Assembly (NCBI GenBank): GCA_016867315.1
Contig: VGJV01000002.1
Coordinates: forward strand, 51,386-115,385
Direction: 5' to 3'
Source of the DNA: Candidatus Liptonbacteria bacterium
Lineage (GTDB): Bacteria > Patescibacteriota > Minisyncoccia > UBA6257 > 2-01-FULL-56-20
Length of the DNA stretch: 64,000 bases
Part shown: positions 1 to 64,000 of the stretch, one piece after another
How positions within the stretch are numbered: position 1 is the first letter of the stretch
How the letters are laid out: each line of letters begins with the position of its first letter
Program-made: the position numbers and the translations under genes
The notes under the pieces: generated by a model
The model's database searches: none
Seen by the model: only the letters and a program-made list of their open reading frames with translations
Told to the model about the DNA's origin: nothing

Positions 1-130
1 ATCGGTTGATTTTTACACTTGAGATTTTCCCCTTAAGCTGCTCGATCTGATGATCAATCCGCTTTTCCCGCTTCCATAAAATGGATCGCAGGATCCGATG
101 CACGACTTGAGCAATCCAGAAAAAATCCAT
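1..130 (-). CDS. Hypothetical protein, N-terminal fragment (gene continues past the left edge of the window)
   Basis: ATG at 130-128 (minus) opens an in-frame ORF (MDFFWIAQVVHRILRSILWKREKRIDHQIEQLKGK...) that runs off the window start. Not in the ORF track because fewer than 60 codons are inside the window. Confidence 0.25.
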   Translation of the reverse strand, partial: MDFFWIAQVVHRILRSILWKREKRIDHQIEQLKGKISSVKINR

Positions 131-341
131 CTTCTGGTACGCCCACCCACGCTGGATTTGGGGAATCCCGTACGCTTCAAGCAACTTGTCTTGAATCGCC
201 ACAAAGGCAGTTATATGTAAAACGTCGCGACGCACGGCACCGTGATATCGTTCGGGCGATCGCCGGGTTTATTTTCGTCCTGTTCTCCTTTCCTCTTATT
301 GAGTTCCTCTTCGATTTTGTGATGACAACAATCCATAGCGA

Positions 342-731
342 TTAAAGCTGCGTGGAAGTAACGCTTGGCCGGAGCGAACACCCGCTTGCCTCGCTCAACC
401 TGGCAAGACCCATTTCTCCCTTAAATCTCCTTCCATCCTTCACAATCCAAGTAGGATATCCCTTCACTCGCTGCGCTACACAGGCCTGCGGATCCTTCGG
501 ACATTCTATATAAGGAATGAGTCGGAAAGAATCTCCCAACGCGCGCTTCTCATTTTGGCAATGGGGACACCAGTCTGCTCCGTACATAGCAAACCCCTTA
601 TCCGCGAGACACTGCGCAAACCCATCATACTCCCCTGACGCAGGTACGGGAGAATAGAGCAACCACCACAATCCTGCCGCAATTCCCACAACCAGCAACG
701 CACTAAGAATATGCTGTTTTTTATTATTCAT
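342..731 (-). CDS. Membrane-anchored thioredoxin-like thiol-disulfide oxidoreductase
   Basis: 129 aa, N-terminal TM helix and a WCPHC (CxxC) active-site motif. The stop overlaps the upstream gene by 8 nt, so it is in an operon with ccdA. Confidence 0.7.
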   Translation of the reverse strand: MNNKKQHILSALLVVGIAAGLWWLLYSPVPASGEYDGFAQCLADKGFAMYGADWCPHCQNEKRALGDSFRLIPYIECPKDPQACVAQRVKGYPTWIVKDGRRFKGEMGLARLSEASGCSLRPSVTSTQL

Positions 732-1224
732 CGCAGCAATTTACTAATTTATTAACGATGTCTTTATACGTCCACGCCTTCTCGGCTCCGGCAATTTCTT
801 TGAACTCCCCGGCATTAATCAGTTTAAGCCGCAAAACCCAAAACATCGAATAGGTTTCATGCGCTTTTTTGAAAAGCTCTTTCGCCTCTTCTTTTTTACC
901 GTCTGCATTGAGTTTCGTCCCCACTTCCATGAGCCGCATGGTGGCTGCCAAGAGGTGCTTCGTAATGCACCAGGTTTCGCCTTCGTGCTTCGGCACCATC
1001 CGCTCCATCACGCTTTTCCGCAATTCTCGAATTTGCGTAAGAAGCCCTAAATATTCCTCCTTGCCAGTTTTCACGTTGGTGAAGAATAAATGCTCCTCCA
1101 AACTTACTAAGTTCATCGCCGCAATGCTCAAATCCTCCTCGGTAGATAAATCCACCGTACCGGAAGCTTTGAGTTTTTCTACCTTTTTTATGATTTCTCC
1201 GAAATCGAATGTTGGGTTAGTCAT
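724..1224 (-). CDS. Hypothetical protein (trimmed to the MTNPTFDFGEI... start)
   Basis: Charged, helical-looking sequence in the minus frame. The ORF-track 251-aa version extends upstream through a Cys/Ser-rich stretch that is unlikely to be coding. The antisense 869..1624 ORF is Ser-rich and was judged spurious. Confidence 0.5.
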   Translation of the reverse strand: MTNPTFDFGEIIKKVEKLKASGTVDLSTEEDLSIAAMNLVSLEEHLFFTNVKTGKEEYLGLLTQIRELRKSVMERMVPKHEGETWCITKHLLAATMRLMEVGTKLNADGKKEEAKELFKKAHETYSMFWVLRLKLINAGEFKEIAGAEKAWTYKDIVNKLVNCCDE

Positions 1225-1351
1225 GAATTTGAATGACTGTAAAGAACACATAGCTGCAGGGCTTCTCGCAGTCCCGCCAAGGCGGGAAGAGCAGAGCTGC
1301 TGCGGCTGCAGCCGCAGACAGCGTCCCTGCAATATGTGTTCGAACAGTCCA

Positions 1352-2134
1352 TTAGAAGATAAACACGAATATTCCAAGAAGGATCGCCAAGAGCCCTCCC
1401 CACAAGCGCAATCGACCTGTTTCCCGCTTCTTCCAATCCTCAATTTTAGCGAGCACGCCTTTGTCACTCCCCAAGGCAAGCATCACGACGAGCGGCGCTA
1501 CGAAAATGAGGTTATAGAGCGCGAGATAGCCGAGCCCCATGAGATATGTTCCTTGATCATGCAAGAGCCCCAACACCAAGAGGTATGGCCCTCCCGTACA
1601 GGGAAACTCGCACACTCCCACTAATGCCCCCAAGAGAAATGCCGCTGGTAGCGTCGATCTCTCCATAAGCGCAGCCATTGGCCGATGGGAAATAGATGGG
1701 ATTTTAAGCTTGATGGGAAACGAAGGAAAAAAATGATTCACGAGACTCAGGAATCCCGCCGCGATCATAAGCGACGCCGCAATCTTCGCCATGAAATGGG
1801 GCGTGTTGAAGAGATGGAGCGCCTGGAGAAGCCCTATTCCAATAAGGAAGTACGCGGCAAAAATCCCCGCGATATAGAACGCCCCTACGGTGAGAATTTT
1901 TCCTCGTGCCGACCCCAAACTCACGAGAAACGCTATCGTAAGAATAAGCACCGAAAACGCACACGGATTGATGCTATCTAAAAGAGCAGCTACCAACACG
2001 AGAGGCAAAAGCCATTTTCCTTCGCCCGAAAGATTCCAGAGCGCCTCGGTTCCAATATTCCCTGTCTTGATTACGATCACAGTTCCTAATACTGCGACCG
2101 CTAATCCTACGAGAATCCAGAATTTCTTGGTCAT
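1352..2134 (-). CDS. ccdA: Cytochrome c-type biogenesis / thiol:disulfide interchange membrane protein CcdA (DsbD core family)
   Basis: 260 aa, six or more TM segments, conserved Cys in TM helices (INPCAF ... CEFPCTGGPY) typical of the CcdA/DsbD family. Confidence 0.8.
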   Translation of the reverse strand: MTKKFWILVGLAVAVLGTVIVIKTGNIGTEALWNLSGEGKWLLPLVLVAALLDSINPCAFSVLILTIAFLVSLGSARGKILTVGAFYIAGIFAAYFLIGIGLLQALHLFNTPHFMAKIAASLMIAAGFLSLVNHFFPSFPIKLKIPSISHRPMAALMERSTLPAAFLLGALVGVCEFPCTGGPYLLVLGLLHDQGTYLMGLGYLALYNLIFVAPLVVMLALGSDKGVLAKIEDWKKRETGRLRLWGGLLAILLGIFVFIF

Positions 2135-2135
2135 A

Positions 2136-2633
2136 TTAGGGAGTTACCTGCGCGGTAAAGCGAAGCTCGAATGGAAGCCCAGTCTCCGTTTCTACAAACA
2201 CTGCCCGTTCGATTTTTCCTACCCCTGCCGGCCCATGCGCCGCCGGATCAAATACTGCCTCCACCACAGCTTCTTCCTGAGGAGCCAAAGTAATATCGAT
2301 TCCCGGAATAAAGCCGTGGCCCGGCATCCCATATGGCCCTACTTTTTTGGCCAAAGTCATGAGCTGCGCCGTAGTACACATGCATGACGTATAAAGTTTC
2401 GTGAGTCTCACGGGGGTGGAACTACCGTTTCGAATACTGAATACATGCTTAACTTTCCCCGCCGCCATTGATATAGATCCGAAATCGAAACTCGTTTCCA
2501 CGGCGCTCAACGCCGACGTCCCCGAAACTATAGGGGCGACACCCGGAGAAGATTGTTTTCCCCAAATAAAAAGCGCTCCTATTACCACTACCACAAACCC
2601 GATTCCAATAAGTACATTTTTAGAATTGTCCAT
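2136..2633 (-). CDS. Hypothetical membrane-anchored exported protein
   Basis: 165 aa, N-terminal TM helix, and a start overlapping the ccdA stop (same operon). No recognisable catalytic motif. Confidence 0.5.
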   Translation of the reverse strand: MDNSKNVLIGIGFVVVVIGALFIWGKQSSPGVAPIVSGTSALSAVETSFDFGSISMAAGKVKHVFSIRNGSSTPVRLTKLYTSCMCTTAQLMTLAKKVGPYGMPGHGFIPGIDITLAPQEEAVVEAVFDPAAHGPAGVGKIERAVFVETETGLPFELRFTAQVTP

Positions 2634-2717
2634 GTAAGTAGACCCCGTGTAAACAAAAACCTGCCTCCCAAAATTTCGACGAAGTGCGCGCCGACATGCG
2701 CACTGATTCGCCCGAAA

Positions 2718-3125
2718 TTAAAGCGCTAAGGCAGGATCCCTTCGTTCGTGCAGTTTAAGCCAACGAGCGAAACGCTCAGGAAGCTTCAAAAAATTTCCTT
2801 GTAAAGTCTTCAAATAGAGAGAAAGCGCTCCCTCGAAAATATGAGAAGCAATGTGCTGCAGCGCCATCCAACCCGCAAAAAGCAGGAGAAGCGCGGCGAA
2901 CACTCCCCATGCACTCATCGTGGCGAGCGAAAAACCTTTCAAGGCCTCGAGATAAAAACCGGAAGTGGAAACCGCATCCCCTGGAGGACACGCCACACCC
3001 CCATGTGCACTCGCGGCCAAACATCCTCCTCCGTGATTCGCTCCATGATTCATACCGAAAGCCCCCAGCACCGCGATGGATACGAAAGCTAATATAAGAA
3101 ATACAGCTCCTGCTTTCCGGCTCAT
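2718..3125 (-). CDS. Hypothetical membrane protein with a His/Gly-rich segment (possible metal binding)
   Basis: Trimmed to the MSRKAG start. Two TM segments and an HGANHGGGC...AHGGVACPPGD motif. Confidence 0.4.
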   Translation of the reverse strand: MSRKAGAVFLILAFVSIAVLGAFGMNHGANHGGGCLAASAHGGVACPPGDAVSTSGFYLEALKGFSLATMSAWGVFAALLLLFAGWMALQHIASHIFEGALSLYLKTLQGNFLKLPERFARWLKLHERRDPALAL

Positions 3126-3198
3126 ATTCCAATTATAGTATTCTCCCCTAAAAAACAAACCCCATCCATGCGGGGTTAGGAAACCATGCAATTCTACT

Positions 3199-4107
3199 CT
3201 AGCTCTTAAGGTAACGCCGCACTGCGATAAAACTGGAGAGAGCCCCGATACCGATCCCGAAAAGTAATTGATACCCCAAAAGAGTAATGAAGTTCGCGAT
3301 AAAGTATTGGAAAAGGTTCAATCCAGGAATAAATACCGCGAGATATGGGGAAGCAAAGTAAATTGCAGGAGCAATGAAGATAAGACTGGCGACCGCAGCA
3401 ATTGCTCCGGAAATAATGCCTTCAACCATATAAGGGCCGCGCACTAACGCATTCGAAGCCCCTACTACTCGCATAATCCCGATTTCTTCGCGGTTCGAGT
3501 AGATTGCGAGCCGAATAGTATTGAACACCACGAGGCCTGCGATAAGAGAAAGAAGGAGGGTAAGCGTAAACCCTGCTTTATTGACGTTATCGATAATTCG
3601 CGCGAGTCGGTCGATCACCACCTGATTTTTGGCATAACTCACGTTATCGATGTAATTCGAAAGATTCGGCGCGGAAAGATATCGGGCAATAGTCGCATAC
3701 TGTTCCGGCTTCTGAGCCTTGATACTTAAAGAGGCCTGAAAAGGATTGGTATTCAACTCGTTGACAGCCTGGCTGATAACCTGCTCATTTTTATGCGCAG
3801 TTTTAAAAAGCTCGAGCGCCTTGTCGCTCGAAACGTAATTCACGTCTTTCACCTCCGAAAGATTCTCCAGGGATTGTTTGATATTCAAGATCTGATCTTC
3901 GGAAGTATTGTTTTTGAAATACACACTGATATCGATCTTGTCCTGGATGGAAACCACCGCATGCTGAGTCGTAACGCGGAAAAGAATAAGACCTACGAAT
4001 ACCATAAGCGCCAAAATAGTAATAGCCACCGTGGCCGTCGAGAGCCAGCCATTTCGGCGAAAACCTTTGAATCCGAACTGTACGATGCGAAAGACAATAG
4101 TAAACAT
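3199..4107 (-). CDS. ftsX: Cell division ABC transporter permease FtsX
   Basis: 302 aa, four TM helices with a large extracytoplasmic loop, immediately downstream of ftsE. Confidence 0.8.
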   Translation of the reverse strand: MFTIVFRIVQFGFKGFRRNGWLSTATVAITILALMVFVGLILFRVTTQHAVVSIQDKIDISVYFKNNTSEDQILNIKQSLENLSEVKDVNYVSSDKALELFKTAHKNEQVISQAVNELNTNPFQASLSIKAQKPEQYATIARYLSAPNLSNYIDNVSYAKNQVVIDRLARIIDNVNKAGFTLTLLLSLIAGLVVFNTIRLAIYSNREEIGIMRVVGASNALVRGPYMVEGIISGAIAAVASLIFIAPAIYFASPYLAVFIPGLNLFQYFIANFITLLGYQLLFGIGIGALSSFIAVRRYLKS

Positions 4108-4214
4108 AAATAAAATTTCTAATTTCTAATTGACCTAATTTCTAAAGAAAATTGTTGCGCCTTATTCATTGGGAGTTGGGATTTATTTAGGAATTAGAAA
4201 TTCTGAATTAGAAA
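4108..4214. repeat. AT-rich inverted-repeat element (aatttctaatttctaatt ... aattagaaattctgaattagaaatt) between ftsX and ftsE
   Basis: Arms of about 30 nt at 4113-4145 and 4178-4212 flank a 30-nt GC-richer centre. Confidence 0.45.
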
Positions 4215-4898
4215 TTACACAAGGATATATTTGCCTTTAACCTCGTCCCGGAACACCCGCCCTCGATCGAGCGTAATCACACGCTTTTCGAGATTATTGA
4301 TGATTTCCTTGTCGTGGGTGGCAAGTATTACCGTCGTCCCTAATTGATTGATTTTCTCCAATAATTTAATGATTTCCGCAGTATGAAATGGATCAAGATT
4401 CCCCGTCGGCTCATCCGCAATAATGACTTCCGGCCGGTGGATCATCGCCCGCGCGATTGCCACCCGCTGCTTCTCCCCTCCTGAAAGCTCATGCGGAAAA
4501 TTCTTGCTCTTCTCGGCCAGCCCTACCATATCCAAAACCTGCGGTACCAACTCATTAATCTCCCGCTGAGCCCGCCCCTCTACCTCGAGCGCAAATGCGA
4601 CGTTCTCAAATGCAGTTTTAGTGGGAAGCAATCGGAAATCCTGGAACACCACTCCGATATGGCGACGAAATTGGGGTAATTCGCTGGAACCCAATTTATT
4701 GACTTCATATTGACCAAAAAACACCCGGCCGCGGCTGGGTTTCTCTTCTCCAATTAAAAGCTTAATAAGCGTAGACTTTCCGGCTCCCGATCTCCCCGCA
4801 AGCGAAACGAACTCTCCCTGTTTTATCTCTAACGTAACATCCTCAAGCGCTGGACTTAAGTGATCATAAATTTTAGCTACCCCTTGAAAAAAAATCAT
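4215..4898 (-). CDS. ftsE: Cell division ATP-binding protein FtsE
   Basis: Walker [13 protein letters not shown] signature [14 protein letters not shown], Walker [12 protein letters not shown]. Trimmed to the [11 protein letters not shown] start. Confidence 0.85.
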
Positions 4899-4971
4899 AG
4901 GCAAGAAAAAAAGCCATTCCGGCCCCCCCATTCTACCCTACCTTTGACGAAGTTGTCCACTTCTCGTGAAT

Positions 4972-6004
4972 TTAAACTCCTTTTTCTATTTCCGCTTCAA
5001 TAAATAAATCAAGTTCTCCATTTAAAACCTTATCCACCTGCGAAGTTTCCACTTCAGTGCGGTGATCTTTCACTAATTGATACGGATTCAAAACATACGA
5101 ACGGAGCTGATTGCCCCACTCTGGCTTTACTTTTACCCGCAACGCAGAAAGTTCTTCCACATGATGCTGCTCCATAAGCTGAAAAATCTTGGCCTTCAAG
5201 AGCCGGAGCGCATATTCCCGATTCTGCTGCTGACTTCGCTCTACCCGCGCGCTCACGGCGAGCCCAGTAGGCAAATGCACCACGCGTACTGCCGTTTCCA
5301 CCTTGTTCACATTTTGTCCTCCCGGACCCCCCGCCCGGGAAAATTCCCACTTCAAATCAGCTTCCGGGATTTGAATTTTTGACTCCTCGACGGAAGGCAA
5401 ATCCGGCACGACTTCCACAAGCGCAAAAGCCGTATGCCGCAGCTGCTTTGCGGAAAAGGGAGACATCCGCACCAAGCGGTGCACTCCCGATTCTTTTTTC
5501 AGATAGCCGTAGGCATATTGTCCCTTCATCTCGATCATGCGCCCCCGAGGATTATCATCCAGAATCCGGGTTTTCCATCCATTCCGCTCAGCATAGCGAA
5601 TATACATTTCTCCAAGCATTCGTGCCCAGTCTTCCGCATCTTCCCCTCCTGCTCCGGGATATACCGAGAGCACCGCCGCTTGCCCGTCATATTTACCCTT
5701 AAAAAGCTCCTCGAGTTCCAGCGTCCGAAATTTCCGGCGTATTTCGTAAAATAAATTCTCCTCAAAGTTACTCTGGAGAGTCGCAAGTCCATCCTCAATT
5801 TCTTTGTACCGGGAAAGCAAATCCCGAAGAATCCCCCCGCGTTTCAGCTTCTCTTCGGCTGCCGCCTTATCCTGCCAAAAACCAGGCACGGCCATATCCG
5901 CCTCCAATTCTTTTAGTTCTTTTTCCTTTACCGCGAGGTCAAAGCCGCCCGCCTAACCGGCGGGCCTCAGTCGCAAGTTCTTCCAAATTCTCTCGCGAAT
6001 CCAT
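4972..6004 (-). CDS. prfB: Peptide chain release factor 2, with a programmed +1 ribosomal frameshift
   Basis: GGQ motif (RAGGPGGQNVNKVETAVR). A 21-codon ORF0 (MDSRENLEELATEARRLGGRL) ends at CUU UGA C (5944-5938) preceded by the SD-like AGGCGGG. The +1 frame then continues to the 4972 stop. Confidence 0.85.
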
Positions 6005-6326
6005 AAAAAAAGAATAGCACGTTTTAGAAAAAAACACCGGTCGAAAGCTCCTTGGCTCCTTCGACCGGCATCCCTTATTTGGCATTTAATCGATATCCTC
6101 TTCGGGCACTGGCCCGATCCCAATAGAGACGTTTTCGAGAAAAAACAAGCACATCCCAAACCCTATAACTTTTAATAAATGTGCCCCGGCTTGTTGAGAA
6201 ACTCGAAGAAAATCTTGCGGCTCTTCTGAAACATTTGATTCATTCATAGAGGATTTCCCTTGATTGTGAAAGCAAACCAGAAACAGTTTGCTGGAGGCAA
6301 GAATAGCACGCTCCGGTATTGCTCAC

Positions 6327-6362
6327 AAGAAAAAGCTATGCCGAAGGGAGGCCTTCGGCATA
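6327..6362 (-). terminator. Rho-independent terminator of the 6387..6893 gene
   Basis: The minus-strand sequence forms a GC-rich hairpin (tatgccgaagg...ccttcggcata) followed by a T-run (agcttttttcttg). Confidence 0.6.
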
Positions 6363-6386
6363 CATGAGTTAATTTACGGAGTCCGA

Positions 6387-6893
6387 TTAATGCGGTTTGG
6401 GAATAAACTTTCGAGGAGTATCTGCCTTTGGCACGACCTTAGGCTTAGACCCTAAGGACTTGGACGAATTCAGTGCATCCATTTGTACCGGCCATTGTTT
6501 CGGCTCATCCGGCTTCCCGAGCTCAAACCAGGTGGTACGTCCGGACTGCGCCGAACCTAGTCGTCGCAAGTCCAAATGAAACTCCTCTCCATCAGGATTA
6601 TCCGAGACGAAAAAGAGTCGTGCAGCCAATCGCTCGCGGGTTTTTTCATCAAAACATCCGTTTACCTCCTCATCCTGGAATCCGAGCGCCCGCTGCAGCC
6701 TTTTCACCGCTTCAATGGTTTTCTCTCCCCAACATCCAGCCTCCTCGCCAGTTAAAAAGTCCGGATCCAACAATCCCAAAGTCACAAGCGTGATTTGCAC
6801 TGACACAACTGCCACCCCTTCCGCCTTGGGGCCTAAATGCGGCGGCAATAACTGTAACGCTTGAACCAATAATTTCTTGTCTGACATAACCAT
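6387..6893 (-). CDS. Putative peptidoglycan-binding domain protein
   Basis: 168 aa. Segments CWGEKTIEAVKRLQRALG and GCFDEKTRERLAARL resemble the PG_binding_1 helical-repeat domain. Confidence 0.5.
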   Translation of the reverse strand: MVMSDKKLLVQALQLLPPHLGPKAEGVAVVSVQITLVTLGLLDPDFLTGEEAGCWGEKTIEAVKRLQRALGFQDEEVNGCFDEKTRERLAARLFFVSDNPDGEEFHLDLRRLGSAQSGRTTWFELGKPDEPKQWPVQMDALNSSKSLGSKPKVVPKADTPRKFIPKPH

Positions 6894-7007
6894 CCTTCTC
6901 TCAACGTGTTGATTTGTTAAGGTCCGAGGGACCCTTTCTTCAGCCGCGCAAACGGCTTAATTACGGTGTACCACGCAAGCAGAAAACCAGTCAATGAGAA
7001 AAATAGT

Positions 7008-7082
7008 TGGAGCCGATGAGAGGACTTGAACCTCCAACCTTTCCCTTACGAAGGGATTGCTCTGCCATTGAGCTACATCGGC
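7008..7082 (-). tRNA. tRNA-Thr (anticodon CGT)
   Basis: Minus-strand sequence GCCGATGTAGCTCAATGGCAGAGCAATCCCTTCGTAAGGGAAAGGTTGGAGGTTCAAGTCCTCTCATCGGCTCCA. Cloverleaf with anticodon loop TTCGTAA, and CCA is encoded. Confidence 0.85.
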
Positions 7083-7167
7083 ATGAACAGCATTATTCTA
7101 CGTACTTTTGAGCTTCGTGCAACTCCTTCACCCCTTGAGAAAAATCTCCTAGAATGGGAATGTCTCA

Positions 7168-10100
7168 TGGGAAAATTTGTTCATCTTCACACTCACTCTC
7201 ACTACTCTCTCCTTGATGGCCTTGCGAAAATTGAGGATCTTGTAGGTCGCGCAAAAGAACTCGAAATGGATGCCTTGGCACTCACTGATCACGGCGTGCT
7301 TTACGGCGCAATCGAGTTTTATAAAAAAGCCAAAGCTGCCGGGATCAAACCCATCCTAGGAGTGGAAGCCTATATTGCCCCGAAAGATAGGAGGTCTCGC
7401 GATGCAGGAGAAAAATACTATCACCTCATTCTACTCTCCGAAAATATCACCGGTTGGAAAAATCTTATTAAACTCGTAACGAAAGCGAATCTCGAAGGTT
7501 TTTATTACAAACCGCGGATGGATAAGGACCTTCTTCGTGAATACCACGAAGGAATTATTGCGCTTTCCGCCTGCTTCACGGGAGAAATTCAACGCGCCAT
7601 CAACGAAGATAAAGATACGGACGCAGTATTAAAGGAATACGTGGACATTTTCGGCAAAGAAAACTTCTTCTTGGAAATCGGCTATCACCCTCATGTAAGC
7701 CCCAAACAACACGAAAAGGTGTGGAATGGATTGATCGCCCTCTCCAAACGGTCGGGAATTCCCCTTGCTGCCACGCAGGATATCCATTATGCACACCCCG
7801 ATGATCGCGAATATCATGATGTACTTCTTGCGGTGCAAACAGGAAGCAACCTGTCGGATGGAGATCGATTAACGCTCAAAGCTGACAATTTTTCCATGAC
7901 CTCTCCTGAGGAAATGGAAAAGAATTTTAAAAATATTCCGGAAGCGGTAACGAACACGGTAAAAATCGCCGAGCGCTGCAACGTAGAACTCGAACTTGGG
8001 AAAACCCAGCTCCCTGATTTTCCGAAACCGGAAGGCAAAACTGCCAATCAATATCTCCGCGAACTGGCGTATGAACGTCTCCCCAACCGTTTTTCGAAAG
8101 AAGCGCAAACACAGGAAGTGCTCGACCGGCTGGAGTATGAGTTAGGAGTTATAGAGAAAACCGGCTTCGCCGACTACTTCCTTATCGTGCAAGATCTTAC
8201 CGGCTGGGCTCGTGCGCACGGTATTGCGGTGGGCCCAGGAAGAGGCTCTGCGGCCGGGAGCCTTATGTCCTACGTCCTCGGAATTACGGACATTAACCCA
8301 TTGCGGTACGGGCTCCTCTTTGAGCGTTTTTTAAATCCGGAACGTATTCAAATGCCCGACATCGACATCGATTTCGCCGACACTCGCCGGGATGAAGTGT
8401 TAGCCTATGCACGTCAAAAATACGGCGAAGATCGCGTAGCCCAGATCATCACGTTTGGAACAATGGCTGCCCGTGCCGCAGTACGCGACGCCGGCCGCGC
8501 CATGGGCCTTCAATATGGCTTTTGCGATCAAATCGCGAAACTCATTCCTTTCAATGCCACGATCGAGGAATCGTTGGAACAAGTTCCTGAACTTCTCGAA
8601 CTTTACAAAAAAACTCCGGATGCAAAACGCGTGATGGATACAGCGAAGCACCTCGAAGGGGTGGCACGGCATGCGTCGGTACACGCCTGCGGTACTGTGA
8701 TTTCCAAAAAATCTCTTACCGAATACCTCCCACTCCAATACGCGCCGCAAGACAAAAACGCGATTATTACTCAATTTGAAATGCATTCCGTGGAAGACCT
8801 TGGGCTCCTTAAAATGGATCTTCTGGGTTTGAAAAACCTCACTATAATCGAAGAAACTATTCGGCTCGTAAAAGATCTGCGGGGAGAGGAAATCCAAATC
8901 TCGAATCTGCCACTCGACGACAAAGCCACCTTCACGCTGCTCCAAGCCGGAAATACCACGGGCGTATTTCAATTTGAGTCATCGGGCATGCGCCGCTACA
9001 TGAAAGAAATCCACCCAACCGAACTCGAAGATTTAATCGCCTTAGTAGCGCTGTTCCGCCCGGGTCCTATGGAACTTATTCCCACTTTTATTAAACGCAA
9101 ACACGGCCTGGAGAAAATCACCTATCTTCACCCCCACCTCGAACCAATTTTGAAAACCACCTACGGCATCGGTGTGTATCAAGAGCAAATGATGCAAATC
9201 GCCCGGGACGTTGCGGGGTACACCTTGCCCGAAGCAGACACGTTGCGGAAAGCTATCGGGAAAAAGATTAAATCGCTTTTGGATGAACAAAAATCCAAGC
9301 TGGTGAACGGAATGGTAAAGAACGGCATTCCCCCAAAGATTGCGGAAGCAATTTGGGAACTCTTCCCGCCCTTCGCCCGATACGGATTCAACAAGAGTCA
9401 CGCCGCCTGCTATGCCTTGATCGGCTATCAAACTGCCTACTTGAAAGCCCATTATCCCATCGAATACATGGCGGCACTCCTCAATGCCGATCTGAACGAT
9501 TTGGATCGCATTTCCTTCCTGGTAAATGAAGCCAAACAAAACAACATTCCAGTGCTCGCTCCCGATGTTAACAAAAGCTTCGTAAAATTTGCTCCGGAGG
9601 AAGGGAAAATCCGCTTCGGCCTTTTAGGAATCAAAAATGTCGGTTCTCAAATCGCGCACGCCATTATTGAGGAACGGATAAAAGGCGGAGCTTTCCAAAC
9701 TTTCACGGACTTCCTCGCCCGCATTCAACACAAAGATTTGAATAAAAAATCTTTGGAAAGCTTGGCAAAGGGAGGTGCTTTGGAATCCTTAGGCGTGGAA
9801 CGCAATCAGGTAATCCAAAATTTGGATGACATCGTGCGTTTTGCGGGCGCCGCGCGGAAAACCGCCGGCCAATCAAATTCCCTCTTCGGCTCTTCTACCG
9901 CCTCGCTTTCCATAAAGCTAAAACCCGCGCCTCCCGCTACTCGGGAAGAAAAACTGGGCTGGGAAAAGGAACTCCTGGGCTTCTATCTCTCGGATCATCC
10001 GTTGAACTCTTATAAAGAAAAAATAAACTGGCTCAAAGCGAAGCCGCTCCATGAAGTTCGCGCCATCAAAGACGAAACCAAAACCTTCCGCGCCGCGGGC

Positions 10101-10331
10101 CTAGTCTCTACTATTAAAAAAATACTCACAAAAAACGGAGAGCCGATGCTCTTCGCCACTTTGGAAGATTTCTCCCCGCAACCCTTGGAAGTAATAGTAT
10201 TTACCAAAACGCTCGCCAAAACCGAAGCTGCGTGGCAGGAAAACAACGTAGTCATCCTCCAGGGCCGCATGTCCTGGAGAAACGGAGAGCCAAAGATCAT
10301 CTGCGACGACGCGAAAAAATTAGAAGCCTAA
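7168..10331 (+). CDS. dnaE: DNA polymerase III alpha subunit
   Basis: PHP domain start (MGKFVHLHTHSHYSLLDG), polymerase core and OB-fold. The ORF-track start at 7026 overlaps tRNA-Thr, so the start was moved to the ATG at 7168. Confidence 0.9.
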
Positions 10332-10333
10332 AT

Positions 10334-10368
10334 TCTTAAACCCGACGACCGTCGAGTTTAAGAATCCG
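10334..10368. terminator. Bidirectional hairpin terminator between convergent dnaE and the cytidylyltransferase gene
   Basis: attcttaaacccgacgaccgtcgagtttaagaat is a long perfect inverted repeat with A/T-rich flanks. Confidence 0.55.
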
Positions 10369-10371
10369 ATG

Positions 10372-10776
10372 TTAAAGAATCGAGGAATGAAACTTCTCGG
10401 GTTCATGCGGTTCCATCACCTTGATTTCAAACTCCCAGTCGAATTCTTTCCCTTGTTGCCGCTTTTCTAAATCCTCCTTAAGCGGCTGCTGATCATACCC
10501 CAGCGCCACCACTGCCGGCCGCTGCTTTCGGAACATCACATAATTTTCTCCAAGCCTGTCTCCCATCACTACCTCGTCTACATATTCGGAAGACTTCAAA
10601 TGCTCCATACGCACGAGTATAGGAAGCCGAGGATAAATTCCTTTAAGCCCTTCCGCCACCGTATCTCGCGCGACAAGCGCCACAAGATAATCCCCCTGCG
10701 CCCGAGCCTGCTTCAAAAACTGTTTGTGTCCCTCGTGCAAACCATCAAAAACTCCGAACACTAAAACTTTTCGCAT
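10372..10776 (-). CDS. Cytidylyltransferase-family nucleotidyltransferase (TagD/RibL-like)
   Basis: 134 aa. VLVFGVFDGLHEGHKQFLKQARAQGDYLVALV matches the HxGH nucleotidyltransferase motif of glycerol-3-phosphate cytidylyltransferase and archaeal FAD synthetase. Confidence 0.7.
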   Translation of the reverse strand: MRKVLVFGVFDGLHEGHKQFLKQARAQGDYLVALVARDTVAEGLKGIYPRLPILVRMEHLKSSEYVDEVVMGDRLGENYVMFRKQRPAVVALGYDQQPLKEDLEKRQQGKEFDWEFEIKVMEPHEPEKFHSSIL

Positions 10777-10827
10777 AGTGAAGAAAAATTACGAATTATG
10801 CATTATGCGCAATTCGTTATTCATGAT

Positions 10828-12285
10828 TCATGATTCGTTTTTGCGATGCCGCATCAAAGGATAGATCACTGTCTCGCGCAAAGGTTTATCCATAAGAAAC
10901 GCAAAAAGCCTCTCCGAAAGTCCGAATCCTGCGATGGGCGGAAATCCATATTCCATTGCTCGCAAGAATTCCTCATCAATCATCTGCGCCTCCGTATCTC
11001 CTGCTTCTCGCAATTTCATCTGCTCCTCAAATCGTGCCCGCTGATCCAAAGGATCGTTCAACTCCGAAAACCCTTTTGCCAATTCCGTTGCTCCGGCCAC
11101 TACTTGAAATCGCTCCACGCGTTCCGGATCTTCCGCCATCCGCTTCGCAAGGGGCTCAATTGCTACCGGGGGATTCACCAAAAAGCCCGGCTGAATAAGA
11201 TTGGGTCTCACAGTTTTTTTATAAATAAGATCGATGAGCCTTCCTCTTCCAAGGCCTGGTTCGAGCGCGATCTTCAAAGCCTGCGCTTTTGCCCTAAGCT
11301 CTTCAACATTTGCAGTGCGCGGATCAAGCCCGTTCGCCTCTTGGAAAACTTCACAGTACTCTATTTTCTTCCACTTCTTTCCCCATTCAATTTTTTTCCC
11401 TTGATGCATGGTAGTAAGTCCTCCAGTAACCTTCTTGATCGTCTCTTTAAATAAAGCTTCGGTGATCTTCATCAAATCATGGTAGTCCCGATACGCCCAA
11501 TAAAATTCGAGTTGCGTGTAGTCCTGGAGATGCTCCCGATCGATACCCTCGTTTCGGAAGATACGCCCGATTTCGAATACTTTCTCATACCCACTCGCCA
11601 TAAGCTTCTTCAAAGGCAGCTCCAGCGAAATCCGAAGATAGAAATCGGCATCGAGTGCATTGTGATGAGTGATAAAAGGCTCTGCCTCCGCTCCGCCCGG
11701 CACTATCTCGAACACCGGCGTCTCTACCTCCAGAAATCCTTCCTTTTTAAGGAAGTTACGAATAGTATCCCAAAACCCTGCTTTTTTGCGGAATAGTTCT
11801 CGAGCCTCCTCGGAAAAAAAAATATCCAAATACCGCTCCCGCAACCGAGTCTCTACATCTTCCACTCCATACCACGTGGAAGGCATGGGACGAAGCGACT
11901 TCGAAGCCAAGGTAAGCGCCTTCGCTTCTACGCTCTGCTCCCCCCTCTTCGTCACAAAAAGCGGTCCAGTCACAGAGAGAAAATCCCCCCGATCGAGTAC
12001 CGTCCGCCAAAATTCGAAGTCTTTTAAACTCTCCTCTTTAAGTACCGCTTGGATCGAACCGGATTCATTCCGCAAATCCAAAAACACAATTTTCCCTTGA
12101 TCGCGGATGCTCATTACGCGCCCCACAAGAGAAACTTTCTTTTTAGCCTTCGAGAGGGAAGCAAATTTTTCCTTCGCTTCTGCAACAGAGTGCGTACGCG
12201 GCACCTTCACAGGATAAGGCTCTACCCCATGGGCCTTGAGCGCCTCTAATTTTTTTCGCCGCTCGGCAATAAGATCCTCCAACAT
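10828..12285 (-). CDS. lysS: Lysine--tRNA ligase (class II)
   Basis: 485 aa, N-terminal OB anticodon-binding domain (GRVMSIRDQGKIVFLDLRNESGSIQAV) and class II catalytic motifs. Confidence 0.9.
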   Translation of the reverse strand: MLEDLIAERRKKLEALKAHGVEPYPVKVPRTHSVAEAKEKFASLSKAKKKVSLVGRVMSIRDQGKIVFLDLRNESGSIQAVLKEESLKDFEFWRTVLDRGDFLSVTGPLFVTKRGEQSVEAKALTLASKSLRPMPSTWYGVEDVETRLRERYLDIFFSEEARELFRKKAGFWDTIRNFLKKEGFLEVETPVFEIVPGGAEAEPFITHHNALDADFYLRISLELPLKKLMASGYEKVFEIGRIFRNEGIDREHLQDYTQLEFYWAYRDYHDLMKITEALFKETIKKVTGGLTTMHQGKKIEWGKKWKKIEYCEVFQEANGLDPRTANVEELRAKAQALKIALEPGLGRGRLIDLIYKKTVRPNLIQPGFLVNPPVAIEPLAKRMAEDPERVERFQVVAGATELAKGFSELNDPLDQRARFEEQMKLREAGDTEAQMIDEEFLRAMEYGFPPIAGFGLSERLFAFLMDKPLRETVIYPLMRHRKNES

Positions 12286-12426
12286 TGTTATCCATACTAC
12301 CAGCTTTTTAGGCCCTTACAAAATGGAACCGTCTCTTCTTCCAACATAAATGAAGTCCTGTTTCTGCAAGGATTCTCGAACCACTTTCCCAACTAAGTGA
12401 AATCCTGCTTTTCTCGAACGTGGTCC

Positions 12427-12522
12427 AATATGCGAAGTCCTGTTTCGTGCAGAGATTCTCGGAGTGCGTCGGCACGAGAGCATAGCGGTCGCGAAAGCCC
12501 TTCGCGAACCGCGTCCCCGCAA
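12427..12522. repeat. GC-rich structured repeat, copy 1 (conserved core plus a covarying closing helix). Partial copies lie at 12342-12372 and 12387-12410
   Basis: Core GATTCTCGGAGTGCGTCGGCACGAGAGCATAGCGGTCGCGAAAGCCCTTCGCGAACCGCGTCCCC. Flanked by gtcctgtttcgtgc ... gcaagaaataggac (14-bp helix). Lies between the greA stop and the lysS start. Confidence 0.6.
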
Positions 12523-12542
12523 GAAATAGGACAAGCCCCTTT

Positions 12543-13010
12543 TTATTCGATTTTTATAATCTCAAACGTAGATTTTCCTGAAGGAGTAAGCACGGTCACC
12601 TCATCTCCCTTCTCGTGTCCCATAAACGCACGTCCAAGGGGAGATTCGTCGGAAATTTTGCCCTCTTCCGGCTTCGCGTCATAAGGTCCTACAATAGTAT
12701 ATTTAGTTTCTTTGCCGTTCTTCTTCACCGTCACCGCACACCCAACGCGCACCACTCCTCCCGTTCCTCCCGCTTCCTCTTCAATAATGACTGCCTTTTT
12801 CAAAAGTTCCTCGAGTTCGAAAATGCGGTTTTCGATAAGATTCTGCTCTTCACGAGCTTCAGCATATTCAGCGTTCTCGGAAAGATCTCCGTATTCCTTA
12901 GCCCGCTTTAATTTATCGGCAATATCCGCACGACCTTCCCCTTTAAGAGTTTCGAGTTCCTTCTTCAACTCCTCGTGCCGCTCTTTCGAAAGGTGATATT
13001 GGTTCGGCAT
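12543..13010 (-). CDS. greA: Transcription elongation factor GreA
   Basis: N-terminal coiled coil (ELKKELETLKGEGRADIADKLKRAKEYGDLSENAEY) and a C-terminal FKBP-like domain. Trimmed to the MPNQYHL start. Confidence 0.85.
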   Translation of the reverse strand: MPNQYHLSKERHEELKKELETLKGEGRADIADKLKRAKEYGDLSENAEYAEAREEQNLIENRIFELEELLKKAVIIEEEAGGTGGVVRVGCAVTVKKNGKETKYTIVGPYDAKPEEGKISDESPLGRAFMGHEKGDEVTVLTPSGKSTFEIIKIE

Positions 13011-13048
13011 GGTAGCGCCTAAAGGCTTAGCAATATGCAAAGCGTTAA

Positions 13049-13852
13049 TTAAATTTCGTTCTTTGCTTCTTGCTCTTCTCTGCCCGGCAGTGGTTTCGTC
13101 GCGGCAGAATTTTTAGTTCGGATATGATAGGTATCCGCCCAAAGTCTGAAGCGAATTGTAAGGGTTTCGATAGCAAAACGCAAGCCTGCCGAAAGCGGCA
13201 CTGTGGAAGCTCGGTCGTTTCTCCAATGCGCCGGAATCTCTTTGATGCGCAACTCTAAAGCACGCGCCAACGCCAAGGCCTCCACATCGAAGGCCCACCC
13301 ATTCATCTCCGCTCGAGAAAATATTTCTTCCGCTGCGCCACCCGTAAATACCTTGAATCCGCATTGGGTGTCCCACACACCGGGAAGAAGAAGCGCTTGC
13401 GCAAAAAGATTCAGCACTTTTCCGGCCACCCGTCGAAAAAGGGGTTGTGGCGGATCTAACTGCGCTCCACGCACTGCTCTCGAAGCCACCACTATATCGT
13501 ATTGCTCATGTTCATTTTGAAGATAAGGAAGGGCGAGCTCGAGATGCTCAAGAGAAGTAGAATTATCTGCATCCATAAATAGACGGATCTCCCCTCGGGC
13601 CGCAAGCATTCCTTGTCTCACCACCGCCCCTTTCCCGCGATTTTTTTTATTTTCAAGGAGAGAAAGAAAAGGGATGCCTTTGGCCATCTCACTCACAAGC
13701 TCCGCAGTGGCATCTTGCGATCCATCATTCACGACCAGAATCTCATATGAAAAGTTTTTTCCGCTCAAAATCCGATGCACATCTTGAAGCGTGGGCGGCA
13801 AGCGCTTCGCTTCGTTATACGCGGGAATGATGACGGAAAGAAATGGCTGCAT
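13049..13852 (-). CDS. Family 2 glycosyltransferase (dolichol-phosphate mannosyltransferase-like)
   Basis: VIIPAYNEAKRL ... VVNDGSQDATAEL ... DAD motif, consistent with a GT-A fold GT2 enzyme. Confidence 0.75.
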   Translation of the reverse strand: MQPFLSVIIPAYNEAKRLPPTLQDVHRILSGKNFSYEILVVNDGSQDATAELVSEMAKGIPFLSLLENKKNRGKGAVVRQGMLAARGEIRLFMDADNSTSLEHLELALPYLQNEHEQYDIVVASRAVRGAQLDPPQPLFRRVAGKVLNLFAQALLLPGVWDTQCGFKVFTGGAAEEIFSRAEMNGWAFDVEALALARALELRIKEIPAHWRNDRASTVPLSAGLRFAIETLTIRFRLWADTYHIRTKNSAATKPLPGREEQEAKNEI

Positions 13853-13862
13853 AGCAAGTGGT

Positions 13863-13943
13863 AAGTAGTAGGTAGTATGTAGCGAGAAGAATGTAAACGA
13901 GGTGAAGAATTGATTGCGTATTCTACTACTTACTACTTTCTAC
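13863..13943. repeat. GTAG-rich long inverted repeat (hairpin) between map and the GT2 gene
   Basis: gtaagtagtaggtagtatgtag ... ttctactacttactactttctacatactacttac. Imperfect inverted repeat of about 22-35 nt arms. Confidence 0.5.
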
Positions 13944-13946
13944 ATA

Positions 13947-14711
13947 CTACTTACTCGTGAGTATTCTCGGTCCTGACTCCGTGATCGCCACCGTATGCTC
14001 GAAATGAGCAGTAATACTTCCATCTGCCGCCGCAAAACTATCATCAGGAAACTGCTTCACTTTGCCACGCCCTGCAGCAACCATGGGTTCAATCGCCAGC
14101 ACCATGCCAGGCAAAAGTTTGAGTCCCCGTCCGGGTACTCCCGTATTTAAAACCGAGGGCTCCTCATGAAGTTCTTTTCCAATTCCATGTCCGCATAATT
14201 TTTCTACTATAGAAAATCCGTCCTCTTCCACTCGCTTCTGAATCGCCGCTCCTATGTCCCCTAAAGTATTTCCGGGTCGTGCCTGTCTGATTCCCCCCAT
14301 AAGCGCCGCGTGAGTCGTCTTAAGCAATCGCTTCGCTTCCTCGGTGCCTTTTCCTGCGATGACTGTACGCGCCGAATCCACATTCCAATCTTTCCACGTA
14401 AGCCCGGCATCGATTTTGACCACATCCCTCTCTCTAATTTCATACCCCGAAGGAATTCCGTGCACCACGGTCTCATTTATAGAAACACAAAGCGCCGCAG
14501 GATATCGCTCATCGCTCCCGGGAGCGTGATATCCCAAAAAAACCGGTATGGCTTCCGCTTCTTGAATGAGTTTTCGGGCAAGCAAATCAAGCTCCTCTGT
14601 CCGCATTCCCACACGCACTGCACTCACTAATACCTCAAGCACGTGGGCCAAACGCTTTCCCGCTTCGGCCATCATTTCAATTTCTGCCGGAGTTTTTATT
14701 GTGATTGCCAT
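13947..14711 (-). CDS. map: Methionine aminopeptidase type I
   Basis: 254 aa, conserved metal-ligand residues of the pita-bread fold (D..D..H..E..E pattern). Confidence 0.9.
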   Translation of the reverse strand: MAITIKTPAEIEMMAEAGKRLAHVLEVLVSAVRVGMRTEELDLLARKLIQEAEAIPVFLGYHAPGSDERYPAALCVSINETVVHGIPSGYEIRERDVVKIDAGLTWKDWNVDSARTVIAGKGTEEAKRLLKTTHAALMGGIRQARPGNTLGDIGAAIQKRVEEDGFSIVEKLCGHGIGKELHEEPSVLNTGVPGRGLKLLPGMVLAIEPMVAAGRGKVKQFPDDSFAAADGSITAHFEHTVAITESGPRILTSK

Positions 14712-15259
14712 GAAGTATATGCGTCTTTAACAATGCCAATCACCTGCTCCAAGTTATTTTTGCCAGTATCCACCACTAAATCGAACTGGGATGGGTTCGT
14801 GTAGTCAATTTTATAAAGATCCCAGTAGCGCTTCTTCTCACTTTCCAACCGCTTCATCGTATTGTGATAAATCTCCTCGACGGAAGATCCGGCCTGACTC
14901 GCTCTCCCTTCCCGCTGGATCTGCGCGAAGGTGCGCTCAGCAGCTTTCCGAATATCCAGATTCAAAAAAACCTTAAACGCCTCGGGAATCCAATGAAACG
15001 CCATCCGCGAATCGATCACGAACCCCTCTTTTTCCTGACCTAACTTTTCGATCCATTTATCGACTTCGAAGTCAATTTCTTTTTGGGTTTCGGCGGCGAT
15101 ATTAATCCCCTCAATCGAAAGCCCGCGATCCGCCGCCATTTTTCTAAAAAGGTCCCCCGAAGAAAAATGCTCATAGCTCAAAACAAGTGCTACTCCTTTC
15201 GCAGTGCTCGATTTTCCGCTTCCCGGCACGCCGGTGATTGTAATAATCTTTTTTTTCAT
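14696..15259 (-). CDS. cmk: Putative cytidylate kinase, archaeal type (P-loop NMP kinase)
   Basis: 187 aa. KIITITGVPGSGKSSTAKGVA...SSGDLFRKMAADRGLS resembles the archaeal-type Cmk / Cytidylate_kin2 family. Confidence 0.6.
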   Translation of the reverse strand: MKKKIITITGVPGSGKSSTAKGVALVLSYEHFSSGDLFRKMAADRGLSIEGINIAAETQKEIDFEVDKWIEKLGQEKEGFVIDSRMAFHWIPEAFKVFLNLDIRKAAERTFAQIQREGRASQAGSSVEEIYHNTMKRLESEKKRYWDLYKIDYTNPSQFDLVVDTGKNNLEQVIGIVKDAYTSWQSQ

Positions 15260-15837
15260 GCGAGTTCAAGTACGATATTCACGCTCTTTTGCACCGCTTC
15301 GATCGATGGCCGCCCATCCACCTCGAAAAATTCGGTGCGCTGCCGCATAAAAGGAAGCATGGGCACGGTATTCGCCTGATAATCCGCGAGCCTACGCTCG
15401 ATTGCCGCCAAAGTGTCATCGCTCCGGCCTTCTTTTTCAGCGCGAAGCAACAATCGCTTTCGAGATTCTTCAATAGGAATATCGAGGAATACCGAAGCAA
15501 ATCGCTTTTTCCCAAACGACTGCAGCAATCCAAAAAGAAAGTCAGCCTGTCCCACGCGGCGAGGAATCCCATCGAACACGATCCCTTGTTCCCGAGGTAG
15601 GGATTCAAGCTCAGTCCGCACGACACTTAAAAGCTCCTCGTCGGTAAAAAGCCTACCACTTTTTAATATATCTCCCGCGCGCGCGCCGCTCACCGTAATC
15701 ATCTCCGAATTTCGACGAAGCACTGCTCCGGTGTCCCAGAAGAAAAAACCCAGTTTCTCTGCGAGTAATTTAGCCTGAGTGCCCTTCCCAGACCCTTGCG
15801 GGCCAAGGACAAAAATAGCATCGTATCCCCGATTCAT
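15256..15837 (-). CDS. adk: Adenylate kinase (short form, no zinc lid)
   Basis: P-loop GPQGSGKGTQ and an NMP-binding region. 193 aa. Confidence 0.9.
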   Translation of the reverse strand: MNRGYDAIFVLGPQGSGKGTQAKLLAEKLGFFFWDTGAVLRRNSEMITVSGARAGDILKSGRLFTDEELLSVVRTELESLPREQGIVFDGIPRRVGQADFLFGLLQSFGKKRFASVFLDIPIEESRKRLLLRAEKEGRSDDTLAAIERRLADYQANTVPMLPFMRQRTEFFEVDGRPSIEAVQKSVNIVLELA

Positions 15838-15876
15838 GGGAATAAGGTACCAAAAAATCGAAAGAACGTACAGATT

Positions 15877-17148
15877 TTATTGGATCCCTTCGTATTCACG
15901 CACCGTAAGCTGCGAATCAATCTGCCTCATGGTCTCCAAAGCCACCGCCACTACAATAAGCAACGCCGTACCGCTTACGGTAAGCACCGCTACCCCCGTG
16001 ATCGCCTGCACAATGATAGGCAAAATCGCAATGAGCCCCAAAAACACGGCCCCGAAGAAAGTCACACGATTCACGGTTTTTTTGAAGAATTCTTCAGTCA
16101 TTTCTCCCGGTCGGATTCCCGGAATAAACCCTCCTCCTCGCTGTAAATTCTTGGCTACCTCCGATGGATTGAATGTGATCGAAGTGTAGAAATAGGTGAA
16201 TGCGAACACAAGCGAGAAGTAGATGATCCCGTAGAACATTCGGTTATTAAGCACACTCGTCACGATCTCATTAAGTTTGACTCCCACCCCGGGAGAAATG
16301 GCCGTCATCACCTGCGCGATGAATTGCGGGAAAAGGAATACTGAGATTGCGAAGATCAAAGGAATCATTCCTGCTTGGTTTACTTTAAGCGGCAGGTAGC
16401 TCGATACTCCGCCGAACATCTTCATGCCCCGCACACGTCGAGCGTACGCCACAGGCACTTTCCGCTCCCCCTCGTTCAAATACACGACTCCAAAGATCAC
16501 AAGAAGCAACACTAAAAGGAATCCGATGTAGGTAGCCAATTTCGCGGGCGTGTAGGAAAGGAGCAGCAAACGCACATTCGCCGGCAAGCCCGCCACAATT
16601 CCTGCAAGGATGATAAGCGAAATGCCATTCCCCACTTTTTGCTCAGTGATAAGTTCTCCGAGCCACACTGCGATCATTGCTCCCGCGGTGATCACCACCA
16701 CAGTCGTAAGCAAAAGCCAAGCATCCGGTCGATCGAGAACTCCCGAACTCATAAGGAGTGCAAGGAATCCGTACGCCTGAAGCACTGCAAGCGGCACGGT
16801 GAGCATTCGGGAATATTGATTAAATTTCGCACGTCCTTGGGCTCCTTCCTCGTAATAAAGTTGCTTGAACTTCGGGAAAATGAGCGTCAAAAGCTGCATG
16901 ATAATTGTCGCCGTGATGTACGGTCCTACCCCCAACATCATGACCGACAAACTTTCTAATCCTCCTCCTGAAAAAAAGTTCAAAAAACCCAAGAGCTGGT
17001 TGGAGTTGAAATATTGCTGGAGTCTGTCCGCATCCACCCCGGGAATAGGAATAGCGGCAAAGAAACGGTATGCCACAAGTACCCCTAATACGATAAGGAT
17101 TTTGTTGCGGATTTCAGGGATTCTAAAAATTTGGAGGATTCGATTCAT
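15877..17148 (-). CDS. secY: Preprotein translocase subunit SecY
   Basis: 10 TM segments and SecY signature regions. Trimmed to MNRILQIFRIPEIRNKIL, because the longer ORF would overlap the upstream repeat element. Confidence 0.9.
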   Translation of the reverse strand: MNRILQIFRIPEIRNKILIVLGVLVAYRFFAAIPIPGVDADRLQQYFNSNQLLGFLNFFSGGGLESLSVMMLGVGPYITATIIMQLLTLIFPKFKQLYYEEGAQGRAKFNQYSRMLTVPLAVLQAYGFLALLMSSGVLDRPDAWLLLTTVVVITAGAMIAVWLGELITEQKVGNGISLIILAGIVAGLPANVRLLLLSYTPAKLATYIGFLLVLLLVIFGVVYLNEGERKVPVAYARRVRGMKMFGGVSSYLPLKVNQAGMIPLIFAISVFLFPQFIAQVMTAISPGVGVKLNEIVTSVLNNRMFYGIIYFSLVFAFTYFYTSITFNPSEVAKNLQRGGGFIPGIRPGEMTEEFFKKTVNRVTFFGAVFLGLIAILPIIVQAITGVAVLTVSGTALLIVVAVALETMRQIDSQLTVREYEGIQ

Positions 17149-17171
17149 AACGTTAAGTAGTAAAAAGAGAC

Positions 17172-17272
17172 GTCGGCTTCGGGTGGAAAAGGGATTCTCG
17201 GAGCGCGGCGGCGCGAGAGCATAGCGGCTGCGAAAGCCCATCGCGGACCGCGTCCCTTTGCCATACGAAGCC
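17172..17272. repeat. GC-rich structured repeat, copy 2 (between rplO and secY)
   Basis: Core GGGATTCTCGGAGCGCGGCGGCGCGAGAGCATAGCGGCTGCGAAAGCCCATCGCGGACCGCGTCCC. Flanked by cggcttcgggtggaaaaggga ... tccctttgccatacgaagccg (21-bp helix, 19 pairs). Confidence 0.6.
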
Positions 17273-17291
17273 GCGCCGGAGCATACTCATA

Positions 17292-17735
17292 TTATTGCAC
17301 TTTTCCTCCTGCCTTCTCAATCTGAGCCTTGGCAGACTTAGATGTCGGCAAACCGTGAAGCTCGAGAGAGGCCGAAAGCTCTCCCCCTCCCAAAATTTTC
17401 ACTGCGCCGCGAAACCCCGGTGGAATAATACCTGCCTTCTGAAGTACCTCGCGGTTCACCACCAAAGGTGCCTTGCTGTCATGAAGCGGCGCTAACTTCT
17501 TTCCGAGAATTCCTACTTGAATCGGTATCGGCTTAGCCTCAATCGGCTTATTGCGAAACCCTCGACGCTTAGGAAGTCGAATAATGAGATCGCGCACCGC
17601 CGGCCGGATACGCCGCCCGGATCGGGATTTCTGCCCCTTTACTCCGCGTCCGGAATAACTGCCTCGCTTACCGCTGCGCCCAATGCGCTGCGCTCGCTTT
17701 TTAGCCGGATTTTTTTGTAATTCGTGTAATTGCAT
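17292..17735 (-). CDS. rplO: 50S ribosomal protein L15
   Basis: Gly/Arg-rich N-terminus and L15 family conservation. Position in the spc operon. Confidence 0.9.
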   Translation of the reverse strand: MQLHELQKNPAKKRAQRIGRSGKRGSYSGRGVKGQKSRSGRRIRPAVRDLIIRLPKRRGFRNKPIEAKPIPIQVGILGKKLAPLHDSKAPLVVNREVLQKAGIIPPGFRGAVKILGGGELSASLELHGLPTSKSAKAQIEKAGGKVQ

Positions 17736-17745
17736 GAAGGTAATG

Positions 17746-18225
17746 TTACTGCTTCTTCACTTGAGACGGCTTGAGCTTCCGAAGCGCACTAAGGGTTGCT
17801 AATGCATTCGTAAGTTTATTAGGCGTACGACCTAATACCTTAGAAGTGGCGTCTTTGATTCCGACCAGAGTAAGTACCGCACGTACTGCTCCTCCCGCAC
17901 GAATTCCATGTCCTGGAGGCGCCGGTTTTATAAGCACTTTCGCCGCGCTGTATTTGGCGAAAACTTCATGAGGAAGAGTTCGTCCGTCTCGAAGAGGCAC
18001 GGTAAAAAGAGCCTTCCTCGCTACCACTTTGGCCTTAGCTACCGCCTGCGCGACATCCACGCCCTTAGCAATCCCAATCCCCACTTGTCCCTTCATATCG
18101 CCAAGCGCCAAGGTTGCCCGAAAGCGAAATCTCTTTCCTCCAGCCACCACACGGGTGACACGCCGAAGATCGAGCATTTTCTCCTTGTATAATTCCTCTC
18201 TTTTTATTTGCGGCATATTTCTCAT
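17746..18225 (-). CDS. rpsE: 30S ribosomal protein S5
   Basis: dsRBD-like N-terminal domain (RVTRVVAGGKRFRFRATLALGD). Confidence 0.9.
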   Translation of the reverse strand: MRNMPQIKREELYKEKMLDLRRVTRVVAGGKRFRFRATLALGDMKGQVGIGIAKGVDVAQAVAKAKVVARKALFTVPLRDGRTLPHEVFAKYSAAKVLIKPAPPGHGIRAGGAVRAVLTLVGIKDATSKVLGRTPNKLTNALATLSALRKLKPSQVKKQ

Positions 18226-18240
18226 AGTAGGTATAGGGTA

Positions 18241-18597
18241 TTAGAACGTTAATCCTCCTGCTCGTGCGGCCTCGGCCAAAGCCTTCACTCGTCCATGATA
18301 TCGATATCCGCCGCGATCAAATACGGCCTTCTTGATACCCATCTCTGTTGCCCGCTTTGCGATCAAAGCTCCCACTTTTTCTGCAATGTGACTCTTTCCC
18401 CTACCTTCTTTTATTTCCCGATTGGAAGCCTGCGTAAGCGTTACTCCTTTTGCATCGTCAATAAGCTGGACATAAATTCCCCGGTTACTGCGAAACACGG
18501 AAAGCCTCGGCCGAAGAGCATTGCCGATAATCCGCTCATGTGTGCGGTGAGCCCGGCGCATACGAACTTGATTGTGATGTTTACGAATACTTGCCAT
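18241..18597 (-). CDS. rplR: 50S ribosomal protein L18
   Basis: Family conservation and operon position. Confidence 0.9.
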
Positions 18598-18606
18598 GGT
18601 AGTGTT

Positions 18607-19149
18607 TTACGCCGCTCCGGACGCAGCCGCCGCCTTTTTACCCGCTTTTCGACGAATTACTTCTCCTTGATAATGGATTCCCTTGCCTTTGTACGGCTCC
18701 GGTGGTTTAAGCCCACGAATCCTTGAAGCTACGCCTCCCACTAATTCTTTGTTTACTCCGCTTACTTTCATGCTTCCTTTCTCCACCGTGATCGTAATCC
18801 CCTCGGGTATGGGAAACCGAATCGGATTCACAAACCCCAGGTTCAACACGAGCGTCTTCCCTTCAAGCGCCGCTTTAAATCCTACTCCTTCAATTTCTAA
18901 AACTTTAGTGAAGCCTTGAGACACTCCCTCGGCAGCATTACGGGTATGAGACCACATCGTTCCGGTCTTCGCAGATTCTCCGGAAAAAAATGCTTTATTT
19001 TCTTCTTGCTTCAAAGTGACTCCGGCAAGAAGCGACAAGGACAAGGTTCCTTTGGGCCCTTGGAGCGTAAGAGTATTGCCTTCCTGTCGAAGCGTAACGC
19101 CCTCAGGAAGAACTACAGGTTTTTTAGTAAGTCGGGACATGGTTACCAA
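18607..19149 (-). CDS. rplF: 50S ribosomal protein L6
   Basis: Two-domain L6 fold. Operon position. Confidence 0.9.
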   Translation of the reverse strand: MVTMSRLTKKPVVLPEGVTLRQEGNTLTLQGPKGTLSLSLLAGVTLKQEENKAFFSGESAKTGTMWSHTRNAAEGVSQGFTKVLEIEGVGFKAALEGKTLVLNLGFVNPIRFPIPEGITITVEKGSMKVSGVNKELVGGVASRIRGLKPPEPYKGKGIHYQGEVIRRKAGKKAAAASGAA

Positions 19150-19523
19150 ATTTCAAAAAGATATTCGCCTCCGACTTTTTGCTTTCGAGCCTCTCCATTC
19201 GTCATGATTCCCTTAGAAGTCGAAAGAATCGCCACGCCAAATCCCTGTCGCACCGGCTTCAACTCTGCATACGGTTTATAAAGCCGTCGACTGGGTTTGC
19301 TCATGATTTTTACGCCTTCAATGCGAGGCTTTCCTGCCTCATATTTCAATTTCACCTCTAGCATGTTCCGGCGGCCGATGGTCTTCCGCTGCACTTCCTT
19401 AATCAATCGGCGATCCGCAAGGACCTTAAGTACCGCTTGATCCATCTGCGAATAAGGCACTAGCACGGCCTCCTTGCCGGCCATTTGTGCATTCTTAACT
19501 TTTATTATTGCGTCGTAATACAT
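19143..19523 (-). CDS. rpsH: 30S ribosomal protein S8
   Basis: Family conservation. Operon position. Confidence 0.9.
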   Translation of the reverse strand: MYYDAIIKVKNAQMAGKEAVLVPYSQMDQAVLKVLADRRLIKEVQRKTIGRRNMLEVKLKYEAGKPRIEGVKIMSKPSRRLYKPYAELKPVRQGFGVAILSTSKGIMTNGEARKQKVGGEYLFEIW

Positions 19524-19536
19524 AGTATAGTAGTGA

Positions 19537-19722
19537 TTACCAAGAAGCTTTTCGCACTCCCGGGATTTCGCCGCGGGTCGCCATTTCGCGGAAACAAATT
19601 CTGCAAAGCTGGAACTCCCTCATATAGCCGCGCTTTCTGCCACAGCGAAAACACCGCCGCACCATTCGGGTTGCATATTTAGGAGTTTTTCTACTCCTCG
19701 CTATGACTGAAGTCTTTGGCAT
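19537..19722 (-). CDS. rpsZ: 30S ribosomal protein S14, type Z (zinc-binding, 61 aa)
   Basis: CxxC...CxxC motif (CFRCGRK...CRICFRE). Confidence 0.9.
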
Positions 19723-19724
19723 GA

Positions 19725-20258
19725 TTATTTTTTCTTACCGGCGTGTTTTACCTCCTTCATAAAAGGAATACCCAACGCGCGGAACGCCTCTTCGGCTGCC
19801 ACGCGATCCCGTTTCTTAGGCACAATGCTCATCCCTAGAGAAAAAGAAAAAGGGGAAACCTCCGGGTTGATTTCCGGAAATACCACCTGCTCCCGGATAC
19901 CGATATTCAATACTCCTTTTCCGTCAATCGCGTGCGGATTAATACCATGAAAATCGCGGACACGAGGCAATACTATGGTAATTAACTTCGTGAAAAAATC
20001 AATCATTCTCGCGCGCCGGAGCGTCACCCGAAGCCCCACGGTCTGGCCCTCCCGCACCTTAAAGCCCGCAATCGAGCGGCGTGCTTGCCGAATTTCGGGC
20101 TTCTGGCCGGAAATAAGCGCGATATCCTTCATGATTTGCGGCAACACCTTATCTTCAAAGTTCGGTTGCGCACTCAATTTCCCGATTCCCGCATCGATAA
20201 CAATTTTTTCGATTATTGCGCGCGCTCCCGCGCCTTTATGCATGGTGTCTTTTTTCAT
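19725..20258 (-). CDS. rplE: 50S ribosomal protein L5
   Basis: Trimmed to the MKKDTMHK start, 4 nt upstream of the rplX stop. Confidence 0.85.
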
Positions 20259-20262
20259 CGCA

Positions 20263-20580
20263 CTAGAAAGAAGCCTTACACTTTTTACAAAGCCGCATAG
20301 ACCGACCTTCGGACATAGCATGCCCCACTCGTGTAGGTCGCTTGCAATTGGGACACACCACCATCACATTGCTCATAGAAATCGCGCGAGGCAAAGAAAC
20401 CATTTCTCCTTTTGCTCCGGCTTTCTTCGGCCGAACGCGCTTTTTATAAAGATTAAGACCTTCTATCACTACGCGGCCCTCGTCCGAGAGTACGCGGAGT
20501 ACCGCTCCGCTCTTACCATGGTCCTTACCGACTAACATTTTCACTTGATCGCCTTTTTTGATACGCATGGGTTTATACAA
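20263..20580 (-). CDS. rplX: 50S ribosomal protein L24 with an unusual C-terminal C4 zinc-ribbon
   Basis: KOW motif (IKKGDQVKMLVGKDHGKSG), then CPNC...(18)...CKKC at the C-terminus. Confidence 0.85.
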   Translation of the reverse strand: MYKPMRIKKGDQVKMLVGKDHGKSGAVLRVLSDEGRVVIEGLNLYKKRVRPKKAGAKGEMVSLPRAISMSNVMVVCPNCKRPTRVGHAMSEGRSMRLCKKCKASF

Positions 20581-20941
20581 TTTCTTCCGCCATTGTCATG
20601 AGCTTTTCGAACCCTCGATCCTTAAGCTCCCGAGGCATGGGTCCGAACACCCGAGTAGCCACCGGTTCTTTTTTAGCATCGATAAGCACTACCGCATTTT
20701 CATCGAATCGGATATAGGAGCCATCGGACCGCCGAAGCGCGGCTTGCGAACGCACAATGAGCACCTTGACCACATCTTTCTTCTTAACCGTCTTCCGGGG
20801 CTCTGCCACCTGCACCGATGCCACGACGATGTCTCCCACGCGCGCATAGTGCCGGCGAGTACCTCCCAAAATACGGAAACAACGCACTGTTTTGGCGCCG
20901 CTGTTGTCTGCTACTTTTAATATGGATCGCTCTTGTATCAT
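20573..20941 (-). CDS. rplN: 50S ribosomal protein L14
   Basis: MIQERSILKVADNSGAK start typical of L14. Confidence 0.9.
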   Translation of the reverse strand: MIQERSILKVADNSGAKTVRCFRILGGTRRHYARVGDIVVASVQVAEPRKTVKKKDVVKVLIVRSQAALRRSDGSYIRFDENAVVLIDAKKEPVATRVFGPMPRELKDRGFEKLMTMAEEIV

Positions 20942-20945
20942 GGGA

Positions 20946-21200
20946 TTATTCGCTGACTTTTCCTATAATTTTCCAGCGCTTTTCGCGAGATAAGGGCCGA
21001 GTCTCTTCGAGAATTACACGGTCTCCAACTTTATATTCGTTGTTCTCGTCATGCGCCTTCACTCGGGTAGTAATCGTGTAGTACTTCAAATATTTCGGAT
21101 GTTTGCGGGAACGCGAAATCACGACAACGCGCGTCTTCTGCATTTTGTCGGAAGCTACTACACCTTCTCGAACTCGTTTTTTAGATTCGTGCTGGTTCAT
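20946..21200 (-). CDS. rpsQ: 30S ribosomal protein S17
   Basis: OB-fold family conservation. Confidence 0.9.
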   Translation of the reverse strand: MNQHESKKRVREGVVASDKMQKTRVVVISRSRKHPKYLKYYTITTRVKAHDENNEYKVGDRVILEETRPLSREKRWKIIGKVSE

Positions 21201-21212
21201 AAAAATGATTGC

Positions 21213-21419
21213 CTACTTCGATTGCGTCGACTGAATCTTCGAGAAAGTTTTCATGCGCGCAATCGCCTTGCGGATCATTCGAAGCTCCGCCACATTCTTC
21301 ACTTTTCCAGCCTCCAAGTCAAACCGAAGCTTTCGGAGCTTCTCTTCGGACTCCTTGATAAGCTTCGAGAGCTCGGCAACAGGCTTCGTCTTTAATTGTT
21401 CAATTTCGCGCTTTTTCAT
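21213..21419 (-). CDS. rpmC: 50S ribosomal protein L29
   Basis: 68 aa helical protein. Operon position. Confidence 0.85.
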   Translation of the reverse strand: MKKREIEQLKTKPVAELSKLIKESEEKLRKLRFDLEAGKVKNVAELRMIRKAIARMKTFSKIQSTQSK

Positions 21420-21832
21420 TACTTTTTGGTAATAATTCGGTATTTAAACGGCAACTTATATCCCGCGAATTTAAGCGCTTCCTGAGCCACTTTCTCTTCC
21501 ACTCCGTCAATTTCAAACACCACTCGTCCCGGCAAAACTTTCGCCACATAGTGATCGACGCTTCCCTTTCCTCCTCCCATTGTGGTTTCCGGAGGCCGCA
21601 CCGTGATTGGCTTGTCGGGGAATACCCGGATCCAAAGCCGTCCGCGTCGTTGCATGTGTCCGGTGATCGCCTTCCGAGCTGCTTCGATCTGGCGAGAATT
21701 AAGCCACGCCGGCTCAAGCGCCTTAAGCCCATATTGGCCGTATGAAACAGAAAGACCGCGAGTCTCCACGGTCCGGCCGCGAGAGCGTCCCTTGTGCCAT
21801 TTCCGGTGTTTTACTTTTTTAGGGATTAACAT
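21419..21832 (-). CDS. rplP: 50S ribosomal protein L16
   Basis: Family conservation. Confidence 0.9.
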
Positions 21833-21847
21833 GGAAATATAAAAGAA

Positions 21848-22573
21848 TTAGTGTTCGCGTCGTCCGCCCCGGTGTTCTCGCTTGGCCGGCATTTCTTCTT
21901 TCGGCTTTTCTTCAAAAATTTCGCCTTTATAAATCCAGACTTTGATTCCGACAGTGCCATAACTCGTGAAAGCCGTAGCCTGCCCGAAATCAATATCCGC
22001 ACGAAGCGTCTGCAAAGGCAAAGAACCTTTCGCCAACCATTCCCGCCGGGCAATTTCGTTTCCATCCAACCGGCCGGAGAGGAATATCTTGGCGCCCTTC
22101 ACCTCACGGTTCTGCATAATCTGTTCCAAATACTTTTTCATCGTGCGGCGGAATGGAAATCGTTTCTCCAAATCCCACGCGATCTGCTGCGCCACATAAG
22201 GAGCCGCGATCTGCGAACGCTTCAATTCCTCTACATTCACACTAAGCTGGGGGGCTTTACCGGTATTCTTTCGGCGAGCGCGCACGGCGCGAAGCGCTTT
22301 TTCAATTGCCTTAGTAAGATCTTCGATTCCCTTTCCTCCACGACCGATGATAAATCCAGGACGCGCTGCTTGAATCGAAATGCGAAGATTATTCGAAGTG
22401 CGCTCGATCTCCAACGCAGATACTCCCGCTTGACTGATCTTTTCCTTGATCACGCGGCGAATCGCCTCATCTTCTTCGAGGAATTGCCCGTAGTTGCCCT
22501 TGAGGAGCCACCTCGCCGGCCAGTTCTTGACCACTCCCATCCGGAGTGAAATTGGATTTATTTTCTGTCCCAT
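21848..22573 (-). CDS. rpsC: 30S ribosomal protein S3
   Basis: KH domain plus C-terminal domain. Basic C-terminal tail. Confidence 0.9.
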   Translation of the reverse strand: MGQKINPISLRMGVVKNWPARWLLKGNYGQFLEEDEAIRRVIKEKISQAGVSALEIERTSNNLRISIQAARPGFIIGRGGKGIEDLTKAIEKALRAVRARRKNTGKAPQLSVNVEELKRSQIAAPYVAQQIAWDLEKRFPFRRTMKKYLEQIMQNREVKGAKIFLSGRLDGNEIARREWLAKGSLPLQTLRADIDFGQATAFTSYGTVGIKVWIYKGEIFEEKPKEEMPAKREHRGGRREH

Positions 22574-22623
22574 AGTATTGATCGAACCCCTATTAAAACA
22601 TTAATTAAGGCTCTTGTGAATGA

Positions 22624-23130
22624 TTAGACCGACTTTCTCCGAAACATTTTTTTCCAAAAACCTTTTTCCTGCCGCGGGTTCTTTCCCCCTTCTTCGGCCG
22701 GAGTGCCAGGCTTCTCCTTTTCTTTCTTAGGTCGGTGCACATGCGGAGCCGCCTTTGGTTTCCGTTCGGTAACGATAGTGAAGCGGGGGGCTTTCTTAGC
22801 GCCTTCTCCCAATATTAAGGTGATATTGCTCATTTTCTTTTGGATCGGAGTAGCCATACCGCGGGCTCGAGGCAAGAACCGCTTGAGCATAGGTCCCTGA
22901 TCCACTCGGATTTCGGAAATAATGAGATTCGCGTGTTCCATTTTCTGCTGCTTGGCATTCGCCATGGCCGAGCGAAGCAACTTCAAAAGAGGCTTCGCCG
23001 CACGCCGCGGGTGGAGCATTAACTCCGCTTCGGCCTCGTTCACGCTTCGTCCGCGAAGCAAATCCGCGACTACCCGCACCTTGCGAGGAGCCATATGAAG
23101 AAACTTGAGTTGTGCGGAAGCTTTGGGCAT
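22624..23130 (-). CDS. rplV: 50S ribosomal protein L22 (with a Lys/Glu/Pro-rich C-terminal extension)
   Basis: SPRKVRVVADLLRG motif. About 50 extra basic C-terminal residues. Confidence 0.9.
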   Translation of the reverse strand: MPKASAQLKFLHMAPRKVRVVADLLRGRSVNEAEAELMLHPRRAAKPLLKLLRSAMANAKQQKMEHANLIISEIRVDQGPMLKRFLPRARGMATPIQKKMSNITLILGEGAKKAPRFTIVTERKPKAAPHVHRPKKEKEKPGTPAEEGGKNPRQEKGFWKKMFRRKSV

Positions 23131-23155
23131 TGCGATAGATGATCAATAATATTGA

Positions 23156-23470
23156 CTATTTTTTAGCCGGGGCCGCCGGAACCGCTGCAGCCGCGCCTGC
23201 TTCAATATCACGCTGCATTTTCCCTCCATGTTTCGTGAATTTCCGGGTCGGAGAAAACTCTCCCAGTCGGTGTCCCACCATTTCCTCGGTGACACGCACT
23301 TCAATGAAATCTTTTCCGTTGTGAACCGCAAAGGCAAACCCCACCATTTCCGGAGCAATTTCCGAAGCCCGCGCCCATGTTTTAATAGCAGGAGCGCCCG
23401 GCCTGAGACCGGAAATCTTTTTAAGTAATCGCGGGTCTACGTAAGGCCCCTTTTTAGATGATCGTGCCAT
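23156..23470 (-). CDS. rpsS: 30S ribosomal protein S19
   Basis: [19 protein letters not shown] start typical of S19. Confidence 0.9.
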
Positions 23471-23485
23471 AGAAGTGAGTATTGA

Positions 23486-24313
23486 TTATTTGCGACTTGG
23501 TCGACGAGACACCACAAATACATTGGACCATTTCTTTTTGTTGCGAGTTTTTCTTCCGCCCGTGATTTTCCCCCAAAGCGTCTTGGGTTTCCGGGTTCCT
23601 CGAGGCTGACGGCCTTCTCCACCTCCATACGGGTGATCCACCGGGTTCATCACCATTCCGCGCACGGTGGGTCGAATACCCATCCAGCGAGCCCGGCCGG
23701 CTTTTCCAATTACCATCAAGTTGTGCTCCGGATTGGACATCTGCCCCAAGGAAGCAAACCCTTCCCAAGATACTCGGCGCACCGCTCCCGAAGAAAGCTT
23801 GATGTCGGTGTATCCATCTGCATTCGCAAGCACTTCGCCGTAGGAACCGGCGGAACGCGCAAGTACGCCTCCGCGGCCCGGGCGAATTTCTACGTTGTGC
23901 ACCTGATACCCTACCGGAATATTCTTGAGCTTCATGCGATTCCCGGTCTTCAAAGGAACAGATTCTCCAACCACAACCTCATTGCCCGCGTGGAGTCCGT
24001 GCGGAGCCAAAATATAAGAAAGAGTGCCGTCGGGATATTGAACGCGCGCGATAAAAGCAGTTCGGTAGGGATCATATTCGATTCCCAACACTTTCGCGGG
24101 TTCGAGCCGTGCTTGCTTGAAATCCACCAATCGATAGCGTCGCTTCACCCCTCCTCCCTGGTGTCGCATCGTGATCCGTCCCTGCGAGTTCCGTCCCGCG
24201 TGAGACTTCAAAGTGACAAGGAGGCTCTTTACCGGCTTTTCCTTGCTGAGTCCCCGGTAGTCTACCGTCGTCGCGGACCGCCTCGAAGGCGTATATGGTC
24301 TATAAGATTTCAT
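23486..24313 (-). CDS. rplB: 50S ribosomal protein L2
   Basis: 275 aa. Conserved GRNxxGxITxRHxGGG region. Confidence 0.9.
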   Translation of the reverse strand: MKSYRPYTPSRRSATTVDYRGLSKEKPVKSLLVTLKSHAGRNSQGRITMRHQGGGVKRRYRLVDFKQARLEPAKVLGIEYDPYRTAFIARVQYPDGTLSYILAPHGLHAGNEVVVGESVPLKTGNRMKLKNIPVGYQVHNVEIRPGRGGVLARSAGSYGEVLANADGYTDIKLSSGAVRRVSWEGFASLGQMSNPEHNLMVIGKAGRARWMGIRPTVRGMVMNPVDHPYGGGEGRQPRGTRKPKTLWGKITGGRKTRNKKKWSNVFVVSRRPSRK

Positions 24314-24361
24314 GATAGTAAATTCGTACTTTCGTACATATTCGTAAATTTAGTAGATGTG

Positions 24362-24640
24362 TTACTTAGCAATATCAATGGTCTCCCCTTTACGAAGGGT
24401 CACTACCGCTTTTTTGTAGCTGCCTTTCATGCTCCACATCGCTCCCATCCGCTTGGCTTTAGGGGGGCGGTTCACAATATTCACGTTCGTGACGTGCACA
24501 CCATAAAGTTTCTCCACCGCTTTTCGCACTTCGGGTTTGGTAGCTTCGGGTCGCACTATGAAAACATACTTACCCGCCCCTGTGAAGGTAAGGGCTTTTT
24601 CCGTCTGCCAGGGTTTTTGCAATACAAATCGAGCGCTCAT
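24362..24640 (-). CDS. rplW: 50S ribosomal protein L23
   Basis: Family conservation. Operon position. Confidence 0.9.
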   Translation of the reverse strand: MSARFVLQKPWQTEKALTFTGAGKYVFIVRPEATKPEVRKAVEKLYGVHVTNVNIVNRPPKAKRMGAMWSMKGSYKKAVVTLRKGETIDIAK

Positions 24641-25284
24641 GAAAGGTGATAATGTCGAGTCAAAAATGGCACCGCCTCTTTCGCGATAAATACTCGCTTG
24701 TGATTCAAAATGTCATACACGTTCAAGCTTGAAGGGTGAATGGCTTTTACCTTGGGTAAATTCTGCGCCGCCCGGAACGTGTTTTTCTCTTCCACTGCCG
24801 GAATAAGCAAGGCGTCAAACCGCTTCACCTTTGACGATACGCTCGTGAGTGTCCGGAGCGCGGAAGCGAGCATCTTAGTCTTCGATTCCTTCGGTGCCAA
24901 TCCATCCACGATTTTCACTTCCCCGCTGTGGAATTTCTTCGCGAGAATAGAAAAGATCGCCGTGCGGTTCATTTTCTTATTGATCTTCTGAGTGTAATCC
25001 CGCTCCTTGTTCGGCCCATGAGATTTTCCTCCTCCCACCCACAACGGAGATCGGATCGAACCGTGCCGCGCGCGGCCGGTACCCTTTTGTCTCCAGGGTT
25101 TCTTTCCTCCTCCGCGCACCTCGCCGCGGCCTTTGGCGTGTGCCCACGGCCGTCGGCTGTTCGCACGATGCGCAGTCACAACTTGCGCCACAAGCGCAGG
25201 CCGCCACCGTTCGCCAAAAAGCGAATCGGGGATTTCGATCGATTCCACTATTTTATTCTCGATGTTATATACGTCTACCTTCAT
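24637..25284 (-). CDS. rplD: 50S ribosomal protein L4
   Basis: Family conservation. 4-nt overlap with rplW. Confidence 0.9.
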   Translation of the reverse strand: MKVDVYNIENKIVESIEIPDSLFGERWRPALVAQVVTAHRANSRRPWAHAKGRGEVRGGGKKPWRQKGTGRARHGSIRSPLWVGGGKSHGPNKERDYTQKINKKMNRTAIFSILAKKFHSGEVKIVDGLAPKESKTKMLASALRTLTSVSSKVKRFDALLIPAVEEKNTFRAAQNLPKVKAIHPSSLNVYDILNHKRVFIAKEAVPFLTRHYHLS

Positions 25285-25292
25285 GGAAATTA

Positions 25293-25832
25293 TTATCGCG
25301 TCTCAATTTCGAGAAGACTCCCGCGCATGCCGGGCACCGCTCCTTTGACCATTAAAAGACTTCTCTCCTTATCTACTCCCACAATTTTCAAATTTTTGAT
25401 CGTCACCCGTTCCACTCCCATGTGTCCCGCCATCCGTCGGCCGGGAATAACGCGCTGCGGAGTTGTGTTGCCAATAGAACCAGGCATCCGATAGCGGTTC
25501 TTTTGTCCGTGGGTCTTCGGCCCTCCGCCGAACCCGTGCCGCTTTACTACCCCCTGGAATCCGCGTCCTTTGGTAAACGCACTCACACGCACAACGTCGC
25601 CTTCTTTGAACGCCGACACGTCTATCGTGTCTCCTTTTTTGAGTTCTCCGGTTCCTTTGAATTCCTTGCGCGCCTTCCCCAGCTGGACCTGTACTGCACT
25701 GTACCCATCCTTCTCGGGAACCCGCACAAGGGAAATAGTATTCGGTTCGGCCTTAATAACCGTGACCGGAATCACTTTTTTATCTTGCCAAATTTGGCTC
25801 ATTTTAAATTTTTTCCCCAAAATGAATGACAT
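25293..25832 (-). CDS. rplC: 50S ribosomal protein L3
   Basis: Trimmed to MSFILGKKFKMSQIW, the classic L3 N-terminus. Confidence 0.85.
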   Translation of the reverse strand: MSFILGKKFKMSQIWQDKKVIPVTVIKAEPNTISLVRVPEKDGYSAVQVQLGKARKEFKGTGELKKGDTIDVSAFKEGDVVRVSAFTKGRGFQGVVKRHGFGGGPKTHGQKNRYRMPGSIGNTTPQRVIPGRRMAGHMGVERVTIKNLKIVGVDKERSLLMVKGAVPGMRGSLLEIETR

Positions 25833-26049
25833 CCAATTCGCATTATTTGCCTCCATTCGAATTATTCGCGATTACTCCTAAATAAAAACTGCCCAAGGCA
25901 CGTACCTTTAGGCAGGGACGTCCTTGTGCAACCCAGCTCTTTACGCTTTAGGAATCCAGCACAACATCCCTAGAAAATTCTCACATCGAGAAGTTATACG
26001 GGACAATGTGTTGTTGCCTAAAGGGCTGGGCCATTAAAGAGACTGGAAC

Positions 26050-26080
26050 ATGATAAGCCAAATGGCAAAAAGTGTCAAAC
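26050..26080 (-). terminator. Hairpin terminator immediately after the RelE/ParE toxin gene
   Basis: aaaaagtAGTGTttgACACTttttgcc is a perfect palindrome flanked by A/T runs. Confidence 0.55.
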
Positions 26081-26081
26081 A

Positions 26082-26360
26082 CTACTTTTTGGGTTTCTTG
26101 TATACCTTATCCCGCAACGCAATGCGATGAATCGTAACAATATGTGATTCGTGTTCCATCTCGTAAACCACTCGCCAATCTCCTACACGCAGCTTAAAAT
26201 ATCCGTGCCACTCGTGGCCAAGCGCCTCATGAACAACCGAAGGAAAATTCTCGCGAAACCACTCCAATTTGCCTAAAATCCTTCTCTGTACTGGCGCGTC
26301 CAAAGAGCGTAAATCTTCCTCTCCGGTGAGAGTGAAAGTAAATTTCCAGCCCGAGGACAT
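26082..26360 (-). CDS. Type II toxin, RelE/ParE family
   Basis: 92 aa. FKLRVGDWRVVYEMEHESHIVTIHRIALRDKVY is typical of the RelE/ParE fold (plasmid stabilisation system protein). Confidence 0.75.
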   Translation of the reverse strand: MSSGWKFTFTLTGEEDLRSLDAPVQRRILGKLEWFRENFPSVVHEALGHEWHGYFKLRVGDWRVVYEMEHESHIVTIHRIALRDKVYKKPKK

Positions 26361-26368
26361 TCTATAAA

Positions 26369-26569
26369 CTAGAGCGAACTCACTACCTCCTCAAAAGTAC
26401 GGATCCTGCCTTGCTTTTTTTCCGCAGCAGATTTCTTGAGTCTCTTTACAAACGCGGAGCGAATCTCAAGTCCTTTGTCAGAATCGATAAGCAATTCGCG
26501 CAATGCACGCTGCACCGCCCGCTCCACCACTGCTTCGATTTTTTTTTCTTCAATAGTAATGCGAGCCAT
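26369..26569 (-). CDS. Putative antitoxin (ribbon-helix-helix or Phd-like), partner of the RelE/ParE toxin
   Basis: 66 aa, helical and charged. Stop lies 9 nt upstream of the toxin start. Confidence 0.6.
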   Translation of the reverse strand: MARITIEEKKIEAVVERAVQRALRELLIDSDKGLEIRSAFVKRLKKSAAEKKQGRIRTFEEVVSSL

Positions 26570-26980
26570 GCTTTCACTCTACCTCCTAAAAATGGAAAGT
26601 CAATGAAGCTTGGTCTGAAGCGTACGCGTATTCCCATGTTTCAAGAGCCCTCGATACGATTCGAGCGTTGCCGATTTTCCATTATTCGCCACATTCTTGA
26701 ACATCCGCCGCTTCGTCGCCGTGCGGAGTACGCGATGGTCGGGAAAATGGAAGGTGTTCATACTTTTTTTTGCCACGGGGACTTGGACGCACACTCGCTC
26801 TATGCGAGGGCGTTGCATCACTTATTGATTTTGCCGCAGCACTCATTCCGCGACTGTCTGCTTCTTCTACATCAATCCGCGACATGAATGCTGGGGCAAA
26901 AAACCTCTCAAAAGATTGGGTAAATCATACCATTTCTCAATAAAAAACGCAAGGATTAAAGGATTAGCCTTGAAAACACA

Positions 26981-27007
26981 AACGCACCCTTTCGAGTGCG
27001 TTTTGTT
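26981..27007. terminator. Intrinsic terminator-like hairpin downstream of rpsJ and the copy-3 repeat
   Basis: aacgcac-cctttcga-gtgcgtt stem-loop followed by ttttgtt. On the minus strand it is followed by gtgttttc. Confidence 0.55.
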
Positions 27008-27020
27008 ACTAATCCAATAA

Positions 27021-27055
27021 GCGAAGTCCTGTTCCAGATGGGGATTCTCGAACCC
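27021..27055. repeat. Partial copy of the GC-rich structured repeat (5' helix strand plus the first 9 nt of the core)
   Basis: gcgaagtcctgttccagatggggattctcgaaccc is the same truncation point (ctcgaacc) as the two partial copies at 12.34-12.41 kb. Confidence 0.5.
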
Positions 27056-27099
27056 AATAAAAGGAACGGGGGCATATTCTCTTACAGCTAACAAAGCGA

Positions 27100-27195
27100 A
27101 ATCCTGCCGCTTGTGGGGATTGTCGGAGCGCGGCGGCGCGAGACATAGCGCTGCGAGAGCCCCTCGCAGATAGCGTCCCCACAAGTGACAGGATG
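27100..27195. repeat. GC-rich structured repeat, copy 3 (3' of rpsJ)
   Basis: Core GGGATTGTCGGAGCGCGGCGGCGCGAGACATAGCGCTGCGAGAGCCCCTCGCAGATAGCGTCCCC. Flanked by atcctgccgcttgtgggga ... tccccacaagtgacaggat (19-bp helix, one mismatch, one G-U). Confidence 0.6.
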
Positions 27196-27203
27196 AGCGC
27201 CTC

Positions 27204-27536
27204 TTATACCATTTTAATTTCGACGTCGACCCCAGCCGGCAGGTTCAGGTTCCCAAGAGATTCAATGATCTTCTGATTCGGATTCATGATATCGATGAGC
27301 CGCTTGTGCATCCGAAGCTCGAACTGCTCCCGCGAATCCTTGTGTACGAAGGTAGAACGGTTCACGGTATACTTCCGCGTCTCGGTGGGCAACGGAATTG
27401 GCCCCACCACCTTCGCATCGTGCCGCTCTGCGGCATCGATGATCTGGCGCGCAGAAGAATCGATCAGCTTGTGGTCGTAGGAACGAATCCGCAAGCGGAG
27501 CTTCTGATGAAAATCGTTTTCCTGTTTCTTAGCCAT
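27204..27536 (-). CDS. rpsJ: 30S ribosomal protein S10
   Basis: 110 aa. Family conservation. Confidence 0.9.
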
Positions 27537-27562
27537 GAGAAAGGAGCTGCGTACCTAAATGC

Positions 27563-28762
27563 TTATTTATTGATCTTAGTTACGACTCCTGCACCTACGG
27601 TCTTTCCTCCTTCGCGGATGGCAAAGCGCTGTTTCTCTTCGAGTGCGACAGGGGAGATAAGTTTCACTGCGAGCTTTACCGTATCGCCGGGCATCACCAT
27701 TTCCATTCCCTCAGGAAGCGTGATTTCTCCCGTTACATCGGTCGTGCGGATATAGAATTGCGGCTTGTAGCCTTTGAAGAACGGCGAGTGCCGGCCACCT
27801 TCCTCTTTGGAAAGTACATACACTTCACAGTCAAAATCAGTATGAGGAGTCACGCTGCCGGGCTTCGCGATAACCTGTCCACGCTCCACGTCTTCTTTCT
27901 TCAAACCTCGGAGAAGGATTCCGACGTTGTCGCCGGCCATGGCATCATCCAAGAGCTTGTTAAACATTTCGATTCCGGTCACGACGGTCTTTTGCGTCGG
28001 CCGAAGTCCGATAGCTTCCACTTCGTCGTTCACTTTGATCTTTCCGCGTTCCGCGCGGCCCGTTACCACGGTTCCGCGGCCTTCGATCGAGAAGATGTCT
28101 TCGATAGGCATAAGGAACGGCTTGTCCAAGTCTCGCACCGGGTCCGGCACGAAGCTGTCCAAAGCGGCCATAAGATCCAGGATCGGCTTCGCATCTGCTT
28201 CATCGGCAGACTTCGAGTTCAATGCTTTCAAAGCTGAACCACGGATGATAGGAGTCGTGTCTCCGGGGAATTCATATTTCTTCAAAAGTTCGCGTACTTC
28301 GGATTCCACGAGGTCCACAAGCTCTGGGTCATCCACTTGATCCATTTTGTTCAAGAACACTACGATCGCCGGCACGCCTACTTGGCGGGCAAGCAAGATA
28401 TGCTCCCGAGTCTGAGGCATCGGTCCGTCTGCGGCAGACACCACAAGCACCGCTCCGTCCATTTGGGCGGCACCGGTAATCATGTTCTTGATATAGTCTG
28501 CGTGTCCCGGAGCATCGATGTGCGCATAGTGGCGCTTCTCCGACTCATACTCCGAGTGGTGAAGGGCGATGGTGATTCCACGCGCCTTCTCTTCGGGGGC
28601 GTTGTCAATTTGATCGACTTTCTCTTCCTTCTTCGCCCAACCTTTCATAAAGAGGACGTGGGTAATGGCGGCCGTAAGGGTCGTCTTCCCGTGGTCCACG
28701 TGGCCGATAGTCCCCACGTTCACGTGCGGCTTTGTTCGGCTAAACTTTTCCTTCTCTGCCAT
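27563..28762 (-). CDS. tuf: Elongation factor Tu
   Basis: [15 protein letters not shown]-like DAPGHADY and NKMD G-motifs. 399 aa. Confidence 0.95.
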
Positions 28763-28868
28763 GGGTTAATTTATTTTAGTATGTACGGCTCTCGACGTTC
28801 GAAGAGCCTTATACGACTTGTTTATTCTATGAATAACCGGTCAAAAGTCAAATACACAGCTCGTGGTT

Positions 28869-30971
28869 TTATTTCTTTTTTCCCTCGATGATGAGCTGCG
28901 CCACGTTCTGCGGCGTGGGTTCATAGTGGTCGAACTCCATCGTAAATGATCCTCTCCCCTGCGTCATAGATCGAAGTTCCGTCGCATACCCGAACATTTC
29001 AGAAAGCGGCACCTTCGCATCGATCACTTTGATGTTCACACGATCACCCAGGTTTTCGATCTTGCCTCGCTTCGAATTCACGTTTCCAGTAACTTCCCCA
29101 AGGAAATCCGGCGGCACGATCACTTGAAGCTTCATGACCGGTTCCAAAATCACAGGATTGGCGCGCTTCACTGCTTCCTGGAAGGCCATCGAACCTGCAA
29201 TCTTGAACGCCGCTTCCGAAGAGTCCACTTCGTGGAAGGACCCGTCATAGAGCTCCACCTCGACATCGATCATCGGATAATGCGCGAGTACCCCGCGATC
29301 GAGCGCTTCTTTGACTCCCTTTTCTACTGCCGGAATGAATTCGCGGGGAATCACTCCTCCCTTGATCGCATCCACAAACACAAAGCCTGTCCCGCGCTCA
29401 AGCGATTTAACTTTGAGCCGCACATGTCCGTATTGTCCGCGTCCACCGGATTGCTTGATATACTTGCCTTCCGCTTCGGCAGACCCGGTGATGGTTTCTT
29501 TGTATGCCACCTGCGGACGTCCCACGGATGCTTCCACCCCGAATTCCCGCTTCATGCGGTCCACGATGATTTCCAAATGCAATTCGCCCATACCCGAAAT
29601 GATAGTCTCTCCCGTCTCGGGGTCTCCCGCCACTCGGAATGTAGGATCTTCTTCCGCCAACCGGCGAAGGGCGGTACCCATTTTTTCCTGGTCAGCTTTG
29701 GTTTTGGGTTCGATGCGGATTCCGATCACGGGCTCGGGGAAGGTGATCTTCTCAAGCACAATAAGCTTCTCCGTATCACAAAGCGTGTCTCCGGTGGTAG
29801 TGCCTTTGAGCCCCACGATTGCGGCAATTTCTCCCGCATATACTTCTTCCACTTCTTCCCGCTGGTTTGCGTGCAAGCGCACGACGCGGCCGATACGTTC
29901 CTGCACTCCTTTCGTGGAGTTAAATACATACGATCCCCGCTTCAACACTCCCGCATAGTTGCGGAAGAAGGTAAGCGATCCGACGAATGGGTCCGCCGCG
30001 ATTTTGAACGCGAGCGCCGTGAAAGGTTCGGCATCATCCGCCGTGCGGGTAAGCTCTCCTCCTTTTTCATCAGTCCCTTTGACCGGCGGTAAGTCCAGTG
30101 GCGAGGGGAGATAATCCACCACCGCATCGAGTACGAACTGCACGCCCTTGTTTTTGAGTGCTGATCCGCAAAGTACGGGTACGATTTTGTAGCCAATCAC
30201 CATCTTTCGAAGCGTCCGGCGCAGGTCTTCGAGACCGATTTCTTTCCCTTCGAGGTAGCTCGCCATTAAGGCGTCGTCTCCCTCCACAATCTTCTCGACA
30301 AGCTGGTGCCGCCATTTCTCCACTTCTTCTTTCATAGTGTCCGGAATAGGGATTTCTTTGATGTTCTCCCCGTGCTCTCCTTCAAAGGCATACGCCTTCA
30401 TGCGCATAAGATCGACGATACCTCGGTGCTCCGATTCGAGTCCGATAGGCAGCTGAATGGGGTAAGCGTTCGGCGTGAGCCGCTCCCGGATCGCCTCGAA
30501 ACTTCCCCAGAAGCTTGCACCCATCCGGTCCATTTTGTTGATAAAGCAAAGCCGCGGCACATGATATTCGTCCGCATAATGCCAGTTGGTTTCGGTCTGC
30601 GGTTCCACACCGCTCACGCCGTCGAATACGACGACTGCGCCATCGAGCACACGGAGCGACCGCTTCACCTCCACGGTAAAGTCGATGTGGCCTGGCGTAT
30701 CGATAAGGTTGATGCGATGCGAAAAATTCTTATCGTTCCCGCGATAGGTGGGCACCCAAAACGCGGTAGTAGCCGCAGCGGTAATCGTGATACCACGCTC
30801 CCGTTCCTGTTCCATCCAGTCCATCACGGTGTCCCCCGTGTGCACCTCTCCGATCTTGTGCGACACTCCCGTATAAAAAAGAATCCGCTCGGAAACGGTA
30901 GTTTTTCCGGCGTCAATATGCGCCACAATTCCTATATTACGAATCTTCTCGATAGGGTATAACCTTGCCAT
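28869..30971 (-). CDS. fusA: Elongation factor G
   Basis: [17 protein letters not shown] and NKMD motifs. 700 aa. Confidence 0.95.
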
Positions 30972-30976
30972 AAAAT

Positions 30977-31127
30977 TTAATTAGAAATTGACGCGGGAAA
31001 AGGGTCGGAAAAACGGGAGTTTTTCCGTGGCGGAAGTGCAATTGAAACCGAGGGGTTTCAAGGAGTGGCGCGAAGCGTCGCGACCGGAAATATGTGCAAC
31101 AATCCCAATATTTCTAATTTTCTCAAT
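30977..31127. repeat. AT-rich inverted-repeat element (aattagaaatt ... atttctaatt) with a central A-run/T-run hairpin, between rpsG and fusA
   Basis: ttaattagaaattg at 30977 and atatttctaattttctcaat at 31108. Inner cggaaaaacgggagtttttccg hairpin at 31006-31027. Confidence 0.45.
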
Positions 31128-31153
31128 CGGATACTGACGTGGCATATAGTTGA

Positions 31154-31621
31154 TTACCGTGCAAAGTGCGCGAATGCGCGGTTGGCCTCGGCCATACGAT
31201 GCATATCCTGTTTCTTCTTGATCGCAGCTCCCTCATTCTTCGAAGCCGCAATGAGCTCTTCCGCGAGCTTCTCCGCCATAGGCTTGCCCTTCTTCGATCG
31301 AGCGGATTCCACGATCCAACGCACCGCGAGCATGAAGCGGCGCTCCGGTCGCACCTCCTGCGGCACCTGATAGTTCGCTCCTCCCACGCGTCGCGAGCGC
31401 ACCTCAAGCATGGGCGAAGCTTGTTCCAACGCTTTTTCAAAAATTTTCACCGGATCCTCTCCCGTAGTTTTCTTCACCGCTTCAAAAGCCCCGTACACGA
31501 TTCGCTCCGCGGTCGTCTTTTTCCCGTCTTTCATCACGTAATTCACAAACCGGCCGATATCGACCCGACTGTGGAGAAGGTCAGGCTTATGGTACTTCTT
31601 ATATACTCGCTTTTTTCGCAT
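31154..31621 (-). CDS. rpsG: 30S ribosomal protein S7
   Basis: 155 aa. Family conservation. Confidence 0.9.
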   Translation of the reverse strand: MRKKRVYKKYHKPDLLHSRVDIGRFVNYVMKDGKKTTAERIVYGAFEAVKKTTGEDPVKIFEKALEQASPMLEVRSRRVGGANYQVPQEVRPERRFMLAVRWIVESARSKKGKPMAEKLAEELIAASKNEGAAIKKKQDMHRMAEANRAFAHFAR

Positions 31622-31631
31622 GCTCTAAATT

Positions 31632-32048
31632 CTATGCTCCTTTGGGACGCTTCGCTCCATACTTCGACCGCTGTTGCTTTCTCGCATCTACTCCCGTGGT
31701 ATCCAAAACCCCACGCACAATGTGATATCGCACTCCAGGCAAGTCTTTTACACGCCCTCCGCGGATCACGACGATCGAGTGCTCCTGCAGATTGTGCCCT
31801 TCTCCCGGAATATAGGCGGTCACTTCCATGCCGTTCGTAAGGCGTACCCGAGCCACTTTCCGAAGGGCCGAGTTCGGTTTCTTCGGAGTCGTCGTGAACA
31901 CTTTTACACACACCCCCCGCTTAAAGGGCGATGGGGAATCCACCGGCCGGTTCTGAATAGTATTGAAATAGTATGACAACGCCGGCGATTTGGTCTTCGC
32001 CTTCAAAGGATGACGTCCACGCTTTACTAATTGGTTAATGGTAGGCAT
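31632..32048 (-). CDS. rpsL: 30S ribosomal protein S12
   Basis: 138 aa. [16 protein letters not shown] motif. Confidence 0.95.
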
Positions 32049-32082
32049 AACACACGGAATCTAGAAGCTAGTAAAGTAGAAT

Positions 32083-32112
32083 CTAGAATGAAACAAACAA
32101 TACATTATAAAA
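32083..32112 (-). terminator. Hairpin (atgcccc-gcgcaact-ggggcat) followed by a T-rich run on the minus strand
   Basis: Terminator of the 32233..32736 gene, or a leader structure upstream of rpsL. A TATAAT lies adjacent on the minus strand. Confidence 0.45.
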
Positions 32113-32232
32113 TGCCCCCGCGCAACTGGGGCATGCGTCCCTTATTCTATATAACTCCTTACTACTGTCAATAAAAGCACGCGGGCGAGCCATGAAAGAC
32201 CCGCCCACATAGTAAAAGAAAAAACCTTCAGA

Positions 32233-32736
32233 TCAGAGCAAAGCGACAATTCGCCAGCCCACACAGGGCTCCAAACGAGAGAATCCTTCTTGTTCCGCGC
32301 CTGGAAAACACTCGTGAAGCATATTGGTAAAGTGAAGCTCAGCCAAAACACGCTGTCGTGTGAGTCGCTTCATCTCCGCCCAAAATTTAGCGTAGTCTCC
32401 ATCCTCTCCGAGCAAGGCAACTTCCTCATCGCCAAGATCGAAAGCGATAACCCTTGCTGCCGGAACGTCCGGCAACCAGCGTTTGGCCGCACTCTGTTCT
32501 TGCGCTCTGCAATGTTCGCGCCAATCGAAAAGTCTTTGGCCTGTTCCTTCTCCCAAAATACCCATCACCTTTTCCCCCGTCTGTACTTCCCGCGTAGGTG
32601 AAACTCTTGGGATCTGCAAAGTACCGTCCGAAATATCGAGCACGCGTGCCAGAAAATTATGTTCGGGGATATGGGTTGGTTTAGGAGATTTGATTGCTGG
32701 GGGATTTGCTGAAACCGATTCAATAGTAGCGTTCAT
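32233..32736 (-). CDS. Hypothetical protein
   Basis: 167 aa with good coding character and no recognisable motif. Confidence 0.5.
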   Translation of the reverse strand: MNATIESVSANPPAIKSPKPTHIPEHNFLARVLDISDGTLQIPRVSPTREVQTGEKVMGILGEGTGQRLFDWREHCRAQEQSAAKRWLPDVPAARVIAFDLGDEEVALLGEDGDYAKFWAEMKRLTRQRVLAELHFTNMLHECFPGAEQEGFSRLEPCVGWRIVALL

Positions 32737-32825
32737 ACTCTTCTAGACATAACTTGGTTGGTAAGTTTCGCAAGCAAAAAGCTTGCCCGTCTGCGCGGAT
32801 AATAGCATGCACTGGTTGTAAATTT

Positions 32826-33452
32826 CTACAACCCCGTAAGCAAAGAAAAAAGAGAATGCATGAGCGGTACAATGAGATCAAACCCGAAGAATATAAAGAG
32901 AAGGAGAAGAATCAGCCCGTTGTGTTCGAGAAAAGTAATGACTGCAGCTCCTTTATCCGTACGCGGCAAAAGTGCATAGAGCACCTTCGATCCATCTAAA
33001 GGAGGCAAAGGCACTAAATTGAAAATAGTGAGCAGAATATTGATCTGCACAATCATCGCAAAGAACACCACGAGCATTGGATTCCCTTCCATCGCGACAA
33101 CAAAACGAAGCAAAATACTGAAAGCCACCGCAAGCGCGAGATTAGACGCCGGTCCCGCGAGTGCTATTTTCGCCGCCGCCGTCACCGGGTTCTTGAGATG
33201 CCACGGGTTGTAAGGTACGGGTTTCGCCCACCCCACGATGAATGTCCCGCCGGATACGAACCAAAGCATCACGGGCAAGAGAATTGACCCGATGGGATCG
33301 ATGTGCGGAATGGGATTCAAGGTAATCCGCCCGAGCATCCGCGCGGTAGGATCTCCCAGCTTCTCCGCCATCGCCCCATGCGAGACTTCATGAATCACTA
33401 CGGAGAACACGAACACCAGCAATTCAAATATAAAAAGTGAAACGTTGTCCAT
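32826..33452 (-). CDS. Site-2 protease family (M50) zinc metalloprotease
   Basis: HEVSHG (HExxH) in a TM helix, plus an LDG motif. Trimmed to the MDNVSLF start because the longer ORF overlaps tRNA-Arg. Confidence 0.75.
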   Translation of the reverse strand: MDNVSLFIFELLVFVFSVVIHEVSHGAMAEKLGDPTARMLGRITLNPIPHIDPIGSILLPVMLWFVSGGTFIVGWAKPVPYNPWHLKNPVTAAAKIALAGPASNLALAVAFSILLRFVVAMEGNPMLVVFFAMIVQINILLTIFNLVPLPPLDGSKVLYALLPRTDKGAAVITFLEHNGLILLLLFIFFGFDLIVPLMHSLFSLLTGL

Positions 33453-33457
33453 AAAAT

Positions 33458-33533
33458 GGTGCGCCCGGAGGGACTCGAACCCCCAACCCCTTGGTTCGAA
33501 GCCAAGTACTCTATCCAATTGAGCTACGGGCGC
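33458..33533 (-). tRNA. tRNA-Arg (anticodon TCG)
   Basis: GCGCCCGTAGCTCAATTGGATAGAGTACTTGGCTTCGAACCAAGGGGTTGGGGGTTCGAGTCCCTCCGGGCGCACCA. Anticodon loop CTTCGAA, and CCA is encoded. Confidence 0.85.
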
Positions 33534-33623
33534 TTCCCCCGCATAGTATCAGGTCAGAGAAAATTAGAGAAGTTGCTTTAAAAACCATTCTTACGCTATA
33601 CACCTTAACAAAGGAAAAACTGA

Positions 33624-34706
33624 TTGAAACCGACCAATAATAAACCGAAAGAAGAACAAGCATTCAACCCAAACGCCGCTGCACTCCCGGATTCCGGAAT
33701 TTTCGGCCTACCATGTGATCCCAAGAAAGATAAAGTGATTATTCTGCCCGTTCCGTTCGAGGCAACCACTTCCTACGGCGGAGGTACCGCGAATGGCCCG
33801 CAAGCGATTTTTCACGCGAGCAAACAAGTGGACCTCTTCGATCCGATCACGGGAAATCCCTACGAAGCGGGCATCTCGATGCTTCTCGAGTCCCGGGAAA
33901 TCATCGCGCTCAATAAAAAGGCTCGCGCACTTGCTCAGCCCATCATCCAAGCAGGCGGAGTGGCACCGGGAAACAAACGGCACGAACGGGATGCCGCAGA
34001 GGTAAATGAAATATGCAACAGGGTCCATCGGAAGATCTATGAGCATGTGAAAATCCAACTCGAGCGAGATAAGATTCCCATTGTGCTTGGAGGAGACCAC
34101 TCAGTTGCGCAAGGTGCAATCGAAGCTTACGCGGAAAAATTCCCCAAACTTGGAGTGCTTCAAATTGATGCACATGCCGATCTGCGAGACGGCTTCGAAG
34201 GATTCGAGTACTCCCACGCTTCAGTCATGCACAATGTCCTCTACAGGCGACTCCTCCCGGGAAGTATCGAGAGACTTGTGCAAGTGGGACTGCGGGACAT
34301 AGGACCCGAAGAACACGAGTGCATTCAAACCGAGCGAACTATGAAAATCAAAGCCTTCTTCGCACACGAAGTGAAACGAGGCGCTTGTAGTCCAAGCTTC
34401 GTTTCGAACATATTCTGGAAAATTGCACAGGCGCTTCCAGACGAAGTGTATGTGTCCTTCGACATCGACGGCCTTGATCAATCCATGTGCCCGCACACAG
34501 GCACGCCGGTTCCCGGAGGGCTCACCTGGGACGAGATGGAACAAATTCTCCAGGCTCTCGTCGAAAATGGCAAACGAATCGTGGGCTGCGACCTGGTGGA
34601 AGTTACACCTGGCCCAACCCACGGCGATGAATGGGATGCGAACGTAGGGGCCCGAGTGCTTTACAAGCTTATCGGCTATATGCTCCTGTCGCAAAAAAAT
34701 AAATAG
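33624..34706 (+). CDS. Arginase-family ureohydrolase (agmatinase or formiminoglutamase-like)
   Basis: GGDHS, DAHADL and SFDIDGLD manganese-binding motifs. Confidence 0.8.
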   Translation: MKPTNNKPKEEQAFNPNAAALPDSGIFGLPCDPKKDKVIILPVPFEATTSYGGGTANGPQAIFHASKQVDLFDPITGNPYEAGISMLLESREIIALNKKARALAQPIIQAGGVAPGNKRHERDAAEVNEICNRVHRKIYEHVKIQLERDKIPIVLGGDHSVAQGAIEAYAEKFPKLGVLQIDAHADLRDGFEGFEYSHASVMHNVLYRRLLPGSIERLVQVGLRDIGPEEHECIQTERTMKIKAFFAHEVKRGACSPSFVSNIFWKIAQALPDEVYVSFDIDGLDQSMCPHTGTPVPGGLTWDEMEQILQALVENGKRIVGCDLVEVTPGPTHGDEWDANVGARVLYKLIGYMLLSQKNK

Positions 34707-34802
34707 TTGGAAGAAAGAAATTACAGAAAAGAAAATAGAATTAAAGAAAAGAAACGTCCCGCAATTGCCAATTCTGGCGACTGCGGGACGTTTTGATTTT
34801 GC

Positions 34803-37664
34803 CTATCTCCCTCCCAAAAGATTCACGAACGGCGCAATGATTGTTCCTAAAAGTGAGGGCTGATTTCTCGAAGACTGCGGAGGTGGCGGAGGAGGTTGCG
34901 ACTCTCCACTAGGAGGGGGAGGAGGTGGAGGTGTTCCCTGACTCGGCTGAGGGTACGTGCCCTGCGGAGGCTGAGGATACATTCCTTGCGGAGGGTACTG
35001 CATTCCTCCCGGCGGCTTAGGATACTGACCATCCATTCCCGGCTGGAAACCCGCCGGAGGATTCATAGGATATTGCCCCGGCTGTCCTGGAGTCCCTGGT
35101 TGACCCGGAAATCCCCCCTGTGGAGGCATGCCTGGAGCTCCCGTCGGGAACTGCCCCTGCATCTGTCGGTTCACTTCTCCCTGAAACCGCTCTTGATACT
35201 GTTTCTGAAACTCCGCGTTGTACTGCTGATTAAATTGCTGATTGAACTGCTGCCTATGCTGCTCGTTAAATTGCTCCGGCCGTTGCCCACTCTCCACCGG
35301 AGGCCCGATCGGGCGCGGAGGAACTCTCCCCGGCTCTATGCGGCCGCCTTCCTGTCCAGGAGCACCGCCGTGTTGATTTTTTCCTTGCTCCATCTTGCCG
35401 TAACACTCTCCAATAGCTTTAGCGACTTCGGGAGAAGGCTCACTTCCTCGGCGCAGTTTTTCCAAATCCGCGGCCTCCCCCAGCATAGTCTTCACGCACT
35501 GGAGTACTGGCTCTGGTGCAGGACCCCTGCCCTGCACAGCACCTTGTCCTTGCGGATTCCCCGGAGGTCCGAACCGCTGGTCAGGTTTGCCTCCAGGAAA
35601 ATTCCCTTGTCCCCCTCGGGAACCTGGCAAACTCTCAAAACACTCCTGCATGGCTTTTCCTATAGCTCCTCCCCGGCCACCTCCCGCACGCAATGCTTCC
35701 CCACCTACTTCCCCTCCTATTTTTCCTTTCACGCAGGAAAGCACTTCAGGAGGTATCCCATGCTGAGGCCCCCCTTTAGTTCCCTGCTCTCCCGCGAAAC
35801 TTCCTTGCCCAGGTCTCTGCATTTTCCCGAAACACTCCCGAATGGCCTGTCCCAGAGACCCCCGGTCCGATTCCGCACCGCGCAGCTTTTCCTCAGTAAC
35901 CTCACTACCTGTTTTTTCTTTTACGCACGAGAGCACCTCATGAGGAATTCCTCCCCGCCCGAATGCCTGCCCTTCTCCAGACGGAAATCCTTGCGACCCG
36001 GGGCCACTTGGAAACCCTCCTTGCTCGCCTCGCTCATACCTAGCAGGCGAAGCGGGCCCGCCCTCTCCTCCTGCGGGAGGACCGAAGTGTTCTTGAGGCC
36101 GGAACTGCTCGAAACAACCCCTCATAACCGAAGGGTCTAATCCTTCGACAAGTTCCCCATTTTGAAGCTTTTCGAAATTCGCACCAAGCTTCTCCTTGAA
36201 ACAACTCGCCACTTGAGGTGGAGCCGTACGAAGGAACCGCTGAAAGTCGTGTGGTTGAGGCCTTCCGAATCCTCGACCAGCACCCCCTTGTCCCGGCTGT
36301 CCAGGGCCGCCTGGCTGCCCTCGGAATTCTCCTCCCGGACCACCCGGTCCCCCGGGCTCTCCGAAAAATCCTCCTTTTTCAAATTGCACACTTTGGAAAC
36401 ACACTCGGAAGGTATCCGCGATCTCGGGCGTAGGCGCTTCTTCTCCTTTCTTTATCTTCTCAAATTTATCCCCGAGTTTTTCCTGAATACAAGCGATCAC
36501 CCCCTTCGGGGCATCCTTGAACATATCCTGCGGACCTTTGCGATGTCCGAACTTCTCAAAACACCCCCCCACGCGCTCTCCAATTTCCGGCCCAGGAGTA
36601 AGTTTCCCAGATTCAATATCTTCAATCACATTTGGGCCCACCACCGATTTCAAACAGGCTGCCACTTCTGGAGGAGCATGCTCAAGGCCCGCACGCACCC
36701 GCACAAAGCCCTCTTTGGCCCGCCGCACTTCTTCTTTGCTGATAAATCCATGTTCTTCCGCAAATTTAAAACAGGCTTCTCGATTTGCCGGATCATTACA
36801 GTACGCCTCACACGCCCGGGGAGAGCTACAACCTCCCGGCCCCTTGCCTCCAGTTTTGCGAATCCGTTCTGCTTCGTCTCGGGACATAAACCCAGCTTTT
36901 TCTGCAAACGCCACGCATTCTTCTCCATGCGCCGGCCCATTGCAATATGCCTCACACGCTTCCTTGGATTTACAGCCGCCAGGAGTTTCCCCTTTTTTCG
37001 CAAGCTCCATCACCTTCTGGAACTGCTCAGGAGAAAGATCGTCATCTCCGTGCTGCGGCCCAGGCCCTCCCGGCCGCGCCTGTCCTTTGGCCTGAATAAT
37101 CCCCGCCTTCTTTGCAAACTCAAAACACTCTTCCGCATGGGAAAAATCACTGCAATATGTTTTACATTCCTGCTCGGATTTACATCCTCCAGGCGTAGTA
37201 CCTCCCGCCTTGATATGCTTTAATACCCTCTCCCCCTGTTCCAAATCCCTGCTTTTAATCCCCTGTTTCTTCGCAAAACTCACACATTCTTCTAAATGAG
37301 TGATATCGCTGCAGTACGCTTCACATTCCCCGGGGCTTTTACACCCACCCGGTCCCCCCTTCGCCACCGCCTGGGAGAATTTTTTTGCCCGTTGAGCCTC
37401 TTCTTTATTCATCAATCCGCTCTTCTCCGCAAACGCCACGCACGCTTCTACATTCGCGGGATTTTCACAGTATTGTTTGCAGGCCTGTTTATCCCCGCAG
37501 TTCCCCAATTCCGGGATGGGAAAAATAATACCGCTCGCTTGAATCTGCGCGTCCGTGGGGCCTTCCGGCACATTCGATTCTTGGGCATACACTGCCCCGA
37601 AAAATCCCGCCCATACAAACGCGAACCCCACCAGACCAAGCCCAATGCGCAATTTGATATTCAT
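34803..37664 (-). CDS. Large secreted modular protein with cysteine-motif repeats and Gly/Pro/Gln low-complexity regions; putative surface/adhesin protein
   Basis: Signal peptide (MNIKLRIGLGLVGFAFVWAGFFGAVYA). Five modules of CX5CX3CX8C (e.g. CKSPGECEAYCSDITHLEECVSFAKK), six modules of about 45 aa with two Cys (PPEVLSCVKEKxG...CFExx), GGPGGPGG/QPG linkers, a Q/N/F-rich then P-rich tail, and a hydrophobic C-terminus. Confidence 0.75.
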   Translation of the reverse strand: MNIKLRIGLGLVGFAFVWAGFFGAVYAQESNVPEGPTDAQIQASGIIFPIPELGNCGDKQACKQYCENPANVEACVAFAEKSGLMNKEEAQRAKKFSQAVAKGGPGGCKSPGECEAYCSDITHLEECVSFAKKQGIKSRDLEQGERVLKHIKAGGTTPGGCKSEQECKTYCSDFSHAEECFEFAKKAGIIQAKGQARPGGPGPQHGDDDLSPEQFQKVMELAKKGETPGGCKSKEACEAYCNGPAHGEECVAFAEKAGFMSRDEAERIRKTGGKGPGGCSSPRACEAYCNDPANREACFKFAEEHGFISKEEVRRAKEGFVRVRAGLEHAPPEVAACLKSVVGPNVIEDIESGKLTPGPEIGERVGGCFEKFGHRKGPQDMFKDAPKGVIACIQEKLGDKFEKIKKGEEAPTPEIADTFRVCFQSVQFEKGGFFGEPGGPGGPGGEFRGQPGGPGQPGQGGAGRGFGRPQPHDFQRFLRTAPPQVASCFKEKLGANFEKLQNGELVEGLDPSVMRGCFEQFRPQEHFGPPAGGEGGPASPARYERGEQGGFPSGPGSQGFPSGEGQAFGRGGIPHEVLSCVKEKTGSEVTEEKLRGAESDRGSLGQAIRECFGKMQRPGQGSFAGEQGTKGGPQHGIPPEVLSCVKGKIGGEVGGEALRAGGGRGGAIGKAMQECFESLPGSRGGQGNFPGGKPDQRFGPPGNPQGQGAVQGRGPAPEPVLQCVKTMLGEAADLEKLRRGSEPSPEVAKAIGECYGKMEQGKNQHGGAPGQEGGRIEPGRVPPRPIGPPVESGQRPEQFNEQHRQQFNQQFNQQYNAEFQKQYQERFQGEVNRQMQGQFPTGAPGMPPQGGFPGQPGTPGQPGQYPMNPPAGFQPGMDGQYPKPPGGMQYPPQGMYPQPPQGTYPQPSQGTPPPPPPPSGESQPPPPPPQSSRNQPSLLGTIIAPFVNLLGGR

Positions 37665-37685
37665 TGGATAAATTAAGAGAATCCC

Positions 37686-37958
37686 TTACTCAAAGGGATT
37701 CTTGTATGCATCCTTTATAGGATTCGGCGCCGGCGCTAATTCCGGCACTTTGTCTTGAAGCGGATTCTGCGCCTTCTCCAAAATTGAAGCTCCTAAACTA
37801 GAAGTAGATACCGCTTCAGTCTGAGCAGCAGAAGGAGCTGCAGGAGCCTGCCCCGTTGAAGGAGAAGGAGAAACATCTGCAGAGAGCACATACCACACTG
37901 CGACCGCTGCCGCGATAATGAGTATGGCCCCCACCACAATTATTTCTTTCTTATTCAC
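37686..37958 (-). CDS. Small membrane-anchored Ala/Pro/Ser-rich protein (GTG start inferred)
   Basis: TM helix (IIVVGAILIIAAAVAVWYVL) then a low-complexity tail. The track ORF extends upstream over repeat copy 4, so it was trimmed to the GTG at 37958. Its stop is 21 nt before the large-protein start. Confidence 0.35.
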   Translation of the reverse strand: MNKKEIIVVGAILIIAAAVAVWYVLSADVSPSPSTGQAPAAPSAAQTEAVSTSSLGASILEKAQNPLQDKVPELAPAPNPIKDAYKNPFE

Positions 37959-38053
37959 GTATTTTACATTGTAACAAACTCTCTCACCTGCAATTGTGGA
38001 TATCTCCGTTATCAATAAAAATATGAAGGGCGCGTAGTCTCGTTCGCGCTTCG

Positions 38054-38143
38054 ATATGTCCGGCGGGGATTCTCGGAGCGCGACGGCGTGAGAGTATAGC
38101 GGCCGCGAGAGCCCCGCGCGGACCGCGTCCCCGCAGGACATAT
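38054..38143. repeat. GC-rich structured repeat, copy 4 (between the Kelch gene and the small membrane protein gene)
   Basis: Core GGGATTCTCGGAGCGCGACGGCGTGAGAGTATAGCGGCCGCGAGAGCCCCGCGCGGACCGCGTCCCC. Flanked by atatgtccggcgggga ... tccccgcaggacatat (16-bp helix, one mismatch). Confidence 0.6.
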
Positions 38144-38157
38144 GGGAAGCAACAGAA

Positions 38158-39276
38158 CTACTTAGCAAACGACGAATACCACACCTCGTTATCCCAGCCC
38201 CAATCATTCCGCATTCCTCCGGAAATCCACATCCGATCATGAAACACCACCGCGCCATGGTCTTCTCTTCCAAGCCACGAGGGGTCTCGATCGGTTTTTT
38301 CCCAAGTAACCCCATCTTTCGTAAACCATACATCATTCACTCCGCGAGATTCCGGATCATTCAAACGCCCCAAACTCCAAAGCGCGCCCTCAAAAGAAAG
38401 AAGTGCATGCCCCTGCCGTTCAGCCCAAGGCGGAGTATTCGTGAGTAATCTCCACGCACTTCCATTCTCGGAAACCCACACATCGCGGAACGTGCGCCCC
38501 GCAAGGTCCATACCTCCAGTAAGATATAGCCTATCATTAAACACAGCGACTGCATGATCCCAGCGGGGAATCCATTCTGCTTTGCCAGTTTCCTCCGTCC
38601 AATACACCCCATCCGCCGAAGACCACACATCGCTAAGAGTGCGATCTCCGTACCGCACTCCTCCGATAAGCCAAATTTTGTCGCGCCATACAAGGAGCGT
38701 ATGTCCCTCGCGAGGGATCCAGGGCGCCGCAGAAACCATCTGCTCCCATTGCCCCCCATCCTCGGTAACCCATATATCGTTTTTATATCCTACCTCAGGC
38801 CCCCACCCACCCATCACCCAAAGTTTTCCCCTGAATTCCACTGCCTGAATCGAACGCCGTTTTCCCCAAGGAGCGTGATCTAAAACTTTTTCCCATGTAA
38901 GTCCCGTCTTAGAAGTCCATACGTCATCAAAATACGGCGCTTCCCAATATCGCACATGCTCACCCGCGGCATCCCGAGTAACCAACCCATTGCCGTTGAG
39001 TCCTCCCATCACCCATAAAGCATCTTTGAATACGACAAACGCATGCGAATCCCGCGCCTCCCACATTGGAGATTGAGGCGCCCGATACCACTCGAGCGTA
39101 GGAAGCAAAGGCTGAGGTTCGGGCGGCAAAGGAAGAAGCGCAGGAGCAAATGCCTGTGGCAAAAGCGCCGGTTCATAAATCCCAAGTTCTTTTAAAACTC
39201 CTTGTCGCCAAAATCCAAAAACGATAAGTATCGCGCCTAGGCCTATTCCGATGGCCACCGCCTCATGGTGTCTCAT
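38158..39276 (-). CDS. Membrane-anchored Kelch-repeat beta-propeller protein
   Basis: N-terminal TM helix (AVAIGIGLGAILIVFGFW) then six or more Kelch-like repeats (...WVMGG..., ...IWLIGG..., ...LYLTGG..., ...MWISGG... with a recurring DVW). Trimmed to the MRHHEA start. Confidence 0.7.
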   Translation of the reverse strand: MRHHEAVAIGIGLGAILIVFGFWRQGVLKELGIYEPALLPQAFAPALLPLPPEPQPLLPTLEWYRAPQSPMWEARDSHAFVVFKDALWVMGGLNGNGLVTRDAAGEHVRYWEAPYFDDVWTSKTGLTWEKVLDHAPWGKRRSIQAVEFRGKLWVMGGWGPEVGYKNDIWVTEDGGQWEQMVSAAPWIPREGHTLLVWRDKIWLIGGVRYGDRTLSDVWSSADGVYWTEETGKAEWIPRWDHAVAVFNDRLYLTGGMDLAGRTFRDVWVSENGSAWRLLTNTPPWAERQGHALLSFEGALWSLGRLNDPESRGVNDVWFTKDGVTWEKTDRDPSWLGREDHGAVVFHDRMWISGGMRNDWGWDNEVWYSSFAK

Positions 39277-39283
39277 ATGAAAT

Positions 39284-41083
39284 TTAATTTTGCCCCATCC
39301 AATCATAAGAAGTATCAAGCCACGCGAGGAGCTTCTTAGCCTCTCCAAAACGATCTTCGGACTCGAGAAGGACTCCAATAATATACCCCTGCCCCTTTGG
39401 ACTCTCTGCCGCGAAGATAAAAGCTTGTCCTGCCCGCGGCGTCTCTCCGGTTTTGCCGGCAAAAACTTCGAAAGGAGCATTCGAAGAATTACTCAGTAAT
39501 GCGTTGGTAGTACGAACGCGATACGTATTGCCACGCGTGCTCCGTACTCGCGTGTCAGGTGTTCCTAATATAGTGCGAAGCGAGGGATGCACCTCGAGCA
39601 CCTCGCGGAAGAGGGCGACAAGCTCGCGGGGCGCAGCTCGATTCAGCGAACTGTCTTTTGCACCATCAAGTCCGGTCACATTAGAAATCGCTACGGCGCT
39701 AAGCCCCAACCTTTGAGCCTCTTCTTTCATAAGCTCGATAAACTTTTCATTCCCTATAGCGTCCGCAAGCGCCCGCGCCGCCGGATTCGATGACTCTATA
39801 AGAAGCAACGAAAGCATCTCTTCTATGGAAATAGCTTCTCCCGCTTCAAGCCGAGCCTGCCCCTCCTTCACCGCTTCCCGAGCAGCCGACAAAGAAACGG
39901 TGATGAGTGTTCCTGGCGGGAAAAGTTTCTCCGCTACAATAGCCGTAAAAAGTTTAGTGATACTCGCGATAGCGCGCGGCACTCGAGACTCCTTTTCCAT
40001 AAGAATCTTGGGCTCGCCTTCCCATGGTATATACACTGCGAGTGCCCCTTGAGCGGAAAGTTCTAACCCGCTGGCTGGACCACGAAATCGGGGATAGCGC
40101 TCATCTCCATGCAAGGCAAGATATTCCGCGGTTCCCACGTTGCCCTCTTTGATCCCTTTCGCAATTGCCTCCCCTACAAATCGATAATGCCAAGGCTCAT
40201 GCATATAGGTCGTGATGGTTTCCCGCTCGGGCGGATAAGATTGTACAAATCCAAATTCTGCAGCATGCCTCTCCAACCAACGCCCCTCTTCGGTTTTATG
40301 GAAATTCAAAGGCGTCCCTCTAAACCCTACGGTAAATCCTGTGAGATCTACCGTAGTTCCTAACTGGTGCTCAGAAGCCCCGGGAGGAGCCACGGCGTTG
40401 CGTGCGCGCTCTCCCTCAACTGCGAGCCAATACTCAAAAAGAGCTTTTTGCACCTCTGCCGAGCGGAAACCGGAACTCACTCCCAACTGAATATTTTCTT
40501 TTTTGGCTGCCTCGAGCATTCGCCTGAGAGCTCCTGCGGTCTCCTCTCGTAAACAAATAATTCCATTTGTCCAAATTCCCTTCGCTTCAAGCACCACAAG
40601 ATCCGCAGGCGCATACGCGTACGGCAAGGAATGCTCCTTGTCTACGCGATACAAAGAAAAATCCGGATATGCTCCTGAAGGTTTGGGACACACTACGTCA
40701 AAATACAGTCTATTTATGTGCTCTCGAGTTTCGGCATCAAATGTTCCCGTCTCCGGTAAATTTTCTTCTTTCTGCAAAGCACGCACTGCGGCCTGCGTCC
40801 GGTCGCCGTAAAAACCGGAAACATCTTTTGCATTCAAAAAGTTTTGCTGCGCAAGTGTCCGCTGCAGCAATGTCACATCTGCACCTCGAATTCCCTTTCC
40901 CAAATCCCGAGTAAAACCAGCTCGAGCCCGCCACTCCCGCGCGGCATTCACTTCGAGCCGAAGCAACGCCGCCACCTGCGACTCGGAAATTTCCTCCTCA
41001 ATAACCGCCTTATGCACGAGAAGTCCGCTAAGGATTACCGTAATCCCTACCGCCCCTCCGATCCACATAAACCATCGACTCAT
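39284..41083 (-). CDS. Multidomain cell-wall enzyme: peptidoglycan-binding domain, M15 (VanY-like) D-Ala-D-Ala carboxypeptidase, and S11 serine DD-carboxypeptidase (PBP5-like)
   Basis: TM anchor. PG_binding_1-like segment (DVTLLQRTLAQQNFL...GFYGDRTQAAVRALQ). VanY-like SGFRSAEVQ ... EHQLGTTVD. Serine peptidase SITK (SxxK) and SSN motifs. Trimmed to the MSRWFMW start. Confidence 0.7.
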   Translation of the reverse strand: MSRWFMWIGGAVGITVILSGLLVHKAVIEEEISESQVAALLRLEVNAAREWRARAGFTRDLGKGIRGADVTLLQRTLAQQNFLNAKDVSGFYGDRTQAAVRALQKEENLPETGTFDAETREHINRLYFDVVCPKPSGAYPDFSLYRVDKEHSLPYAYAPADLVVLEAKGIWTNGIICLREETAGALRRMLEAAKKENIQLGVSSGFRSAEVQKALFEYWLAVEGERARNAVAPPGASEHQLGTTVDLTGFTVGFRGTPLNFHKTEEGRWLERHAAEFGFVQSYPPERETITTYMHEPWHYRFVGEAIAKGIKEGNVGTAEYLALHGDERYPRFRGPASGLELSAQGALAVYIPWEGEPKILMEKESRVPRAIASITKLFTAIVAEKLFPPGTLITVSLSAAREAVKEGQARLEAGEAISIEEMLSLLLIESSNPAARALADAIGNEKFIELMKEEAQRLGLSAVAISNVTGLDGAKDSSLNRAAPRELVALFREVLEVHPSLRTILGTPDTRVRSTRGNTYRVRTTNALLSNSSNAPFEVFAGKTGETPRAGQAFIFAAESPKGQGYIIGVLLESEDRFGEAKKLLAWLDTSYDWMGQN

Positions 41084-41302
41084 ATGAAAATAAGAGTACA
41101 CGACAAGGAAGCTCCTCGCCAGGAGTTTTTGCCAATTGAAGAGAGTTATGGTATACTTCCGCGGTAAGTGTTCTCGGAGGTTTTCTGAACCCAAGACACC
41201 TTGAGTGTTGTAAGGCGAGGAACCAGAAGAGAGAGGGGGTCTCGAGCAATTTGCTCTTAATTAATAAGACTCCAGGTCGCCTTACAGCCTATACGAAGAA
41301 AA

Positions 41303-41590
41303 ATGGCTAAAAGATTGTACGTAGGAGGACTTCCCTATTCCACCACGCAGGACGAGTTGAAAGACGCGTTCGCGCAAGCGGGAACTGTGGAATCCGCCTC
41401 GATCATCACCGACAAAATGTCCGGCCGCTCCAAAGGTTTTGGTTTCGTCGAAATGTCGACTGACGCGGAAGCGCAGAAGGCAATTGAGATGTGGAACGGA
41501 AAAGACTTTGGTGGACGGAAATTGACGGTGAACGAAGCACGGCCCATGGAGGCCCGTGCACCCCGCAGCGGTGGTGGAGGAAACTGGTAA
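41303..41590 (+). CDS. RNA-binding protein with a single RRM domain and a Gly-rich tail
   Basis: RNP-2 LYVGGL and RNP-1 KGFGFVEM. Confidence 0.85.
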   Translation: MAKRLYVGGLPYSTTQDELKDAFAQAGTVESASIITDKMSGRSKGFGFVEMSTDAEAQKAIEMWNGKDFGGRKLTVNEARPMEARAPRSGGGGNW

Positions 41591-41610
41591 CCCAGTCCCC
41601 TCGCAACGGG

Positions 41611-41640
41611 AAAACACCCCGACCTAGGTCGGGGTGTTTT
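41611..41640 (+). terminator. Rho-independent terminator after the RRM protein gene
   Basis: aaaacaccccgacctaggtcggggtgtttt is a perfect hairpin followed by a T-run. Confidence 0.7.
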
Positions 41641-41725
41641 ATTGTGCCCTGAGCGAAGCCAAAAGTTTTGACAAGAACGGGAAGATATTATAAAGTTTTG
41701 CCGGCCTTTTAAACAATTTTATATT

Positions 41726-42307
41726 ATGGAAACAACTACCGAACCAAACCGAATCTGCATCTTGCTGCTTGAGGATAACGTGGAAAATGTGAGAAGGGTG
41801 GAAAGCACACTTAAAACCGCCGGGTTGAATCATTCAATTCTATGGGTAAAAACCAATGAGGATTTTGCAGGAGAACTGTCAAATTCAGCTCCCTCTCAAA
41901 TAATCCTCTCAGGATGGAAAGGAACGGCTTTCGAGGGCCTCACCGCTCTCGACATTACTAGAGAAAGAACTCCCACCATTCCATTTCTATTCGTTACAAA
42001 CTCGCCGGGCGACTCTGCAATTATCGAAGCATTCCGTCGTGGAGCTACCGATTTTATTGTAGGAAACCAACTCTCCACCGAGCTCATCCCGGCAATCACG
42101 CGAGCCCTAGAAATCGCAAAAAAACGCCTGGGAAAATATCTCCCCATTTGTAGTCATTGCAAAAAGATTCGAGAAGGCACAAATCAATGGTATCAACTCG
42201 AAAGATTTTTCACAGACAAAGTGGGGGTTCGATTCAGTCATTCTATCTGCCCAGACTGTTTTGCAAAACAAATGGCAGATATCGAAAATCTGCCTCTACC
42301 CAAATAA
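41726..42307 (+). CDS. Receiver (REC)-like domain protein lacking the phospho-acceptor Asp, with a C-terminal CxxC...CxxC zinc-finger-like domain
   Basis: CheY-like fold (ICILLLEDN...FLFVTNS...). The D57-equivalent position reads IILSGW and no conserved Lys is present. C-terminus is CSHCKK...(25)...CPDC. Confidence 0.6.
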   Translation: METTTEPNRICILLLEDNVENVRRVESTLKTAGLNHSILWVKTNEDFAGELSNSAPSQIILSGWKGTAFEGLTALDITRERTPTIPFLFVTNSPGDSAIIEAFRRGATDFIVGNQLSTELIPAITRALEIAKKRLGKYLPICSHCKKIREGTNQWYQLERFFTDKVGVRFSHSICPDCFAKQMADIENLPLPK

Positions 42308-42340
42308 CAACGAATTCCACGGAACTTTGAGCGAGACCAA

Positions 42341-42385
42341 AAAGAAGCCCGGAGGCGCAGGGCGCTCCGGGCTTCTTACATTTCA
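42341..42385 (+). terminator. Rho-independent terminator after the REC-like gene
   Basis: aaaagaagcccggaggcgcagggcgctccgggcttcttacattt is a long GC hairpin plus a T-rich run. Confidence 0.65.
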
Positions 42386-42513
42386 AAATGAAGCCCCTTC
42401 ATATACCCTTCACTCTCCGAGCTTAGGCTTCTAAACAGGGGCAGCCGGGATGCTGTCCTCCCCCTTAACAAGAAACCAAACCGGGCTGCAAGATAGCCTA
42501 AAGAAAGGAGTCG

Positions 42514-43302
42514 ATGATGGCCAAAGGGTTACGGCCGTTCTTCGATACAGTGTTGCACGCAGCTGGAGCAAAATTGTTCTGGCGACATCAGAGAGGGAAA
42601 ACCGAAGCCCTCTTTTCTAAATCAGATAATCCAGCGGATAGGGTAACAAGGGGCGATTATGATTCCACTCGGATTATCGAAAAACATCTGCGAGCCGAAT
42701 TCCCCGACCACAAAAGGATTGGGGAAGAAGGAAAACGACGATGGATATTAGATCCTAAAAACGGTACATGGATCTACGATCCCTTGGACGGCACGTGGAA
42801 CTTTTCTCAACACGACCCACGCTTTGCAGTGATGATGGCATTCGCGCAAAGCAATGAGCTCGAGGCAGCAGGGATATTTTTCCCTATCACCAACCAATTC
42901 TACTTCGCGCAGCGAGGCAGAGGACTTTTCCTTAACGGAAATCGGGTACCTCTTTGCGACGGGAAAGAAAGGAGAAGTAAGAATGGCGGTTGTGTGGGAG
43001 ACAAAAATCTGCCTCAGGTGGAAAGACTCATCAAAAGATTCAGATTCGCCACCTGGAACGAGTGCGTCGCGTGGGATGCGGACATGCTCATTCAGGGACA
43101 AGCCAATTGGCTCGTCTCATTCGAAGCGATGATTTGGGACTATGCTCCCGTCGCGCTTATCCTTATGGAAGGAGGCTTCGTCGTGACGAACGCCGAAGGC
43201 GCTCCTTGGTCCTTAACGGACAACACACTGGTCGCAGCGCCCGTTGCTGGCCATCCGAATATACTGAAACACGTGAAGAAAGTGAGAAAGCTCATCAAAT
43301 GA
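42514..43302 (+). CDS. Inositol monophosphatase family protein (SuhB/IMPase-like)
   Basis: IYDPLDGTWNF (DPxDGT) and WDxA-type motifs. Confidence 0.75.
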   Translation: MMAKGLRPFFDTVLHAAGAKLFWRHQRGKTEALFSKSDNPADRVTRGDYDSTRIIEKHLRAEFPDHKRIGEEGKRRWILDPKNGTWIYDPLDGTWNFSQHDPRFAVMMAFAQSNELEAAGIFFPITNQFYFAQRGRGLFLNGNRVPLCDGKERRSKNGGCVGDKNLPQVERLIKRFRFATWNECVAWDADMLIQGQANWLVSFEAMIWDYAPVALILMEGGFVVTNAEGAPWSLTDNTLVAAPVAGHPNILKHVKKVRKLIK

Positions 43303-43336
43303 GGCCCAAGATTACCAAGGAGGGGCCTCTTTTCAT

Positions 43337-43999
43337 TTATATCTTCTCTGCGTTTTCTACCCGGAAGGTTCCGATCTGCGTCCGGCGCAAACTCCAAAGC
43401 GTCGCCGGCACCCCTACACGCTTTCCAATCTCTTCCGCCAAAGAACGGATATACGTTCCGCTTGCGACTTCTGTCTCAAACTTCAGAACTACCCCCTCTC
43501 CTTCCTGGCAAATTCCTTGAAATGTAATTCGAATCACTTCCATTTCTTTTTCGGGAGGAGTAAATTCCTCCCTTTGTCGTGCTTTTGCATACAAACGCTT
43601 CCCACCCACCTTAATCGCCGAATATTTTGGTACCGGCAACATAATCTTTCCCACCATGCTTTTTAAAACTCCCTCCGAGCTTTCTTTTAGAAATTCGAAA
43701 TTAGTAATGAGTAATTTCTCGAGGACCTTCCCTTCCCTATCTCCCGTGTCTGTGCGCATTCCAAGCATTACCTCTGCCTCGTAGACTTTTGGCAACTTCA
43801 GATATTCTTGTAATTTTTTTGTACCCTCCCCCACCGCCACAATCATGAGTCCCGTGGCCAGTGGGTCGAGCGTGCCCGCATGCCCCATCTTGGGAAAAGG
43901 CGCCGAATGGCCATTTTCTCTAAACTTTCGCCGCAGTCTTCGGATCACATCAAACGACGTGATCCCGGAAGGCTTGTCTATAAGCAAAATGTTGTGCAT
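43337..43999 (-). CDS. truB: tRNA pseudouridine(55) synthase TruB
   Basis: [14 protein letters not shown] ... [14 protein letters not shown] catalytic Asp motif. Confidence 0.85.
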
Positions 44000-44056
44000 A
44001 TGAAATATAAGAAATCGTGGAGGTCCGCATTGCTGCAGACCTCAACTTTTTTCAAT

Positions 44057-44467
44057 CTACTCCGAAGGATCAGAGACGGGCCGAAGTCCTCCCAATTTGT
44101 GGTAGAGCTCCGCCGATAACCCAAAATGATTCGTCGCGCGCTCATCTGCTCCGCGTTCGACGAGCAGCGCAAGCATGAGTTCGCTGTGCATTGCGGCCGC
44201 CACCATAAGCGGAGTGGTTCCATATTCGCTTTTCACATCGATATCCATCCCCGCCCCCAGAAGGGCTACGACAACCGCTTCATTCTCTGCGGCGACCGCG
44301 AGATGGAGAAGAGTAAGGCCGTTTTTCCCGCGCAAGGATAAAAAGGAATGGGGGCTGAAAAGAATGTCCCCTTCTTTTCTCTTTAAAATCTCTACCAGTT
44401 CTCCTCCCTCGTTCGTATCTACGCTAGTCACATTCATCTCAGCTATCTGCATAGTATCGTCATTCAT
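44057..44467 (-). CDS. Ankyrin-repeat protein
   Basis: Three or more ANK repeats (GLTLLHLAVAAENEAVVVALLGAGMDIDVKSEYGTTPLMVAAAMH...). Confidence 0.75.
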   Translation of the reverse strand: MNDDTMQIAEMNVTSVDTNEGGELVEILKRKEGDILFSPHSFLSLRGKNGLTLLHLAVAAENEAVVVALLGAGMDIDVKSEYGTTPLMVAAAMHSELMLALLVERGADERATNHFGLSAELYHKLGGLRPVSDPSE

Positions 44468-44571
44468 AAACTCATCGGGTTAAATTGTTGCTAGTGCCGC
44501 GACTATTAAACCACCCATAAGAAAGGTGTCAAACAAAACCCAAGTCGCGTAACTCCAGTGTTTCTTACGTT

Positions 44572-45603
44572 CTAGATTCTCCCCGGTTTCACGCGCGGCG
44601 TGGTCGAAGTGGGCATAGGCCCGAAGATACTCTGCACAAATTCTTCGATGGACACGGAAGAAGCAGGAGCCTCGATAGTAACAGGCACATTGAAATCCTT
44701 CCAAAGAGTAGTAATGGTCATCTTCCCATAATTATCCTTCCCATCTTGGAAAGGAATCATGACCATAGCTTTCGAGGGAAGAAGCTTCGTCTTATCCACC
44801 CATAATTCCGCCTTCACGCTTCCTAATATGGCCACCAATCTCTTCCTATCTTCCGGTTTCCAAAGCTCTTCTATTTCCTCCTCGGCAGTTTCTCGGACGT
44901 ACTCTTCGAGAGCTCGGAGTAAATTTTCCGCATTGGGTTGTATCTCATAATGATAAGAAAGCACCCCCTCCACATCCTCTTCTCGTAACACCTTGGAAAC
45001 TTTAACGAGCTTCTCGTCTCCAAATGCTTTTTTGAATTTCTCCATCTGTTCGGCAAAAGAAGGAGTAGAAGCGGAAAAGGAATCCGCCCCAAACTGTTCC
45101 GCCTGCTTTTGAAGGGCTTGAGGGTCAATCTTAATCCACTTTCGCGCAAATGGTTGCAAATTGATAAATCCCCAAAGCGGGGCTTTTGCCAATTGGACGT
45201 ATTGGAGATTATCTTTCGCAATCATCTGGATTGCTCCCTCTATTTTTTGATCTTCCTGAATCATGCGAAACGTCATTGTCTGGTCAAACGCAGGATTCTC
45301 GGTCTCCGTCAAGTCATATGCTCCCTCTATGGAAAAAGTAAGAGGAGAAGAAGAAGAAAAGGGCAAAAGCGCCGCAATTCCTCCTGCCTGAGGATTCTTT
45401 GCTACGATGGCGTCGTAATTCAAAAGAAGTTGCGCCTCACTAGAAGTACGAAAGGACTGGGCATTCTGGAGGTTATCGAACGTCCCTTGAATCACCTTTT
45501 CCGGAGGCAATCCCGAAGTAGGGGTAAGCCAATATACGAGCCCTCCCGCCACAATAATTGCAGCTACCCCAAGCGCCTTAAGCGCCGTAGAAGAAATTTG
45601 CAT
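44572..45603 (-). CDS. Hypothetical secreted/anchored protein
   Basis: Trimmed to MQISSTALKALGVAAIIVAGGLVYW (signal-anchor). 344 aa with no recognisable domain. Confidence 0.5.
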   Translation of the reverse strand: MQISSTALKALGVAAIIVAGGLVYWLTPTSGLPPEKVIQGTFDNLQNAQSFRTSSEAQLLLNYDAIVAKNPQAGGIAALLPFSSSSPLTFSIEGAYDLTETENPAFDQTMTFRMIQEDQKIEGAIQMIAKDNLQYVQLAKAPLWGFINLQPFARKWIKIDPQALQKQAEQFGADSFSASTPSFAEQMEKFKKAFGDEKLVKVSKVLREEDVEGVLSYHYEIQPNAENLLRALEEYVRETAEEEIEELWKPEDRKRLVAILGSVKAELWVDKTKLLPSKAMVMIPFQDGKDNYGKMTITTLWKDFNVPVTIEAPASSVSIEEFVQSIFGPMPTSTTPRVKPGRI

Positions 45604-45731
45604 AATGCTGGGATTATACTCCAACGCTATAAATTGACAAAAGACTCTCCGATTGGCATGCTCGAGGCAACAACCGATTGTGCTCATCGCCGTAAATGCG
45701 GCGAAATCACAATCCAACAAAAACTAAAACG

Positions 45732-45933
45732 TATGCAATCTCCTTCTATCTCTCTAATCCTGCTCGGAATTGTAATCCTCTTCCAAACCATAACCGGCGC
45801 GTACTTCCTGATCAAGAAATCCGGAAGTGTACTGGAAGAAGAGCGACGACTCGGAATTCCTGGGCGCTACCTGCTCCCCTTCGGAATAGTCATGCTCATC
45901 CTCTTTCTTATCAACGCATTCAATCCCTCTTAA
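45732..45933 (+). CDS. Small two-TM hydrophobic protein (66 aa)
   Basis: MQSPSISLILLGIVILFQTITGAYFLIKKSG...LLPFGIVMLILFLINAF. Found as the tail of a track ORF whose upstream portion is antisense to a bona fide gene. Confidence 0.35.
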
Positions 45934-45934
45934 T

Positions 45935-46090
45935 ATGCGCCCTCTTCTTGTCATTCTAAGTGCAGTGCTCATCATGGGCGGCCTCCTCACCACCGCCGTG
46001 GGCTGGAAAAGAGGGAATAACACGCTCGAATTTCGAGGATGGATTGCTGTGGTAATTGGAATCCTGGTGCTTCTGAAACTCTTTCCGTAA
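45935..46090 (+). CDS. Small two-TM hydrophobic protein (51 aa), tandem with the preceding one
   Basis: MRPLLVILSAVLIMGGLLTTAVGWKRGNNTLEFRGWIAVVIGILVLLKLFP. Its ATG is 1 nt after the previous stop. Below the ORF-track size cutoff. Confidence 0.3.
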   Translation: MRPLLVILSAVLIMGGLLTTAVGWKRGNNTLEFRGWIAVVIGILVLLKLFP

Positions 46091-46171
46091 AACAAGTATT
46101 GAAAAATACTCACAAAGAAAGCTCCTTCGGGAGCCTCTTCTTTTTCTGAAGAAGCACACTATACTACCCAT

Positions 46172-47233
46172 ATGGATTTGGCCCTCATTCTTATTCTCAT
46201 CCTGATTCTTGCCGCGCTCGCCGGTGGCTTTTGGTTTTTATGGCGGGAAATGCATCGCGAAAAAGAGGCAAAACCCGATCAATCCCTCCTTCTCCTTCAA
46301 AACCAAATCAATGAACTCTCCCGCGTACTTGATAACCGACTAGGGGATTCTGCGAAAGCAATCCAGACGCATTTTGGAGAAAGCACAAAACTTATCCGCG
46401 AAATCACCCAAGAACTCGTGCGCGTGGGCGAAGGTCAAAAACAAGTCCTCTCCATCACCGACCAACTCAAAAACCTCCAGGATATTTTGAAAAACCCGAA
46501 ACAGCGAGGAGTGCTGGGAGAATATTATCTGGAAACCGCCCTCCGAAACGTCCTCCCTCCGGGAAGCTATCAAATGCAATATCCCTTTAAAGATGGGACG
46601 ATCGTGGACGCAGTCATATTCCACCAAGGAAAAATCATCCCCATTGATTCCAAATTCTCCCTCGAAAACTACACGCGCATATTGGATTCGAAAACCGATG
46701 CAGATCGGAAAAAATTTGAGGAAGCGTTCCGCGGCGATCTAAAAACCCGTATCGATGAAACTTCAAAATATATAAAACCCACCGAAGGCACTATCGAGTT
46801 CGCCTTTATGTATATCCCCTCGGAAGGAATTTACTACGACCTCCTGGTCAATAAAGTAGGAGCGGTAGCCGCGCGCGACCTCCTAGAGTACGCCATTGCG
46901 GAAAAGAAGGTTGTCCCCGTCTCTCCTACGTCGTTTGCCGCCTATCTCCAAACAATTCTCATGGGTTTGAAACAAGCTGAAATTAACAAATCTGCTGATG
47001 AAATCCGAAAACGCGTGGGGGACTTGGGTCGCCACCTCATGAGCTTCGAAGAATACATGAAAAAATTAGGCGTGCAATTAGGCACTGCTTCGAAAACCTA
47101 TTCTAAAGCCTATCAGGAGCTCCGGAAAATAGACAAAGACGTGTTAAAAATCAGCGGCGAAACGATGGGTGTAGAACCTATGACGCTCGAAGCTCCGAGT
47201 TTTGACGAAGAAGAAAGCCAAGCACTACTTTAA
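46172..47233 (+). CDS. rmuC: DNA recombination protein RmuC
   Basis: N-terminal TM, coiled coil, and a conserved C-terminal RmuC domain (KNPKQRGVLGEYYLETALRNVLP...). Confidence 0.8.
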   Translation: MDLALILILILILAALAGGFWFLWREMHREKEAKPDQSLLLLQNQINELSRVLDNRLGDSAKAIQTHFGESTKLIREITQELVRVGEGQKQVLSITDQLKNLQDILKNPKQRGVLGEYYLETALRNVLPPGSYQMQYPFKDGTIVDAVIFHQGKIIPIDSKFSLENYTRILDSKTDADRKKFEEAFRGDLKTRIDETSKYIKPTEGTIEFAFMYIPSEGIYYDLLVNKVGAVAARDLLEYAIAEKKVVPVSPTSFAAYLQTILMGLKQAEINKSADEIRKRVGDLGRHLMSFEEYMKKLGVQLGTASKTYSKAYQELRKIDKDVLKISGETMGVEPMTLEAPSFDEEESQALL

Positions 47234-47345
47234 TTTCTAATTACTAATTCCTAAAAAATACTCAAATCCCAAATTCCAAAGGTATCCGTTCGGATTTAGA
47301 AATTGGAGTTTGTTTAGAAATTAGATATTAGGAATTAGGATTTAT
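47231..47345. repeat. AT-rich inverted-repeat element (taatttctaattactaattcctaa ... ttagaaattagatattaggaattagga) between convergent rmuC and ftsZ
   Basis: Inner atccgttcggat palindrome. Same aatttctaatt/aattagaaatt motif family as at 4.1 kb and 31.0 kb. Confidence 0.45.
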
Positions 47346-48583
47346 TTTTTGCGCCTGCGCAAAAAAGTAGGAATGTCCCAAATATCTACTTCTTCTTTCT
47401 CTTGTTTTTCCACTGGTTTTTTAGAATGCATTTCGGGCTTCTCGATTTTCTCTATCTTTTCCATCACCGGCGTAGGTTTTTTCCCCAATTCCTCTGTTCT
47501 TTCTCCGAGGGGCTTAAGGGAAGAAGCAGGTTTATTGAACCCTTCGAAAAATGAAGAGTGTGCCGCGGCTGCAGGTCGCGCCGTCGGCACTTGCCCCGCT
47601 CCAAACAAAGAGGAAGCAGAGGCTCCATTGAAACCTGCCGCAATAAGCGTGACTTTGATTTGCTTGGGTCTGAGCCGCCGATCGTAATAGGCTCCGAAAA
47701 TAATGCGCGCCGAAGGATCCGCGGTTTGGGCCACAAGCTTCGCTGCATCATTGATTTCGTTCATCGTAAGGTCTCGAGCGCCGGAAATTCCCAAGAGGAT
47801 CCGCTTGGCCCCTTCTGCACTCGTCTCGAGAAGTGGAGAGTTTAACGCCGACTGCACTGCATTCATGGCACGTTCGGGCCCCGACGCAGTCCCTACCCCC
47901 ACAATCGCCGAGCCCGCATCCTCGAGGATGCTTCGCACATCCGCGAAATCGAGATTGATAAGACCGTTTGTAACCACTAATTCCACGATTCCCCTCAAGG
48001 CGTTTCGCAATACATCATCAATCGCCTCGAAAGATTTGAGCACAGGCGTATCTTTGCCGATAACAGAGAATATTCTATCATTCTGCACCACAATCAAAGC
48101 ATCTACTTTATCTTTGAGCTTCACCACCGCTTCCTGGGCAATCCGCTCTCGCTGGCTCCCTTCAAATGCGAAAGGCTTCGTCACCACTGCCACTACAAGT
48201 GATCCTAAGGATTTCGCGATTTCCGCCACGACCGGCGTGCCTCCGCTGCCCGTTCCTCCGCCAAATCCGGCAGTGAGAAATACGAGATCTGACCCTCGGA
48301 GCGCTTCGGTGATCTCCGAGCGATTCTCTTCAGCGGCCTGCCTCCCCAGGTCCGGGTTCATCCCGGTTCCTAACCCGCGCGTAAGATTCTTCCCTATATA
48401 AATTTTAGTCCGCACCTCTGCATGGTCCAGATCTTGATGATCAGTGTTGATCGCCAGGAACTGCACCCCTCGCACAAAGTCTTTGCTAATGCGAGATACT
48501 GCATTGCCTCCCCCTCCTCCGATCCCCACCACCTTGACGTTCGCGATGGGAACAGACGTTTTTTCTTTAGGAACTTTTGCCAT
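47342..48583 (-). CDS. ftsZ: Cell division protein FtsZ
   Basis: GIGGGGGNAV and GGGTGSG tubulin signature. C-terminal linker plus a conserved C-terminal peptide (DIPTFLRRRKK). Confidence 0.95.
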   Translation of the reverse strand: MAKVPKEKTSVPIANVKVVGIGGGGGNAVSRISKDFVRGVQFLAINTDHQDLDHAEVRTKIYIGKNLTRGLGTGMNPDLGRQAAEENRSEITEALRGSDLVFLTAGFGGGTGSGGTPVVAEIAKSLGSLVVAVVTKPFAFEGSQRERIAQEAVVKLKDKVDALIVVQNDRIFSVIGKDTPVLKSFEAIDDVLRNALRGIVELVVTNGLINLDFADVRSILEDAGSAIVGVGTASGPERAMNAVQSALNSPLLETSAEGAKRILLGISGARDLTMNEINDAAKLVAQTADPSARIIFGAYYDRRLRPKQIKVTLIAAGFNGASASSLFGAGQVPTARPAAAAHSSFFEGFNKPASSLKPLGERTEELGKKPTPVMEKIEKIEKPEMHSKKPVEKQEKEEVDIWDIPTFLRRRKK

Positions 48584-48627
48584 AATAAGTCTACGCGTTT
48601 ATAGACCTATAGTAGCACTCAATTTAA

Positions 48628-49863
48628 TTACGGCAAGAAGTACTTAAAGAGTTCTTTTACCGTCTTTAATTCAAACTTGAAATTCTGAAGGGGATGTGCG
48701 GACTCCCATTCCCCTTCTTCCGCTCCCCAAAGCACCAACCCTAGTACCGTCGCAAATTCTGGGTCTTCTAAATAACCGGAAAACTCGCCGTTTCCAGGGG
48801 TAAACCCTACCGTAGCTCCAATTTTAGAACTAAGTCTTAGTTCCTGCTTCACCAATTCCGTAAGCCCAGGCAACTTGGCTCCACCGCCAACGAGAACTAC
48901 TCCGCCTGGGAGTTTTCCTGCTTTTCCGATTGCCTTTAACTCTTCGCCCACAAATTCCAAAATCTCCGCCATCCGGGATTCAATAATTTCGCTTACATAT
49001 CGGCGAGAAGTGGTACCCTTCACTTCTGGGGCAAATTTCCGAAGCTCAATAATGTCCTTACTTGACACCTCCCGTGCCAATGCGTAGCCATAACCTAATT
49101 TAAGCTCCTCTGCCGCATCCACCGGCACCCGCAAACCTACGGCGAGATCATTCGACACATTCGAGGAACCCACAGGAAATTTAGCAAGACTTAAAAGCTT
49201 ATTCTCCTCATACACTGTCATTCCCGTGGTCCCTGATCCAATATCAATAAGGAGAGTCCCTAATTCCTTTTGAGCCCGCGAAAGGGAAGCGCGGGAAGCG
49301 ACGAGGGGGGCCCACACCAGCCCGCTAATCCTCCCTCCTGCGAGCTCTACCACCCGCATAAGATTTTTCACATGAGGAGTAAACGCATCAATCACGAAAC
49401 TCACCACTTCCAAGCGAGATCCGGACAATCCCAAAGGATCTGGAATATCGCCCACCCCATCAACAATAAACTCCCGGGTAACGTTATGAATAATAGTGCG
49501 ATTAGGAAGAAGATTTACGGCCTGAGAAGCTTTAATAGCACGATCTACGTCATCGGGATAAATCTCCATATCCGCACGTGACACCGCGACAATGCCTCGA
49601 GAATTTTGGACCTTCGCATGGGGCGTACCTATGGAAAGATAAACGTTCTTCAGAGCCGGCTTTGCCACCTTGCGCACCTCTCCGAGCACTCGGCTTATGA
49701 CATGGGAAGCCTCGGTAACATCCGCAATAGCGCCTTTTCGCACTCCGCGGGATTCCTCTCGATGCACAAACCGTAATACCGCTCTGCCGCGGATATTCTC
49801 TGCCACTGCTACCTTAATAGAAGTAGTTCCTATATCGAGCGCCGTAATAAAAGAGGAGCTCAT
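48628..49863 (-). CDS. ftsA: Cell division protein FtsA
   Basis: Actin-like ATPase (ALDIGTTSIKVAV...). Trimmed to the MSSSFITALDIG start. Confidence 0.9.
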   Translation of the reverse strand: MSSSFITALDIGTTSIKVAVAENIRGRAVLRFVHREESRGVRKGAIADVTEASHVISRVLGEVRKVAKPALKNVYLSIGTPHAKVQNSRGIVAVSRADMEIYPDDVDRAIKASQAVNLLPNRTIIHNVTREFIVDGVGDIPDPLGLSGSRLEVVSFVIDAFTPHVKNLMRVVELAGGRISGLVWAPLVASRASLSRAQKELGTLLIDIGSGTTGMTVYEENKLLSLAKFPVGSSNVSNDLAVGLRVPVDAAEELKLGYGYALAREVSSKDIIELRKFAPEVKGTTSRRYVSEIIESRMAEILEFVGEELKAIGKAGKLPGGVVLVGGGAKLPGLTELVKQELRLSSKIGATVGFTPGNGEFSGYLEDPEFATVLGLVLWGAEEGEWESAHPLQNFKFELKTVKELFKYFLP

Positions 49864-49873
49864 AAAAATCGAA

Positions 49874-50302
49874 TTAAAAACCTTCGCGCGCGAGCATGAG
49901 AAGCTTCTTTTCTGCTCGACGCATCTTGATCGTATCACGCTCCCGCGCATGACGGAAGCCAAGTAGATGAGCGAAACCGTGGATAACTAAAAAAAGCAGT
50001 CGATCTGGATCGTTCTCGAACCGTTCCGCATTCACGTAGATCTCCCCCAAAGAAGTCTCTCTGTCCGGATGAGGAAAATTATGAGGCTCCTCAAATGCCA
50101 AAACATCTACTATGCGCACTTTCTTCCCTGTAGTCTTGAACTTAAGGGCGCGCATCTCCGCATCAGTCACAAAAAAAACCTCCACAGCCCCTGGAGGATG
50201 ACCGAGCTCCCTAAGAACCCGAGCCACAGCCCGCCGGATGCGTTCGCGAAGCTTGGAACCCATCTCAAAATCCATCCCGGCTGCGATACGAGGCGATTTC
50301 AT
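49874..50302 (-). CDS. ybeY: rRNA maturation endoribonuclease YbeY
   Basis: HGFAHLLGFRH (HxxxHxxxxxH) zinc motif. Confidence 0.8.
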   Translation of the reverse strand: MKSPRIAAGMDFEMGSKLRERIRRAVARVLRELGHPPGAVEVFFVTDAEMRALKFKTTGKKVRIVDVLAFEEPHNFPHPDRETSLGEIYVNAERFENDPDRLLFLVIHGFAHLLGFRHARERDTIKMRRAEKKLLMLAREGF

Positions 50303-50410
50303 CCCCTACCGCGAAGCGAAGGCGAAGACGTACCCGCTGCGGTACGACGAGTCCCGAAGCGACAAAGGTAGGAATTTTGAGATGGGTTCTAGGCTCTGCC
50401 TTTCTTTTTT

Positions 50411-50857
50411 TCATTCTCCCAAAGCTTTTTTGACGCACGCCCCCACACGCTGCCCCTCTGCTTTGCCTTTGAGCTCCTGCATAGCTCCCTTCATAAGAGT
50501 AGAAAATTCAGTGGCTCCTTTTTCTTTTAGTCGCTGCACTACAGCTTCAATTTCTGCATCGGTCGCTTGTGGAGGAAGATACGCAGCAATCAAAGCGGCC
50601 TCCTTGAGCTCTTTCTCTGCTAAATCCGCTCGGTTGCCTTTGGTATAAAGCTCGGCTGCCTCTCGGCGCTTTTTGGATTCCCGTTCCAATACTTTAAGCA
50701 CCTCCTCGTCAGTGAGCGTCAAAACCCCGGAGGCCCGCTTCTCGATCTCCACCGTATTCACTGCCGCCTGAACCATTCTTAACACCCCCACTCGCTCCGC
50801 TTCTCCGGCCTTCATTGCAGCCTTCAAATCCGAAGCTAGTTTCTCTCTAAGAGCCAT
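50411..50857 (-). CDS. yqeY: GatB/YqeY domain protein
   Basis: 148 aa, all-helical YqeY family pattern. Confidence 0.75.
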   Translation of the reverse strand: MALREKLASDLKAAMKAGEAERVGVLRMVQAAVNTVEIEKRASGVLTLTDEEVLKVLERESKKRREAAELYTKGNRADLAEKELKEAALIAAYLPPQATDAEIEAVVQRLKEKGATEFSTLMKGAMQELKGKAEGQRVGACVKKALGE

Positions 50858-50862
50858 TGGTC

Positions 50863-51075
50863 TTAAATCATTCCCGCCCGCTTCAAGCGCTCGATTTCCT
50901 GTTTTTTAGATTCCCGGTGTAACGCCGAAATACGCCGCTTTAGGCGAGTCACCGGTCGATCATGGAACCGCCGGGATTTGGCTTCTTTAAGAACGCCGCT
51001 ACGCTTTACTTTCCGGGAAAACCGAAAAAAAAGTGCGCCGGCGCTTTCCCCTTCTTTCTTCTTGGCTTCAATCAT
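50863..51075 (-). CDS. rpsU: 30S ribosomal protein S21
   Basis: 70 aa, basic. FFRFSRKVKRSGVLKEAKSRRFHDRP family pattern. Confidence 0.85.
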   Translation of the reverse strand: MIEAKKKEGESAGALFFRFSRKVKRSGVLKEAKSRRFHDRPVTRLKRRISALHRESKKQEIERLKRAGMI

Positions 51076-51485
51076 GTGGACGTAATATATAACTTCTTTT
51101 GCATTATTTCAAGAGGGTCTTTGGAGGGGTTCTCTACAATACTATGAATTGACCCCCCTCCATCCTCTTCGAACCGAGAAAGAACATGCACGTGAAGATG
51201 TCCTACCGCTTGCCCGCTCGCGCGCCCATCATTCACGCCAATGGTAAGCGCGTCCGCGTTGAGCCGCTTCTTCACCTCCTTACTTATTTTTTGGACCGCC
51301 TCGAAAAGAGGTGCGACTTCCTCTTGGGGCAAATCTCCTAAAGTACCAGCGTGCACCTTAGGAATCACCATAGTGTGCCCAGGAGCTTTGGGATGTATGT
51401 CGAGAAAAGCAAACACATGCGCGTCCTCATACACTACATGAGAGAAAATTTCTTTATGAGCGATTTTACAGAATAAACAGTCCAT
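51072..51485 (-). CDS. HIT-family (histidine triad) nucleotide hydrolase
   Basis: HLHVHVL histidine triad. Confidence 0.85.
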   Translation of the reverse strand: MDCLFCKIAHKEIFSHVVYEDAHVFAFLDIHPKAPGHTMVIPKVHAGTLGDLPQEEVAPLFEAVQKISKEVKKRLNADALTIGVNDGRASGQAVGHLHVHVLSRFEEDGGGSIHSIVENPSKDPLEIMQKKLYITST

Positions 51486-51550
51486 AACGCTATAGGTTTT
51501 CCTATTTCCGACCGTAAATCCGCAGGGAGGAATTAGGAAAACAAATAAGT

Positions 51551-52864
51551 TTAGCGCAAACGTTTCTTTATCTCTTCCACGATTCTATCGAGAGGCACCG
51601 TCTCCTGGAGCCCCGACCCCAAATCGCGCACAATAACCGTCCCTTCATAAATCTCCTTTTGCCCGAAAATAAGCGCGAGCTTAGCCTCTTCTTTGTCCGC
51701 AGATTTAAGCTGCGCCTTCAAAGATTCTTTAGCCAACGCTTCTTTAATATGGATTCCCGCCTGTCGAAGTTCTTCCACAAAGCGGAAGGATTTCCGCTTC
51801 GCCATATCTCCTGCATGCGCAACAAACACCACCGCCTTCCCCCGGGGAGAAAGGGGAGTATTTTGGGCTTTCATGACCGCGATAAGCCTCTCCACTCCTG
51901 CCGCTCCTCCTATTGCCGGCGTAGCGTGTCCACCCAAGAATTCCGCGAGATAGTCATACCGTCCCCCTCCTGCTACTGCCCCCACTTCCTTACCTTCCGC
52001 TTCAGTGAAAAATTCAAATACGGTACGACTGTAATAATCGAGTCCCCGCACGAGCGTATTGTCGAGTACATATGAAATTTTGAGCTCGTCTAAATATTCG
52101 AGCACGCCTTTAAAATGCGCGCTGCAGGTCGTGCAAAGCTTATCAAGCATATTAGGAGCATGCTCTCGAAGCGCGGCACATCCCGGCTCCTTACAGTCTA
52201 AAAGGCGAAGCGGATTCACCTTAAACCGCCGCACACAATCTGCACACAATTCCTTCTCATGAGTACGATAGTAATTTTGAAGCTGTCGTCGATAAATGGG
52301 CTGACAAATCCGGCATCCTATAGAATTCAATTTAAGAATCACATCTTTGATTTTGAGTCCCGTAAGCAAGCGTAAAAATATGAGAATGATCTGCGCGTCA
52401 TAAATGGAATCGTTTTGCCCTCCAACCACCTCGAAATCCAAATGGGAAAACTGGCGATATCGTCCAAGTTGAGGATTGTCATGCCGAAACACTGGTCCCA
52501 TTGCGTATAATTTTTGAGGCTGGCCCAACCTTCCGAGACTGTGTCCCAAGTAGGCGCGCATGATAGGCGCGGTATATTCAGGGCGAAGCGCGAGAAGATC
52601 GCCGCCCCGAGTTTTAAGCGTATACATCTCCTTCGTCACAATATCGCTCGTCTCTCCTACCGTCTTTTTAAAAACATCGGCAAATTCGAGCACGGGAGTC
52701 TCAATCCGGTGGAATCCGTATTCTTCGACGAGCTCCTTGGCTACAATCTCGATCCGACCCCAATGCGCCTCATCCACAGGGAGTACATCATGCATACCCT
52801 TGGGTTCTTGGAAAAGTTGTTCCTTTTTCCCCTTACTGGGGGCCTTTTTAGGAGAGGTAGTCAT
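51551..52864 (-). CDS. hisS: Histidine--tRNA ligase
   Basis: Class II aaRS motifs and a HisRS anticodon-binding C-terminal domain. 437 aa. Confidence 0.9.
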   Translation of the reverse strand: MTTSPKKAPSKGKKEQLFQEPKGMHDVLPVDEAHWGRIEIVAKELVEEYGFHRIETPVLEFADVFKKTVGETSDIVTKEMYTLKTRGGDLLALRPEYTAPIMRAYLGHSLGRLGQPQKLYAMGPVFRHDNPQLGRYRQFSHLDFEVVGGQNDSIYDAQIILIFLRLLTGLKIKDVILKLNSIGCRICQPIYRRQLQNYYRTHEKELCADCVRRFKVNPLRLLDCKEPGCAALREHAPNMLDKLCTTCSAHFKGVLEYLDELKISYVLDNTLVRGLDYYSRTVFEFFTEAEGKEVGAVAGGGRYDYLAEFLGGHATPAIGGAAGVERLIAVMKAQNTPLSPRGKAVVFVAHAGDMAKRKSFRFVEELRQAGIHIKEALAKESLKAQLKSADKEEAKLALIFGQKEIYEGTVIVRDLGSGLQETVPLDRIVEEIKKRLR

Positions 52865-52870
52865 AAAATA

Positions 52871-53422
52871 CTATTGATTGTACTGCGGAGAAGTGAACGC
52901 CTTAATTTGAGGCAATGGCCATAACCTTATTCGAGCAATACCCACTACATTCTTAGTAGGAAGCCCTCCCCAATTCCGAGAATCGAAACTGAATGATCGA
53001 TTGTCCCCCAACACAAAATATTCCGAATCGCTCAGAACATATTCAGCATCCCCTCCCGTGACCACCCCTGGGGCCAAATATTTTTCCTCGAGCATAAAAG
53101 GTTCTCCTGAAAGAGGGACTACTTCTATCTTGTTGTTTTTGATACGCACCCGCTCGCCCGGCAATCCGATAATTCTTTTAATTAAATAGGTGAAAGGGTT
53201 ACCATCATATCGAAATACCACCACCTCTCCTCGTTCAGGAGTGCGGAAACGATACGTGAGCTCGTCCACTAATAAATAATCCCCGTTTTCAAAATTAGGA
53301 ACCATGCTCGATCCGCTCACCACAAATGGCTGGACCAAAAACGTCCGGACGAGAAATACCGAAGCCACCGCCACTAATGCGATTTCAAAAACTTCAAGGA
53401 GCGAAGCAAGGAATTTTCTCAT
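52871..53422 (-). CDS. lepB: Signal peptidase I
   Basis: SGSSMVPNF (Ser box) and GDNRSFSFDSR boxes. Confidence 0.85.
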   Translation of the reverse strand: MRKFLASLLEVFEIALVAVASVFLVRTFLVQPFVVSGSSMVPNFENGDYLLVDELTYRFRTPERGEVVVFRYDGNPFTYLIKRIIGLPGERVRIKNNKIEVVPLSGEPFMLEEKYLAPGVVTGGDAEYVLSDSEYFVLGDNRSFSFDSRNWGGLPTKNVVGIARIRLWPLPQIKAFTSPQYNQ

Positions 53423-53520
53423 AAAAGAAGTCTGTAAAGCCTAGTATACTGGCGGGCTTCATGCTTGTCTATGGGCTCCCCGCAAAATACACGTATAATA
53501 ATGGAGAACAAATACTCCAA

Positions 53521-54066
53521 ATGCCCCTTCCTTCTAAGGTACGCCTTTTCCTAGGAATAGGAAATCCAGGCGAAGAATTCGAAAATACCTATCATAACGC
53601 CGGACTCTTAGCCCTAGAAACCCTTGCCTCACGCGATGGAGTAAAAGAATTTCAAAAAGTATCTCGCAAGCATTTCGCCCGCGCCAAGGGGAATACTTTC
53701 CTCTTTATTCGATCGCTTACTTTTATGAATGAATCGGGCATAAGCGCGGAAGAAGCCTGCGCGCTCTTTAATATCAACCCGGAAGAACTCGTAGTGCTCC
53801 ATGATGAAAGCGACCTTTCCTTAGGCCGCATTCAATTCGCATTCGGCAAAGGACCCGCAGGACATAAAGGAGTAGCTTCAATCGCTCAAGCCCTCGGCAC
53901 AAATGATTTTTGGAGAATAAGAATAGGCATCCGTAAGCCTGAAGAATTGCGGCGCAAAGCCAGTGAATTTGTTCTTTCGAAAATCAGCAAAGGGGACAAA
54001 ATACTCCTCTCTCAAGCCTGCGAAAAAATAGGAGATTCCCTTAATCTCCCACAGATTAAAGCTTAG
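53521..54066 (+). CDS. pth: Peptidyl-tRNA hydrolase
   Basis: LFLGIGNPGEEFENTYHNAGL signature. Trimmed to the MPLPSKVRLFLG start. Confidence 0.85.
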   Translation: MPLPSKVRLFLGIGNPGEEFENTYHNAGLLALETLASRDGVKEFQKVSRKHFARAKGNTFLFIRSLTFMNESGISAEEACALFNINPEELVVLHDESDLSLGRIQFAFGKGPAGHKGVASIAQALGTNDFWRIRIGIRKPEELRRKASEFVLSKISKGDKILLSQACEKIGDSLNLPQIKA

Positions 54067-55606
54067 CCGCAAAACTCAAAGAAAAAGTAAACCCTCGGCC
54101 TGCCGCTTTTCTGATCTCCGTAAGAGGCAACTGAGTACTTTTGAAAGCGGGATCAGTATCAAGGGCTTTCTTTAAATTCAATATATCCGTCTCCGAAGGC
54201 GCCTCTCCGGAAAGCACGGTAGCAGTACTGCTGTCCTGATAGTAAAGCCGATGCAGCTGAATGTGATGAGTGGCAAGTAAAGCCGTGAGCTTCCCAATAA
54301 GCGGACCCTTAGGAATTCGGAACTTCTCCGTCGCCTGAATAAGCTCGAGGGTTCGATTAAAGCGGGCGGCATGGGCCCTAAGCGACTCCATTTCAGCCAC
54401 CTCTGCCTTTTTGAGCTGGAATGCGCTCTGCGATTCGAGTGTTCGTCGCATGTTGATGAGAAAGACATCCGCCACTATAAAAGCAATAAGAAGTATGCCA
54501 AGTACTGCGGGTATCACCACTCTCCAAAAACTTATAAATCCTAGAACTTGCTCATGCCGAAAACGCTCCTGCGCCCCGATTCCCAAAAGACTAATATCTC
54601 GATCTTCCCCTCGAGGCACAAGCCCTCGAAGTGCGCTTCCCAATGCCACGAACCACTCTGGAGTAGCTTGCAAATTTCCTTGAAGCGCAAGGGGCTGCAC
54701 GGTCAATCCAAAATTACTACTTACCACTCGCCCCACTTCGTCTCCTAAGGCGGAAGCCGAAATGAGCACTTCCTTTACCGGTTCCGGCCAGTGTGCACTA
54801 TAAAAGTTCAATACCTGATAAAGACTTCGCTTGAGAAGCGCTTCGAAAGCTTCCCGTGTCACTTGTTGTTTATCATTTTGGACATCTTTCCAACCATGAA
54901 AATATTCAAAGTAGAGATGCCCCTTCCTAAGAATAAGAAAATCCAACCCCGAAGAGTCGAGGTTTATTAATACATAAGGTTTTGTGGACTCCACACGTAC
55001 CCCCCGTTCGCGCGCCAAACGCGCTAAAGCTAATGCTCGAGACTCGATAGCCACGACGCTAAATCCGCCCTCCTCCAAAGCCTTGGTCACTTCATCCACG
55101 ACTTTCCGATCTATAAAAGCAGAAAGTACCTCCAGCCGAAACGTATCCTTATCCTCTCCCACAAGTTGCCACCCTGAATATGCCTCCTTCACCTCTACGG
55201 GGGAAACCATTTGAATATTAAGCTGGACTGCCTTTTCTAAATTCTCTCCTTGAATAATCGGGAGTCCGAAAACCTGACTATAAATACTGATGGAGCTCAA
55301 AGACACCACTACATTCACTTTTTTATTTTTTGCCGCATCCGGCCCCAAAACCTGTTCGCGCAGCTTCTTTACAATCGCCACAAATTCCGGCCGATTTTTG
55401 ATGTGATTTGACTCCATGAGTCCCGGAGGCAGCCGCATACTCACAAACTTGGGCTTCCCCTCTTCAAAAAGCGCGAAGCGAACAGCGGTATCCGATATTT
55501 CCAACCCGCCGATAGGAGTTCTTGCCCGAAGAAGCGCCGCAGCGCGCTGGAGATAATAACCAAAATTCTGAAGCGAGGAAGTCATGATCACTGGACTTCT
55601 TTCCAT
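54056..55606 (-). CDS. pilM: Type IV pilus assembly protein: PilM (actin-like) fused to a PilN-like TM/coiled-coil region
   Basis: N-terminal 350 aa is an actin-like ATPase fold. It is followed by a single TM helix (ISFWRVVIPAVLGILLIAFIVADVFL), a coiled coil and a periplasmic domain. 516 aa. Confidence 0.7.
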   Translation of the reverse strand: MERSPVIMTSSLQNFGYYLQRAAALLRARTPIGGLEISDTAVRFALFEEGKPKFVSMRLPPGLMESNHIKNRPEFVAIVKKLREQVLGPDAAKNKKVNVVVSLSSISIYSQVFGLPIIQGENLEKAVQLNIQMVSPVEVKEAYSGWQLVGEDKDTFRLEVLSAFIDRKVVDEVTKALEEGGFSVVAIESRALALARLARERGVRVESTKPYVLINLDSSGLDFLILRKGHLYFEYFHGWKDVQNDKQQVTREAFEALLKRSLYQVLNFYSAHWPEPVKEVLISASALGDEVGRVVSSNFGLTVQPLALQGNLQATPEWFVALGSALRGLVPRGEDRDISLLGIGAQERFRHEQVLGFISFWRVVIPAVLGILLIAFIVADVFLINMRRTLESQSAFQLKKAEVAEMESLRAHAARFNRTLELIQATEKFRIPKGPLIGKLTALLATHHIQLHRLYYQDSSTATVLSGEAPSETDILNLKKALDTDPAFKSTQLPLTEIRKAAGRGFTFSLSFAAKL

Positions 55607-56019
55607 AATACAAGGCTTACCTGCCCCGTGGAAGATGCGACGGAAGCAATCACTTGCACCTTTCTTGTGTGAAACGAGATAGTAGCAGTGGAAAGAATGC
55701 TTACAAGGCCTGTAGCAGGAGAGTTCTGGGTCACCGTAACCGTCGCGTTGTCATTTCCTAACGGCACATTGTACCCTGTGGTATTCGAGAAATCTTTATT
55801 GCGAAGCAATTGAAAATATCCATCGTTCGCCCCCGCCTTGGCCAATCCCAATGCTCGTTGAGCGGCTACGTACCCAAAACTCGAATTTACGAAGCTCGAA
55901 GTAAGAAATCCAAGAGTAACACCCACGAGAATCACAATGCTTCCCACGAGAAACACGAAGGAAAGTGCCGCCTGCCCCTTACGAGAAAATAGAAAATAGA
56001 AAATAGAAAATAGAGACAT
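55588..56019 (-). CDS. Pilin-like (pseudopilin) protein with a prepilin-type N-terminal hydrophobic segment and no Glu5
   Basis: MSLFSIFYFLFSRKG|QAALSFVFLVGSIVILVGV. Leader encoded by the (ttctatttt)n repeat. Confidence 0.6.
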   Translation of the reverse strand: MSLFSIFYFLFSRKGQAALSFVFLVGSIVILVGVTLGFLTSSFVNSSFGYVAAQRALGLAKAGANDGYFQLLRNKDFSNTTGYNVPLGNDNATVTVTQNSPATGLVSILSTATISFHTRKVQVIASVASSTGQVSLVLWKEVQ

Positions 56020-56081
56020 GCAACTTTGAAATTATACCTTTTCTGCCCTTCTACTTTCTACTTTCCAAATTCTACTTTCTG
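55984..56081. repeat. agaaaRtag/ctaYtttct inverted repeats bracketing the start codon of pilin-like gene 55588..56019
   Basis: (agaaaatag)x3.5 at 55984-56015 lies inside codons 2-12. ttctactttctactttccaaattctactttct at 56050-56081 is complementary with G-U pairs. TATAAT and the ATG lie in the 34-nt loop. Confidence 0.55.
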
Positions 56082-56083
56082 TC

Positions 56084-56968
56084 CTAGGGACTCCAATTGA
56101 TAATAACTTCGTTTACGGTAGGAGAAGTAGTTTGCATCCGATTTGATACAAGAATCACTCGATAGCGGAAATATCGCTTACCACTGTGCAATGTGTAATC
56201 CACCCGTTTCGATACCCCAGGACTCGTAGCATAGTACGTATTCGATGTCCCATCCGATCCCACATACGTCCAAGGACCGCTCGAGGAATTAGAAGTAGCG
56301 AATTGGAAACGCACCTGAGTCTCCGACGGCTGGGTACCCTGCCAAAGTACCGAGTTGATCTGCACCCCGCCTGAAACTCCCGTATCAAATGTGGAAGAAT
56401 CTAATGTCGCGATTGCTGAAGTTGCCACCCAAGAAGCCTGCAGTCTGTAATTCGAAACAAGACAACTATTGGAGGTATACTCGCTATTGTTTGCGCAATT
56501 AAAACTAATCCATCCTGCAACATCATTCCAAGCGTAACCGGAAAACATCCCGTTATCCGCATCAATAAGCACCTGATAATTAGAAGTACCGCATCCATTA
56601 TTATTATGGCAATCGAAGCTGATCCAACCGTATTGATCATTCCATGCATAGCCGCTTAAATTCCCGATGCCGTCATTCGTTACCTGATAATTGGATTGAC
56701 TGCAAATATTACCGCCAGAAGTAGTAGCGCAATCGAGGGAAATATCTTCTACCGAAGAACTTGCATATCCTTTGAGAAACTGGGAGTTCACCTTCACGGT
56801 GTCATTGATATAAAAGTCCATCCAGCCTATAAGATCATTCCACGCATAACGATACGTAGAATCAACATCCGTGGCGGCGCGAGCCACAGAAATGACAAGC
56901 AGGAAAGAAGCTACTCCGCATGCGATCCACAATATGGGGTTGGAATTTCGAGGAGAGGGCGATCTCAT
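56084..56968 (-). CDS. Secreted WND/GW-repeat protein in the pilus operon (putative pilus-associated adhesin)
   Basis: Signal peptide. Four repeats of YAWND(L/Q/V)xGW(M/I)(D/S)F(x)C spaced about 40-45 aa apart. Ser/Thr/Asn-rich. Confidence 0.6.
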   Translation of the reverse strand: MRSPSPRNSNPILWIACGVASFLLVISVARAATDVDSTYRYAWNDLIGWMDFYINDTVKVNSQFLKGYASSSVEDISLDCATTSGGNICSQSNYQVTNDGIGNLSGYAWNDQYGWISFDCHNNNGCGTSNYQVLIDADNGMFSGYAWNDVAGWISFNCANNSEYTSNSCLVSNYRLQASWVATSAIATLDSSTFDTGVSGGVQINSVLWQGTQPSETQVRFQFATSNSSSGPWTYVGSDGTSNTYYATSPGVSKRVDYTLHSGKRYFRYRVILVSNRMQTTSPTVNEVIINWSP

Positions 56969-57630
56969 TGAAATTGAATTTGGATAGAGCCGGTGCTCGT
57001 CGTGTAATAAATTTTTGTAGAAGTAGAAAACTTGCTATTAGTGCTTGTAACGGGGGTATCTTGGCCGGGGCCTCCAAACCAATCTGTTTGGCTGTAGATA
57101 TAACTAGTACGAGATCGAGTGAGATATGTGGAAAGAGTATTGGTAGCGCTTTGCGGCCAGCGGTACACGACGGTAACCCTCTTCGTAGAAGGATCGCTAT
57201 TTCCTCCGCTTGTTACTATAAGATTCCCCGCATCCCGAAAAACATCATCTACATAAAAATAGCGCGTATAGGTCGTAGTTCCCACCTGAAGATTTTCACT
57301 GCCAGACACCGAAGAAAAAGGGGAGGTGCTCGTCGTGAGGTAATATCGATTTGCCGAAGTGGTACTCAAGGCCAGAAGACCATTCCAATCGCCTTGAGAC
57401 CATACGCTCACATTATCCAAAAGTTCTTTCCCAAGGCTTGTACCTACTTGCGACTTAAGTGTCTGCGTATTGCTTCGAAGGACGGGGGCAATAATAGTGG
57501 CTCCTGCTCCAATCATGATGACTCCCACGAGAAGGGCGATCAAAACCTCGATAAGAGACTGCCCTCCACGGGCAGAAAGTAGAAAATAGAAAGTAGAAAA
57601 TAAATTCTTATGTTGATTCATGCCATCCAT
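56965..57630 (-). CDS. Pilin-like protein (prepilin-type N-terminus, Glu5 present)
   Basis: ...LLSARGG|QSLIEVLIALLVGVIMIGAGATII. Unusually long hydrophobic leader (NLFSTFYFLL). Confidence 0.65.
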   Translation of the reverse strand: MDGMNQHKNLFSTFYFLLSARGGQSLIEVLIALLVGVIMIGAGATIIAPVLRSNTQTLKSQVGTSLGKELLDNVSVWSQGDWNGLLALSTTSANRYYLTTSTSPFSSVSGSENLQVGTTTYTRYFYVDDVFRDAGNLIVTSGGNSDPSTKRVTVVYRWPQSATNTLSTYLTRSRTSYIYSQTDWFGGPGQDTPVTSTNSKFSTSTKIYYTTSTGSIQIQFQ

Positions 57631-57665
57631 TCTATTTTCTGCTTTCTAAATTCTATTTTCTAGTC
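57574..57665. repeat. agaaaRtag/ctaYtttct inverted repeats bracketing the start codon of pilin-like gene 56965..57630
   Basis: agaaagtagaaaatagaaagtagaaaataaa (coding, 57574-57604) and attctattttctgctttctaaattctattttctag (57631-57665). Confidence 0.55.
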
Positions 57666-58154
57666 TTAGTAGCTCACCGCCCCACTGGCATTAATTGATA
57701 TTGTAGTCGAAGCTGACCCGGATTTGGTCTGGATAATGACGGAAGTGGCCGTAGAAGCCAATCCGGTAATTTGAGCAAACGTTATTTCTTTAGTAGCTCC
57801 GGACCCTAAACTCGAAGTGGTATATGAAACAGTTTTAGGCAAAGGATAATGTCCCACGCGGGTAGAAGTCGTGTACGTGCCGTAAAAAAGCACATAAAAA
57901 GGCGTGGTAGAAGTGCTATTTTCAAAGTGTACTCCCCATACGGAACTTGAAGCCCGACTAAGAGACCTGCTCTGCGCTTCCCGCAAGGTAGCAGTCACTC
58001 GTTTTATCGTATCTTCAAATTCAGTTCTACTCTGGAATCCGAAAAGGCCAGTGAAGAGAAATGCGGCAAGAATCGCTCCAATAAAAAGCACGAGGGTAAT
58101 TTCCAATATAGTAAATCCTCTTCTATCGGTAATATGCTTTTGTAGTGCCCGCAT
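57666..58154 (-). CDS. Prepilin-type N-terminal cleavage/methylation domain protein (minor pilin)
   Basis: MRALQKHITDRRG|FTILEITLVLFIGAILAAFLF is a classic class III signal with Glu5. Confidence 0.8.
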   Translation of the reverse strand: MRALQKHITDRRGFTILEITLVLFIGAILAAFLFTGLFGFQSRTEFEDTIKRVTATLREAQSRSLSRASSSVWGVHFENSTSTTPFYVLFYGTYTTSTRVGHYPLPKTVSYTTSSLGSGATKEITFAQITGLASTATSVIIQTKSGSASTTISINASGAVSY

Positions 58155-58181
58155 TCTATTTTCTTTTTTATTTTCTAATGC

Positions 58182-59387
58182 CTAGAACTGAGTGGTAAGC
58201 TGATAAATTGGCACAATAATCGAAAGCGCAATAAGGACCACTATTCCTCCCATGCCCATAATGAGAAGTGGCTCAAGCACCGACACTAGCGACTTAATAC
58301 TCGCATCAATACTCGTGGCATAAAATTCACCCAAAGTTTCGAGCACTTCTTCGAGATGCCCGGCCTTTTCGGAAATTGCAATAAGATTTACTACCACCTT
58401 AGGAAATACCACTTCTCGACGGAATGCCTCCCCAATAGTAAGCCCTTTGGCAAGTCCTTCTCGAGCTACCCGCAATAACGCATAACGATATTCCTCCGAT
58501 CCTACGGCATCCGCAGTAATCTCAATGGTCTGGATAATAGGAAGTCCGGCTTTTAAAAGCAACGCCATAGTTGAAACCATTCGCTGAATTGCCACCTCGC
58601 GATAAACACTCTTAATAACAGGGATCCGGCTCATAACTTGGTCCACAATCCGACGACCCACAGAAGTTCGAGTAAAGAAGTATACCCCTCCTAACAGCAA
58701 CCCGATAAAGAGAATGGAGATAACCACAATATGTTCTCCTATGAAAAGACCCACGCCAAAAACCACTCGGGAAAAGAACGGCGGATTGATACCAGAATCA
58801 GTAAAAACCTTAGCAATTTTAGGCAGCGCAAAAGTCACAAGAAACACAAGCACCGCAAAGGCCGCGATAAGAAGAATGATGGGATAGATGAGTGCCGAGC
58901 GAATTCGAATGCGAAGCTCGGCTTCTCGATTCATAGATATGGAAAGATCTTCAAAAGTCTGTTGCAAGCTTCCCGAAGCTTCGGCCGCCTTAATAAGATT
59001 CACAAAAGTCGCAGGGAAAATAGTGGGATATTTTGCAAAAGCCTGATGGAAAGGTAACCCGCGAGTGAGATTCTCCCGCACTTCCAGGAGAAAGTTACGC
59101 ATGGCAGGATTATCAAAATCTCCAATCAAAATATTGATTGCGGAAAGCAAATCAGTCCCCACCCGAAGCATGAGCGCGAGGTACTTTGTAAGGAACACTT
59201 TATCGGTAATAGTGATCCCTCCGAAAATCCTTTTTACTCCGCCGCCTTTTTGTGCCAACGGCGTAATAGTAACCGGCCGCAATTCCTTCGCTGAAAGAAA
59301 TTGAAGTACCTGGGGTAAATTCACGGCATCCGTATCCCCCTCTACAACTTTTCCGGTTTTATCCGATGCAATGTAGTGATACAACAT
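58182..59387 (-). CDS. pilC: Type IV pilus inner-membrane platform protein PilC (GspF family)
   Basis: Two GspF repeats, three TM helices. 401 aa. Confidence 0.85.
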   Translation of the reverse strand: MLYHYIASDKTGKVVEGDTDAVNLPQVLQFLSAKELRPVTITPLAQKGGGVKRIFGGITITDKVFLTKYLALMLRVGTDLLSAINILIGDFDNPAMRNFLLEVRENLTRGLPFHQAFAKYPTIFPATFVNLIKAAEASGSLQQTFEDLSISMNREAELRIRIRSALIYPIILLIAAFAVLVFLVTFALPKIAKVFTDSGINPPFFSRVVFGVGLFIGEHIVVISILFIGLLLGGVYFFTRTSVGRRIVDQVMSRIPVIKSVYREVAIQRMVSTMALLLKAGLPIIQTIEITADAVGSEEYRYALLRVAREGLAKGLTIGEAFRREVVFPKVVVNLIAISEKAGHLEEVLETLGEFYATSIDASIKSLVSVLEPLLIMGMGGIVVLIALSIIVPIYQLTTQF

Positions 59388-59391
59388 AAGA

Positions 59392-61104
59392 TTATTCGCG
59401 TATTACCCGCATCACTTCTTCGAGCGTAGTAAGGGCAAGCTCGGCCTTCTCAAGACCGTCTTCGAACATGGTCTTCATGCCTGCCTTCCGTGCTTCTGAC
59501 CGAAGCGTGTCCAAACTGAAATGGGAATCGGTAATAATTTTCTTGATACCCTCAGAAACTTCAAGCACCTCGAAAATACCAAGTCTGCCCTTATATCCGC
59601 TCCCCTCGCACGCGTTACAGCCTTTCCCCCGATATACCGTTTTAGGAAAATAAGCTTCTTTCTCAAGTCCGAGCTCATTAAATTGAGACTGGATCACCTG
59701 CTTATATTCCGGCTTCATTTCCTCGGAAGAAATGCAAGTAGGGCAAATTCGCCGTACAAGACGTTGTGCTACTATCACATTCAACACCGAAGCGACGAGG
59801 AATGGAGGAATACCTAAATCGAAAAGCCGGGGCACTGCAGTGGGCGCATCATTCGTGTGAAGCGAGGACATTAGTAAGTGCCCCGTAAGAGCGGCTTGGA
59901 CAGCAATGTTCGCAGTTTCCGCATCTCGAATTTCCCCCACCATGATAATGTTTGGATCTTGCCGAAGAAATGCCCGAAGACCTGAAGCAAAGGTAACTCC
60001 CGCCTGAGGATTGATTTGGGTTTGATTCACATATCGCATGTTGTACTCAATAGGGTCTTCAATGGTCACAAGATTCACGTGAGGCTTATTTAAAATATTG
60101 ATGAGCGCATAAAGCGTCGTGGTCTTCCCTGAACCCGTAGGGCCACAGGATAACACCATGCCATAAGTCTTCTTTAAATTAGTGCGAATCAAAGTAGCCG
60201 GTTGAGGTAAAAGCCCCAACTCTTCCAAAGAAAGCGGTTTCTGGGAAGATTCGAGCAACCGCATTTCGATCTTCTCTCCATAGAAAGTAGGCATGATGGA
60301 AACCCGGACATCAACTATTTGATTCACAATATGATGACGAAACCGCCCATCTTGAGGTTTGAAATGCTCGTCAATCTTAAGACCCGAAAGTAATTTTAAT
60401 CGAGCAAGAAGCGCGGGATGAATAATCTTAGGAATTGAAAGTACTTCGTGGAGTATCCCGTCTACGCGATAGCGAATCAGCATCTGATCCTCAAGCACTT
60501 CGAGATGTACATCCGATGCCCTCGAAGCCACCGCAAAAGAAAGAAGATTGTCGACGATTGCCGCGACGGGTAAGTCTGCCGCTGCCTCCTCGGCGCTTTT
60601 AGTTTGGGATTGCAAAGAAGCATGGATATTCTCCTCGATAAGCTTCTTGAAATCTTTTCCGAGCTCATACCCATAAATTGCGAACCCGCGATTCAAGTCC
60701 TCAGACATTGCAAGAAAAGGTCGGGTGCGAGCCTTGAGATGTTGCGCTAAGAATTCGAGCGTCTCCAAGTCCGATGGATCCGCCATCGCCACATCATAAG
60801 TACCATCCTGCTCTCGCCCAAAGATAATGACCTGCCGTTGCCGGGCAATTTCTTCGGAAAGCAGCTGCACTAAATCTTTGTTGATGGGATGGAGCCGCAG
60901 ATTAACTCTTCCTACCCCCAACATTTTGGCTACCAAATCCCCGAGATATTCTGATTCCACCACTCCCTCGGAAACCAACACATCTAAAATACTCTGATTT
61001 TTTCTATCTGCTTCCGCATAGAAAGCATCGAAGCGGTCAGGAGTGATGAGATTCTCCTCTACCAATCGTCGTTTAAGTTGAAAAGAAGGAATAGGAAGCT
61101 TCAT
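59392..61104 (-). CDS. pilB: Type IV pilus assembly ATPase PilB (GspE family)
   Basis: Walker A GPTGSGKTT, Asp box, Walker B and His box. N-terminal GSPII-like domain. 570 aa. Confidence 0.9.
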   Translation of the reverse strand: MKLPIPSFQLKRRLVEENLITPDRFDAFYAEADRKNQSILDVLVSEGVVESEYLGDLVAKMLGVGRVNLRLHPINKDLVQLLSEEIARQRQVIIFGREQDGTYDVAMADPSDLETLEFLAQHLKARTRPFLAMSEDLNRGFAIYGYELGKDFKKLIEENIHASLQSQTKSAEEAAADLPVAAIVDNLLSFAVASRASDVHLEVLEDQMLIRYRVDGILHEVLSIPKIIHPALLARLKLLSGLKIDEHFKPQDGRFRHHIVNQIVDVRVSIMPTFYGEKIEMRLLESSQKPLSLEELGLLPQPATLIRTNLKKTYGMVLSCGPTGSGKTTTLYALINILNKPHVNLVTIEDPIEYNMRYVNQTQINPQAGVTFASGLRAFLRQDPNIIMVGEIRDAETANIAVQAALTGHLLMSSLHTNDAPTAVPRLFDLGIPPFLVASVLNVIVAQRLVRRICPTCISSEEMKPEYKQVIQSQFNELGLEKEAYFPKTVYRGKGCNACEGSGYKGRLGIFEVLEVSEGIKKIITDSHFSLDTLRSEARKAGMKTMFEDGLEKAELALTTLEEVMRVIRE

Positions 61105-61227
61105 CCCATTAGAAACAGACTCCAGGAAGGAGCCGTAGCAAAACGACCCTTATACCGACCCACATTGTTCTTTACCAAATATTGTCTCATCGAAATTTTA
61201 AAAGCTTTGTTATCACGGAATAGAAAA

Positions 61228-61800
61228 CTAAAGCGCAAAGAGATTTCTCACCGACTCCGGAATGAAGTATTGCTCCAAAATTATAACAGACATCGCGATA
61301 GGCACCCACCAATAATAAAGAGGAGCTCGTCCCCAGTGAAACGCGGCGTACACTCCCGTAAGTAAAAACCCGATTAACAATACCGCCACTCCATACCATA
61401 AAAAAGTAGGGAATCCCGCAAGGAAAAAACACAATCCTAAAAGGGCCGCTTCTCCCTTTTCAAAAAAACGATCCCTGCAATAGCAATTGAGCCAATGTGC
61501 CACAAAAGCCAGTGACACTCCCGCTACCAACGAAAAAATCCAAGGAGCAAACAACCGTCTTACATAAAGGAGAAAATAATCTGATGACTGATAAGGGGGA
61601 AGAAAAAAGCGGGTAACTTCATTTCCCTGCCATGCCCAATAAAGAGCGGATGCCCAATACATAAGCACCCCCCCAATGATCACACCTCCAGCAATCCAAA
61701 ATACCTTCACGGTCCTTCGAAAAGAAGAAAGGGGGAGCAAACACTGCAACACAAAACAAGCTGAGAGAAGGGCGAAGCCCAGCTTGTCGGTGAGAAACAT
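61228..61800 (-). CDS. Polytopic membrane protein, possible short prepilin peptidase (A24-like)
   Basis: 190 aa, five or six TM helices, located between pilB and the major pilin. Canonical GGDVKL is not clearly present (FEKGEAALLG). Confidence 0.35.
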   Translation of the reverse strand: MFLTDKLGFALLSACFVLQCLLPLSSFRRTVKVFWIAGGVIIGGVLMYWASALYWAWQGNEVTRFFLPPYQSSDYFLLYVRRLFAPWIFSLVAGVSLAFVAHWLNCYCRDRFFEKGEAALLGLCFFLAGFPTFLWYGVAVLLIGFLLTGVYAAFHWGRAPLYYWWVPIAMSVIILEQYFIPESVRNLFAL

Positions 61801-61805
61801 ACGTA

Positions 61806-62405
61806 TTACAAATCGAGCCCTGGATCAGTACCTACTTCATAAAGAGTCGAACTTGACCCTCCGTCGGTTGATTCTACATCGTTAGATCCCCCGCTCGAGT
61901 ATCGTGTGCTCTCCATTTCCGCATTGAGCTCAAAAGTATAGTTGGTTTCTTCCGCGGCATAACTATAAAAGTAAGTGGCGTTATTGATGGGATCGATAGG
62001 TAGTACGCTTAAGGGAGCTCCGGAACTAATAGCATTGAAGTTTACGGGGAGCCAACCAGACATGTCCACTGTCCGGGCACTGCTCGTCTGTACCGTGGTC
62101 GCGCTGCTATATCGGCCGTTACACCCGGAAGCAGTCGCCGTAGCCGTAGAGGACGTGTGCGCGTAACATTTGCTGTTGGTTCCCGTAATATCGGGACTTG
62201 CTACGTCAGCCATATACAAACTAAGTGCACTCTTCAAAGTAGAAAGGTCGGATATTCGATTTGAATCCCTGGCTTGTCTCAAAAGTTGAGCCGGGTTCAG
62301 CGTGATTACAAGCACTACCGACAATACCGCCACAATAGCAATTACCACGAGCAATTCGATAAGCGTGAATCCCTTTGCGGCACGAGAGTGATGTAAATTG
62401 GACAT
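61806..62405 (-). CDS. pilA: Type IV pilin (candidate major pilin)
   Basis: MSNLHHSRAAKG|FTLIELLVVIAIVAVLSVVLV is a class III signal with Glu5. 199 aa with a Ser/Thr-rich C-terminal domain. Confidence 0.85.
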   Translation of the reverse strand: MSNLHHSRAAKGFTLIELLVVIAIVAVLSVVLVITLNPAQLLRQARDSNRISDLSTLKSALSLYMADVASPDITGTNSKCYAHTSSTATATASGCNGRYSSATTVQTSSARTVDMSGWLPVNFNAISSGAPLSVLPIDPINNATYFYSYAAEETNYTFELNAEMESTRYSSGGSNDVESTDGGSSSTLYEVGTDPGLDL

Positions 62406-62456
62406 AATTTCCCCTTTAAGTATTTAGATCGGCTTGAGTCCATTATACTAAATCCC

Positions 62457-63173
62457 TTATTGGGAGGGTGTGGATAACTCTCCGAATCGCGCAAATTCCT
62501 CGGGAGGTTCCGCCTCTAATCGCAACACGCTCCCCGACCCCATAAGGGGAAACTCGAGTACTAAAGCATGAAGCATGAGTCGACTCTGAAACGGAAGCTT
62601 TTTCCCATATAAAACATCTCCGACTACTGAATGACCGATGCTCGCACAATGCACCCGAATTTGATGGGTGCGTCCCGTCTCCGGCCTAAGCTCGAGAAGA
62701 GAAAACTGCTCCCCTTCTTTATTAATAGTATTTCGCACCGAATACCGGGTGATAGCTTCTTTCTGCATCCGCGTGGAATGCACGCTCCGGCGAGTACTTT
62801 CATTGAGCACTCCGATGGGCTTTTGAATCACCCCTTTCCTCTCTCGGGGTTCTCCACGCACCCATGCTAAATAGGTTTTCTTGATAACGCGGGTAGCAAA
62901 AAGCGACTTAAGATATTCGAAGGATGCCTGGGTTTTAGCCGCCACCATCACCCCCGAAGTGTCCCGGTCCAATCGATGAACAATACCCGGCCTATTTTCC
63001 GGATCATCCCCCACCGTTTTTACAGATGGATATTTTTGCGTCAGCCAATCCGCGAGCGTGAGTTCTTTATTATCAAATTTGGAATTTTTAATTTTATGGA
63101 CCAAAAGTCCTGCCGGCTTGTTCACGGCCACCAAGTTTTCATCCTCATAAATAATTTCGGGTTCGAGCATTAA
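62457..63173 (-). CDS. RluA-family pseudouridine synthase
   Basis: HRLDRDTSG catalytic motif. Trimmed to the MLEPEIIYED start because the longer ORF overlaps tRNA-Ile. Confidence 0.8.
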   Translation of the reverse strand, partial: LMLEPEIIYEDENLVAVNKPAGLLVHKIKNSKFDNKELTLADWLTQKYPSVKTVGDDPENRPGIVHRLDRDTSGVMVAAKTQASFEYLKSLFATRVIKKTYLAWVRGEPRERKGVIQKPIGVLNESTRRSVHSTRMQKEAITRYSVRNTINKEGEQFSLLELRPETGRTHQIRVHCASIGHSVVGDVLYGKKLPFQSRLMLHALVLEFPLMGSGSVLRLEAEPPEEFARFGELSTPSQ

Positions 63174-63174
63174 G

Positions 63175-63247
63175 GTGGGTGTGGAAGGAATCGAACCTTC
63201 GACCTCTGTCTTATCAGGACAGCGTTCTACCACTGAACTACACACCC
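63175..63247 (-). tRNA. tRNA-Ile (anticodon GAT)
   Basis: GGGTGTGTAGTTCAGTGGTAGAACGCTGTCCTGATAAGACAGAGGTCGAAGGTTCGATTCCTTCCACACCCACC. Anticodon loop CTGATAA. CCA is not fully encoded. Confidence 0.85.
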
Positions 63248-63299
63248 GTATAAAATTTCGTTTTCTCCGAGCGAACCATTTGTATCAAAATACTTTGAT

Positions 63300-63335
63300 A
63301 TCAGGACAGCGTTCTACCACTGAACTACACACCCG
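63300..63335 (-). pseudogene. Partial duplicate of tRNA-Ile (positions 1-36, from the 5' end through the anticodon), followed on the minus strand by a tatcaaa-atac-tttgata hairpin
   Basis: 36-nt exact identity to 63213-63248. Diverges immediately 3' of the anticodon GAT. Confidence 0.6.
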
Positions 63336-63413
63336 CGTGTCGCACACTATCATACGATTTTAGAACGAAAAATCAATCTTTAAGGCGTTGTCCCCTAATG
63401 GTAATTGTTGGGG

Positions 63414-63485
63414 TGCGTCCTGGAGGGATCGAACCTCCGACCTTTTGCGTGTCATGCAAACGCTCTACCACTGAGCTAAGGACGC
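63414..63485 (-). tRNA. tRNA-Val (anticodon GAC)
   Basis: GCGTCCTTAGCTCAGTGGTAGAGCGTTTGCATGACACGCAAAAGGTCGGAGGTTCGATCCCTCCAGGACGCA. Anticodon loop ATGACAC. CCA not encoded (CCC). Confidence 0.8.
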
Positions 63486-63493
63486 AAACGAAC

Positions 63494-63709
63494 TTATTGT
63501 ATCCCAGGAAGCTTCAACTTCTGAAATTCTTCGAAACGGAAATTAACCCCCTTTTCCTCTCCGCTCTTTACCGTAATAGCTTGAGTAAGATTTGCCGTCA
63601 AGGCGGCGATCCCCCACGCCGTATACATAAAAAGAAATATAAGAAACCCCAACGCGCAAAAAATAAGCACGAACTCTTGATGTAAACGCAGAAACTCTCG
63701 GATCCTCAT
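63494..63709 (-). CDS. Small membrane protein (hypothetical)
   Basis: 71 aa, one TM helix (LIFCALGFLIFLFMYTAWGIAAL). Confidence 0.4.
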   Translation of the reverse strand: MRIREFLRLHQEFVLIFCALGFLIFLFMYTAWGIAALTANLTQAITVKSGEEKGVNFRFEEFQKLKLPGIQ

Positions 63710-63710
63710 C

Positions 63711-63950
63711 TTACTTAAAAAATACCCTGCCTTGTCCTAAAAATCGATACTCTTCCCCGCCCCGAGTAAGATCGAAAGAATCGAACGTTGCAAGAAACCG
63801 AGGCGGCTCGAACTCCACATCTTTAAGGAATCCCATAATGTCCGCGTAAGCGCCCGTAACATCCAGAGAAAATCCCACCGATCCCGGCGTGTTCCCTTGT
63901 GGCAATGCTTGCCCGCCTTGAAACGCGAAGTTCAATGCCACCTTTCGCAC
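63711..63950 (-). CDS. Hypothetical protein (may extend beyond the window edge)
   Basis: 79 aa as tracked. Its stop is 2 nt before the next gene start. Confidence 0.3.
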   Translation of the reverse strand: MRKVALNFAFQGGQALPQGNTPGSVGFSLDVTGAYADIMGFLKDVEFEPPRFLATFDSFDLTRGGEEYRFLGQGRVFFK

Positions 63951-64000
63951 CCGAGCTAAATTGTCGAGCGTACGGGGAAAATCGAGGAGTTGTTCTTGGG

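Follow-up and report, generated by a model that had tools for sequence, protein, structure and literature searches.

The Cys-repeat locus

The window analyzed here is a stretch of 64,000 nucleotides from a genome of Candidatus Liptonbacteria (Parcubacteria, CPR), in agreement with the CPR origin supposed in the preliminary description of this DNA. It contains a gene for a Cys-repeat protein, whose 953-aa product is identical to the NCBI hypothetical protein FJY98_02110 from a Ca. Liptonbacteria MAG, and a small partner gene, which ends 21 nt ahead of the start of the Cys-repeat gene (Table 1). The two genes have consecutive locus tags.

Table 1. Positions in the window of the Cys-repeat gene, its encoded segments, and associated genes
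Feature	Position	Strand	Description	Basis
Cys-repeat protein gene, stop codon included	34803..37664	minus	953 aa, predicted to be exported	
Putative Sec-type signal peptide	37584..37664	minus	residues 1-27 (MNIKLR, hydrophobic core, VYA/QE)	judged by eye from sequence
Array of five 4-Cys modules	36684..37520	minus	residues ~49-326	module HMMs and AF2
Six 2-Cys modules	35379..36680	minus	residues 329-376, 384-430, 480-525, 572-619, 636-683, 715-762	module HMMs and AF2
Low-complexity spacer	34860..35378	minus	residues 763-935	P 25%, Q 19%, G 16%
Conserved C-terminal peptide	34806..34859	minus	residues 936-953, ...PSLLGTIIAPFVNLLGGR	family alignment
Partner gene	37686..37958	minus	90 aa, probable GTG start	partner-profile match, E = 2e-25
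Membrane-anchored thioredoxin-like protein	342..731	minus	WCPHC motif	E = 1.7e-17

It had been cautioned that the gene might be a chimeric mis-assembly, and the repetition seen in the protein sequence could indeed be taken to favor a chimeric assembly or a spurious, non-coding ORF in repetitive DNA. However, the same 953-aa protein was found on at least eight independent contigs (ENA, JGI, and Logan samples) produced by different assemblers, and the DNA-level repeats inside the gene are just 20-45 nt long and only 67-76% identical. Therefore, the open reading frame is a genuine, correctly assembled gene. Relatives with 50-57% identity are collinear with the protein, having 5 + 6 or 5 + 7 modules, and the Cys residues of the array are invariant in homologues, which also argues against a chimera or artefact; this explanation is already effectively refuted. 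The two antisense ORFs (34896..36140 and 36162..37223) are both present and are in register with the sense codons, of which only 5 out of 953 (TTA, CTA, or TCA) could yield antisense stops. These ORFs are therefore by-products of codon usage, as their earlier dismissal as artefacts had implied. A hairpin spanning the stop codon was seen only in the window and in L005 and was rejected as a feature of the family.

Module arrays

The protein contains 32 Cys residues, 20 in the 4-Cys modules and 12 in the 2-Cys modules, and the module HMMs find exactly 5 + 6 modules with E = 1e-18 to 1e-28 each. The signal peptide that had been proposed is supported by the N-terminal sequence, which appears to be of the Sec type and lacks a twin-arginine motif, and homologues have comparable AxA-type N-termini. 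The five CX5CX3CX8C repeats described previously were all recovered as exact units (first Cys at residues 56, 108, 161, 231, and 279; E = 1e-25 to 1e-28 with the module HMM), while the measured period is approximately 52 aa and not approximately 45 aa as had been stated. The consensus of this module is PGGC.SKeeCeaYC.dp.[HN].EEC..FAEkhGlm..EEa (n = 1,275 instances), and its hallmarks, Y/F ahead of Cys3 and F-A..G past Cys4, are present in the window protein. All 20 Cys of the array are invariant across 100 homologues, far above chance, and Cys conservation is 99-100% over the 1,275 instances of the 4-Cys module and 540 instances of the 2-Cys module. A His/Asn position is also kept in the 4-Cys modules (H 52%, N 43%). 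AF2 modeled the array with a mean pLDDT of 87.9 and a pTM of 0.76, the linker between modules 3 and 4 being the sole low-confidence stretch. In this model each module consists of three helices, with two Cys at i, i+4 on one helix, the third on the next helix, and the fourth on a loop.

Six two-Cys repeats had been claimed to follow, and the same number was recovered by the module HMMs. These units have a C-x29-31-C spacing (first Cys at 337, 392, 488, 580, 644, and 723) and the consensus APPEV..CLKeKLG...fekIqSG...PtPEiGe..R.CFEkF (n = 540). Modules 1 and 2 are separated by 7 residues, and modules 2 to 6 by flexible G/P-rich linkers, among which the GGPGGPGG and QPGQ stretches mentioned in the preliminary description were located at about residues 431-470. 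When residues 325-530, comprising three 2-Cys modules, were modeled by AF2, the overall pLDDT was 79.6 and that of the modules approximately 85-94, while the one long linker modeled (residues ~434-466) had a pLDDT below 50 and is predicted to be disordered. Each modeled module has three helices, the first and the third of which each carry one Cys. Thus, the modeling that had been suggested as a check gave confident three-helix units for both module types. A common origin of the 4-Cys and 2-Cys modules was considered and rejected (hhalign probability 0.3%).

Neither module had been recognized as a described domain, and both were absent from the resources that we searched. The Pfam scan of the 953-aa protein matched no family at E <= 10, the NCBIfam scan gave no meaningful match and no sorting-signal model, sequence and profile searches of the PDB with the Cys modules found no match, and the comparison with PDB folds no significant one. 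Full-text searches of the literature led to CPR/DPANN papers that mention cysteine-rich proteins in other contexts, none of which describes the Cys-repeat family. The names "YppG family" and "proline-rich" used in some sources seem to be due to low-complexity C-terminal regions and not to the Cys modules.

Spacer and C-terminus

The spacer contains the Q/N/F-rich block reported earlier (QQFNQQFNQQYN) and, likewise as reported, polyproline runs (P7 at 912 and P6 at 924). In contrast, the label "collagen-like" is unjustified, since the longest G-X-Y run is just 5 triplets, compared with the tens of triplets needed in bacterial collagen-like proteins, and there was no match to Pfam Collagen. The protein ends with the tail SLLGTIIAPFVNLLGGR, and the conserved C-terminal peptide has the family consensus S[LF]LG.[IVL]L.P[FL]...NLLGR. 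The hydrophobic C-terminus noted previously is present as a short tail, but its hydrophobicity does not suffice for a classical transmembrane (TM) anchor, which was ruled out: the best 19-residue Kyte-Doolittle window is 0.87-1.09 for the C-terminal tail, and 0.87 within the last 30 aa (PPPPPPQSSRNQPSLLGTIIAPFVNLLGGR), which have a single terminal Arg, compared with 2.81 for the TM helix of the partner. The last 30 aa also lack an LPXTG, PEP, PGF, or GG motif followed by a TM helix of ~20 aa and a basic cluster. A general sorting signal was rejected as well, because the tail is found on no other ORF in the window.

The family and its partner

Homologues and variation in repeat number, which had been proposed as points to check, revealed a large family of 1,899 clusters at 50% identity. 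It is present in 387 species genomes and, together with the partner gene described below, is common in ultrasmall Parcubacteria and found in some ultrasmall archaea (DPANN); neither its size nor its presence in DPANN had been recognized earlier. The layout is conserved among the homologues compared, while the number of modules varies (4-13 for the 4-Cys and 0-7 for the 2-Cys type) and the C-terminal regions differ greatly. Large and widespread as it is, the family is uncurated, and the only curated domains found in it are occasional lectin fusions: in three relatives the array is fused to Laminin_G_3/ConA-like lectin domains (E = 1e-25 to 1e-27). The Cys-repeat gene is single-copy in the window and near-universal among related species.

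The partner, which was absent from the preliminary description, is the only strongly conserved neighbor of the Cys-repeat gene. A gene for a ~90-aa partner is located directly upstream in 77 out of 82 loci, three archaeal (DPANN) loci included, so that the pairing is almost always kept and is conserved across domains; in the neighborhood comparison, the other conserved neighbors were only variable housekeeping genes, including the str operon. The partner protein starts with a basic N-terminus, followed by a single TM helix, a linker rich in A, P, and S, and a tail ending in ...LGASILEKAQNPLQDKVPELAPAPNPIKDAYKNPFE; in the ~90-aa family the tail ends "NP…YKNPFE". Pfam and NCBIfam scans of the partner gave nothing meaningful, and its weak FliL and T7SS matches were dismissed as TM-helix noise. 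Gene adjacency, together with a weak correlation between the number of NPF motifs and the number of modules (rho 0.42, not corrected for phylogeny), suggests that the partner and the Cys-repeat protein may be in physical contact.

Disulfide bonds or metal

The four Cys of each 4-Cys module most likely form two disulfides, and the register of the helix hairpin in the model would suggest the pairing C1-C3, C2-C4. Alternatively, these modules might bind metal (Zn, Cu, Fe, or Fe-S) or act in redox, as a scavenger, a store, or a surface relay. Four Cys are invariant in every module, the i, i+4 pair together with the Cys on the next helix and that on the loop could converge on one site, the His/Asn position is conserved, and the host organisms are mostly anaerobes. 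Furthermore, one archaeal cassette adjoins a secreted Trx-like protein and a DsbD_TM protein; the DsbD/CcdA-Trx pair is classically a reducing pathway, and this arrangement would fit thiols that are kept reduced as well as disulfide isomerization. However, the spacing CX5CX3CX8C resembles no metal or Fe-S motif that we can name, no metal-binding family of Pfam or NCBIfam was matched, 43% of the modules have Asn at the position of the supposed fifth ligand, and the other module type has two Cys only, placed like a staple on helices 1 and 3. A Sec-type signal peptide without a twin-arginine motif also argues against a cofactor protein that is exported in folded form. In addition, the genome encodes an oxidizing, VKOR-type protein, the thioredoxin-like protein at 342..731, a relative of the Trx-like domain found in bacterial VKOR (PDB 3KP9). 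Judged from its sequence, it is a candidate for envelope disulfide-forming machinery, and it provides supporting context from outside the cassette. A DsbA/MdbA-like family has been reported to be widespread in CPR, often beside VKOR (bioRxiv 10.1101/335083). We infer disulfide rather than metal chemistry in the Cys modules and consider a metal-binding or redox function quite unlikely.

Tandem disulfide-rich modules of ~50 aa behind a signal peptide could also belong to a polyprotein precursor that is cut into small antimicrobial or signaling peptides of the defensin/SCREP type, and some homologues have marginal Pfam matches to AtDEF-like (PF25052) or Nodulin_late (PF07127). However, these matches were weak, at most a few bits over the threshold in three of the seven homologues tested (27.6-33.5 bits versus the Pfam gathering threshold of 25 bits), the matched stretch starts at residues 3-24, in the signal-peptide/N-terminal region, in three of five AtDEF-like homologues, and the window protein itself matches neither Pfam family. 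Membership in the defensin-like or Nodulin_late families was ruled out for these reasons. Moreover, the pTM of 0.76 indicates fixed packing among the modules, their consensus has no evident conserved processing sites, and the conserved C-terminal peptide and the membrane partner favor an intact, tethered protein. Processing into peptides is thus very improbable. Defensin-like (AtDEF-like) and NCR peptides and alpha-hairpinins do share with the Cys-repeat modules a CX3C pair on a helix that is cross-linked to other Cys, and they are likewise secreted and Cys-rich, but the modules form a rigid array of three-helix units and are not free peptides of ~50 aa.

Comparison with known systems

The closest parallels that we considered are partial. 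Helicobacter HcpA/B/C (Sel1-like) are also secreted and are built of tandem alpha-helical repeats with a disulfide staple in each repeat, and, like the Cys-repeat protein, they form long helical arrays for which a role in interactions is assumed. However, there is no sequence relation, the Sel1 repeat profile (Pfam PF08238) had no match in the window protein at E <= 10, and no significant likeness to solved SLR/TPR structures was found. The Cys-repeat module of ~52 aa has three helices and four Cys, whereas the Hcp repeat is a helix pair of ~36 aa with two Cys, and Hcp proteins have neither an NPF-tailed membrane partner nor a conserved C-terminal peptide. The Gram-positive LPXTG/MSCRAMM proteins share the order of signal peptide, distal N-terminal array, repeat stalk, and Pro-rich wall-spanning spacer, and a C-terminal hydrophobic segment with a terminal basic residue. 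In contrast to these proteins, the Cys-repeat protein lacks LPXTG and any other known sorting motif, its tail is too weakly hydrophobic (0.87), its domains are alpha-helical Cys modules instead of Ig-like beta folds, and it seems to rely for anchoring on a small membrane protein encoded separately. With regard to the partner, an analogy might be drawn to eukaryotic EH domains, in that a small helical domain of one protein could recognize a short linear NPF-containing peptide of the other. EH domains are cytosolic, resemble EF-hands, and have no homology with the Cys-repeat family, so that the likeness would be one of analogy only.

A putative membrane-tethered stalk

With a probability that we estimate at about 0.5, the Cys-repeat protein is a Sec-exported, disulfide-stapled helical stalk that is held at the membrane by its partner and serves as an envelope scaffold or adhesin. 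According to this model, the Cys-repeat gene and the gene for the 90-aa single-pass partner would be transcribed together. After cleavage of the signal peptide, the N-terminus would be a rigid, entirely alpha-helical array of five modules with three helices each, followed by six three-helix modules, each with one disulfide joining helix 1 and helix 3 and most of them on flexible G/P-rich linkers, then by the Q/N-rich and polyproline spacer, and finally by the conserved short hydrophobic C-terminal peptide. The tail of the partner would face outward and end in NP...NPF motifs, and the small partner would be the true membrane anchor or dock, so that the two proteins might form a membrane-tethered extracellular stalk, with the spacer spanning the wall and the N-terminal Cys array shown distally as a scaffold or binding surface. 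The array could then help to organize the envelope or to attach the cell to a host or substrate. A role as an adhesin or host-interaction factor is plausible, with indirect support from the predicted extracellular layout and from the lectin fusions, which occur in relatives and not in this protein.

It is also conceivable, albeit unlikely, that the protein is a purely structural part of the envelope without specific ligand or host binding, for instance a spacer or strut linking the membrane with the wall or S-layer. A single copy in the window and near-universal occurrence in related species (387 species genomes), housekeeping neighbors with the str operon among them, the rigid array with its proline-rich spacer, and the conserved membrane partner would all be compatible with such a function. 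However, the numbers of modules (4-13 and 0-7) and the C-terminal regions are highly variable and some members carry lectin domains, which fits interaction proteins better than fixed struts. Furthermore, S-layer proteins are usually Cys-poor.

The stalk model may be extended, tentatively and at rather low odds, to a hitherto undescribed two-component surface apparatus that only ultrasmall host-dependent prokaryotes would have and that Parcubacteria and DPANN would share through horizontal transfer, in which NPF repeats docking on the 4-Cys modules would serve episymbiotic attachment or envelope organization. CPR bacteria and DPANN archaea account for a large part of microbial diversity, and a life in attachment to other cells is assumed for them; to our knowledge, their surface molecules for attachment are almost uncharted beyond type IV pili. 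The Cys-repeat proteins provide two module types that fold confidently without a solved relative, and the 4-Cys module, the 2-Cys module, and the NPF-tailed partner are three candidate families for curation. Since the two-gene unit is found in clearly archaeal genomes as well, it is a candidate for an adaptation that ultrasmall organisms have in common, or for genes exchanged between these two radiations.

Structure and reality of the Cys-repeat gene

The array of five four-cysteine modules and the six two-cysteine modules proposed in the preliminary description were recovered exactly when HMMs were seeded with single modules (5 + 6, E = 1e-18 to 1e-28). The first cysteines of the five exact CX5CX3CX8C units are at residues 56, 108, 161, 231, and 279 (20 Cys in total), and those of the two-Cys units, with a spacing of 29-31 residues, are at 337, 392, 488, 580, 644, and 723 (12 Cys). 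The four-Cys module itself stands, but its period is about 52 aa, not about 45 aa, and the gene is now placed on the minus strand. Also confirmed were linkers rich in G and P, a Q/N/F-rich block, two runs of polyproline, and a hydrophobic C-terminus. The low-complexity segments cannot be called collagen-like, because the longest G-X-Y run has only five triplets. The two long antisense ORFs, previously regarded as artefacts, exist and are compositional by-products: their reading frame coincides with the sense codons, of which only 5 of 953 are TTA, CTA, or TCA, the sole source of antisense stops in that register.

Features of the window and their coordinates
Feature	Coordinates	Strand	Remarks
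Membrane-anchored thioredoxin-like protein	342..731	minus	129 aa; WCPHC motif; 3KP9 match
Overlapping ORF upstream of it	724-1251		no Pfam match
M50-peptidase ORF (longest reading), overlapping tRNA-Arg(TCG) at 33457-33533	32826-33518	minus	true start probably an ATG giving 208 aa (32826-33452)
Arginase/agmatinase-family gene	33624-34706	plus	immediately downstream of Cys-repeat gene
Cys-repeat gene	34803..37664	minus	953 aa; 32 Cys
Stem-loop	37678-37702	minus	10 bp; spans partner stop codon in 21-nt gap; MFE -14.2 kcal/mol, z = -3.4
Partner gene	37686..37958	minus	ends 21 nt upstream of Cys-repeat gene; probably 90 aa from a GTG start
Kelch-repeat beta-propeller protein	38158-39480	minus	upstream of cassette
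Fused VanY / PBP-type D-Ala-D-Ala carboxypeptidase with peptidoglycan-binding domain	39284-41194	minus	upstream of cassette
Type IV pilus-like cluster	~55.5-62.4 kb	minus	suggested by translations
Cys-containing ORFs in that cluster	56084-56968; 61228-61800		no Pfam match

The gene is genuine, and its assembly is correct. The same protein was found, with unchanged neighbours, on at least eight contigs in assemblies of independent origin (ENA, JGI, and Logan), and an identical one is on record for a Candidatus Liptonbacteria MAG (Parcubacteria group), annotated as hypothetical. At the DNA level the modules have diverged strongly, the sole repeats being 20-45 nt long with 67-76% identity, so neither collapse of repeats nor chimerism would be expected. 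Collinear relatives at 50-57% identity carry 5 + 6 or 5 + 7 modules. All 20 array cysteines are invariant among 100 homologues. A chimeric mis-assembly was rejected, and the chance that the ORF is an artefact is negligible.

Module folds

As the preliminary description had supposed, the modules match no described domain: the Pfam scan of the protein gave no match even at E <= 10, the NCBIfam scan nothing meaningful, and PDB sequence and profile searches no match. The AlphaFold check that it had proposed modelled both module types as three-helix units. For residues 28-335 (100-sequence alignment), AlphaFold2 gave an all-helical model (mean pLDDT 87.9, pTM 0.76) with disorder confined to the linker between modules 3 and 4. 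In each module, Cys1 lies in the preceding loop, Cys2 and Cys3 are one turn apart on helix 1, and Cys4 is on helix 2, and from this helix-hairpin register we infer C2-C4 and C1-C3 disulfides. In the model of residues 325-530 (pLDDT 79.6), the two-Cys modules are confident three-helix units with cysteines on helices 1 and 3, and modules 2 and 3 are joined by a disordered G/P linker. Foldseek returned no significant relative, the lowest E being 0.7 with the array and 2.7 with the two-Cys region. A common origin of the two module types was rejected (hhalign probability 0.3%); they are unrelated.

Family size and distribution

The search for homologues and repeat-number variation revealed a large family with variable module counts. 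The array as query found 424 relatives and the full-length protein 927. When 1.84 billion representatives were scanned exhaustively with a HMMER profile of one module, 1,899 clusters (50% identity) matched, 1,083 of them at E <= 1e-30, and some proteins had up to 13 modules. Family members usually carry five four-Cys modules (range 4-13) and 0-7 two-Cys modules, so that the six in the window protein are near the top. Relatives are encoded in 387 species-representative genomes. All named bacterial matches are from Parcubacteria-type lineages (Lipton-, Colwell-, Wolfe-, Jorgensen-, Kaiser-, Lloyd-, Nomura-, Yanofsky-, Wildermuth-, Harrison-, and Sungbacteria, and Paceibacterota), and many third-party MAG matches are recorded under the label 'uncultured Ca. 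Saccharibacteria'. A few matches are archaeal, as gene context confirms: P0107 belongs to a Nanoarchaeia contig of 623 kb, where it adjoins Cdc6/Orc1 and both PolD subunits, and P0116 to an Aenigmarchaeota MAG, where it adjoins aIF5A and a histone-fold gene.

The partner gene and the C-terminal peptide

A partner-type ORF is directly upstream of the large gene in 77 of the 82 loci examined, with a gap of -4 to +55 nt (70 loci measured); one of the five loci lacking it is at a contig edge. It is the sole strongly conserved neighbour, the others being variable housekeeping genes, and its NCBI locus tags are consecutive with those of the Cys-repeat genes. All three archaeal loci (L001, L082, and L085) have it, in L085 as an ORF that was left unannotated and shares 4 nt with the large gene. 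The product begins with a basic N-terminus, followed by a single helix of strong hydrophobicity, a linker rich in A, P, and S, and the tail '...NPLQDKVPELAPAPNPIKDAYKNPFE', whose terminal NP...NPF does not vary across 30 aligned sequences. Pfam and NCBIfam scans recognised no family for it, and every one of the 101 clusters detected is annotated 'hypothetical'. The counts of NPF motifs and of four-Cys modules are weakly and positively correlated (rho 0.42, uncorrected for phylogeny).

The stem-loop between the two genes might tune their relative expression. The closest relative, L005, has a 14-bp stem of different bases at the equivalent position; the median z of 0.19 across 77 loci makes the feature local to Liptonbacteria.

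Complete members of the family usually end in S[LF]LG.[IVL]L.P[FL]...NLLGR. The best 19-residue Kyte-Doolittle window of this tail (0.87 in the window protein, family median 1.09) is below that of the partner helix (median 2.81), and a classical transmembrane anchor was therefore rejected. Within the window the tail is unique to this protein, and LPXTG, PEP, PGF, or GG motifs were not found ahead of it. It has the look of a peptide for docking or for an interface, less that of a general sorting signal. In a subset (P0049, P0058, P0061, P0098, P0102, P0109, P0115, P0251, P0329, and P0384) it is replaced by a conserved cysteine motif, '...CEYAG..GS.NYN.CKQC[FY]P.[RK]'.

Other genes near the cassette

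The Kelch and VanY/PBP-type arrangement next to the cassette (partner plus Cys-repeat gene) recurs in the nearest Liptonbacteria contigs (L086 and L087) but is not a family-wide trait. An arginase/agmatinase-family gene is also found at 15263-16069 of L001, about 6 kb from the Nanoarchaeia cassette, but this proximity is probably coincidence, since it occurs in only 3 of 82 loci. The pilus-like cluster includes several small ORFs with pilin-like N-termini, e.g. 'GFTLIELLVV' and 'GFTILEITLVLF', and ORFs of 570 and 401 aa placed as a typical assembly ATPase and platform protein.

Redox chemistry, export, and proposed model

The thioredoxin-like ORF has a match (E = 1.7e-17) in the Trx-like domain of VKOR from Synechococcus (3KP9), its Pfam Thioredoxin score being only 16.9 bits, and is a candidate for the oxidising machinery in the genome of the Cys-repeat protein. 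The window yielded no VKOR domain. A DsbA/MdbA-like family, often adjoining VKOR, is widespread in CPR (Méheust et al., bioRxiv 10.1101/335083). In Aenigmarchaeota GCA_016198705, which has a second cassette copy (L082), the L085 cassette adjoins two divergently placed genes (L085 2116-3365), one for a secreted Trx-like protein (WCPIC, lipobox-like LSGC) and one for a membrane protein of DsbD_TM/CcdA type, a pair compatible with disulfide isomerisation or with thiol reduction. A twin-arginine motif is absent from the signal peptide, which counts against export of a cofactor-loaded protein. A Laminin_G_3/ConA-like lectin domain follows the array in three of the nine longest family members (E = 1e-25 to 1e-27), so the array serves in extracellular proteins presenting binding domains.

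The most economical model, to which we give a probability of about 0.5, is a Sec-exported, disulfide-stapled helical stalk tethered to the membrane. At membrane level, the partner's transmembrane helix and NPF tail would lie with the C-terminal peptide of the large protein, followed outward by the polyproline and Q/G-rich spacer, then the six two-Cys modules, most on flexible linkers, and at the distal N-terminus the rigid array, which may bind a host, a substrate, a wall polymer, or a metal. This layout parallels that of Gram-positive wall-associated surface proteins and resembles in concept the disulfide-bridged Sel1-like repeat proteins of Helicobacter; tests placed it in neither group. Among the alternatives, a purely structural role is unlikely, metal or redox chemistry somewhat more so, and processing as a peptide precursor very improbable.

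Sequences of the family are already public as hypothetical proteins, and we found no curated domain, solved structure, or publication on the two modules, on the partner, or on the cassette and its occurrence across CPR and DPANN. The Cys-repeat protein is in kind a secreted tandem-repeat surface protein whose modules and obligatory partner are undescribed, and the cassette may be a two-component surface apparatus common to ultrasmall bacteria and archaea.

Follow-up and report, generated by a model that had tools for sequence, protein, structure and literature searches.

The locus described here lies in a 64,000-nt stretch of DNA (hereafter the window) from an uncultured member of Candidatus Liptonbacteria (Parcubacteria/CPR), and its four minus-strand genes probably make up two adjacent, separable cell-envelope modules: module A, consisting of a tri-domain peptidase and a Kelch propeller protein, and module B, consisting of a small transmembrane (TM) protein and a Cys-rich protein. 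The new part is the link between the Kelch protein and peptidoglycan (PG) peptidases. The genomes of CPR/Patescibacteria are minimal, and to our knowledge almost nothing of the cell-wall biology of these bacteria has been studied by experiment.

The genes encoding the peptidase (39284..41083, 599 aa) and the Cys-rich protein (34803..37664, 953 aa) were defined by their open reading frames and translations, and that of the small protein (37686..37958, 90 aa, GTG start) by its translation and TM segment, while the Kelch gene (38158..39276, 372 aa) starts just past the enzyme stop codon. All four are consecutive on the minus strand, with gaps of 7 nt (enzyme/Kelch), 199 nt (Kelch/small) and 21 nt (small/Cys-rich), in agreement with the 7, about 200 and 21 nt given by an earlier sequence-only reading of this DNA. 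Each product has one N-terminal hydrophobic segment (Kyte-Doolittle, 19-aa window, score of at least 1.6). The claims of TM-anchored or secreted products and of a cell-envelope theme held. Homologue searches returned fused enzymes (5 close, about 12 distant), at least 845 relatives of the Kelch protein and at least 927 homologues of the Cys-rich protein in Parcubacteria; given these counts, all four were accepted as real genes.

A tri-domain peptidase with intact catalytic motifs

The enzyme carries, in this order, an N-terminal TM anchor, a PG_binding_1 domain, an LdcB/VanY-type M15B domain and a Peptidase_S11 domain. We prefer the ATG at 41083 as start, and the N-termini of the homologues all begin M-x-RW; the sole hydrophobic segment covers aa 4-30. 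Pfam domain calls were judged against gathering scores, which all four domains called in this work, including Kelch_1, exceeded. PG_binding_1 (PF01471, aa 66-122, 40718..40888, minus strand) was matched with E=2.1e-11 and 44.3 against 23 bits, the M15B (VanY/LdcB-type) zinc carboxypeptidase domain (VanY PF02557, aa 178-304, 40172..40552, minus strand) with 123.4 against 25 bits, and the S11 or low-molecular-weight PBP domain (PF00768, aa 359-572, 39368..40009, minus strand) with 93.1 against 27.6 bits, which bears out the two peptidase assignments and the PG_binding_1 domain proposed earlier.

In M15B enzymes, zinc is bound through H-x(3-6)-D...H, and the catalytic Glu precedes the last His by three residues (PMC4087270). 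The M15B half of the window enzyme has the Zn ligands H239, D246 and H299, the catalytic E296, and R207, and its active site (H239-x6-D246 and E296-x-x-H299) follows the LdcB-type pattern H-x6-D...E-x-x-H. The S11 half contains S374-I-T-K377 (SxxK), S431-S-N433 (SxN) and K544-T-G546 (KTG). Every catalytic motif is intact, and across 17 fused homologues (30-57% identity) the residues of the two active sites vary little or not at all. The motifs quoted in the earlier reading (SGFRS, SEHQLGTTVD, SITK and SSN) were all found, together with EPWH and KTG. No Pfam match to PBP5_C (PF07943) was found on the enzyme, which ends 27 aa past the S11 domain. The M15 and S11 combination, already called unusual, is indeed a rare fusion: the best 150 matches in a search of 1.84 billion cluster representatives include about 13 in full or near-full form. 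In close relatives, the halves occur as separate TM-anchored proteins, P0157 (S11, 52% identity) and P0148 (PG-binding domain plus VanY, 53%).

The same two enzyme families, both extracytoplasmic, act in the pathway of DacA (PBP5/PBP3, S11) and LdcB (M15B), whose sequential trimming of stem peptides, DacA before LdcB, is established in Bacillus subtilis and Streptococcus pneumoniae (PMC4087270). With B. subtilis LdcB/YodJ (4ox3, E=2.1e-37), the closest solved structure, the M15B half gives a nearly gap-free alignment and shares the zinc site; another Bacillus LdcB structure, 4mph, matches at 2.5e-32. The S11 half likewise corresponds to DacA in SxxK, SxN and KTG, and its PDB matches are weak (DacB 3mfd, PBP3 1xp4, DD-endopeptidase 6muq). 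From these similarities, the S11 half probably takes the terminal D-Ala off pentapeptide stems (penta to tetra), and the M15B half probably acts as an LdcB-like L,D-carboxypeptidase (LdcB cuts at L-Lys/mDAP-D-Ala) that takes the next D-Ala off the tetrapeptide (tetra to tri), by which one polypeptide would perform both consecutive steps given to DacA and LdcB in Bacillus and pneumococcus. The single N-terminal helix would anchor the enzyme with its three domains outside the membrane, and the PG_binding_1 domain would keep it on the wall. In contrast to DacA and LdcB, the two catalytic domains of the window enzyme share a single chain, preceded by a TM anchor and PG_binding_1, the S11 half is without the PBP5 C-terminal (beta-sandwich) domain, a Kelch partner gene is attached, and scores lie far under the NCBIfam equivalog cut-offs, so specificity is a prediction only.

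Alternatively, the two halves may not act in sequence, a reading we regard as possible but rather doubtful. Either the M15B half would be a VanY-like D,D-carboxypeptidase, duplicating the S11 activity in a form insensitive to beta-lactams, or the S11 half would be a PBP7-like D,D-endopeptidase that opens D,D cross-links, which the M15B half then trims. The top NCBIfam match for M15 is the vanXY model (81 bits, 5.9e-23), slightly above the LdcB model NF041194 (71.1 bits, under its curated cut-off of 275), and the top match for S11 is the PbpG DD-endopeptidase model (5.6e-16). The absence of PBP5_C also fits this alternative, as E. coli PBP7/PbpG (a DD-endopeptidase) and Listeria Lmo2812 have an S11 catalytic domain without the C-terminal domain, and the best PDB matches of the S11 half include 6muq and 5zqa. 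However, since all NCBIfam scores are far under the family cut-offs, none of these matches is diagnostic; the identity to PBP7 and Lmo2812 is low (E about 1e-10), and the window S11 domain sits in a tri-domain protein. The match of the Bacillus LdcB structures to the M15B half exceeds those of VanY (5hnm, 1.7e-18) and VanXY (3.5e-15) by about 19 orders of magnitude; S. pneumoniae LdcB (5.6e-17) matches no better than VanY. VanY and VanXY, the D,D-carboxypeptidases of glycopeptide resistance, share PF02557 and the LAS-type zinc site with the window half, whereas the latter has a PBP domain and a wall-binding domain as fusion partners, and no van genes are present near the window locus. Moreover, duplicating one reaction within one polypeptide would seem to bring no obvious benefit. 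We therefore prefer sequential trimming, and the fusion, a "Rosetta stone" linking S11 and LdcB-like activities, suggests that the two trimming steps cooperate in CPR/Patescibacteria.

The Kelch protein and its link to peptidoglycan peptidases

The 372-aa protein was assigned to Kelch_1 by Pfam (61.4 bits against a cut-off of 20.1), and six H..VVF..LW.GG blades are visible in its sequence. The AF2 model (pLDDT 91.5) comprises a helix at residues 3-30, a disordered linker and a propeller at 60-372, and the best Foldseek matches are all Kelch domains, LZTR1 and KLHDC2 on top. The three methods agree with the membrane-anchored propeller proposed earlier, and the protein is modelled as a TM-anchored, six-bladed propeller on a Pro-rich linker of roughly 30 aa. 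Its relatives are fused to the extracytoplasmic S11, YkuD and VanY domains, and one of these fusions, P0190, has an apparent cleavable signal peptide ahead of the Kelch domain; both support the extracytoplasmic location put forward earlier. With the eukaryotic substrate receptors LZTR1 and KLHDC2/3/10 the protein shares the six-bladed fold (Foldseek E=3e-20, TM-score about 0.8 on the target), but it is 14-24% identical, lacks BTB, BACK and Cul-box parts, is tethered to the membrane outside the cytoplasm and belongs to a family recurrently fused to PG peptidases. Periplasmic Kelch proteins of bacteria are usually annotated as NanM, and some sources name relatives of the window protein "N-acetylneuraminic acid mutarotase"; in contrast to that sialic-acid mutarotase, the window protein matched no NanM family model in NCBIfam, where its sole match was a 15-bit one to BamI.

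In 5 of 5 close lineages the enzyme and Kelch genes adjoin each other, the spacing ranging from -17 to +19 nt. In a further lineage (L099), whose enzyme is 39% identical, the gene order is reversed and the two overlap by 4 nt. P0190 is a single Kelch-VanY-S11 polypeptide, in which the Kelch part, 54% identical to the window protein, stands where PG_binding_1 stands in the window enzyme, and its gene adjoins a Glycos_transf_4 (MraY-like) gene. Of the best 120 Kelch relatives, 11 are fusion proteins whose partner is either S11, on either side of the Kelch domain, or YkuD, an L,D-transpeptidase, and in two lineages stand-alone relatives are convergent with a class A PBP gene. No description of recurrent fusion to PG peptidases was found in the literature for any Kelch family. 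Given these arrangements, we infer that the Kelch protein is a dedicated extracytoplasmic partner of the tethered peptidase, which would serve in substrate or wall targeting or in control of activity. With repeated independent fusion to three kinds of PG peptidase, this one family becomes a candidate wall-targeting or regulatory module.

It is very unlikely, in our judgement, that descent alone keeps the Kelch gene beside the enzyme gene, with no functional tie to the peptidase, the propeller serving for instance in general surface or host interaction. Some stand-alone relatives do sit after dnaA-dnaN and others alone, one homologue (L095) has no PG gene adjoining it, no Kelch gene was found within 7 kb of any of 80 VanY-only loci, and Kelch propellers are generic protein-interaction modules. 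Yet at least four fusion architectures join this family to PG peptidases, adjacency is kept in both gene orders, and the gaps between the two genes are short or the genes overlap.

Beyond the partnership with this enzyme, we tentatively suggest that tethered Kelch proteins of Parcubacteria might form an unrecognised class of PG-directed accessory proteins, binding the wall or stem peptides or acting in an Lpo-like manner, and directing or gating S11, M15B and YkuD enzymes. Judging from the domain order of P0190, the Kelch domain would be interchangeable with PG_binding_1. KLHDC2/3/10, the closest relatives in structure, bind peptides by their free C-termini, and it is pure speculation from this similarity of fold that the modelled propeller could recognise stem peptides by the end that carries D-Ala.

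Two modules or one operon

Module A would be a two-gene unit transcribed from the divergent intergenic region 41084..41302, between the enzyme gene and a plus-strand RRM gene (41303-41590). At 41129-41157 in this region lies a promoter-like site on the plus strand, and a -10-like hexamer, TACTCT, precedes the enzyme ATG by 9 nt; L001, L002, L003, L007 and L008 show the same divergent arrangement of the RRM and enzyme genes.

The 199-nt gap downstream holds, directly past the Kelch stop, a genome-specific GC-rich structured repeat (38054..38143, minus strand) that folds into a three-way junction (MFE -58.5 kcal/mol, z=-2.7). The window carries four copies of it; 15 of the 36 pairs in the RNAalifold structure show compensatory changes, and no Rfam match was found. 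Other copies lie within strings of ribosomal-protein genes, which are normally co-transcribed, and no canonical terminator was found in the window gap; for these two reasons, read-through into module B is possible.

Closer to the small gene, an extended -10 promoter-like element (TGTTACAAT, 37968..37976, minus strand) stands 9 nt upstream of the GTG start, which implies a leaderless or near-leaderless transcript. The element, TTTG[T/C]TA[C/T]A[A/C]T, is found 7-9 nt ahead of the start codon in 5 of 5 genomes (window, L001, L002, L010 and L012). Upstream of this promoter lies a DnaA-box-like 9-mer (ATATCCACA, 37995..38003, minus strand; 8 of 9 matches to TTATCCACA); a similar motif occupies the equivalent position in L001, L002 and L010, and no enrichment of it was seen across the window as a whole. 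A perfect 10-bp hairpin (37678..37702, minus strand), followed by a T-rich stretch, spans the small-gene stop codon in the window and L001, and is absent in that form from L002, L010 and L012; it is possibly an attenuator between the small and large genes.

The sequence-only reading had joined all four genes in one operon. The enzyme/Kelch and small/Cys-rich pairs do behave as units, but the single four-gene unit was not supported by comparison of the neighbourhoods. Obligate co-transcription of the four genes for one pathway is, in our view, unlikely. The shared strand and spacing, the extracytoplasmic or membrane nature of all four products, the gene order kept in L001 and L002, the window gap without a canonical terminator and the repeat copies between ribosomal-protein genes would all suit it. 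However, the small and Cys-rich genes occur without enzyme or Kelch in L010 (another Liptonbacteria genome) and L012, enzyme and Kelch are also found without module B, the promoter motif directly precedes the small gene in five genomes, and L002 has a canonical intrinsic terminator between the Kelch and small genes. The four-gene order in L001, moreover, says little about function, since synteny there extends well beyond these genes, taking in TruB, a response regulator and RRM on one side and M50, S12, S7 and EF-G on the other.

Module B is a pair of families that occurs independently of module A and is widespread in Parcubacteria, and it would have a near-leaderless promoter to itself. The small protein is single-pass with a conserved C-terminal motif (SSLGASILEKAQNPLQDKVPE...NPIxxAYKNPFE), and in L001, L002, L010 and L012 a homologue directly precedes the Cys-rich gene. 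Splitting off this pair means that a large and widespread Cys-rich family of Parcubacteria is not labelled by association with the enzyme. A disulfide-handling link had also been suggested from genes about 35 kb away; it proved weak and rests on motifs, since the thioredoxin-like ORF (342-731, WCPHC) scores 16.9 bits, under the Pfam threshold of 23.5, and the "CcdA" ORF (1352-2134) has no Pfam match at E<=0.5.

The Cys-rich protein, at 953 aa not truly the giant it had been called, matched no Pfam or NCBIfam family. It consists of a signal peptide, five C-x5-C-x3-C-x8-C units and six two-Cys units, followed by a low-complexity region rich in G, P and Q and, at the C-terminus, a short hydrophobic tail; it has 32 Cys in total, and those within aa 1-430 are all invariant or nearly so. 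Its AF2 model is all-alpha (pLDDT 81), with no fold match among PDB structures, and module B probably yields a secreted or surface structural protein of disulfide-rich alpha-helical repeats.

The locus and its fused enzyme

The locus consists of four consecutive minus-strand genes, encoding the enzyme (41083-39284, 599 aa), the Kelch protein (39276-38158, 372 aa), a small protein (37958-37686, 90 aa) and the Cys-rich protein (37664-34803, 953 aa). The intervening gaps are 7, 199 and 21 nt, the second of which contains a copy of a structured repeat. The small gene starts with GTG at 37958, while the codon at 37967 is GTA, which is no start codon. The ORFs thus bore out the order and short gaps proposed by the sequence-only reading, and each of the four products has a single strongly hydrophobic N-terminal segment, as expected from its claim that all are membrane-anchored or secreted. 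On the lower-coordinate (downstream) side lie an arginase-family gene, tRNA-Arg and genes for an M50 peptidase, S12, S7, EF-G, EF-Tu and ribosomal proteins; on the higher-coordinate (upstream) side lie a divergent RRM gene and genes for a response regulator, inositol monophosphatase, TruB, RmuC, FtsZ and FtsA. The Cys-rich protein is identical to the NCBI entry with locus tag FJY98_02110, and the enzyme's close relatives carry the labels Liptonbacteria or Patescibacteria. Towards the ends of the window, a second, small PG_binding_1 protein (6387-6893) adjoins tRNA-Thr on the left, and a type IV pilus cluster (56084-62405) with two N_methyl pilins, T2SSF/PilC and T2SSE/PilB lies on the right.

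All the domains named in that reading, Kelch included, were recovered by Pfam above gathering scores; in the enzyme these are PG_binding_1 (aa 66-122), VanY (aa 178-304) and Peptidase_S11 (aa 359-572). Of the 29,191 matches that HMMER gave against 1.84 billion cluster representatives, the best 150 were inspected, and only about 13 of these covered both catalytic halves (homologues P0001, P0145-P0147, P0149-P0153, P0155, P0156, P0160 and P0190). The fused architecture, correctly singled out as unusual, is therefore rare yet constitutes a small family. Most of the other 137 carried either PG_binding_1 and VanY (about 310-340 aa) or S11 alone (about 320 aa), and separate halves occur among close relatives too, such as P0148 (PG_binding_1 and VanY, 53% identity) and P0157 (its own TM anchor and S11, 52%). 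The architecture seems to join two enzymes that are functional on their own as well. A search of metagenome contigs that used the enzyme sequence alone as query yielded only four distant S11 relatives; in a search of genome contigs with the fused-enzyme alignment, run on the VanY motifs, the matches listed were all VanY-only proteins, mostly from Bacillota, Saccharibacteria and Nomurabacteria, and are uninformative about the fusion.

When 17 fused homologues (30-57% identity) were aligned, the M15B zinc-site residues (S237-E-H239...D246, E296-P-W-H299 and R207) and the S11 motifs (S374-x-x-K377, S431-x-N433 and K544-T-G546) were invariant or nearly so. In two family members key residues are missing from just one half (M15B in P0150, S11 in P0155), whereas both halves are intact in the window enzyme. 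C132 and C177 are likewise conserved, which fits a putative extracytoplasmic disulfide.

The M15B half aligned almost without gaps with Bacillus LdcB structures (4ox3, 2.1e-37; 4mph, 2.5e-32), and matched VanY (1.7e-18), pneumococcal LdcB (5.6e-17) and VanXY (3.5e-15) much more poorly. The LdcB site is H-x(3-6)-D...H, with Glu in place of the H-x-H histidine (PMC4087270). Since every NCBIfam score for this half fell far under the curated cut-off, and the vanXY model scored slightly above the LdcB model, L,D-specificity is something that we infer rather than assign. The S11 half is a divergent low-molecular-weight PBP in which no PBP5_C domain was found, and its best matches are a mix of D,D-carboxypeptidases and PBP7-type endopeptidases. 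DacA produces tetrapeptides that LdcB then trims to tripeptides (PMC4087270), and this pathway offers a ready mechanistic model for the fused enzyme.

Association of the Kelch protein with peptidoglycan enzymes

Several Kelch families matched the Kelch protein above gathering scores. In its AlphaFold2 model (41 homologues, pLDDT 91.5), a disordered Pro-rich linker connects a TM helix (3-30) to a six-bladed propeller (60-372), and the best PDB matches of the model were all Kelch domains (LZTR1 and KLHDC2/3/10). An identity as NanM was rejected, there being no family match.

In each of the five close lineages the Kelch gene directly follows the enzyme gene, the gap ranging from -17 to +19 nt. 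Beside the fused enzyme P0145 (39% identity), at locus L099 of another genome, the order is reversed, with the end of the Kelch gene overlapping the start of the enzyme gene by 4 nt. In P0190 the two are joined into a single 804-aa protein, with Kelch followed by VanY and then S11. Its Kelch part (54% identity to the window Kelch) occupies the place of the TM anchor and PG_binding_1 of the window enzyme, the N-terminus ahead of it reads as a probable signal peptide, and a Glycos_transf_4 gene, read as MraY, starts 5 nt after the P0190 gene. With at least 845 matches, the Kelch family is a large one in Parcubacteria, and 11 of its 120 top relatives are fused to peptidoglycan enzymes, in the architectures S11-Kelch, Kelch-S11 and Kelch-YkuD; in two lineages, stand-alone relatives are convergent with a class A PBP. 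Given these fusions, we regard the position of the propeller outside the membrane, already proposed from its signal-anchor, as settled. As counter-evidence to the link, however, one stand-alone Kelch relative has no peptidoglycan neighbour, and no Kelch homologue was found within 7 kb of any of 80 VanY-only loci.

The domains are each known in kind, and their three-part fusion in the enzyme is a rare variant. The new part of the finding is the recurrent Kelch-peptidase association, of which literature searches (Kelch with Patescibacteria and peptidoglycan; CPR carboxypeptidases) found no description. In other Parcubacteria, a Kelch gene lies directly 3' of dnaA-dnaN.

One operon or two transcription units

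The sequence-only reading placed all four genes in one operon. The enzyme-Kelch pair is very likely an operon; the four genes together are very likely not an obligate unit, as judged from their neighbours, a conserved -10 motif and a terminator in a related locus. In four other genomes (loci L001, L002, L010 and L012), the gene next to the Cys-rich gene on its upstream side encodes a homologue of the window small protein. The upstream neighbours in L010, from a different Liptonbacteria genome, and in L012 are not the enzyme and Kelch genes but an antisense tRNA gene and RecG, and in a Lloydbacteria genome the gene ahead of the Cys-rich gene encodes an unrelated SHOCT protein. The four-gene order does recur in L001, where it carries little weight because it is part of a much longer collinear block.

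In five of five genomes the small-gene start codon is preceded, at a distance of 7-9 nt, by an extended -10-like motif, TTTG[T/C]TA[C/T]A[A/C]T, and this spacing predicts a leaderless or near-leaderless transcript. The motif emerged from comparison between genomes; scanning the locus for simple sigma-70 sites and terminators missed it and gave counts no higher than shuffled sequence. L002 has a textbook hairpin and T-run between the Kelch and small genes. In the 199-nt gap of the window no canonical terminator was found, only the strongly folding repeat, which need not stop transcription since copies also lie between L15 and SecY and after S10; read-through across the gap is possible.

Upstream of the small gene in four genomes we also found a DnaA-box-like 9-mer, [T/A/C]T[A/G]TCCACA, with 8-9 of 9 matches to TTATCCACA (window 37995-38003; L001 about 8569-8577 and 8440-8448; L002 about 4128-4136; L010 about 6631-6639); the -10 box follows 20-22 nt further downstream in three genomes and 32 nt in L010. 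As the motif is not enriched across the window, with 16 occurrences where 10.4 would be expected, we treat it as a local conservation. On the other side of the enzyme gene, the intergenic region (41084-41302) before the RRM gene (41303-41590) holds a conserved plus-strand extended -10, TGGTATACT, within the site 41129-41157. The leader of about 150 nt that follows may be a regulatory 5' UTR; L001 and L002 conserve part of it, CCGAGAACACTTAC...GTATACCA (minus strand).

The Cys-rich protein and the structured repeat

Neither the small nor the Cys-rich protein had a Pfam or NCBIfam match; a sub-threshold defensin-like match in one relative (24.2 bits against 25) was disregarded. In the Cys-rich protein, a signal peptide precedes five C-x5-C-x3-C-x8-C units and six two-Cys units, which bring the total to 32 Cys; the protein then ends in a G/P/Q-rich tail and a short hydrophobic C-terminus. 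Its homologues form at least 927 clusters, from Liptonbacteria, Colwellbacteria, Jorgensenbacteria, Lloydbacteria and others, and all Cys in its first 430 residues are invariant or nearly so. The AF2 model is all-alpha (pLDDT 81), and Foldseek found no PDB match to the N-terminal model at E<0.1. From composition and conservation, our guess is a secreted or surface structural protein, stabilised by disulfides and partnered by the small membrane protein. This large, uncharacterised family, widespread in Parcubacteria, deserves its own study.

The last codons of the small gene (KNPFE-stop) and the sequence complementary to them form a perfect 10-14 bp hairpin (window 37678-37702; L001 about 8872-8900), with a T-rich stretch after it. 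The hairpin, which is not kept in L002, L010 or L012, could act as an attenuator that lowers expression of the large Cys-rich gene compared with the small one.

A link between extracytoplasmic Cys-rich proteins and disulfide-handling genes in the window, also suggested by the sequence-only reading, is a reasonable idea. ORF 342-731 encodes a TM segment and WCPHC, and ORF 1352-2134 a polytopic protein with Cys in NPC and FPC contexts. The database evidence, however, gives the idea little backing (a thioredoxin score of 16.9 bits for the former, against a Pfam cut-off of 23.5, and no Pfam match at E<=0.5 for the latter), and the genes do not lie near the locus.

The GC-rich repeat (about 70-90 nt) is present on the minus strand at 38054-38143, 17191-17256, 12454-12536 and 27115-27183, with a weaker minus-strand copy at 1256-1331. 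Copies start about 7-35 nt after the stop codons of Kelch, L15, GreA and S10. They share a conserved core and two inner hairpins, while the outer stem varies yet stays complementary; of the 36 pairs given by RNAalifold, 15 show compensatory changes in a set of only four copies, and the MFE is -58.5 kcal/mol. The core had no exact match in metagenome contigs, and no copy was found in the related loci compared, nor any match in Rfam. The repeat may serve to stabilise or process 3' UTRs, or may be a small element whose insertion sites are existing hairpins. Three metagenome contigs with the enzyme-Kelch pair (L003, L006 and L008) end about 60-380 nt past the Kelch stop codon, which would fit repeated sequence breaking assemblies there too. 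Two small ORFs of 66 and 92 aa (26082-26569) stand in the ribosomal-protein string, flanked by S10 and its repeat copy on one side and by L3 on the other; the product of the latter is RelE/ParE-like by eye, and the pair could be a toxin-antitoxin insertion.

Follow-up and report, generated by a model that had tools for sequence, protein, structure and literature searches.

Copy 4 of a structured repeat, found between a Kelch gene and the gene for a small membrane protein, is probably one insertion of a small non-autonomous palindromic mobile element of the MITE or Rickettsia-palindromic-element (RPE) kind that circulates in Patescibacteria (CPR). The family is new in that it has no Rfam match, and most likely its kind is a well-known one and not a dedicated regulatory RNA. 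We use "the window" for the whole 64-kb stretch of DNA that was analysed.

An inverted repeat that includes the Kelch stop codon

Local alignment of the 5' arm against the reverse complement of the 3' arm defines copy 4 as a 128-nt imperfect inverted repeat at 38034-38161 on the minus strand, and the structured repeat first noticed at 38054-38143 is its core. The arms (GTAGTTCTGTTGCTTCCCATATGTCCTGCGGGGA ... TCCCCGCCGGACATATCGAAGCGCGAACGAGACTAC) flank a 58-nt asymmetric centre, referred to here as the head, which consists of two hairpins. The inverted repeat takes in the Kelch TAG at 38158-38160. Because of this, the distance of 15 nt after the Kelch stop given in the initial annotation holds for the core only, and not for the full repeat. 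The parts of copy 4 are:

38034..38161, minus strand: full inverted-repeat element, copy 4, with termini GTAGTTCTGTT...AACGAGACTAC; its 5' TAG is the Kelch stop codon
38054..38143, minus strand: interval of the initial annotation, the best-paired central 90 nt, ATATGTCC-P1-head-P1'-GGACATAT
38128..38134, minus strand: P1 5' strand, GCGGGGA, whose partner is 38063-38069 (TCCCCGC), from the RNAalifold consensus and pair counts
38099..38126, minus strand: P2 hairpin of the head, GCGG-U-CCGCG...CGCGG-CCGC, with a bulged U after 4 bp
38071..38093, minus strand: P3 hairpin of the head, UCUC-ACGCCGUCGCGC-UCC-GAGA, the segment with the highest sequence conservation

The consensus structure is a long outer stem (P1 and its extension), P2 with a bulged U after four pairs, and P3 in the form UCUC-hairpin-UCC-GAGA. 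On the minus strand, 38040-38160 folds at -58.3 kcal/mol (z = -3.5; 0 of 200 shuffles as stable), and on the plus strand at -64.3 kcal/mol. Comparable folding on both strands is expected, since palindromes generally behave so. Rfam at the gathering threshold returned four tRNAs from the 64-kb window and no match to the element. At E<=10 only chance miRNA and lncRNA matches were obtained for the copy 4 locus, and at an E-value threshold nothing relevant was obtained for nine related loci. To our knowledge, no hammerhead, twister, HDV or K-turn signature is evident by eye. Units of the family measure 110-170 nt and have no ORF of their own; ORFs across them are read-through artefacts or host genes. 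By our own reading of the sequence, all three sense frames of copy 4 are open, by GC-rich composition.

Gene neighbourhood of copy 4

The genes around copy 4 all lie on the minus strand:

39284..41194, minus strand: PG_binding-VanY-Peptidase_S11 carboxypeptidase (Pfam), the first gene of the conserved neighbourhood
38158..39276, minus strand: Kelch beta-propeller gene with an N-terminal membrane anchor (Pfam); the ORF reaches 39480
37686..37958, minus strand: small anchored protein, 90 aa, GTG start; relatives 92-97 aa, ...TSSLGASILEKAQNPLQ...AYKNPFE*
34803..37664, minus strand: 953-aa secreted Cys-repeat protein; orthologues of 847-1010 aa in the same position in relatives
37686..38336, minus strand: 216-aa read-through ORF across the element, artefactual upstream of 37958

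The Kelch domain was identified by Pfam with an E of 8e-22. Its homologues of 372-386 aa cover only 85% of the 440-aa ORF, and the true start therefore probably lies near 39276, at the Met that opens the membrane anchor, which would give a protein of ~372 aa. The 953-aa protein has an N-terminal signal-like segment, four GGCxSxxxCxxYC units, three PPEVxxC units and 32 Cys in total. Neither it nor the 216-aa ORF has a Pfam match.

Two Liptonbacteria relatives, L110 (JANLHI01) and L111 (JACPLI01), carry the same four genes in the same order: the carboxypeptidase, Kelch (376-382 aa), a 92-97-aa protein and an 847-1010-aa protein. The context described at the outset, with Kelch, the small anchored protein and the 953-aa Cys-repeat gene, is confirmed by Pfam and by this conserved neighbourhood. 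The proposed GTG start of the small membrane protein likewise stands. It lies at 37958-37956, 95 nt below the copy 4 core, and matches, in the alignment, the ATG at which the orthologous 92-97-aa proteins of the two relatives begin, the protein being conserved at 90-97 aa. We also considered a Kelch gene split by the insertion, since without 38035-38158 the Kelch and small-gene reading frames would be joined. This was rejected because the Kelch proteins of both relatives and of the window end at the same residue (...VWYSSFAK*), and the small gene is separate in the relatives.

A family of five full copies in the window

A repeat search of the window gave direct repeat copies at 12449-12536, 17188-17275 and 38063-38150, which are 70-81% identical, and a fourth at ~27150-27183. 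A covariance model was built from these four copies and, with filters off, applied to every position of the window. It detects five full copies in the 64 kb and no more, all on the minus strand, with copy 4 at 38044-38154. The repeat is real, far beyond chance, and so is the family in the window. Besides copy 4, its members are:

12430..12540, minus strand: copy 1, between greA and lysS (repeat search and covariance model)
17169..17279, minus strand: copy 2, between rplO (L15) and secY (repeat search and covariance model)
27094..27202, minus strand: copy 3, directly after the rpsJ (S10) stop codon (covariance model)
1236..1350, minus strand: copy 5, divergent and absent from the initial count, occupying the spacer after a 260-aa gene (covariance model)
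12340-12382 and 12389-12419, minus strand: two 5'-truncated partial units downstream of copy 1, matching the element's 3' half
27013..27054, minus strand: one 5'-truncated partial unit downstream of copy 3, matching the element's 3' half

The partial units after copy 1 returned nothing in a tandem-repeat search, and their homology was established by alignment. All five full copies and the three fragments share one orientation, on the G-rich strand, and start 0-19 nt after a stop codon; for the five full copies, a single orientation has a chance of 1/16 if the copies are independent. In copies 4 and 5 the inverted repeat begins inside the stop codon, which for copy 5 (1232-1353) is a TAA. By our own alignment comparison, the arms of the window copies are only ~70% identical to each other, and each copy keeps ~90% pairing. 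The ~19 kb of the same contig beyond the window hold no further copy, leaving five in the whole 85-kb contig. A second covariance model, made from 20 sequences, added nothing in ~350 kb of CPR sequence, neither further copies nor more divergent ones.

Orthologous sites in close relatives

Three relatives with SecY proteins 83-86% identical to that of the window keep the order S10...L15-secY-adk-map-GT-greA-lysS. No copy of the element is present in ~57 kb of their syntenic sequence (S10...L15-secY-adk-map-greA-lysS), nor in the Kelch loci of L110 and L111. The four comparable insertions of the window (rpsJ-rplC, rplO-secY, greA-lysS and Kelch) are all lineage-specific. Because the nearest relatives are without a copy at these four orthologous sites, we regard the element as an insertion and not as a conserved operon signal, and the idea of an operon RNA element is supported only in part. 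The same absence led us to reject a conserved operon leader for secY, rpsJ or lysS, and likewise an r-protein autoregulatory site. The spacers of the relatives are not alignable with those of the window, and a base-precise empty site was not obtained. At the post-stop positions of rpsJ and greA, the relatives have plain GC-rich hairpins. Same-strain contigs, including a near-identical 85.6-kb contig in ENA, are 99.97-100% identical to the window and are therefore uninformative on presence or absence.

The S10/spc spacers of L108 and L109 hold another palindromic family (GAATCCCGTTAGAAATT...AATTTCTAACGGGATGAA), and its ATGA boundaries preserve the TGA stop upstream as well as the ATG start downstream. 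A 270-nt palindrome in L109 has ends (GAACTCATTTCAG...) that match the outer ends of the JACOYI01 copies described below, and its 3' arm contains the map start codon. As the relatives carry other families in the same spacers, colonisation of operon spacers by small palindromes is common in the clade.

Distribution and behaviour outside the window

A pattern derived from P3 was scanned over a species-representative genome collection and gave 91 matches in all. True matches were confined to CPR, the remainder being chance matches in GC-rich genomes. Ten loci are in Niyogibacteria JACOYI01, one is in JACOVJ01 and two are in a Yanofskybacteria genome; one partial copy is in a genome labelled Saccharibacteria. 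A metagenome scan added five contigs, all confirmed by the covariance model. A protein annotated as Candidatus Liptonbacteria matches the SecY encoded in the window at 100% identity. The family is patchy, occurring in Liptonbacteria, Niyogibacteria, Yanofskybacteria and four other metagenome contigs. A phage origin was rejected, with 0 matches in the scan of a viral-contig collection.

Nine Niyogibacteria copies were examined, eight from JACOYI01 and one from JACOVJ01, and they are near-identical over ~165 nt. The near-identity of the JACOYI01 copies points to a recent burst. The outer inverted repeats of the Niyogibacteria copies are TAGAACTCATTTCAAAACC...GGTTTTGAAATGAGTTCTA, and the copies end TAGAACTC...GAGTTCTA, at each end in eight of the nine. 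The element end sequences are also written TAGAACTCATTTCA... and TAGTTCTGTTGC... TA is found at both ends of eight of these nine young copies and of copy 4, and is not evident in copies 1-3 of the window. Because TA is itself palindromic, TA as a target-site duplication is inseparable from the end of an inverted repeat. An IS with the same ends was not found in the loci examined, where these ends occur as element ends and in the one 270-nt element of L109. The head sits in different arm sets, and in L096 the arms are perfect over ~65 bp.

Relative to Pfam-validated neighbours outside the window, four copies are sense and three antisense. The sense copies follow a GT2 gene, a histidine kinase gene, an RNase J gene and a GalT-like gene, and the antisense copies adjoin ftsW, an SBP gene and trmD. 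The initial annotation had described the placement as the same at every locus, between co-directional genes and on the same strand. This does not extend to the family, since Niyogibacteria and metagenome copies are sense or antisense and one lies inside valS. In both orientations the terminal TAG/CTA coincides with the stop of ftsW, the SBP gene, trmD and the GT2 gene, a coincidence that was checked base by base for ftsW and by position for the other three. A replication-strand bias was not seen outside the window, where local GC skew is positive for seven copies and negative for nine. In the orthologous contigs L093, L095 and L080, the element occupies non-coding DNA with a promoter-like sequence on one side and a bidirectional terminator on the other, and here too a 5'-truncated second unit is present in the same orientation.

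The single in-frame intragenic case is L092, whose valS gene is intact (Pfam tRNA-synt_1, E 4e-132) and contains an antisense copy. This copy contributes 108 nt, or 36 aa in frame: GRETASEGILGARRRESKTHGQQAMTACPDEGVSVP. The peptide of this ValRS insert can also be written GRETASEGILGARRRESK... The insert falls between HRIPVWY and DEDTLDTWFSS, a segment of 53 residues vs 27 in ValRS of T. thermophilus (~26 longer).

Spacer motifs and the end of the Kelch transcript

Between the element and the GTG of the small gene are 75 nt, in which two short motifs are kept in three genomes, the remaining spacer being unalignable. From the three-genome alignment these are:

37968..38003, minus strand: conserved non-coding motifs upstream of the small gene
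37995-38003, minus strand: ATATCCACA, DnaA-box-like
37968-37976, minus strand: TGTTACAAT, extended -10-like, 9 nt before the GTG

The consensus across the three genomes is T(A/T/G)TCCACA and then, ~20 nt on, TTTG(T/C)TACA(A/C)T. Near-matches to the DnaA box number 16 in the window against 10.4 ± 3.7 expected, which is not significant, and DnaA-box enrichment was dropped. The extended -10-like motif, TTTGTTACAAT, ends 7-9 nt upstream of the small gene start in all three genomes. To judge from its sequence and position it looks like the extended -10 of a leaderless or near-leaderless small-gene transcript, and its role would be that of a promoter. A simple sigma-70 scan did not call the motif because it has no canonical -35.

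Copy 4 occupies the spacer between Kelch and this motif, which is where relatives carry a Kelch 3'-end structure: L110 has a canonical terminator (GAGCGTCCGCC...GGCGGACGTTTTTGTTTTT) and L111 a compound hairpin. The earlier view that copy 4 lies within a polycistronic mRNA is doubtful, given that a conserved -10-like motif follows the element and that one relative has a terminator after Kelch. Copy 4 is probably not inside a polycistronic mRNA, and on the same two grounds it is better described as Kelch 3' UTR.

Alternative explanations

The stems of the element pair far better than controls. In 20 distinct copies, 93.6% of stem cells are paired vs 31-47% with the partners slid, 28 of the 39 pairs change on both sides, and no shuffle reaches the observed pairing values. 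Together with the strong fold and the placement of five full copies and three fragments on the sense strand, 0-19 nt after a stop, such pairing could speak for a selected cis-acting RNA element of polycistronic mRNAs that fixes mRNA 3' ends, shields the cistrons before it from 3' exonucleases, or serves between genes as a processing site for RNase III or another enzyme. We find this unlikely. Pairing and covariation of the arms are expected, because any inverted-repeat DNA element shows the same by construction, and the 755 stem cells hold 13 G·U vs 20 A·C mismatches, which gives no strand signature. An A·C mismatch is a G·U on the opposite strand. Copy 1 alone had hinted at the sense strand, and the assignment of a strand by G·U pairs was rejected once the 20-sequence count showed no asymmetry. 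P2 is more in line with an RNA. It covaries completely between lineages, swapping its whole stem sequence while staying paired (CCGCGA/UCGCGG, AUUCUUC/GAAGAAU, CCCCGCC/GGCGGGG, AAAAUCC/GGAUUUU, CAUGGCC/GGCCAUG) and keeping the bulged U and a GCU-containing loop. So are the GC-rich hairpins after the rpsJ and greA stops of the relatives and the terminator or compound hairpin in their Kelch spacer. However, the element is absent at every orthologous site in the closest relatives, its orientation is mixed in other genomes, one copy is antisense inside coding sequence, no consistent U-tract follows the hairpin, and a promoter-like motif follows copy 4. Neither a curated family match, nor a fixed orientation with G·U over A·C, nor conservation at orthologous sites, as would be looked for in a structured RNA, was found. 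P3 looks extremely conserved in part through ascertainment, as the search pattern was taken from it; in copy 5, P3 has a different sequence and is still paired.

The same structural constancy of P2, with its constant bulged T/U, would also suit a folded single-stranded DNA element (REPIN/RAYT, IS200/IS605-derived or attC-like), whose hairpins with extrahelical bases are read by an HUH or tyrosine enzyme. So would the 5'-truncated units that lie in the same orientation directly downstream of full copies, and the uniform placement of the window copies on the G-rich strand. Outside the window, however, orientation ignores GC skew (7 positive, 9 negative). The element's ends, unlike those of IS200/IS605, are true inverted repeats terminating in TA, the flanking genes are core genes in conserved order and not cassettes, and neither a conserved GTAG-type REP signature nor attC R/L boxes can be seen; we therefore consider such an element very unlikely. 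Translation of the region, either as a real 216-aa ORF or as an N-terminally longer small protein, we hold to be extremely improbable. The frame is open across the element, and a family member is evidently translated inside valS of another organism. However, all three sense frames are open by GC-rich composition, the 216-aa ORF has no Pfam match and for its first ~60 codons runs over the 3' end of Kelch in a different frame, the 92-97-aa orthologues have their start aligned with the GTG at 37958, and the upstream spacers of the relatives share short non-coding motifs and no reading frame. The initial annotation was right to call this ORF a read-through artefact.

A probable mobile palindrome at the Kelch stop codon

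Several features place copy 4 and its relatives with mobile palindromes. The units are shorter than 500 bp and carry no transposase or other ORF of their own, as in the published definition of a MITE (PMC10969869). Terminal inverted repeats are present in copy 4, the JACOYI01 copies and L096. There are multiple dispersed copies, whose presence or absence differs between related genomes, and the in-frame insertion in an intact gene (valS, one case) is a property of Rickettsia palindromic elements. The failure to find an IS with the same ends in the loci examined, a target-site duplication that merges with the TA-ended inverted repeat, the single orientation in the window, the want of a precise empty site, the pairing kept by divergent arms and the covarying P2 count against a mobile element.

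What we infer for such an element is TA-targeted transposition in trans, the promoter behind copy 4, and all effects at the RNA level. The element lacks an ORF of its own, and its asymmetric centre, made up of two short hairpins, is flanked by long inverted-repeat arms. Most likely a transposase acting in trans would have inserted it at a TA dinucleotide, and in genomes packed this tightly an insertion would survive only if it spared the neighbouring genes. Such survival would lead to copies that start in or just after a stop, and the terminal TAG/TAA can act as that stop. Copy 4 would have landed at the Kelch stop codon, upstream of the promoter-like motif of the small gene. Transcription of Kelch would then yield an element hairpin of ~-58 kcal/mol at the 3' end of the mRNA, and the hairpin probably marks the Kelch mRNA 3' end. 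It would act there as a 3'-end protecting or processing structure, and probably stands in for the Kelch 3'-end structure or is that structure itself. A duplex of more than 20 bp would suit RNase III, and it may also affect decay.

The ~90% pairing that is kept despite ~70% arm identity, and the swap of the P2 stem, are not predicted by simple MITE decay. Pairing despite divergence suggests selection, or templated correction, on a single-stranded hairpin. It is possible that the retained pairing reflects selection on an RNA or DNA single strand, successive master copies, or template-switch correction. Template-switch correction of quasi-palindromes in replication is an established mutational process. 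The conserved three-way-junction head might also have a function of its own as a single-stranded module, in RNA or in folded DNA, that a structure-specific enzyme recognises, its features being the constant bulged U and free stem of P2, the UCC bulge of P3 and the fixed junction bases, although we think this quite unlikely. If it were so, the head would ride on, or insert at the apex of, different palindromic carriers across Patescibacteria, and would be kept in one orientation in this Liptonbacteria genome as "operon punctuation" after stops. The element would then represent a new class, a structure-defined mobile or processing element and not an ordinary transposase-driven MITE.

Comparison with known elements

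Our preferred reading, a mobile palindrome, has several published counterparts. The definition and behaviour of bacterial MITEs fit the features of the element (PMC10969869). ERIC/IRU and Correia (CREE/NEMIS) elements resemble it: they measure ~100-170 bp, lack an ORF, have terminal inverted repeats and TA ends, and occur as many scattered copies, chiefly in transcribed spacers near gene ends, with transcripts that are long hairpins. Correia hairpin transcripts are cut by RNase III, and ERIC at gene 3' ends alters RNase E decay (PMC10969869; PMC2649163); nuclease processing of the present element is a prediction. They are unlike it in that there is no sequence similarity, the host here belongs to Patescibacteria, and no IHF site or promoter-forming ends were identified here. 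The usual pattern, moreover, is conserved terminal inverted repeats with a variable core, whereas here a conserved asymmetric three-way-junction centre has variable arms.

RPEs are also palindromes of ~100-150 bp in a reduced genome, found in spacers and in frame inside essential genes (PMC10969869), and the 36-aa in-frame copy inside valS is the counterpart here. They differ in that only one intragenic case is seen here, most copies here abut stop codons, and lineage and sequences are unrelated. REPs are ~20-40 nt long and have a conserved tetranucleotide on their 5' side, and REPINs are inherited vertically together with a RAYT gene. The units here, by contrast, are 110-170 nt and patchy across classes, and no RAYT was seen. 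What they share with REP/BIME and REPIN sequences, which RAYT transposases mobilise, is that they are extragenic palindromes downstream of genes that form mRNA 3' hairpins and keep their structure (PMC3184786). QMITE2 of Coxiella burnetii is a MITE found mainly in ORF 3' UTRs with a very stable predicted hairpin (PMC10969869). It has 7-9-bp direct repeats, 23-29-bp terminal inverted repeats and a 113-145-bp core, whereas in the present element the arms are longer in proportion to the core and the ends carry just TA. Full-text searches of a literature library returned no description of dispersed palindromic repeats or MITEs in CPR, nor of this repeat.

Consequences for CPR genomes

CPR/Patescibacteria genomes are usually described as streamlined. 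This family, and at least two others in the relatives, mean that small palindromes invade even the most conserved operons (S10/spc). In this clade they reuse stop and start codons at their ends, and one sits inside valS. The conserved asymmetric head with variable arms, the precise reuse of stop codons, and the invasion of ribosomal-protein operons and of valS in such a streamlined CPR genome are unusual. If the transcript hairpins set mRNA ends, such elements would offer a cheap, mobile way of shaping operon expression in regulator-poor organisms.

GC-rich, stop-free repeats also create false ORFs and wrong starts, as in the 216-aa ORF and in an N-terminal extension of secY, and the start called for the gene downstream of copy 5 is possibly wrong too. 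We conjecture that repeats of this kind may contribute to assembly breaks. The elements are also strain-typing markers.

Gene starts and an in-frame copy

Mechanically predicted reading frames extend into copies of the palindromic element at two genes of the window. The ORF of secY (15877-17241) continues at its 5' end into the upstream repeat, whereas the actual secY product has 423 aa and its start lies near 17148. The same is seen for the gene after copy 5 (ORF 724-1479), whose public call places the start within the element's 3' arm, at about 1251. On contig L092 a family member is found within an intact gene:

L092 1110-1217, antisense, in frame: element copy within valS

This copy adds 36 residues to ValRS in a surface-loop region, and an in-frame copy in an intact valS is RPE-like behaviour.

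Motifs ahead of the small membrane-protein gene

Two motifs are conserved in three genomes upstream of the small membrane-protein gene that follows the Kelch gene. The first, T[A/T/G]TCCACA, is a DnaA-box-like 9-mer; the second, TTTG(T/C)TACA(A/C)T, resembles an extended -10 element and is located 7-9 nt 5' of the gene.

Window 37968-38003: both motifs
L110 (JANLHI01), about 4120-4165: both motifs in a relative's Kelch locus
L111 (JACPLI01), about 7285-7325: both motifs in a relative's Kelch locus

This arrangement suggests that the small gene has a separate, near-leaderless transcript. DnaA-box-like matches are not enriched across the whole window (16 observed versus 10.4 expected). TGTGGATAA also precedes the element in the orthologous contigs L093, L095 and L080 and in L008, a Niyogibacteria locus. 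The 23S rRNA gene on L008 contains, at 6417-6615, a match to group I introns that stays below threshold (29 bits, E 8e-4).

Other palindromic families in Liptonbacteria relatives

A second palindromic repeat family, distinct from the studied element, occupies ribosomal-protein operon spacers in two relatives, one of which carries a further palindrome.

L108 1290-1394, 5414-5545, 6389-6527 and 6805-6921: second family, operon spacers
L109 1038-1208 and 6331-6443: second family, operon spacers
L109 12546-12812: 270-nt palindromic element between adk and map

Members of the second family have the ends GAATCCCGTTAGAAATT...AATTTCTAACGGGATGAA and are bordered by ATGA, so that neither the TGA stop of the preceding gene nor the ATG start of the following one is lost. 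At its ends (GAACTCATTTCAGCAGTACCTCTCGCCCGC...) the 270-nt palindrome matches the outer inverted repeat found in Niyogibacteria copies of the studied element, but its interior differs; the map start codon falls within its 3' arm, and an Rfam search with it returned no match. In another relative, L107, dnaE contains an intein domain, which is absent from the window dnaE.

The rpsJ-rplC spacer and other repeats of the window

The S10 operon of the window is split between rpsJ and rplC (26082-27002) by features that the relatives L107 and L109 do not have:

26082-26360: 92-aa member of a toxin-antitoxin-like pair, weak ParE_toxin match
26369-26569: 66-aa member of the pair
26973-27002: terminator-like hairpin

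Many same-strain short-read contigs end at about 26693, which suggests that this junction is variable or repeated.

Two sets of AT-rich short intergenic repeats, TTTAGAAATT.GAAATTAG... (4186-4216, 43686-43716, 47313-47343) and GAAAATAGAAAATAGA (34710-34739, 55985-56014, 57575-57604), are unrelated to the palindromic element. Identical 37-nt copies, 87 nt apart, occur at 63212-63248 and 63299-63335; the sequence is part of a tRNA gene (63176-63247), and its copy was possibly left behind by an integration or a duplication.
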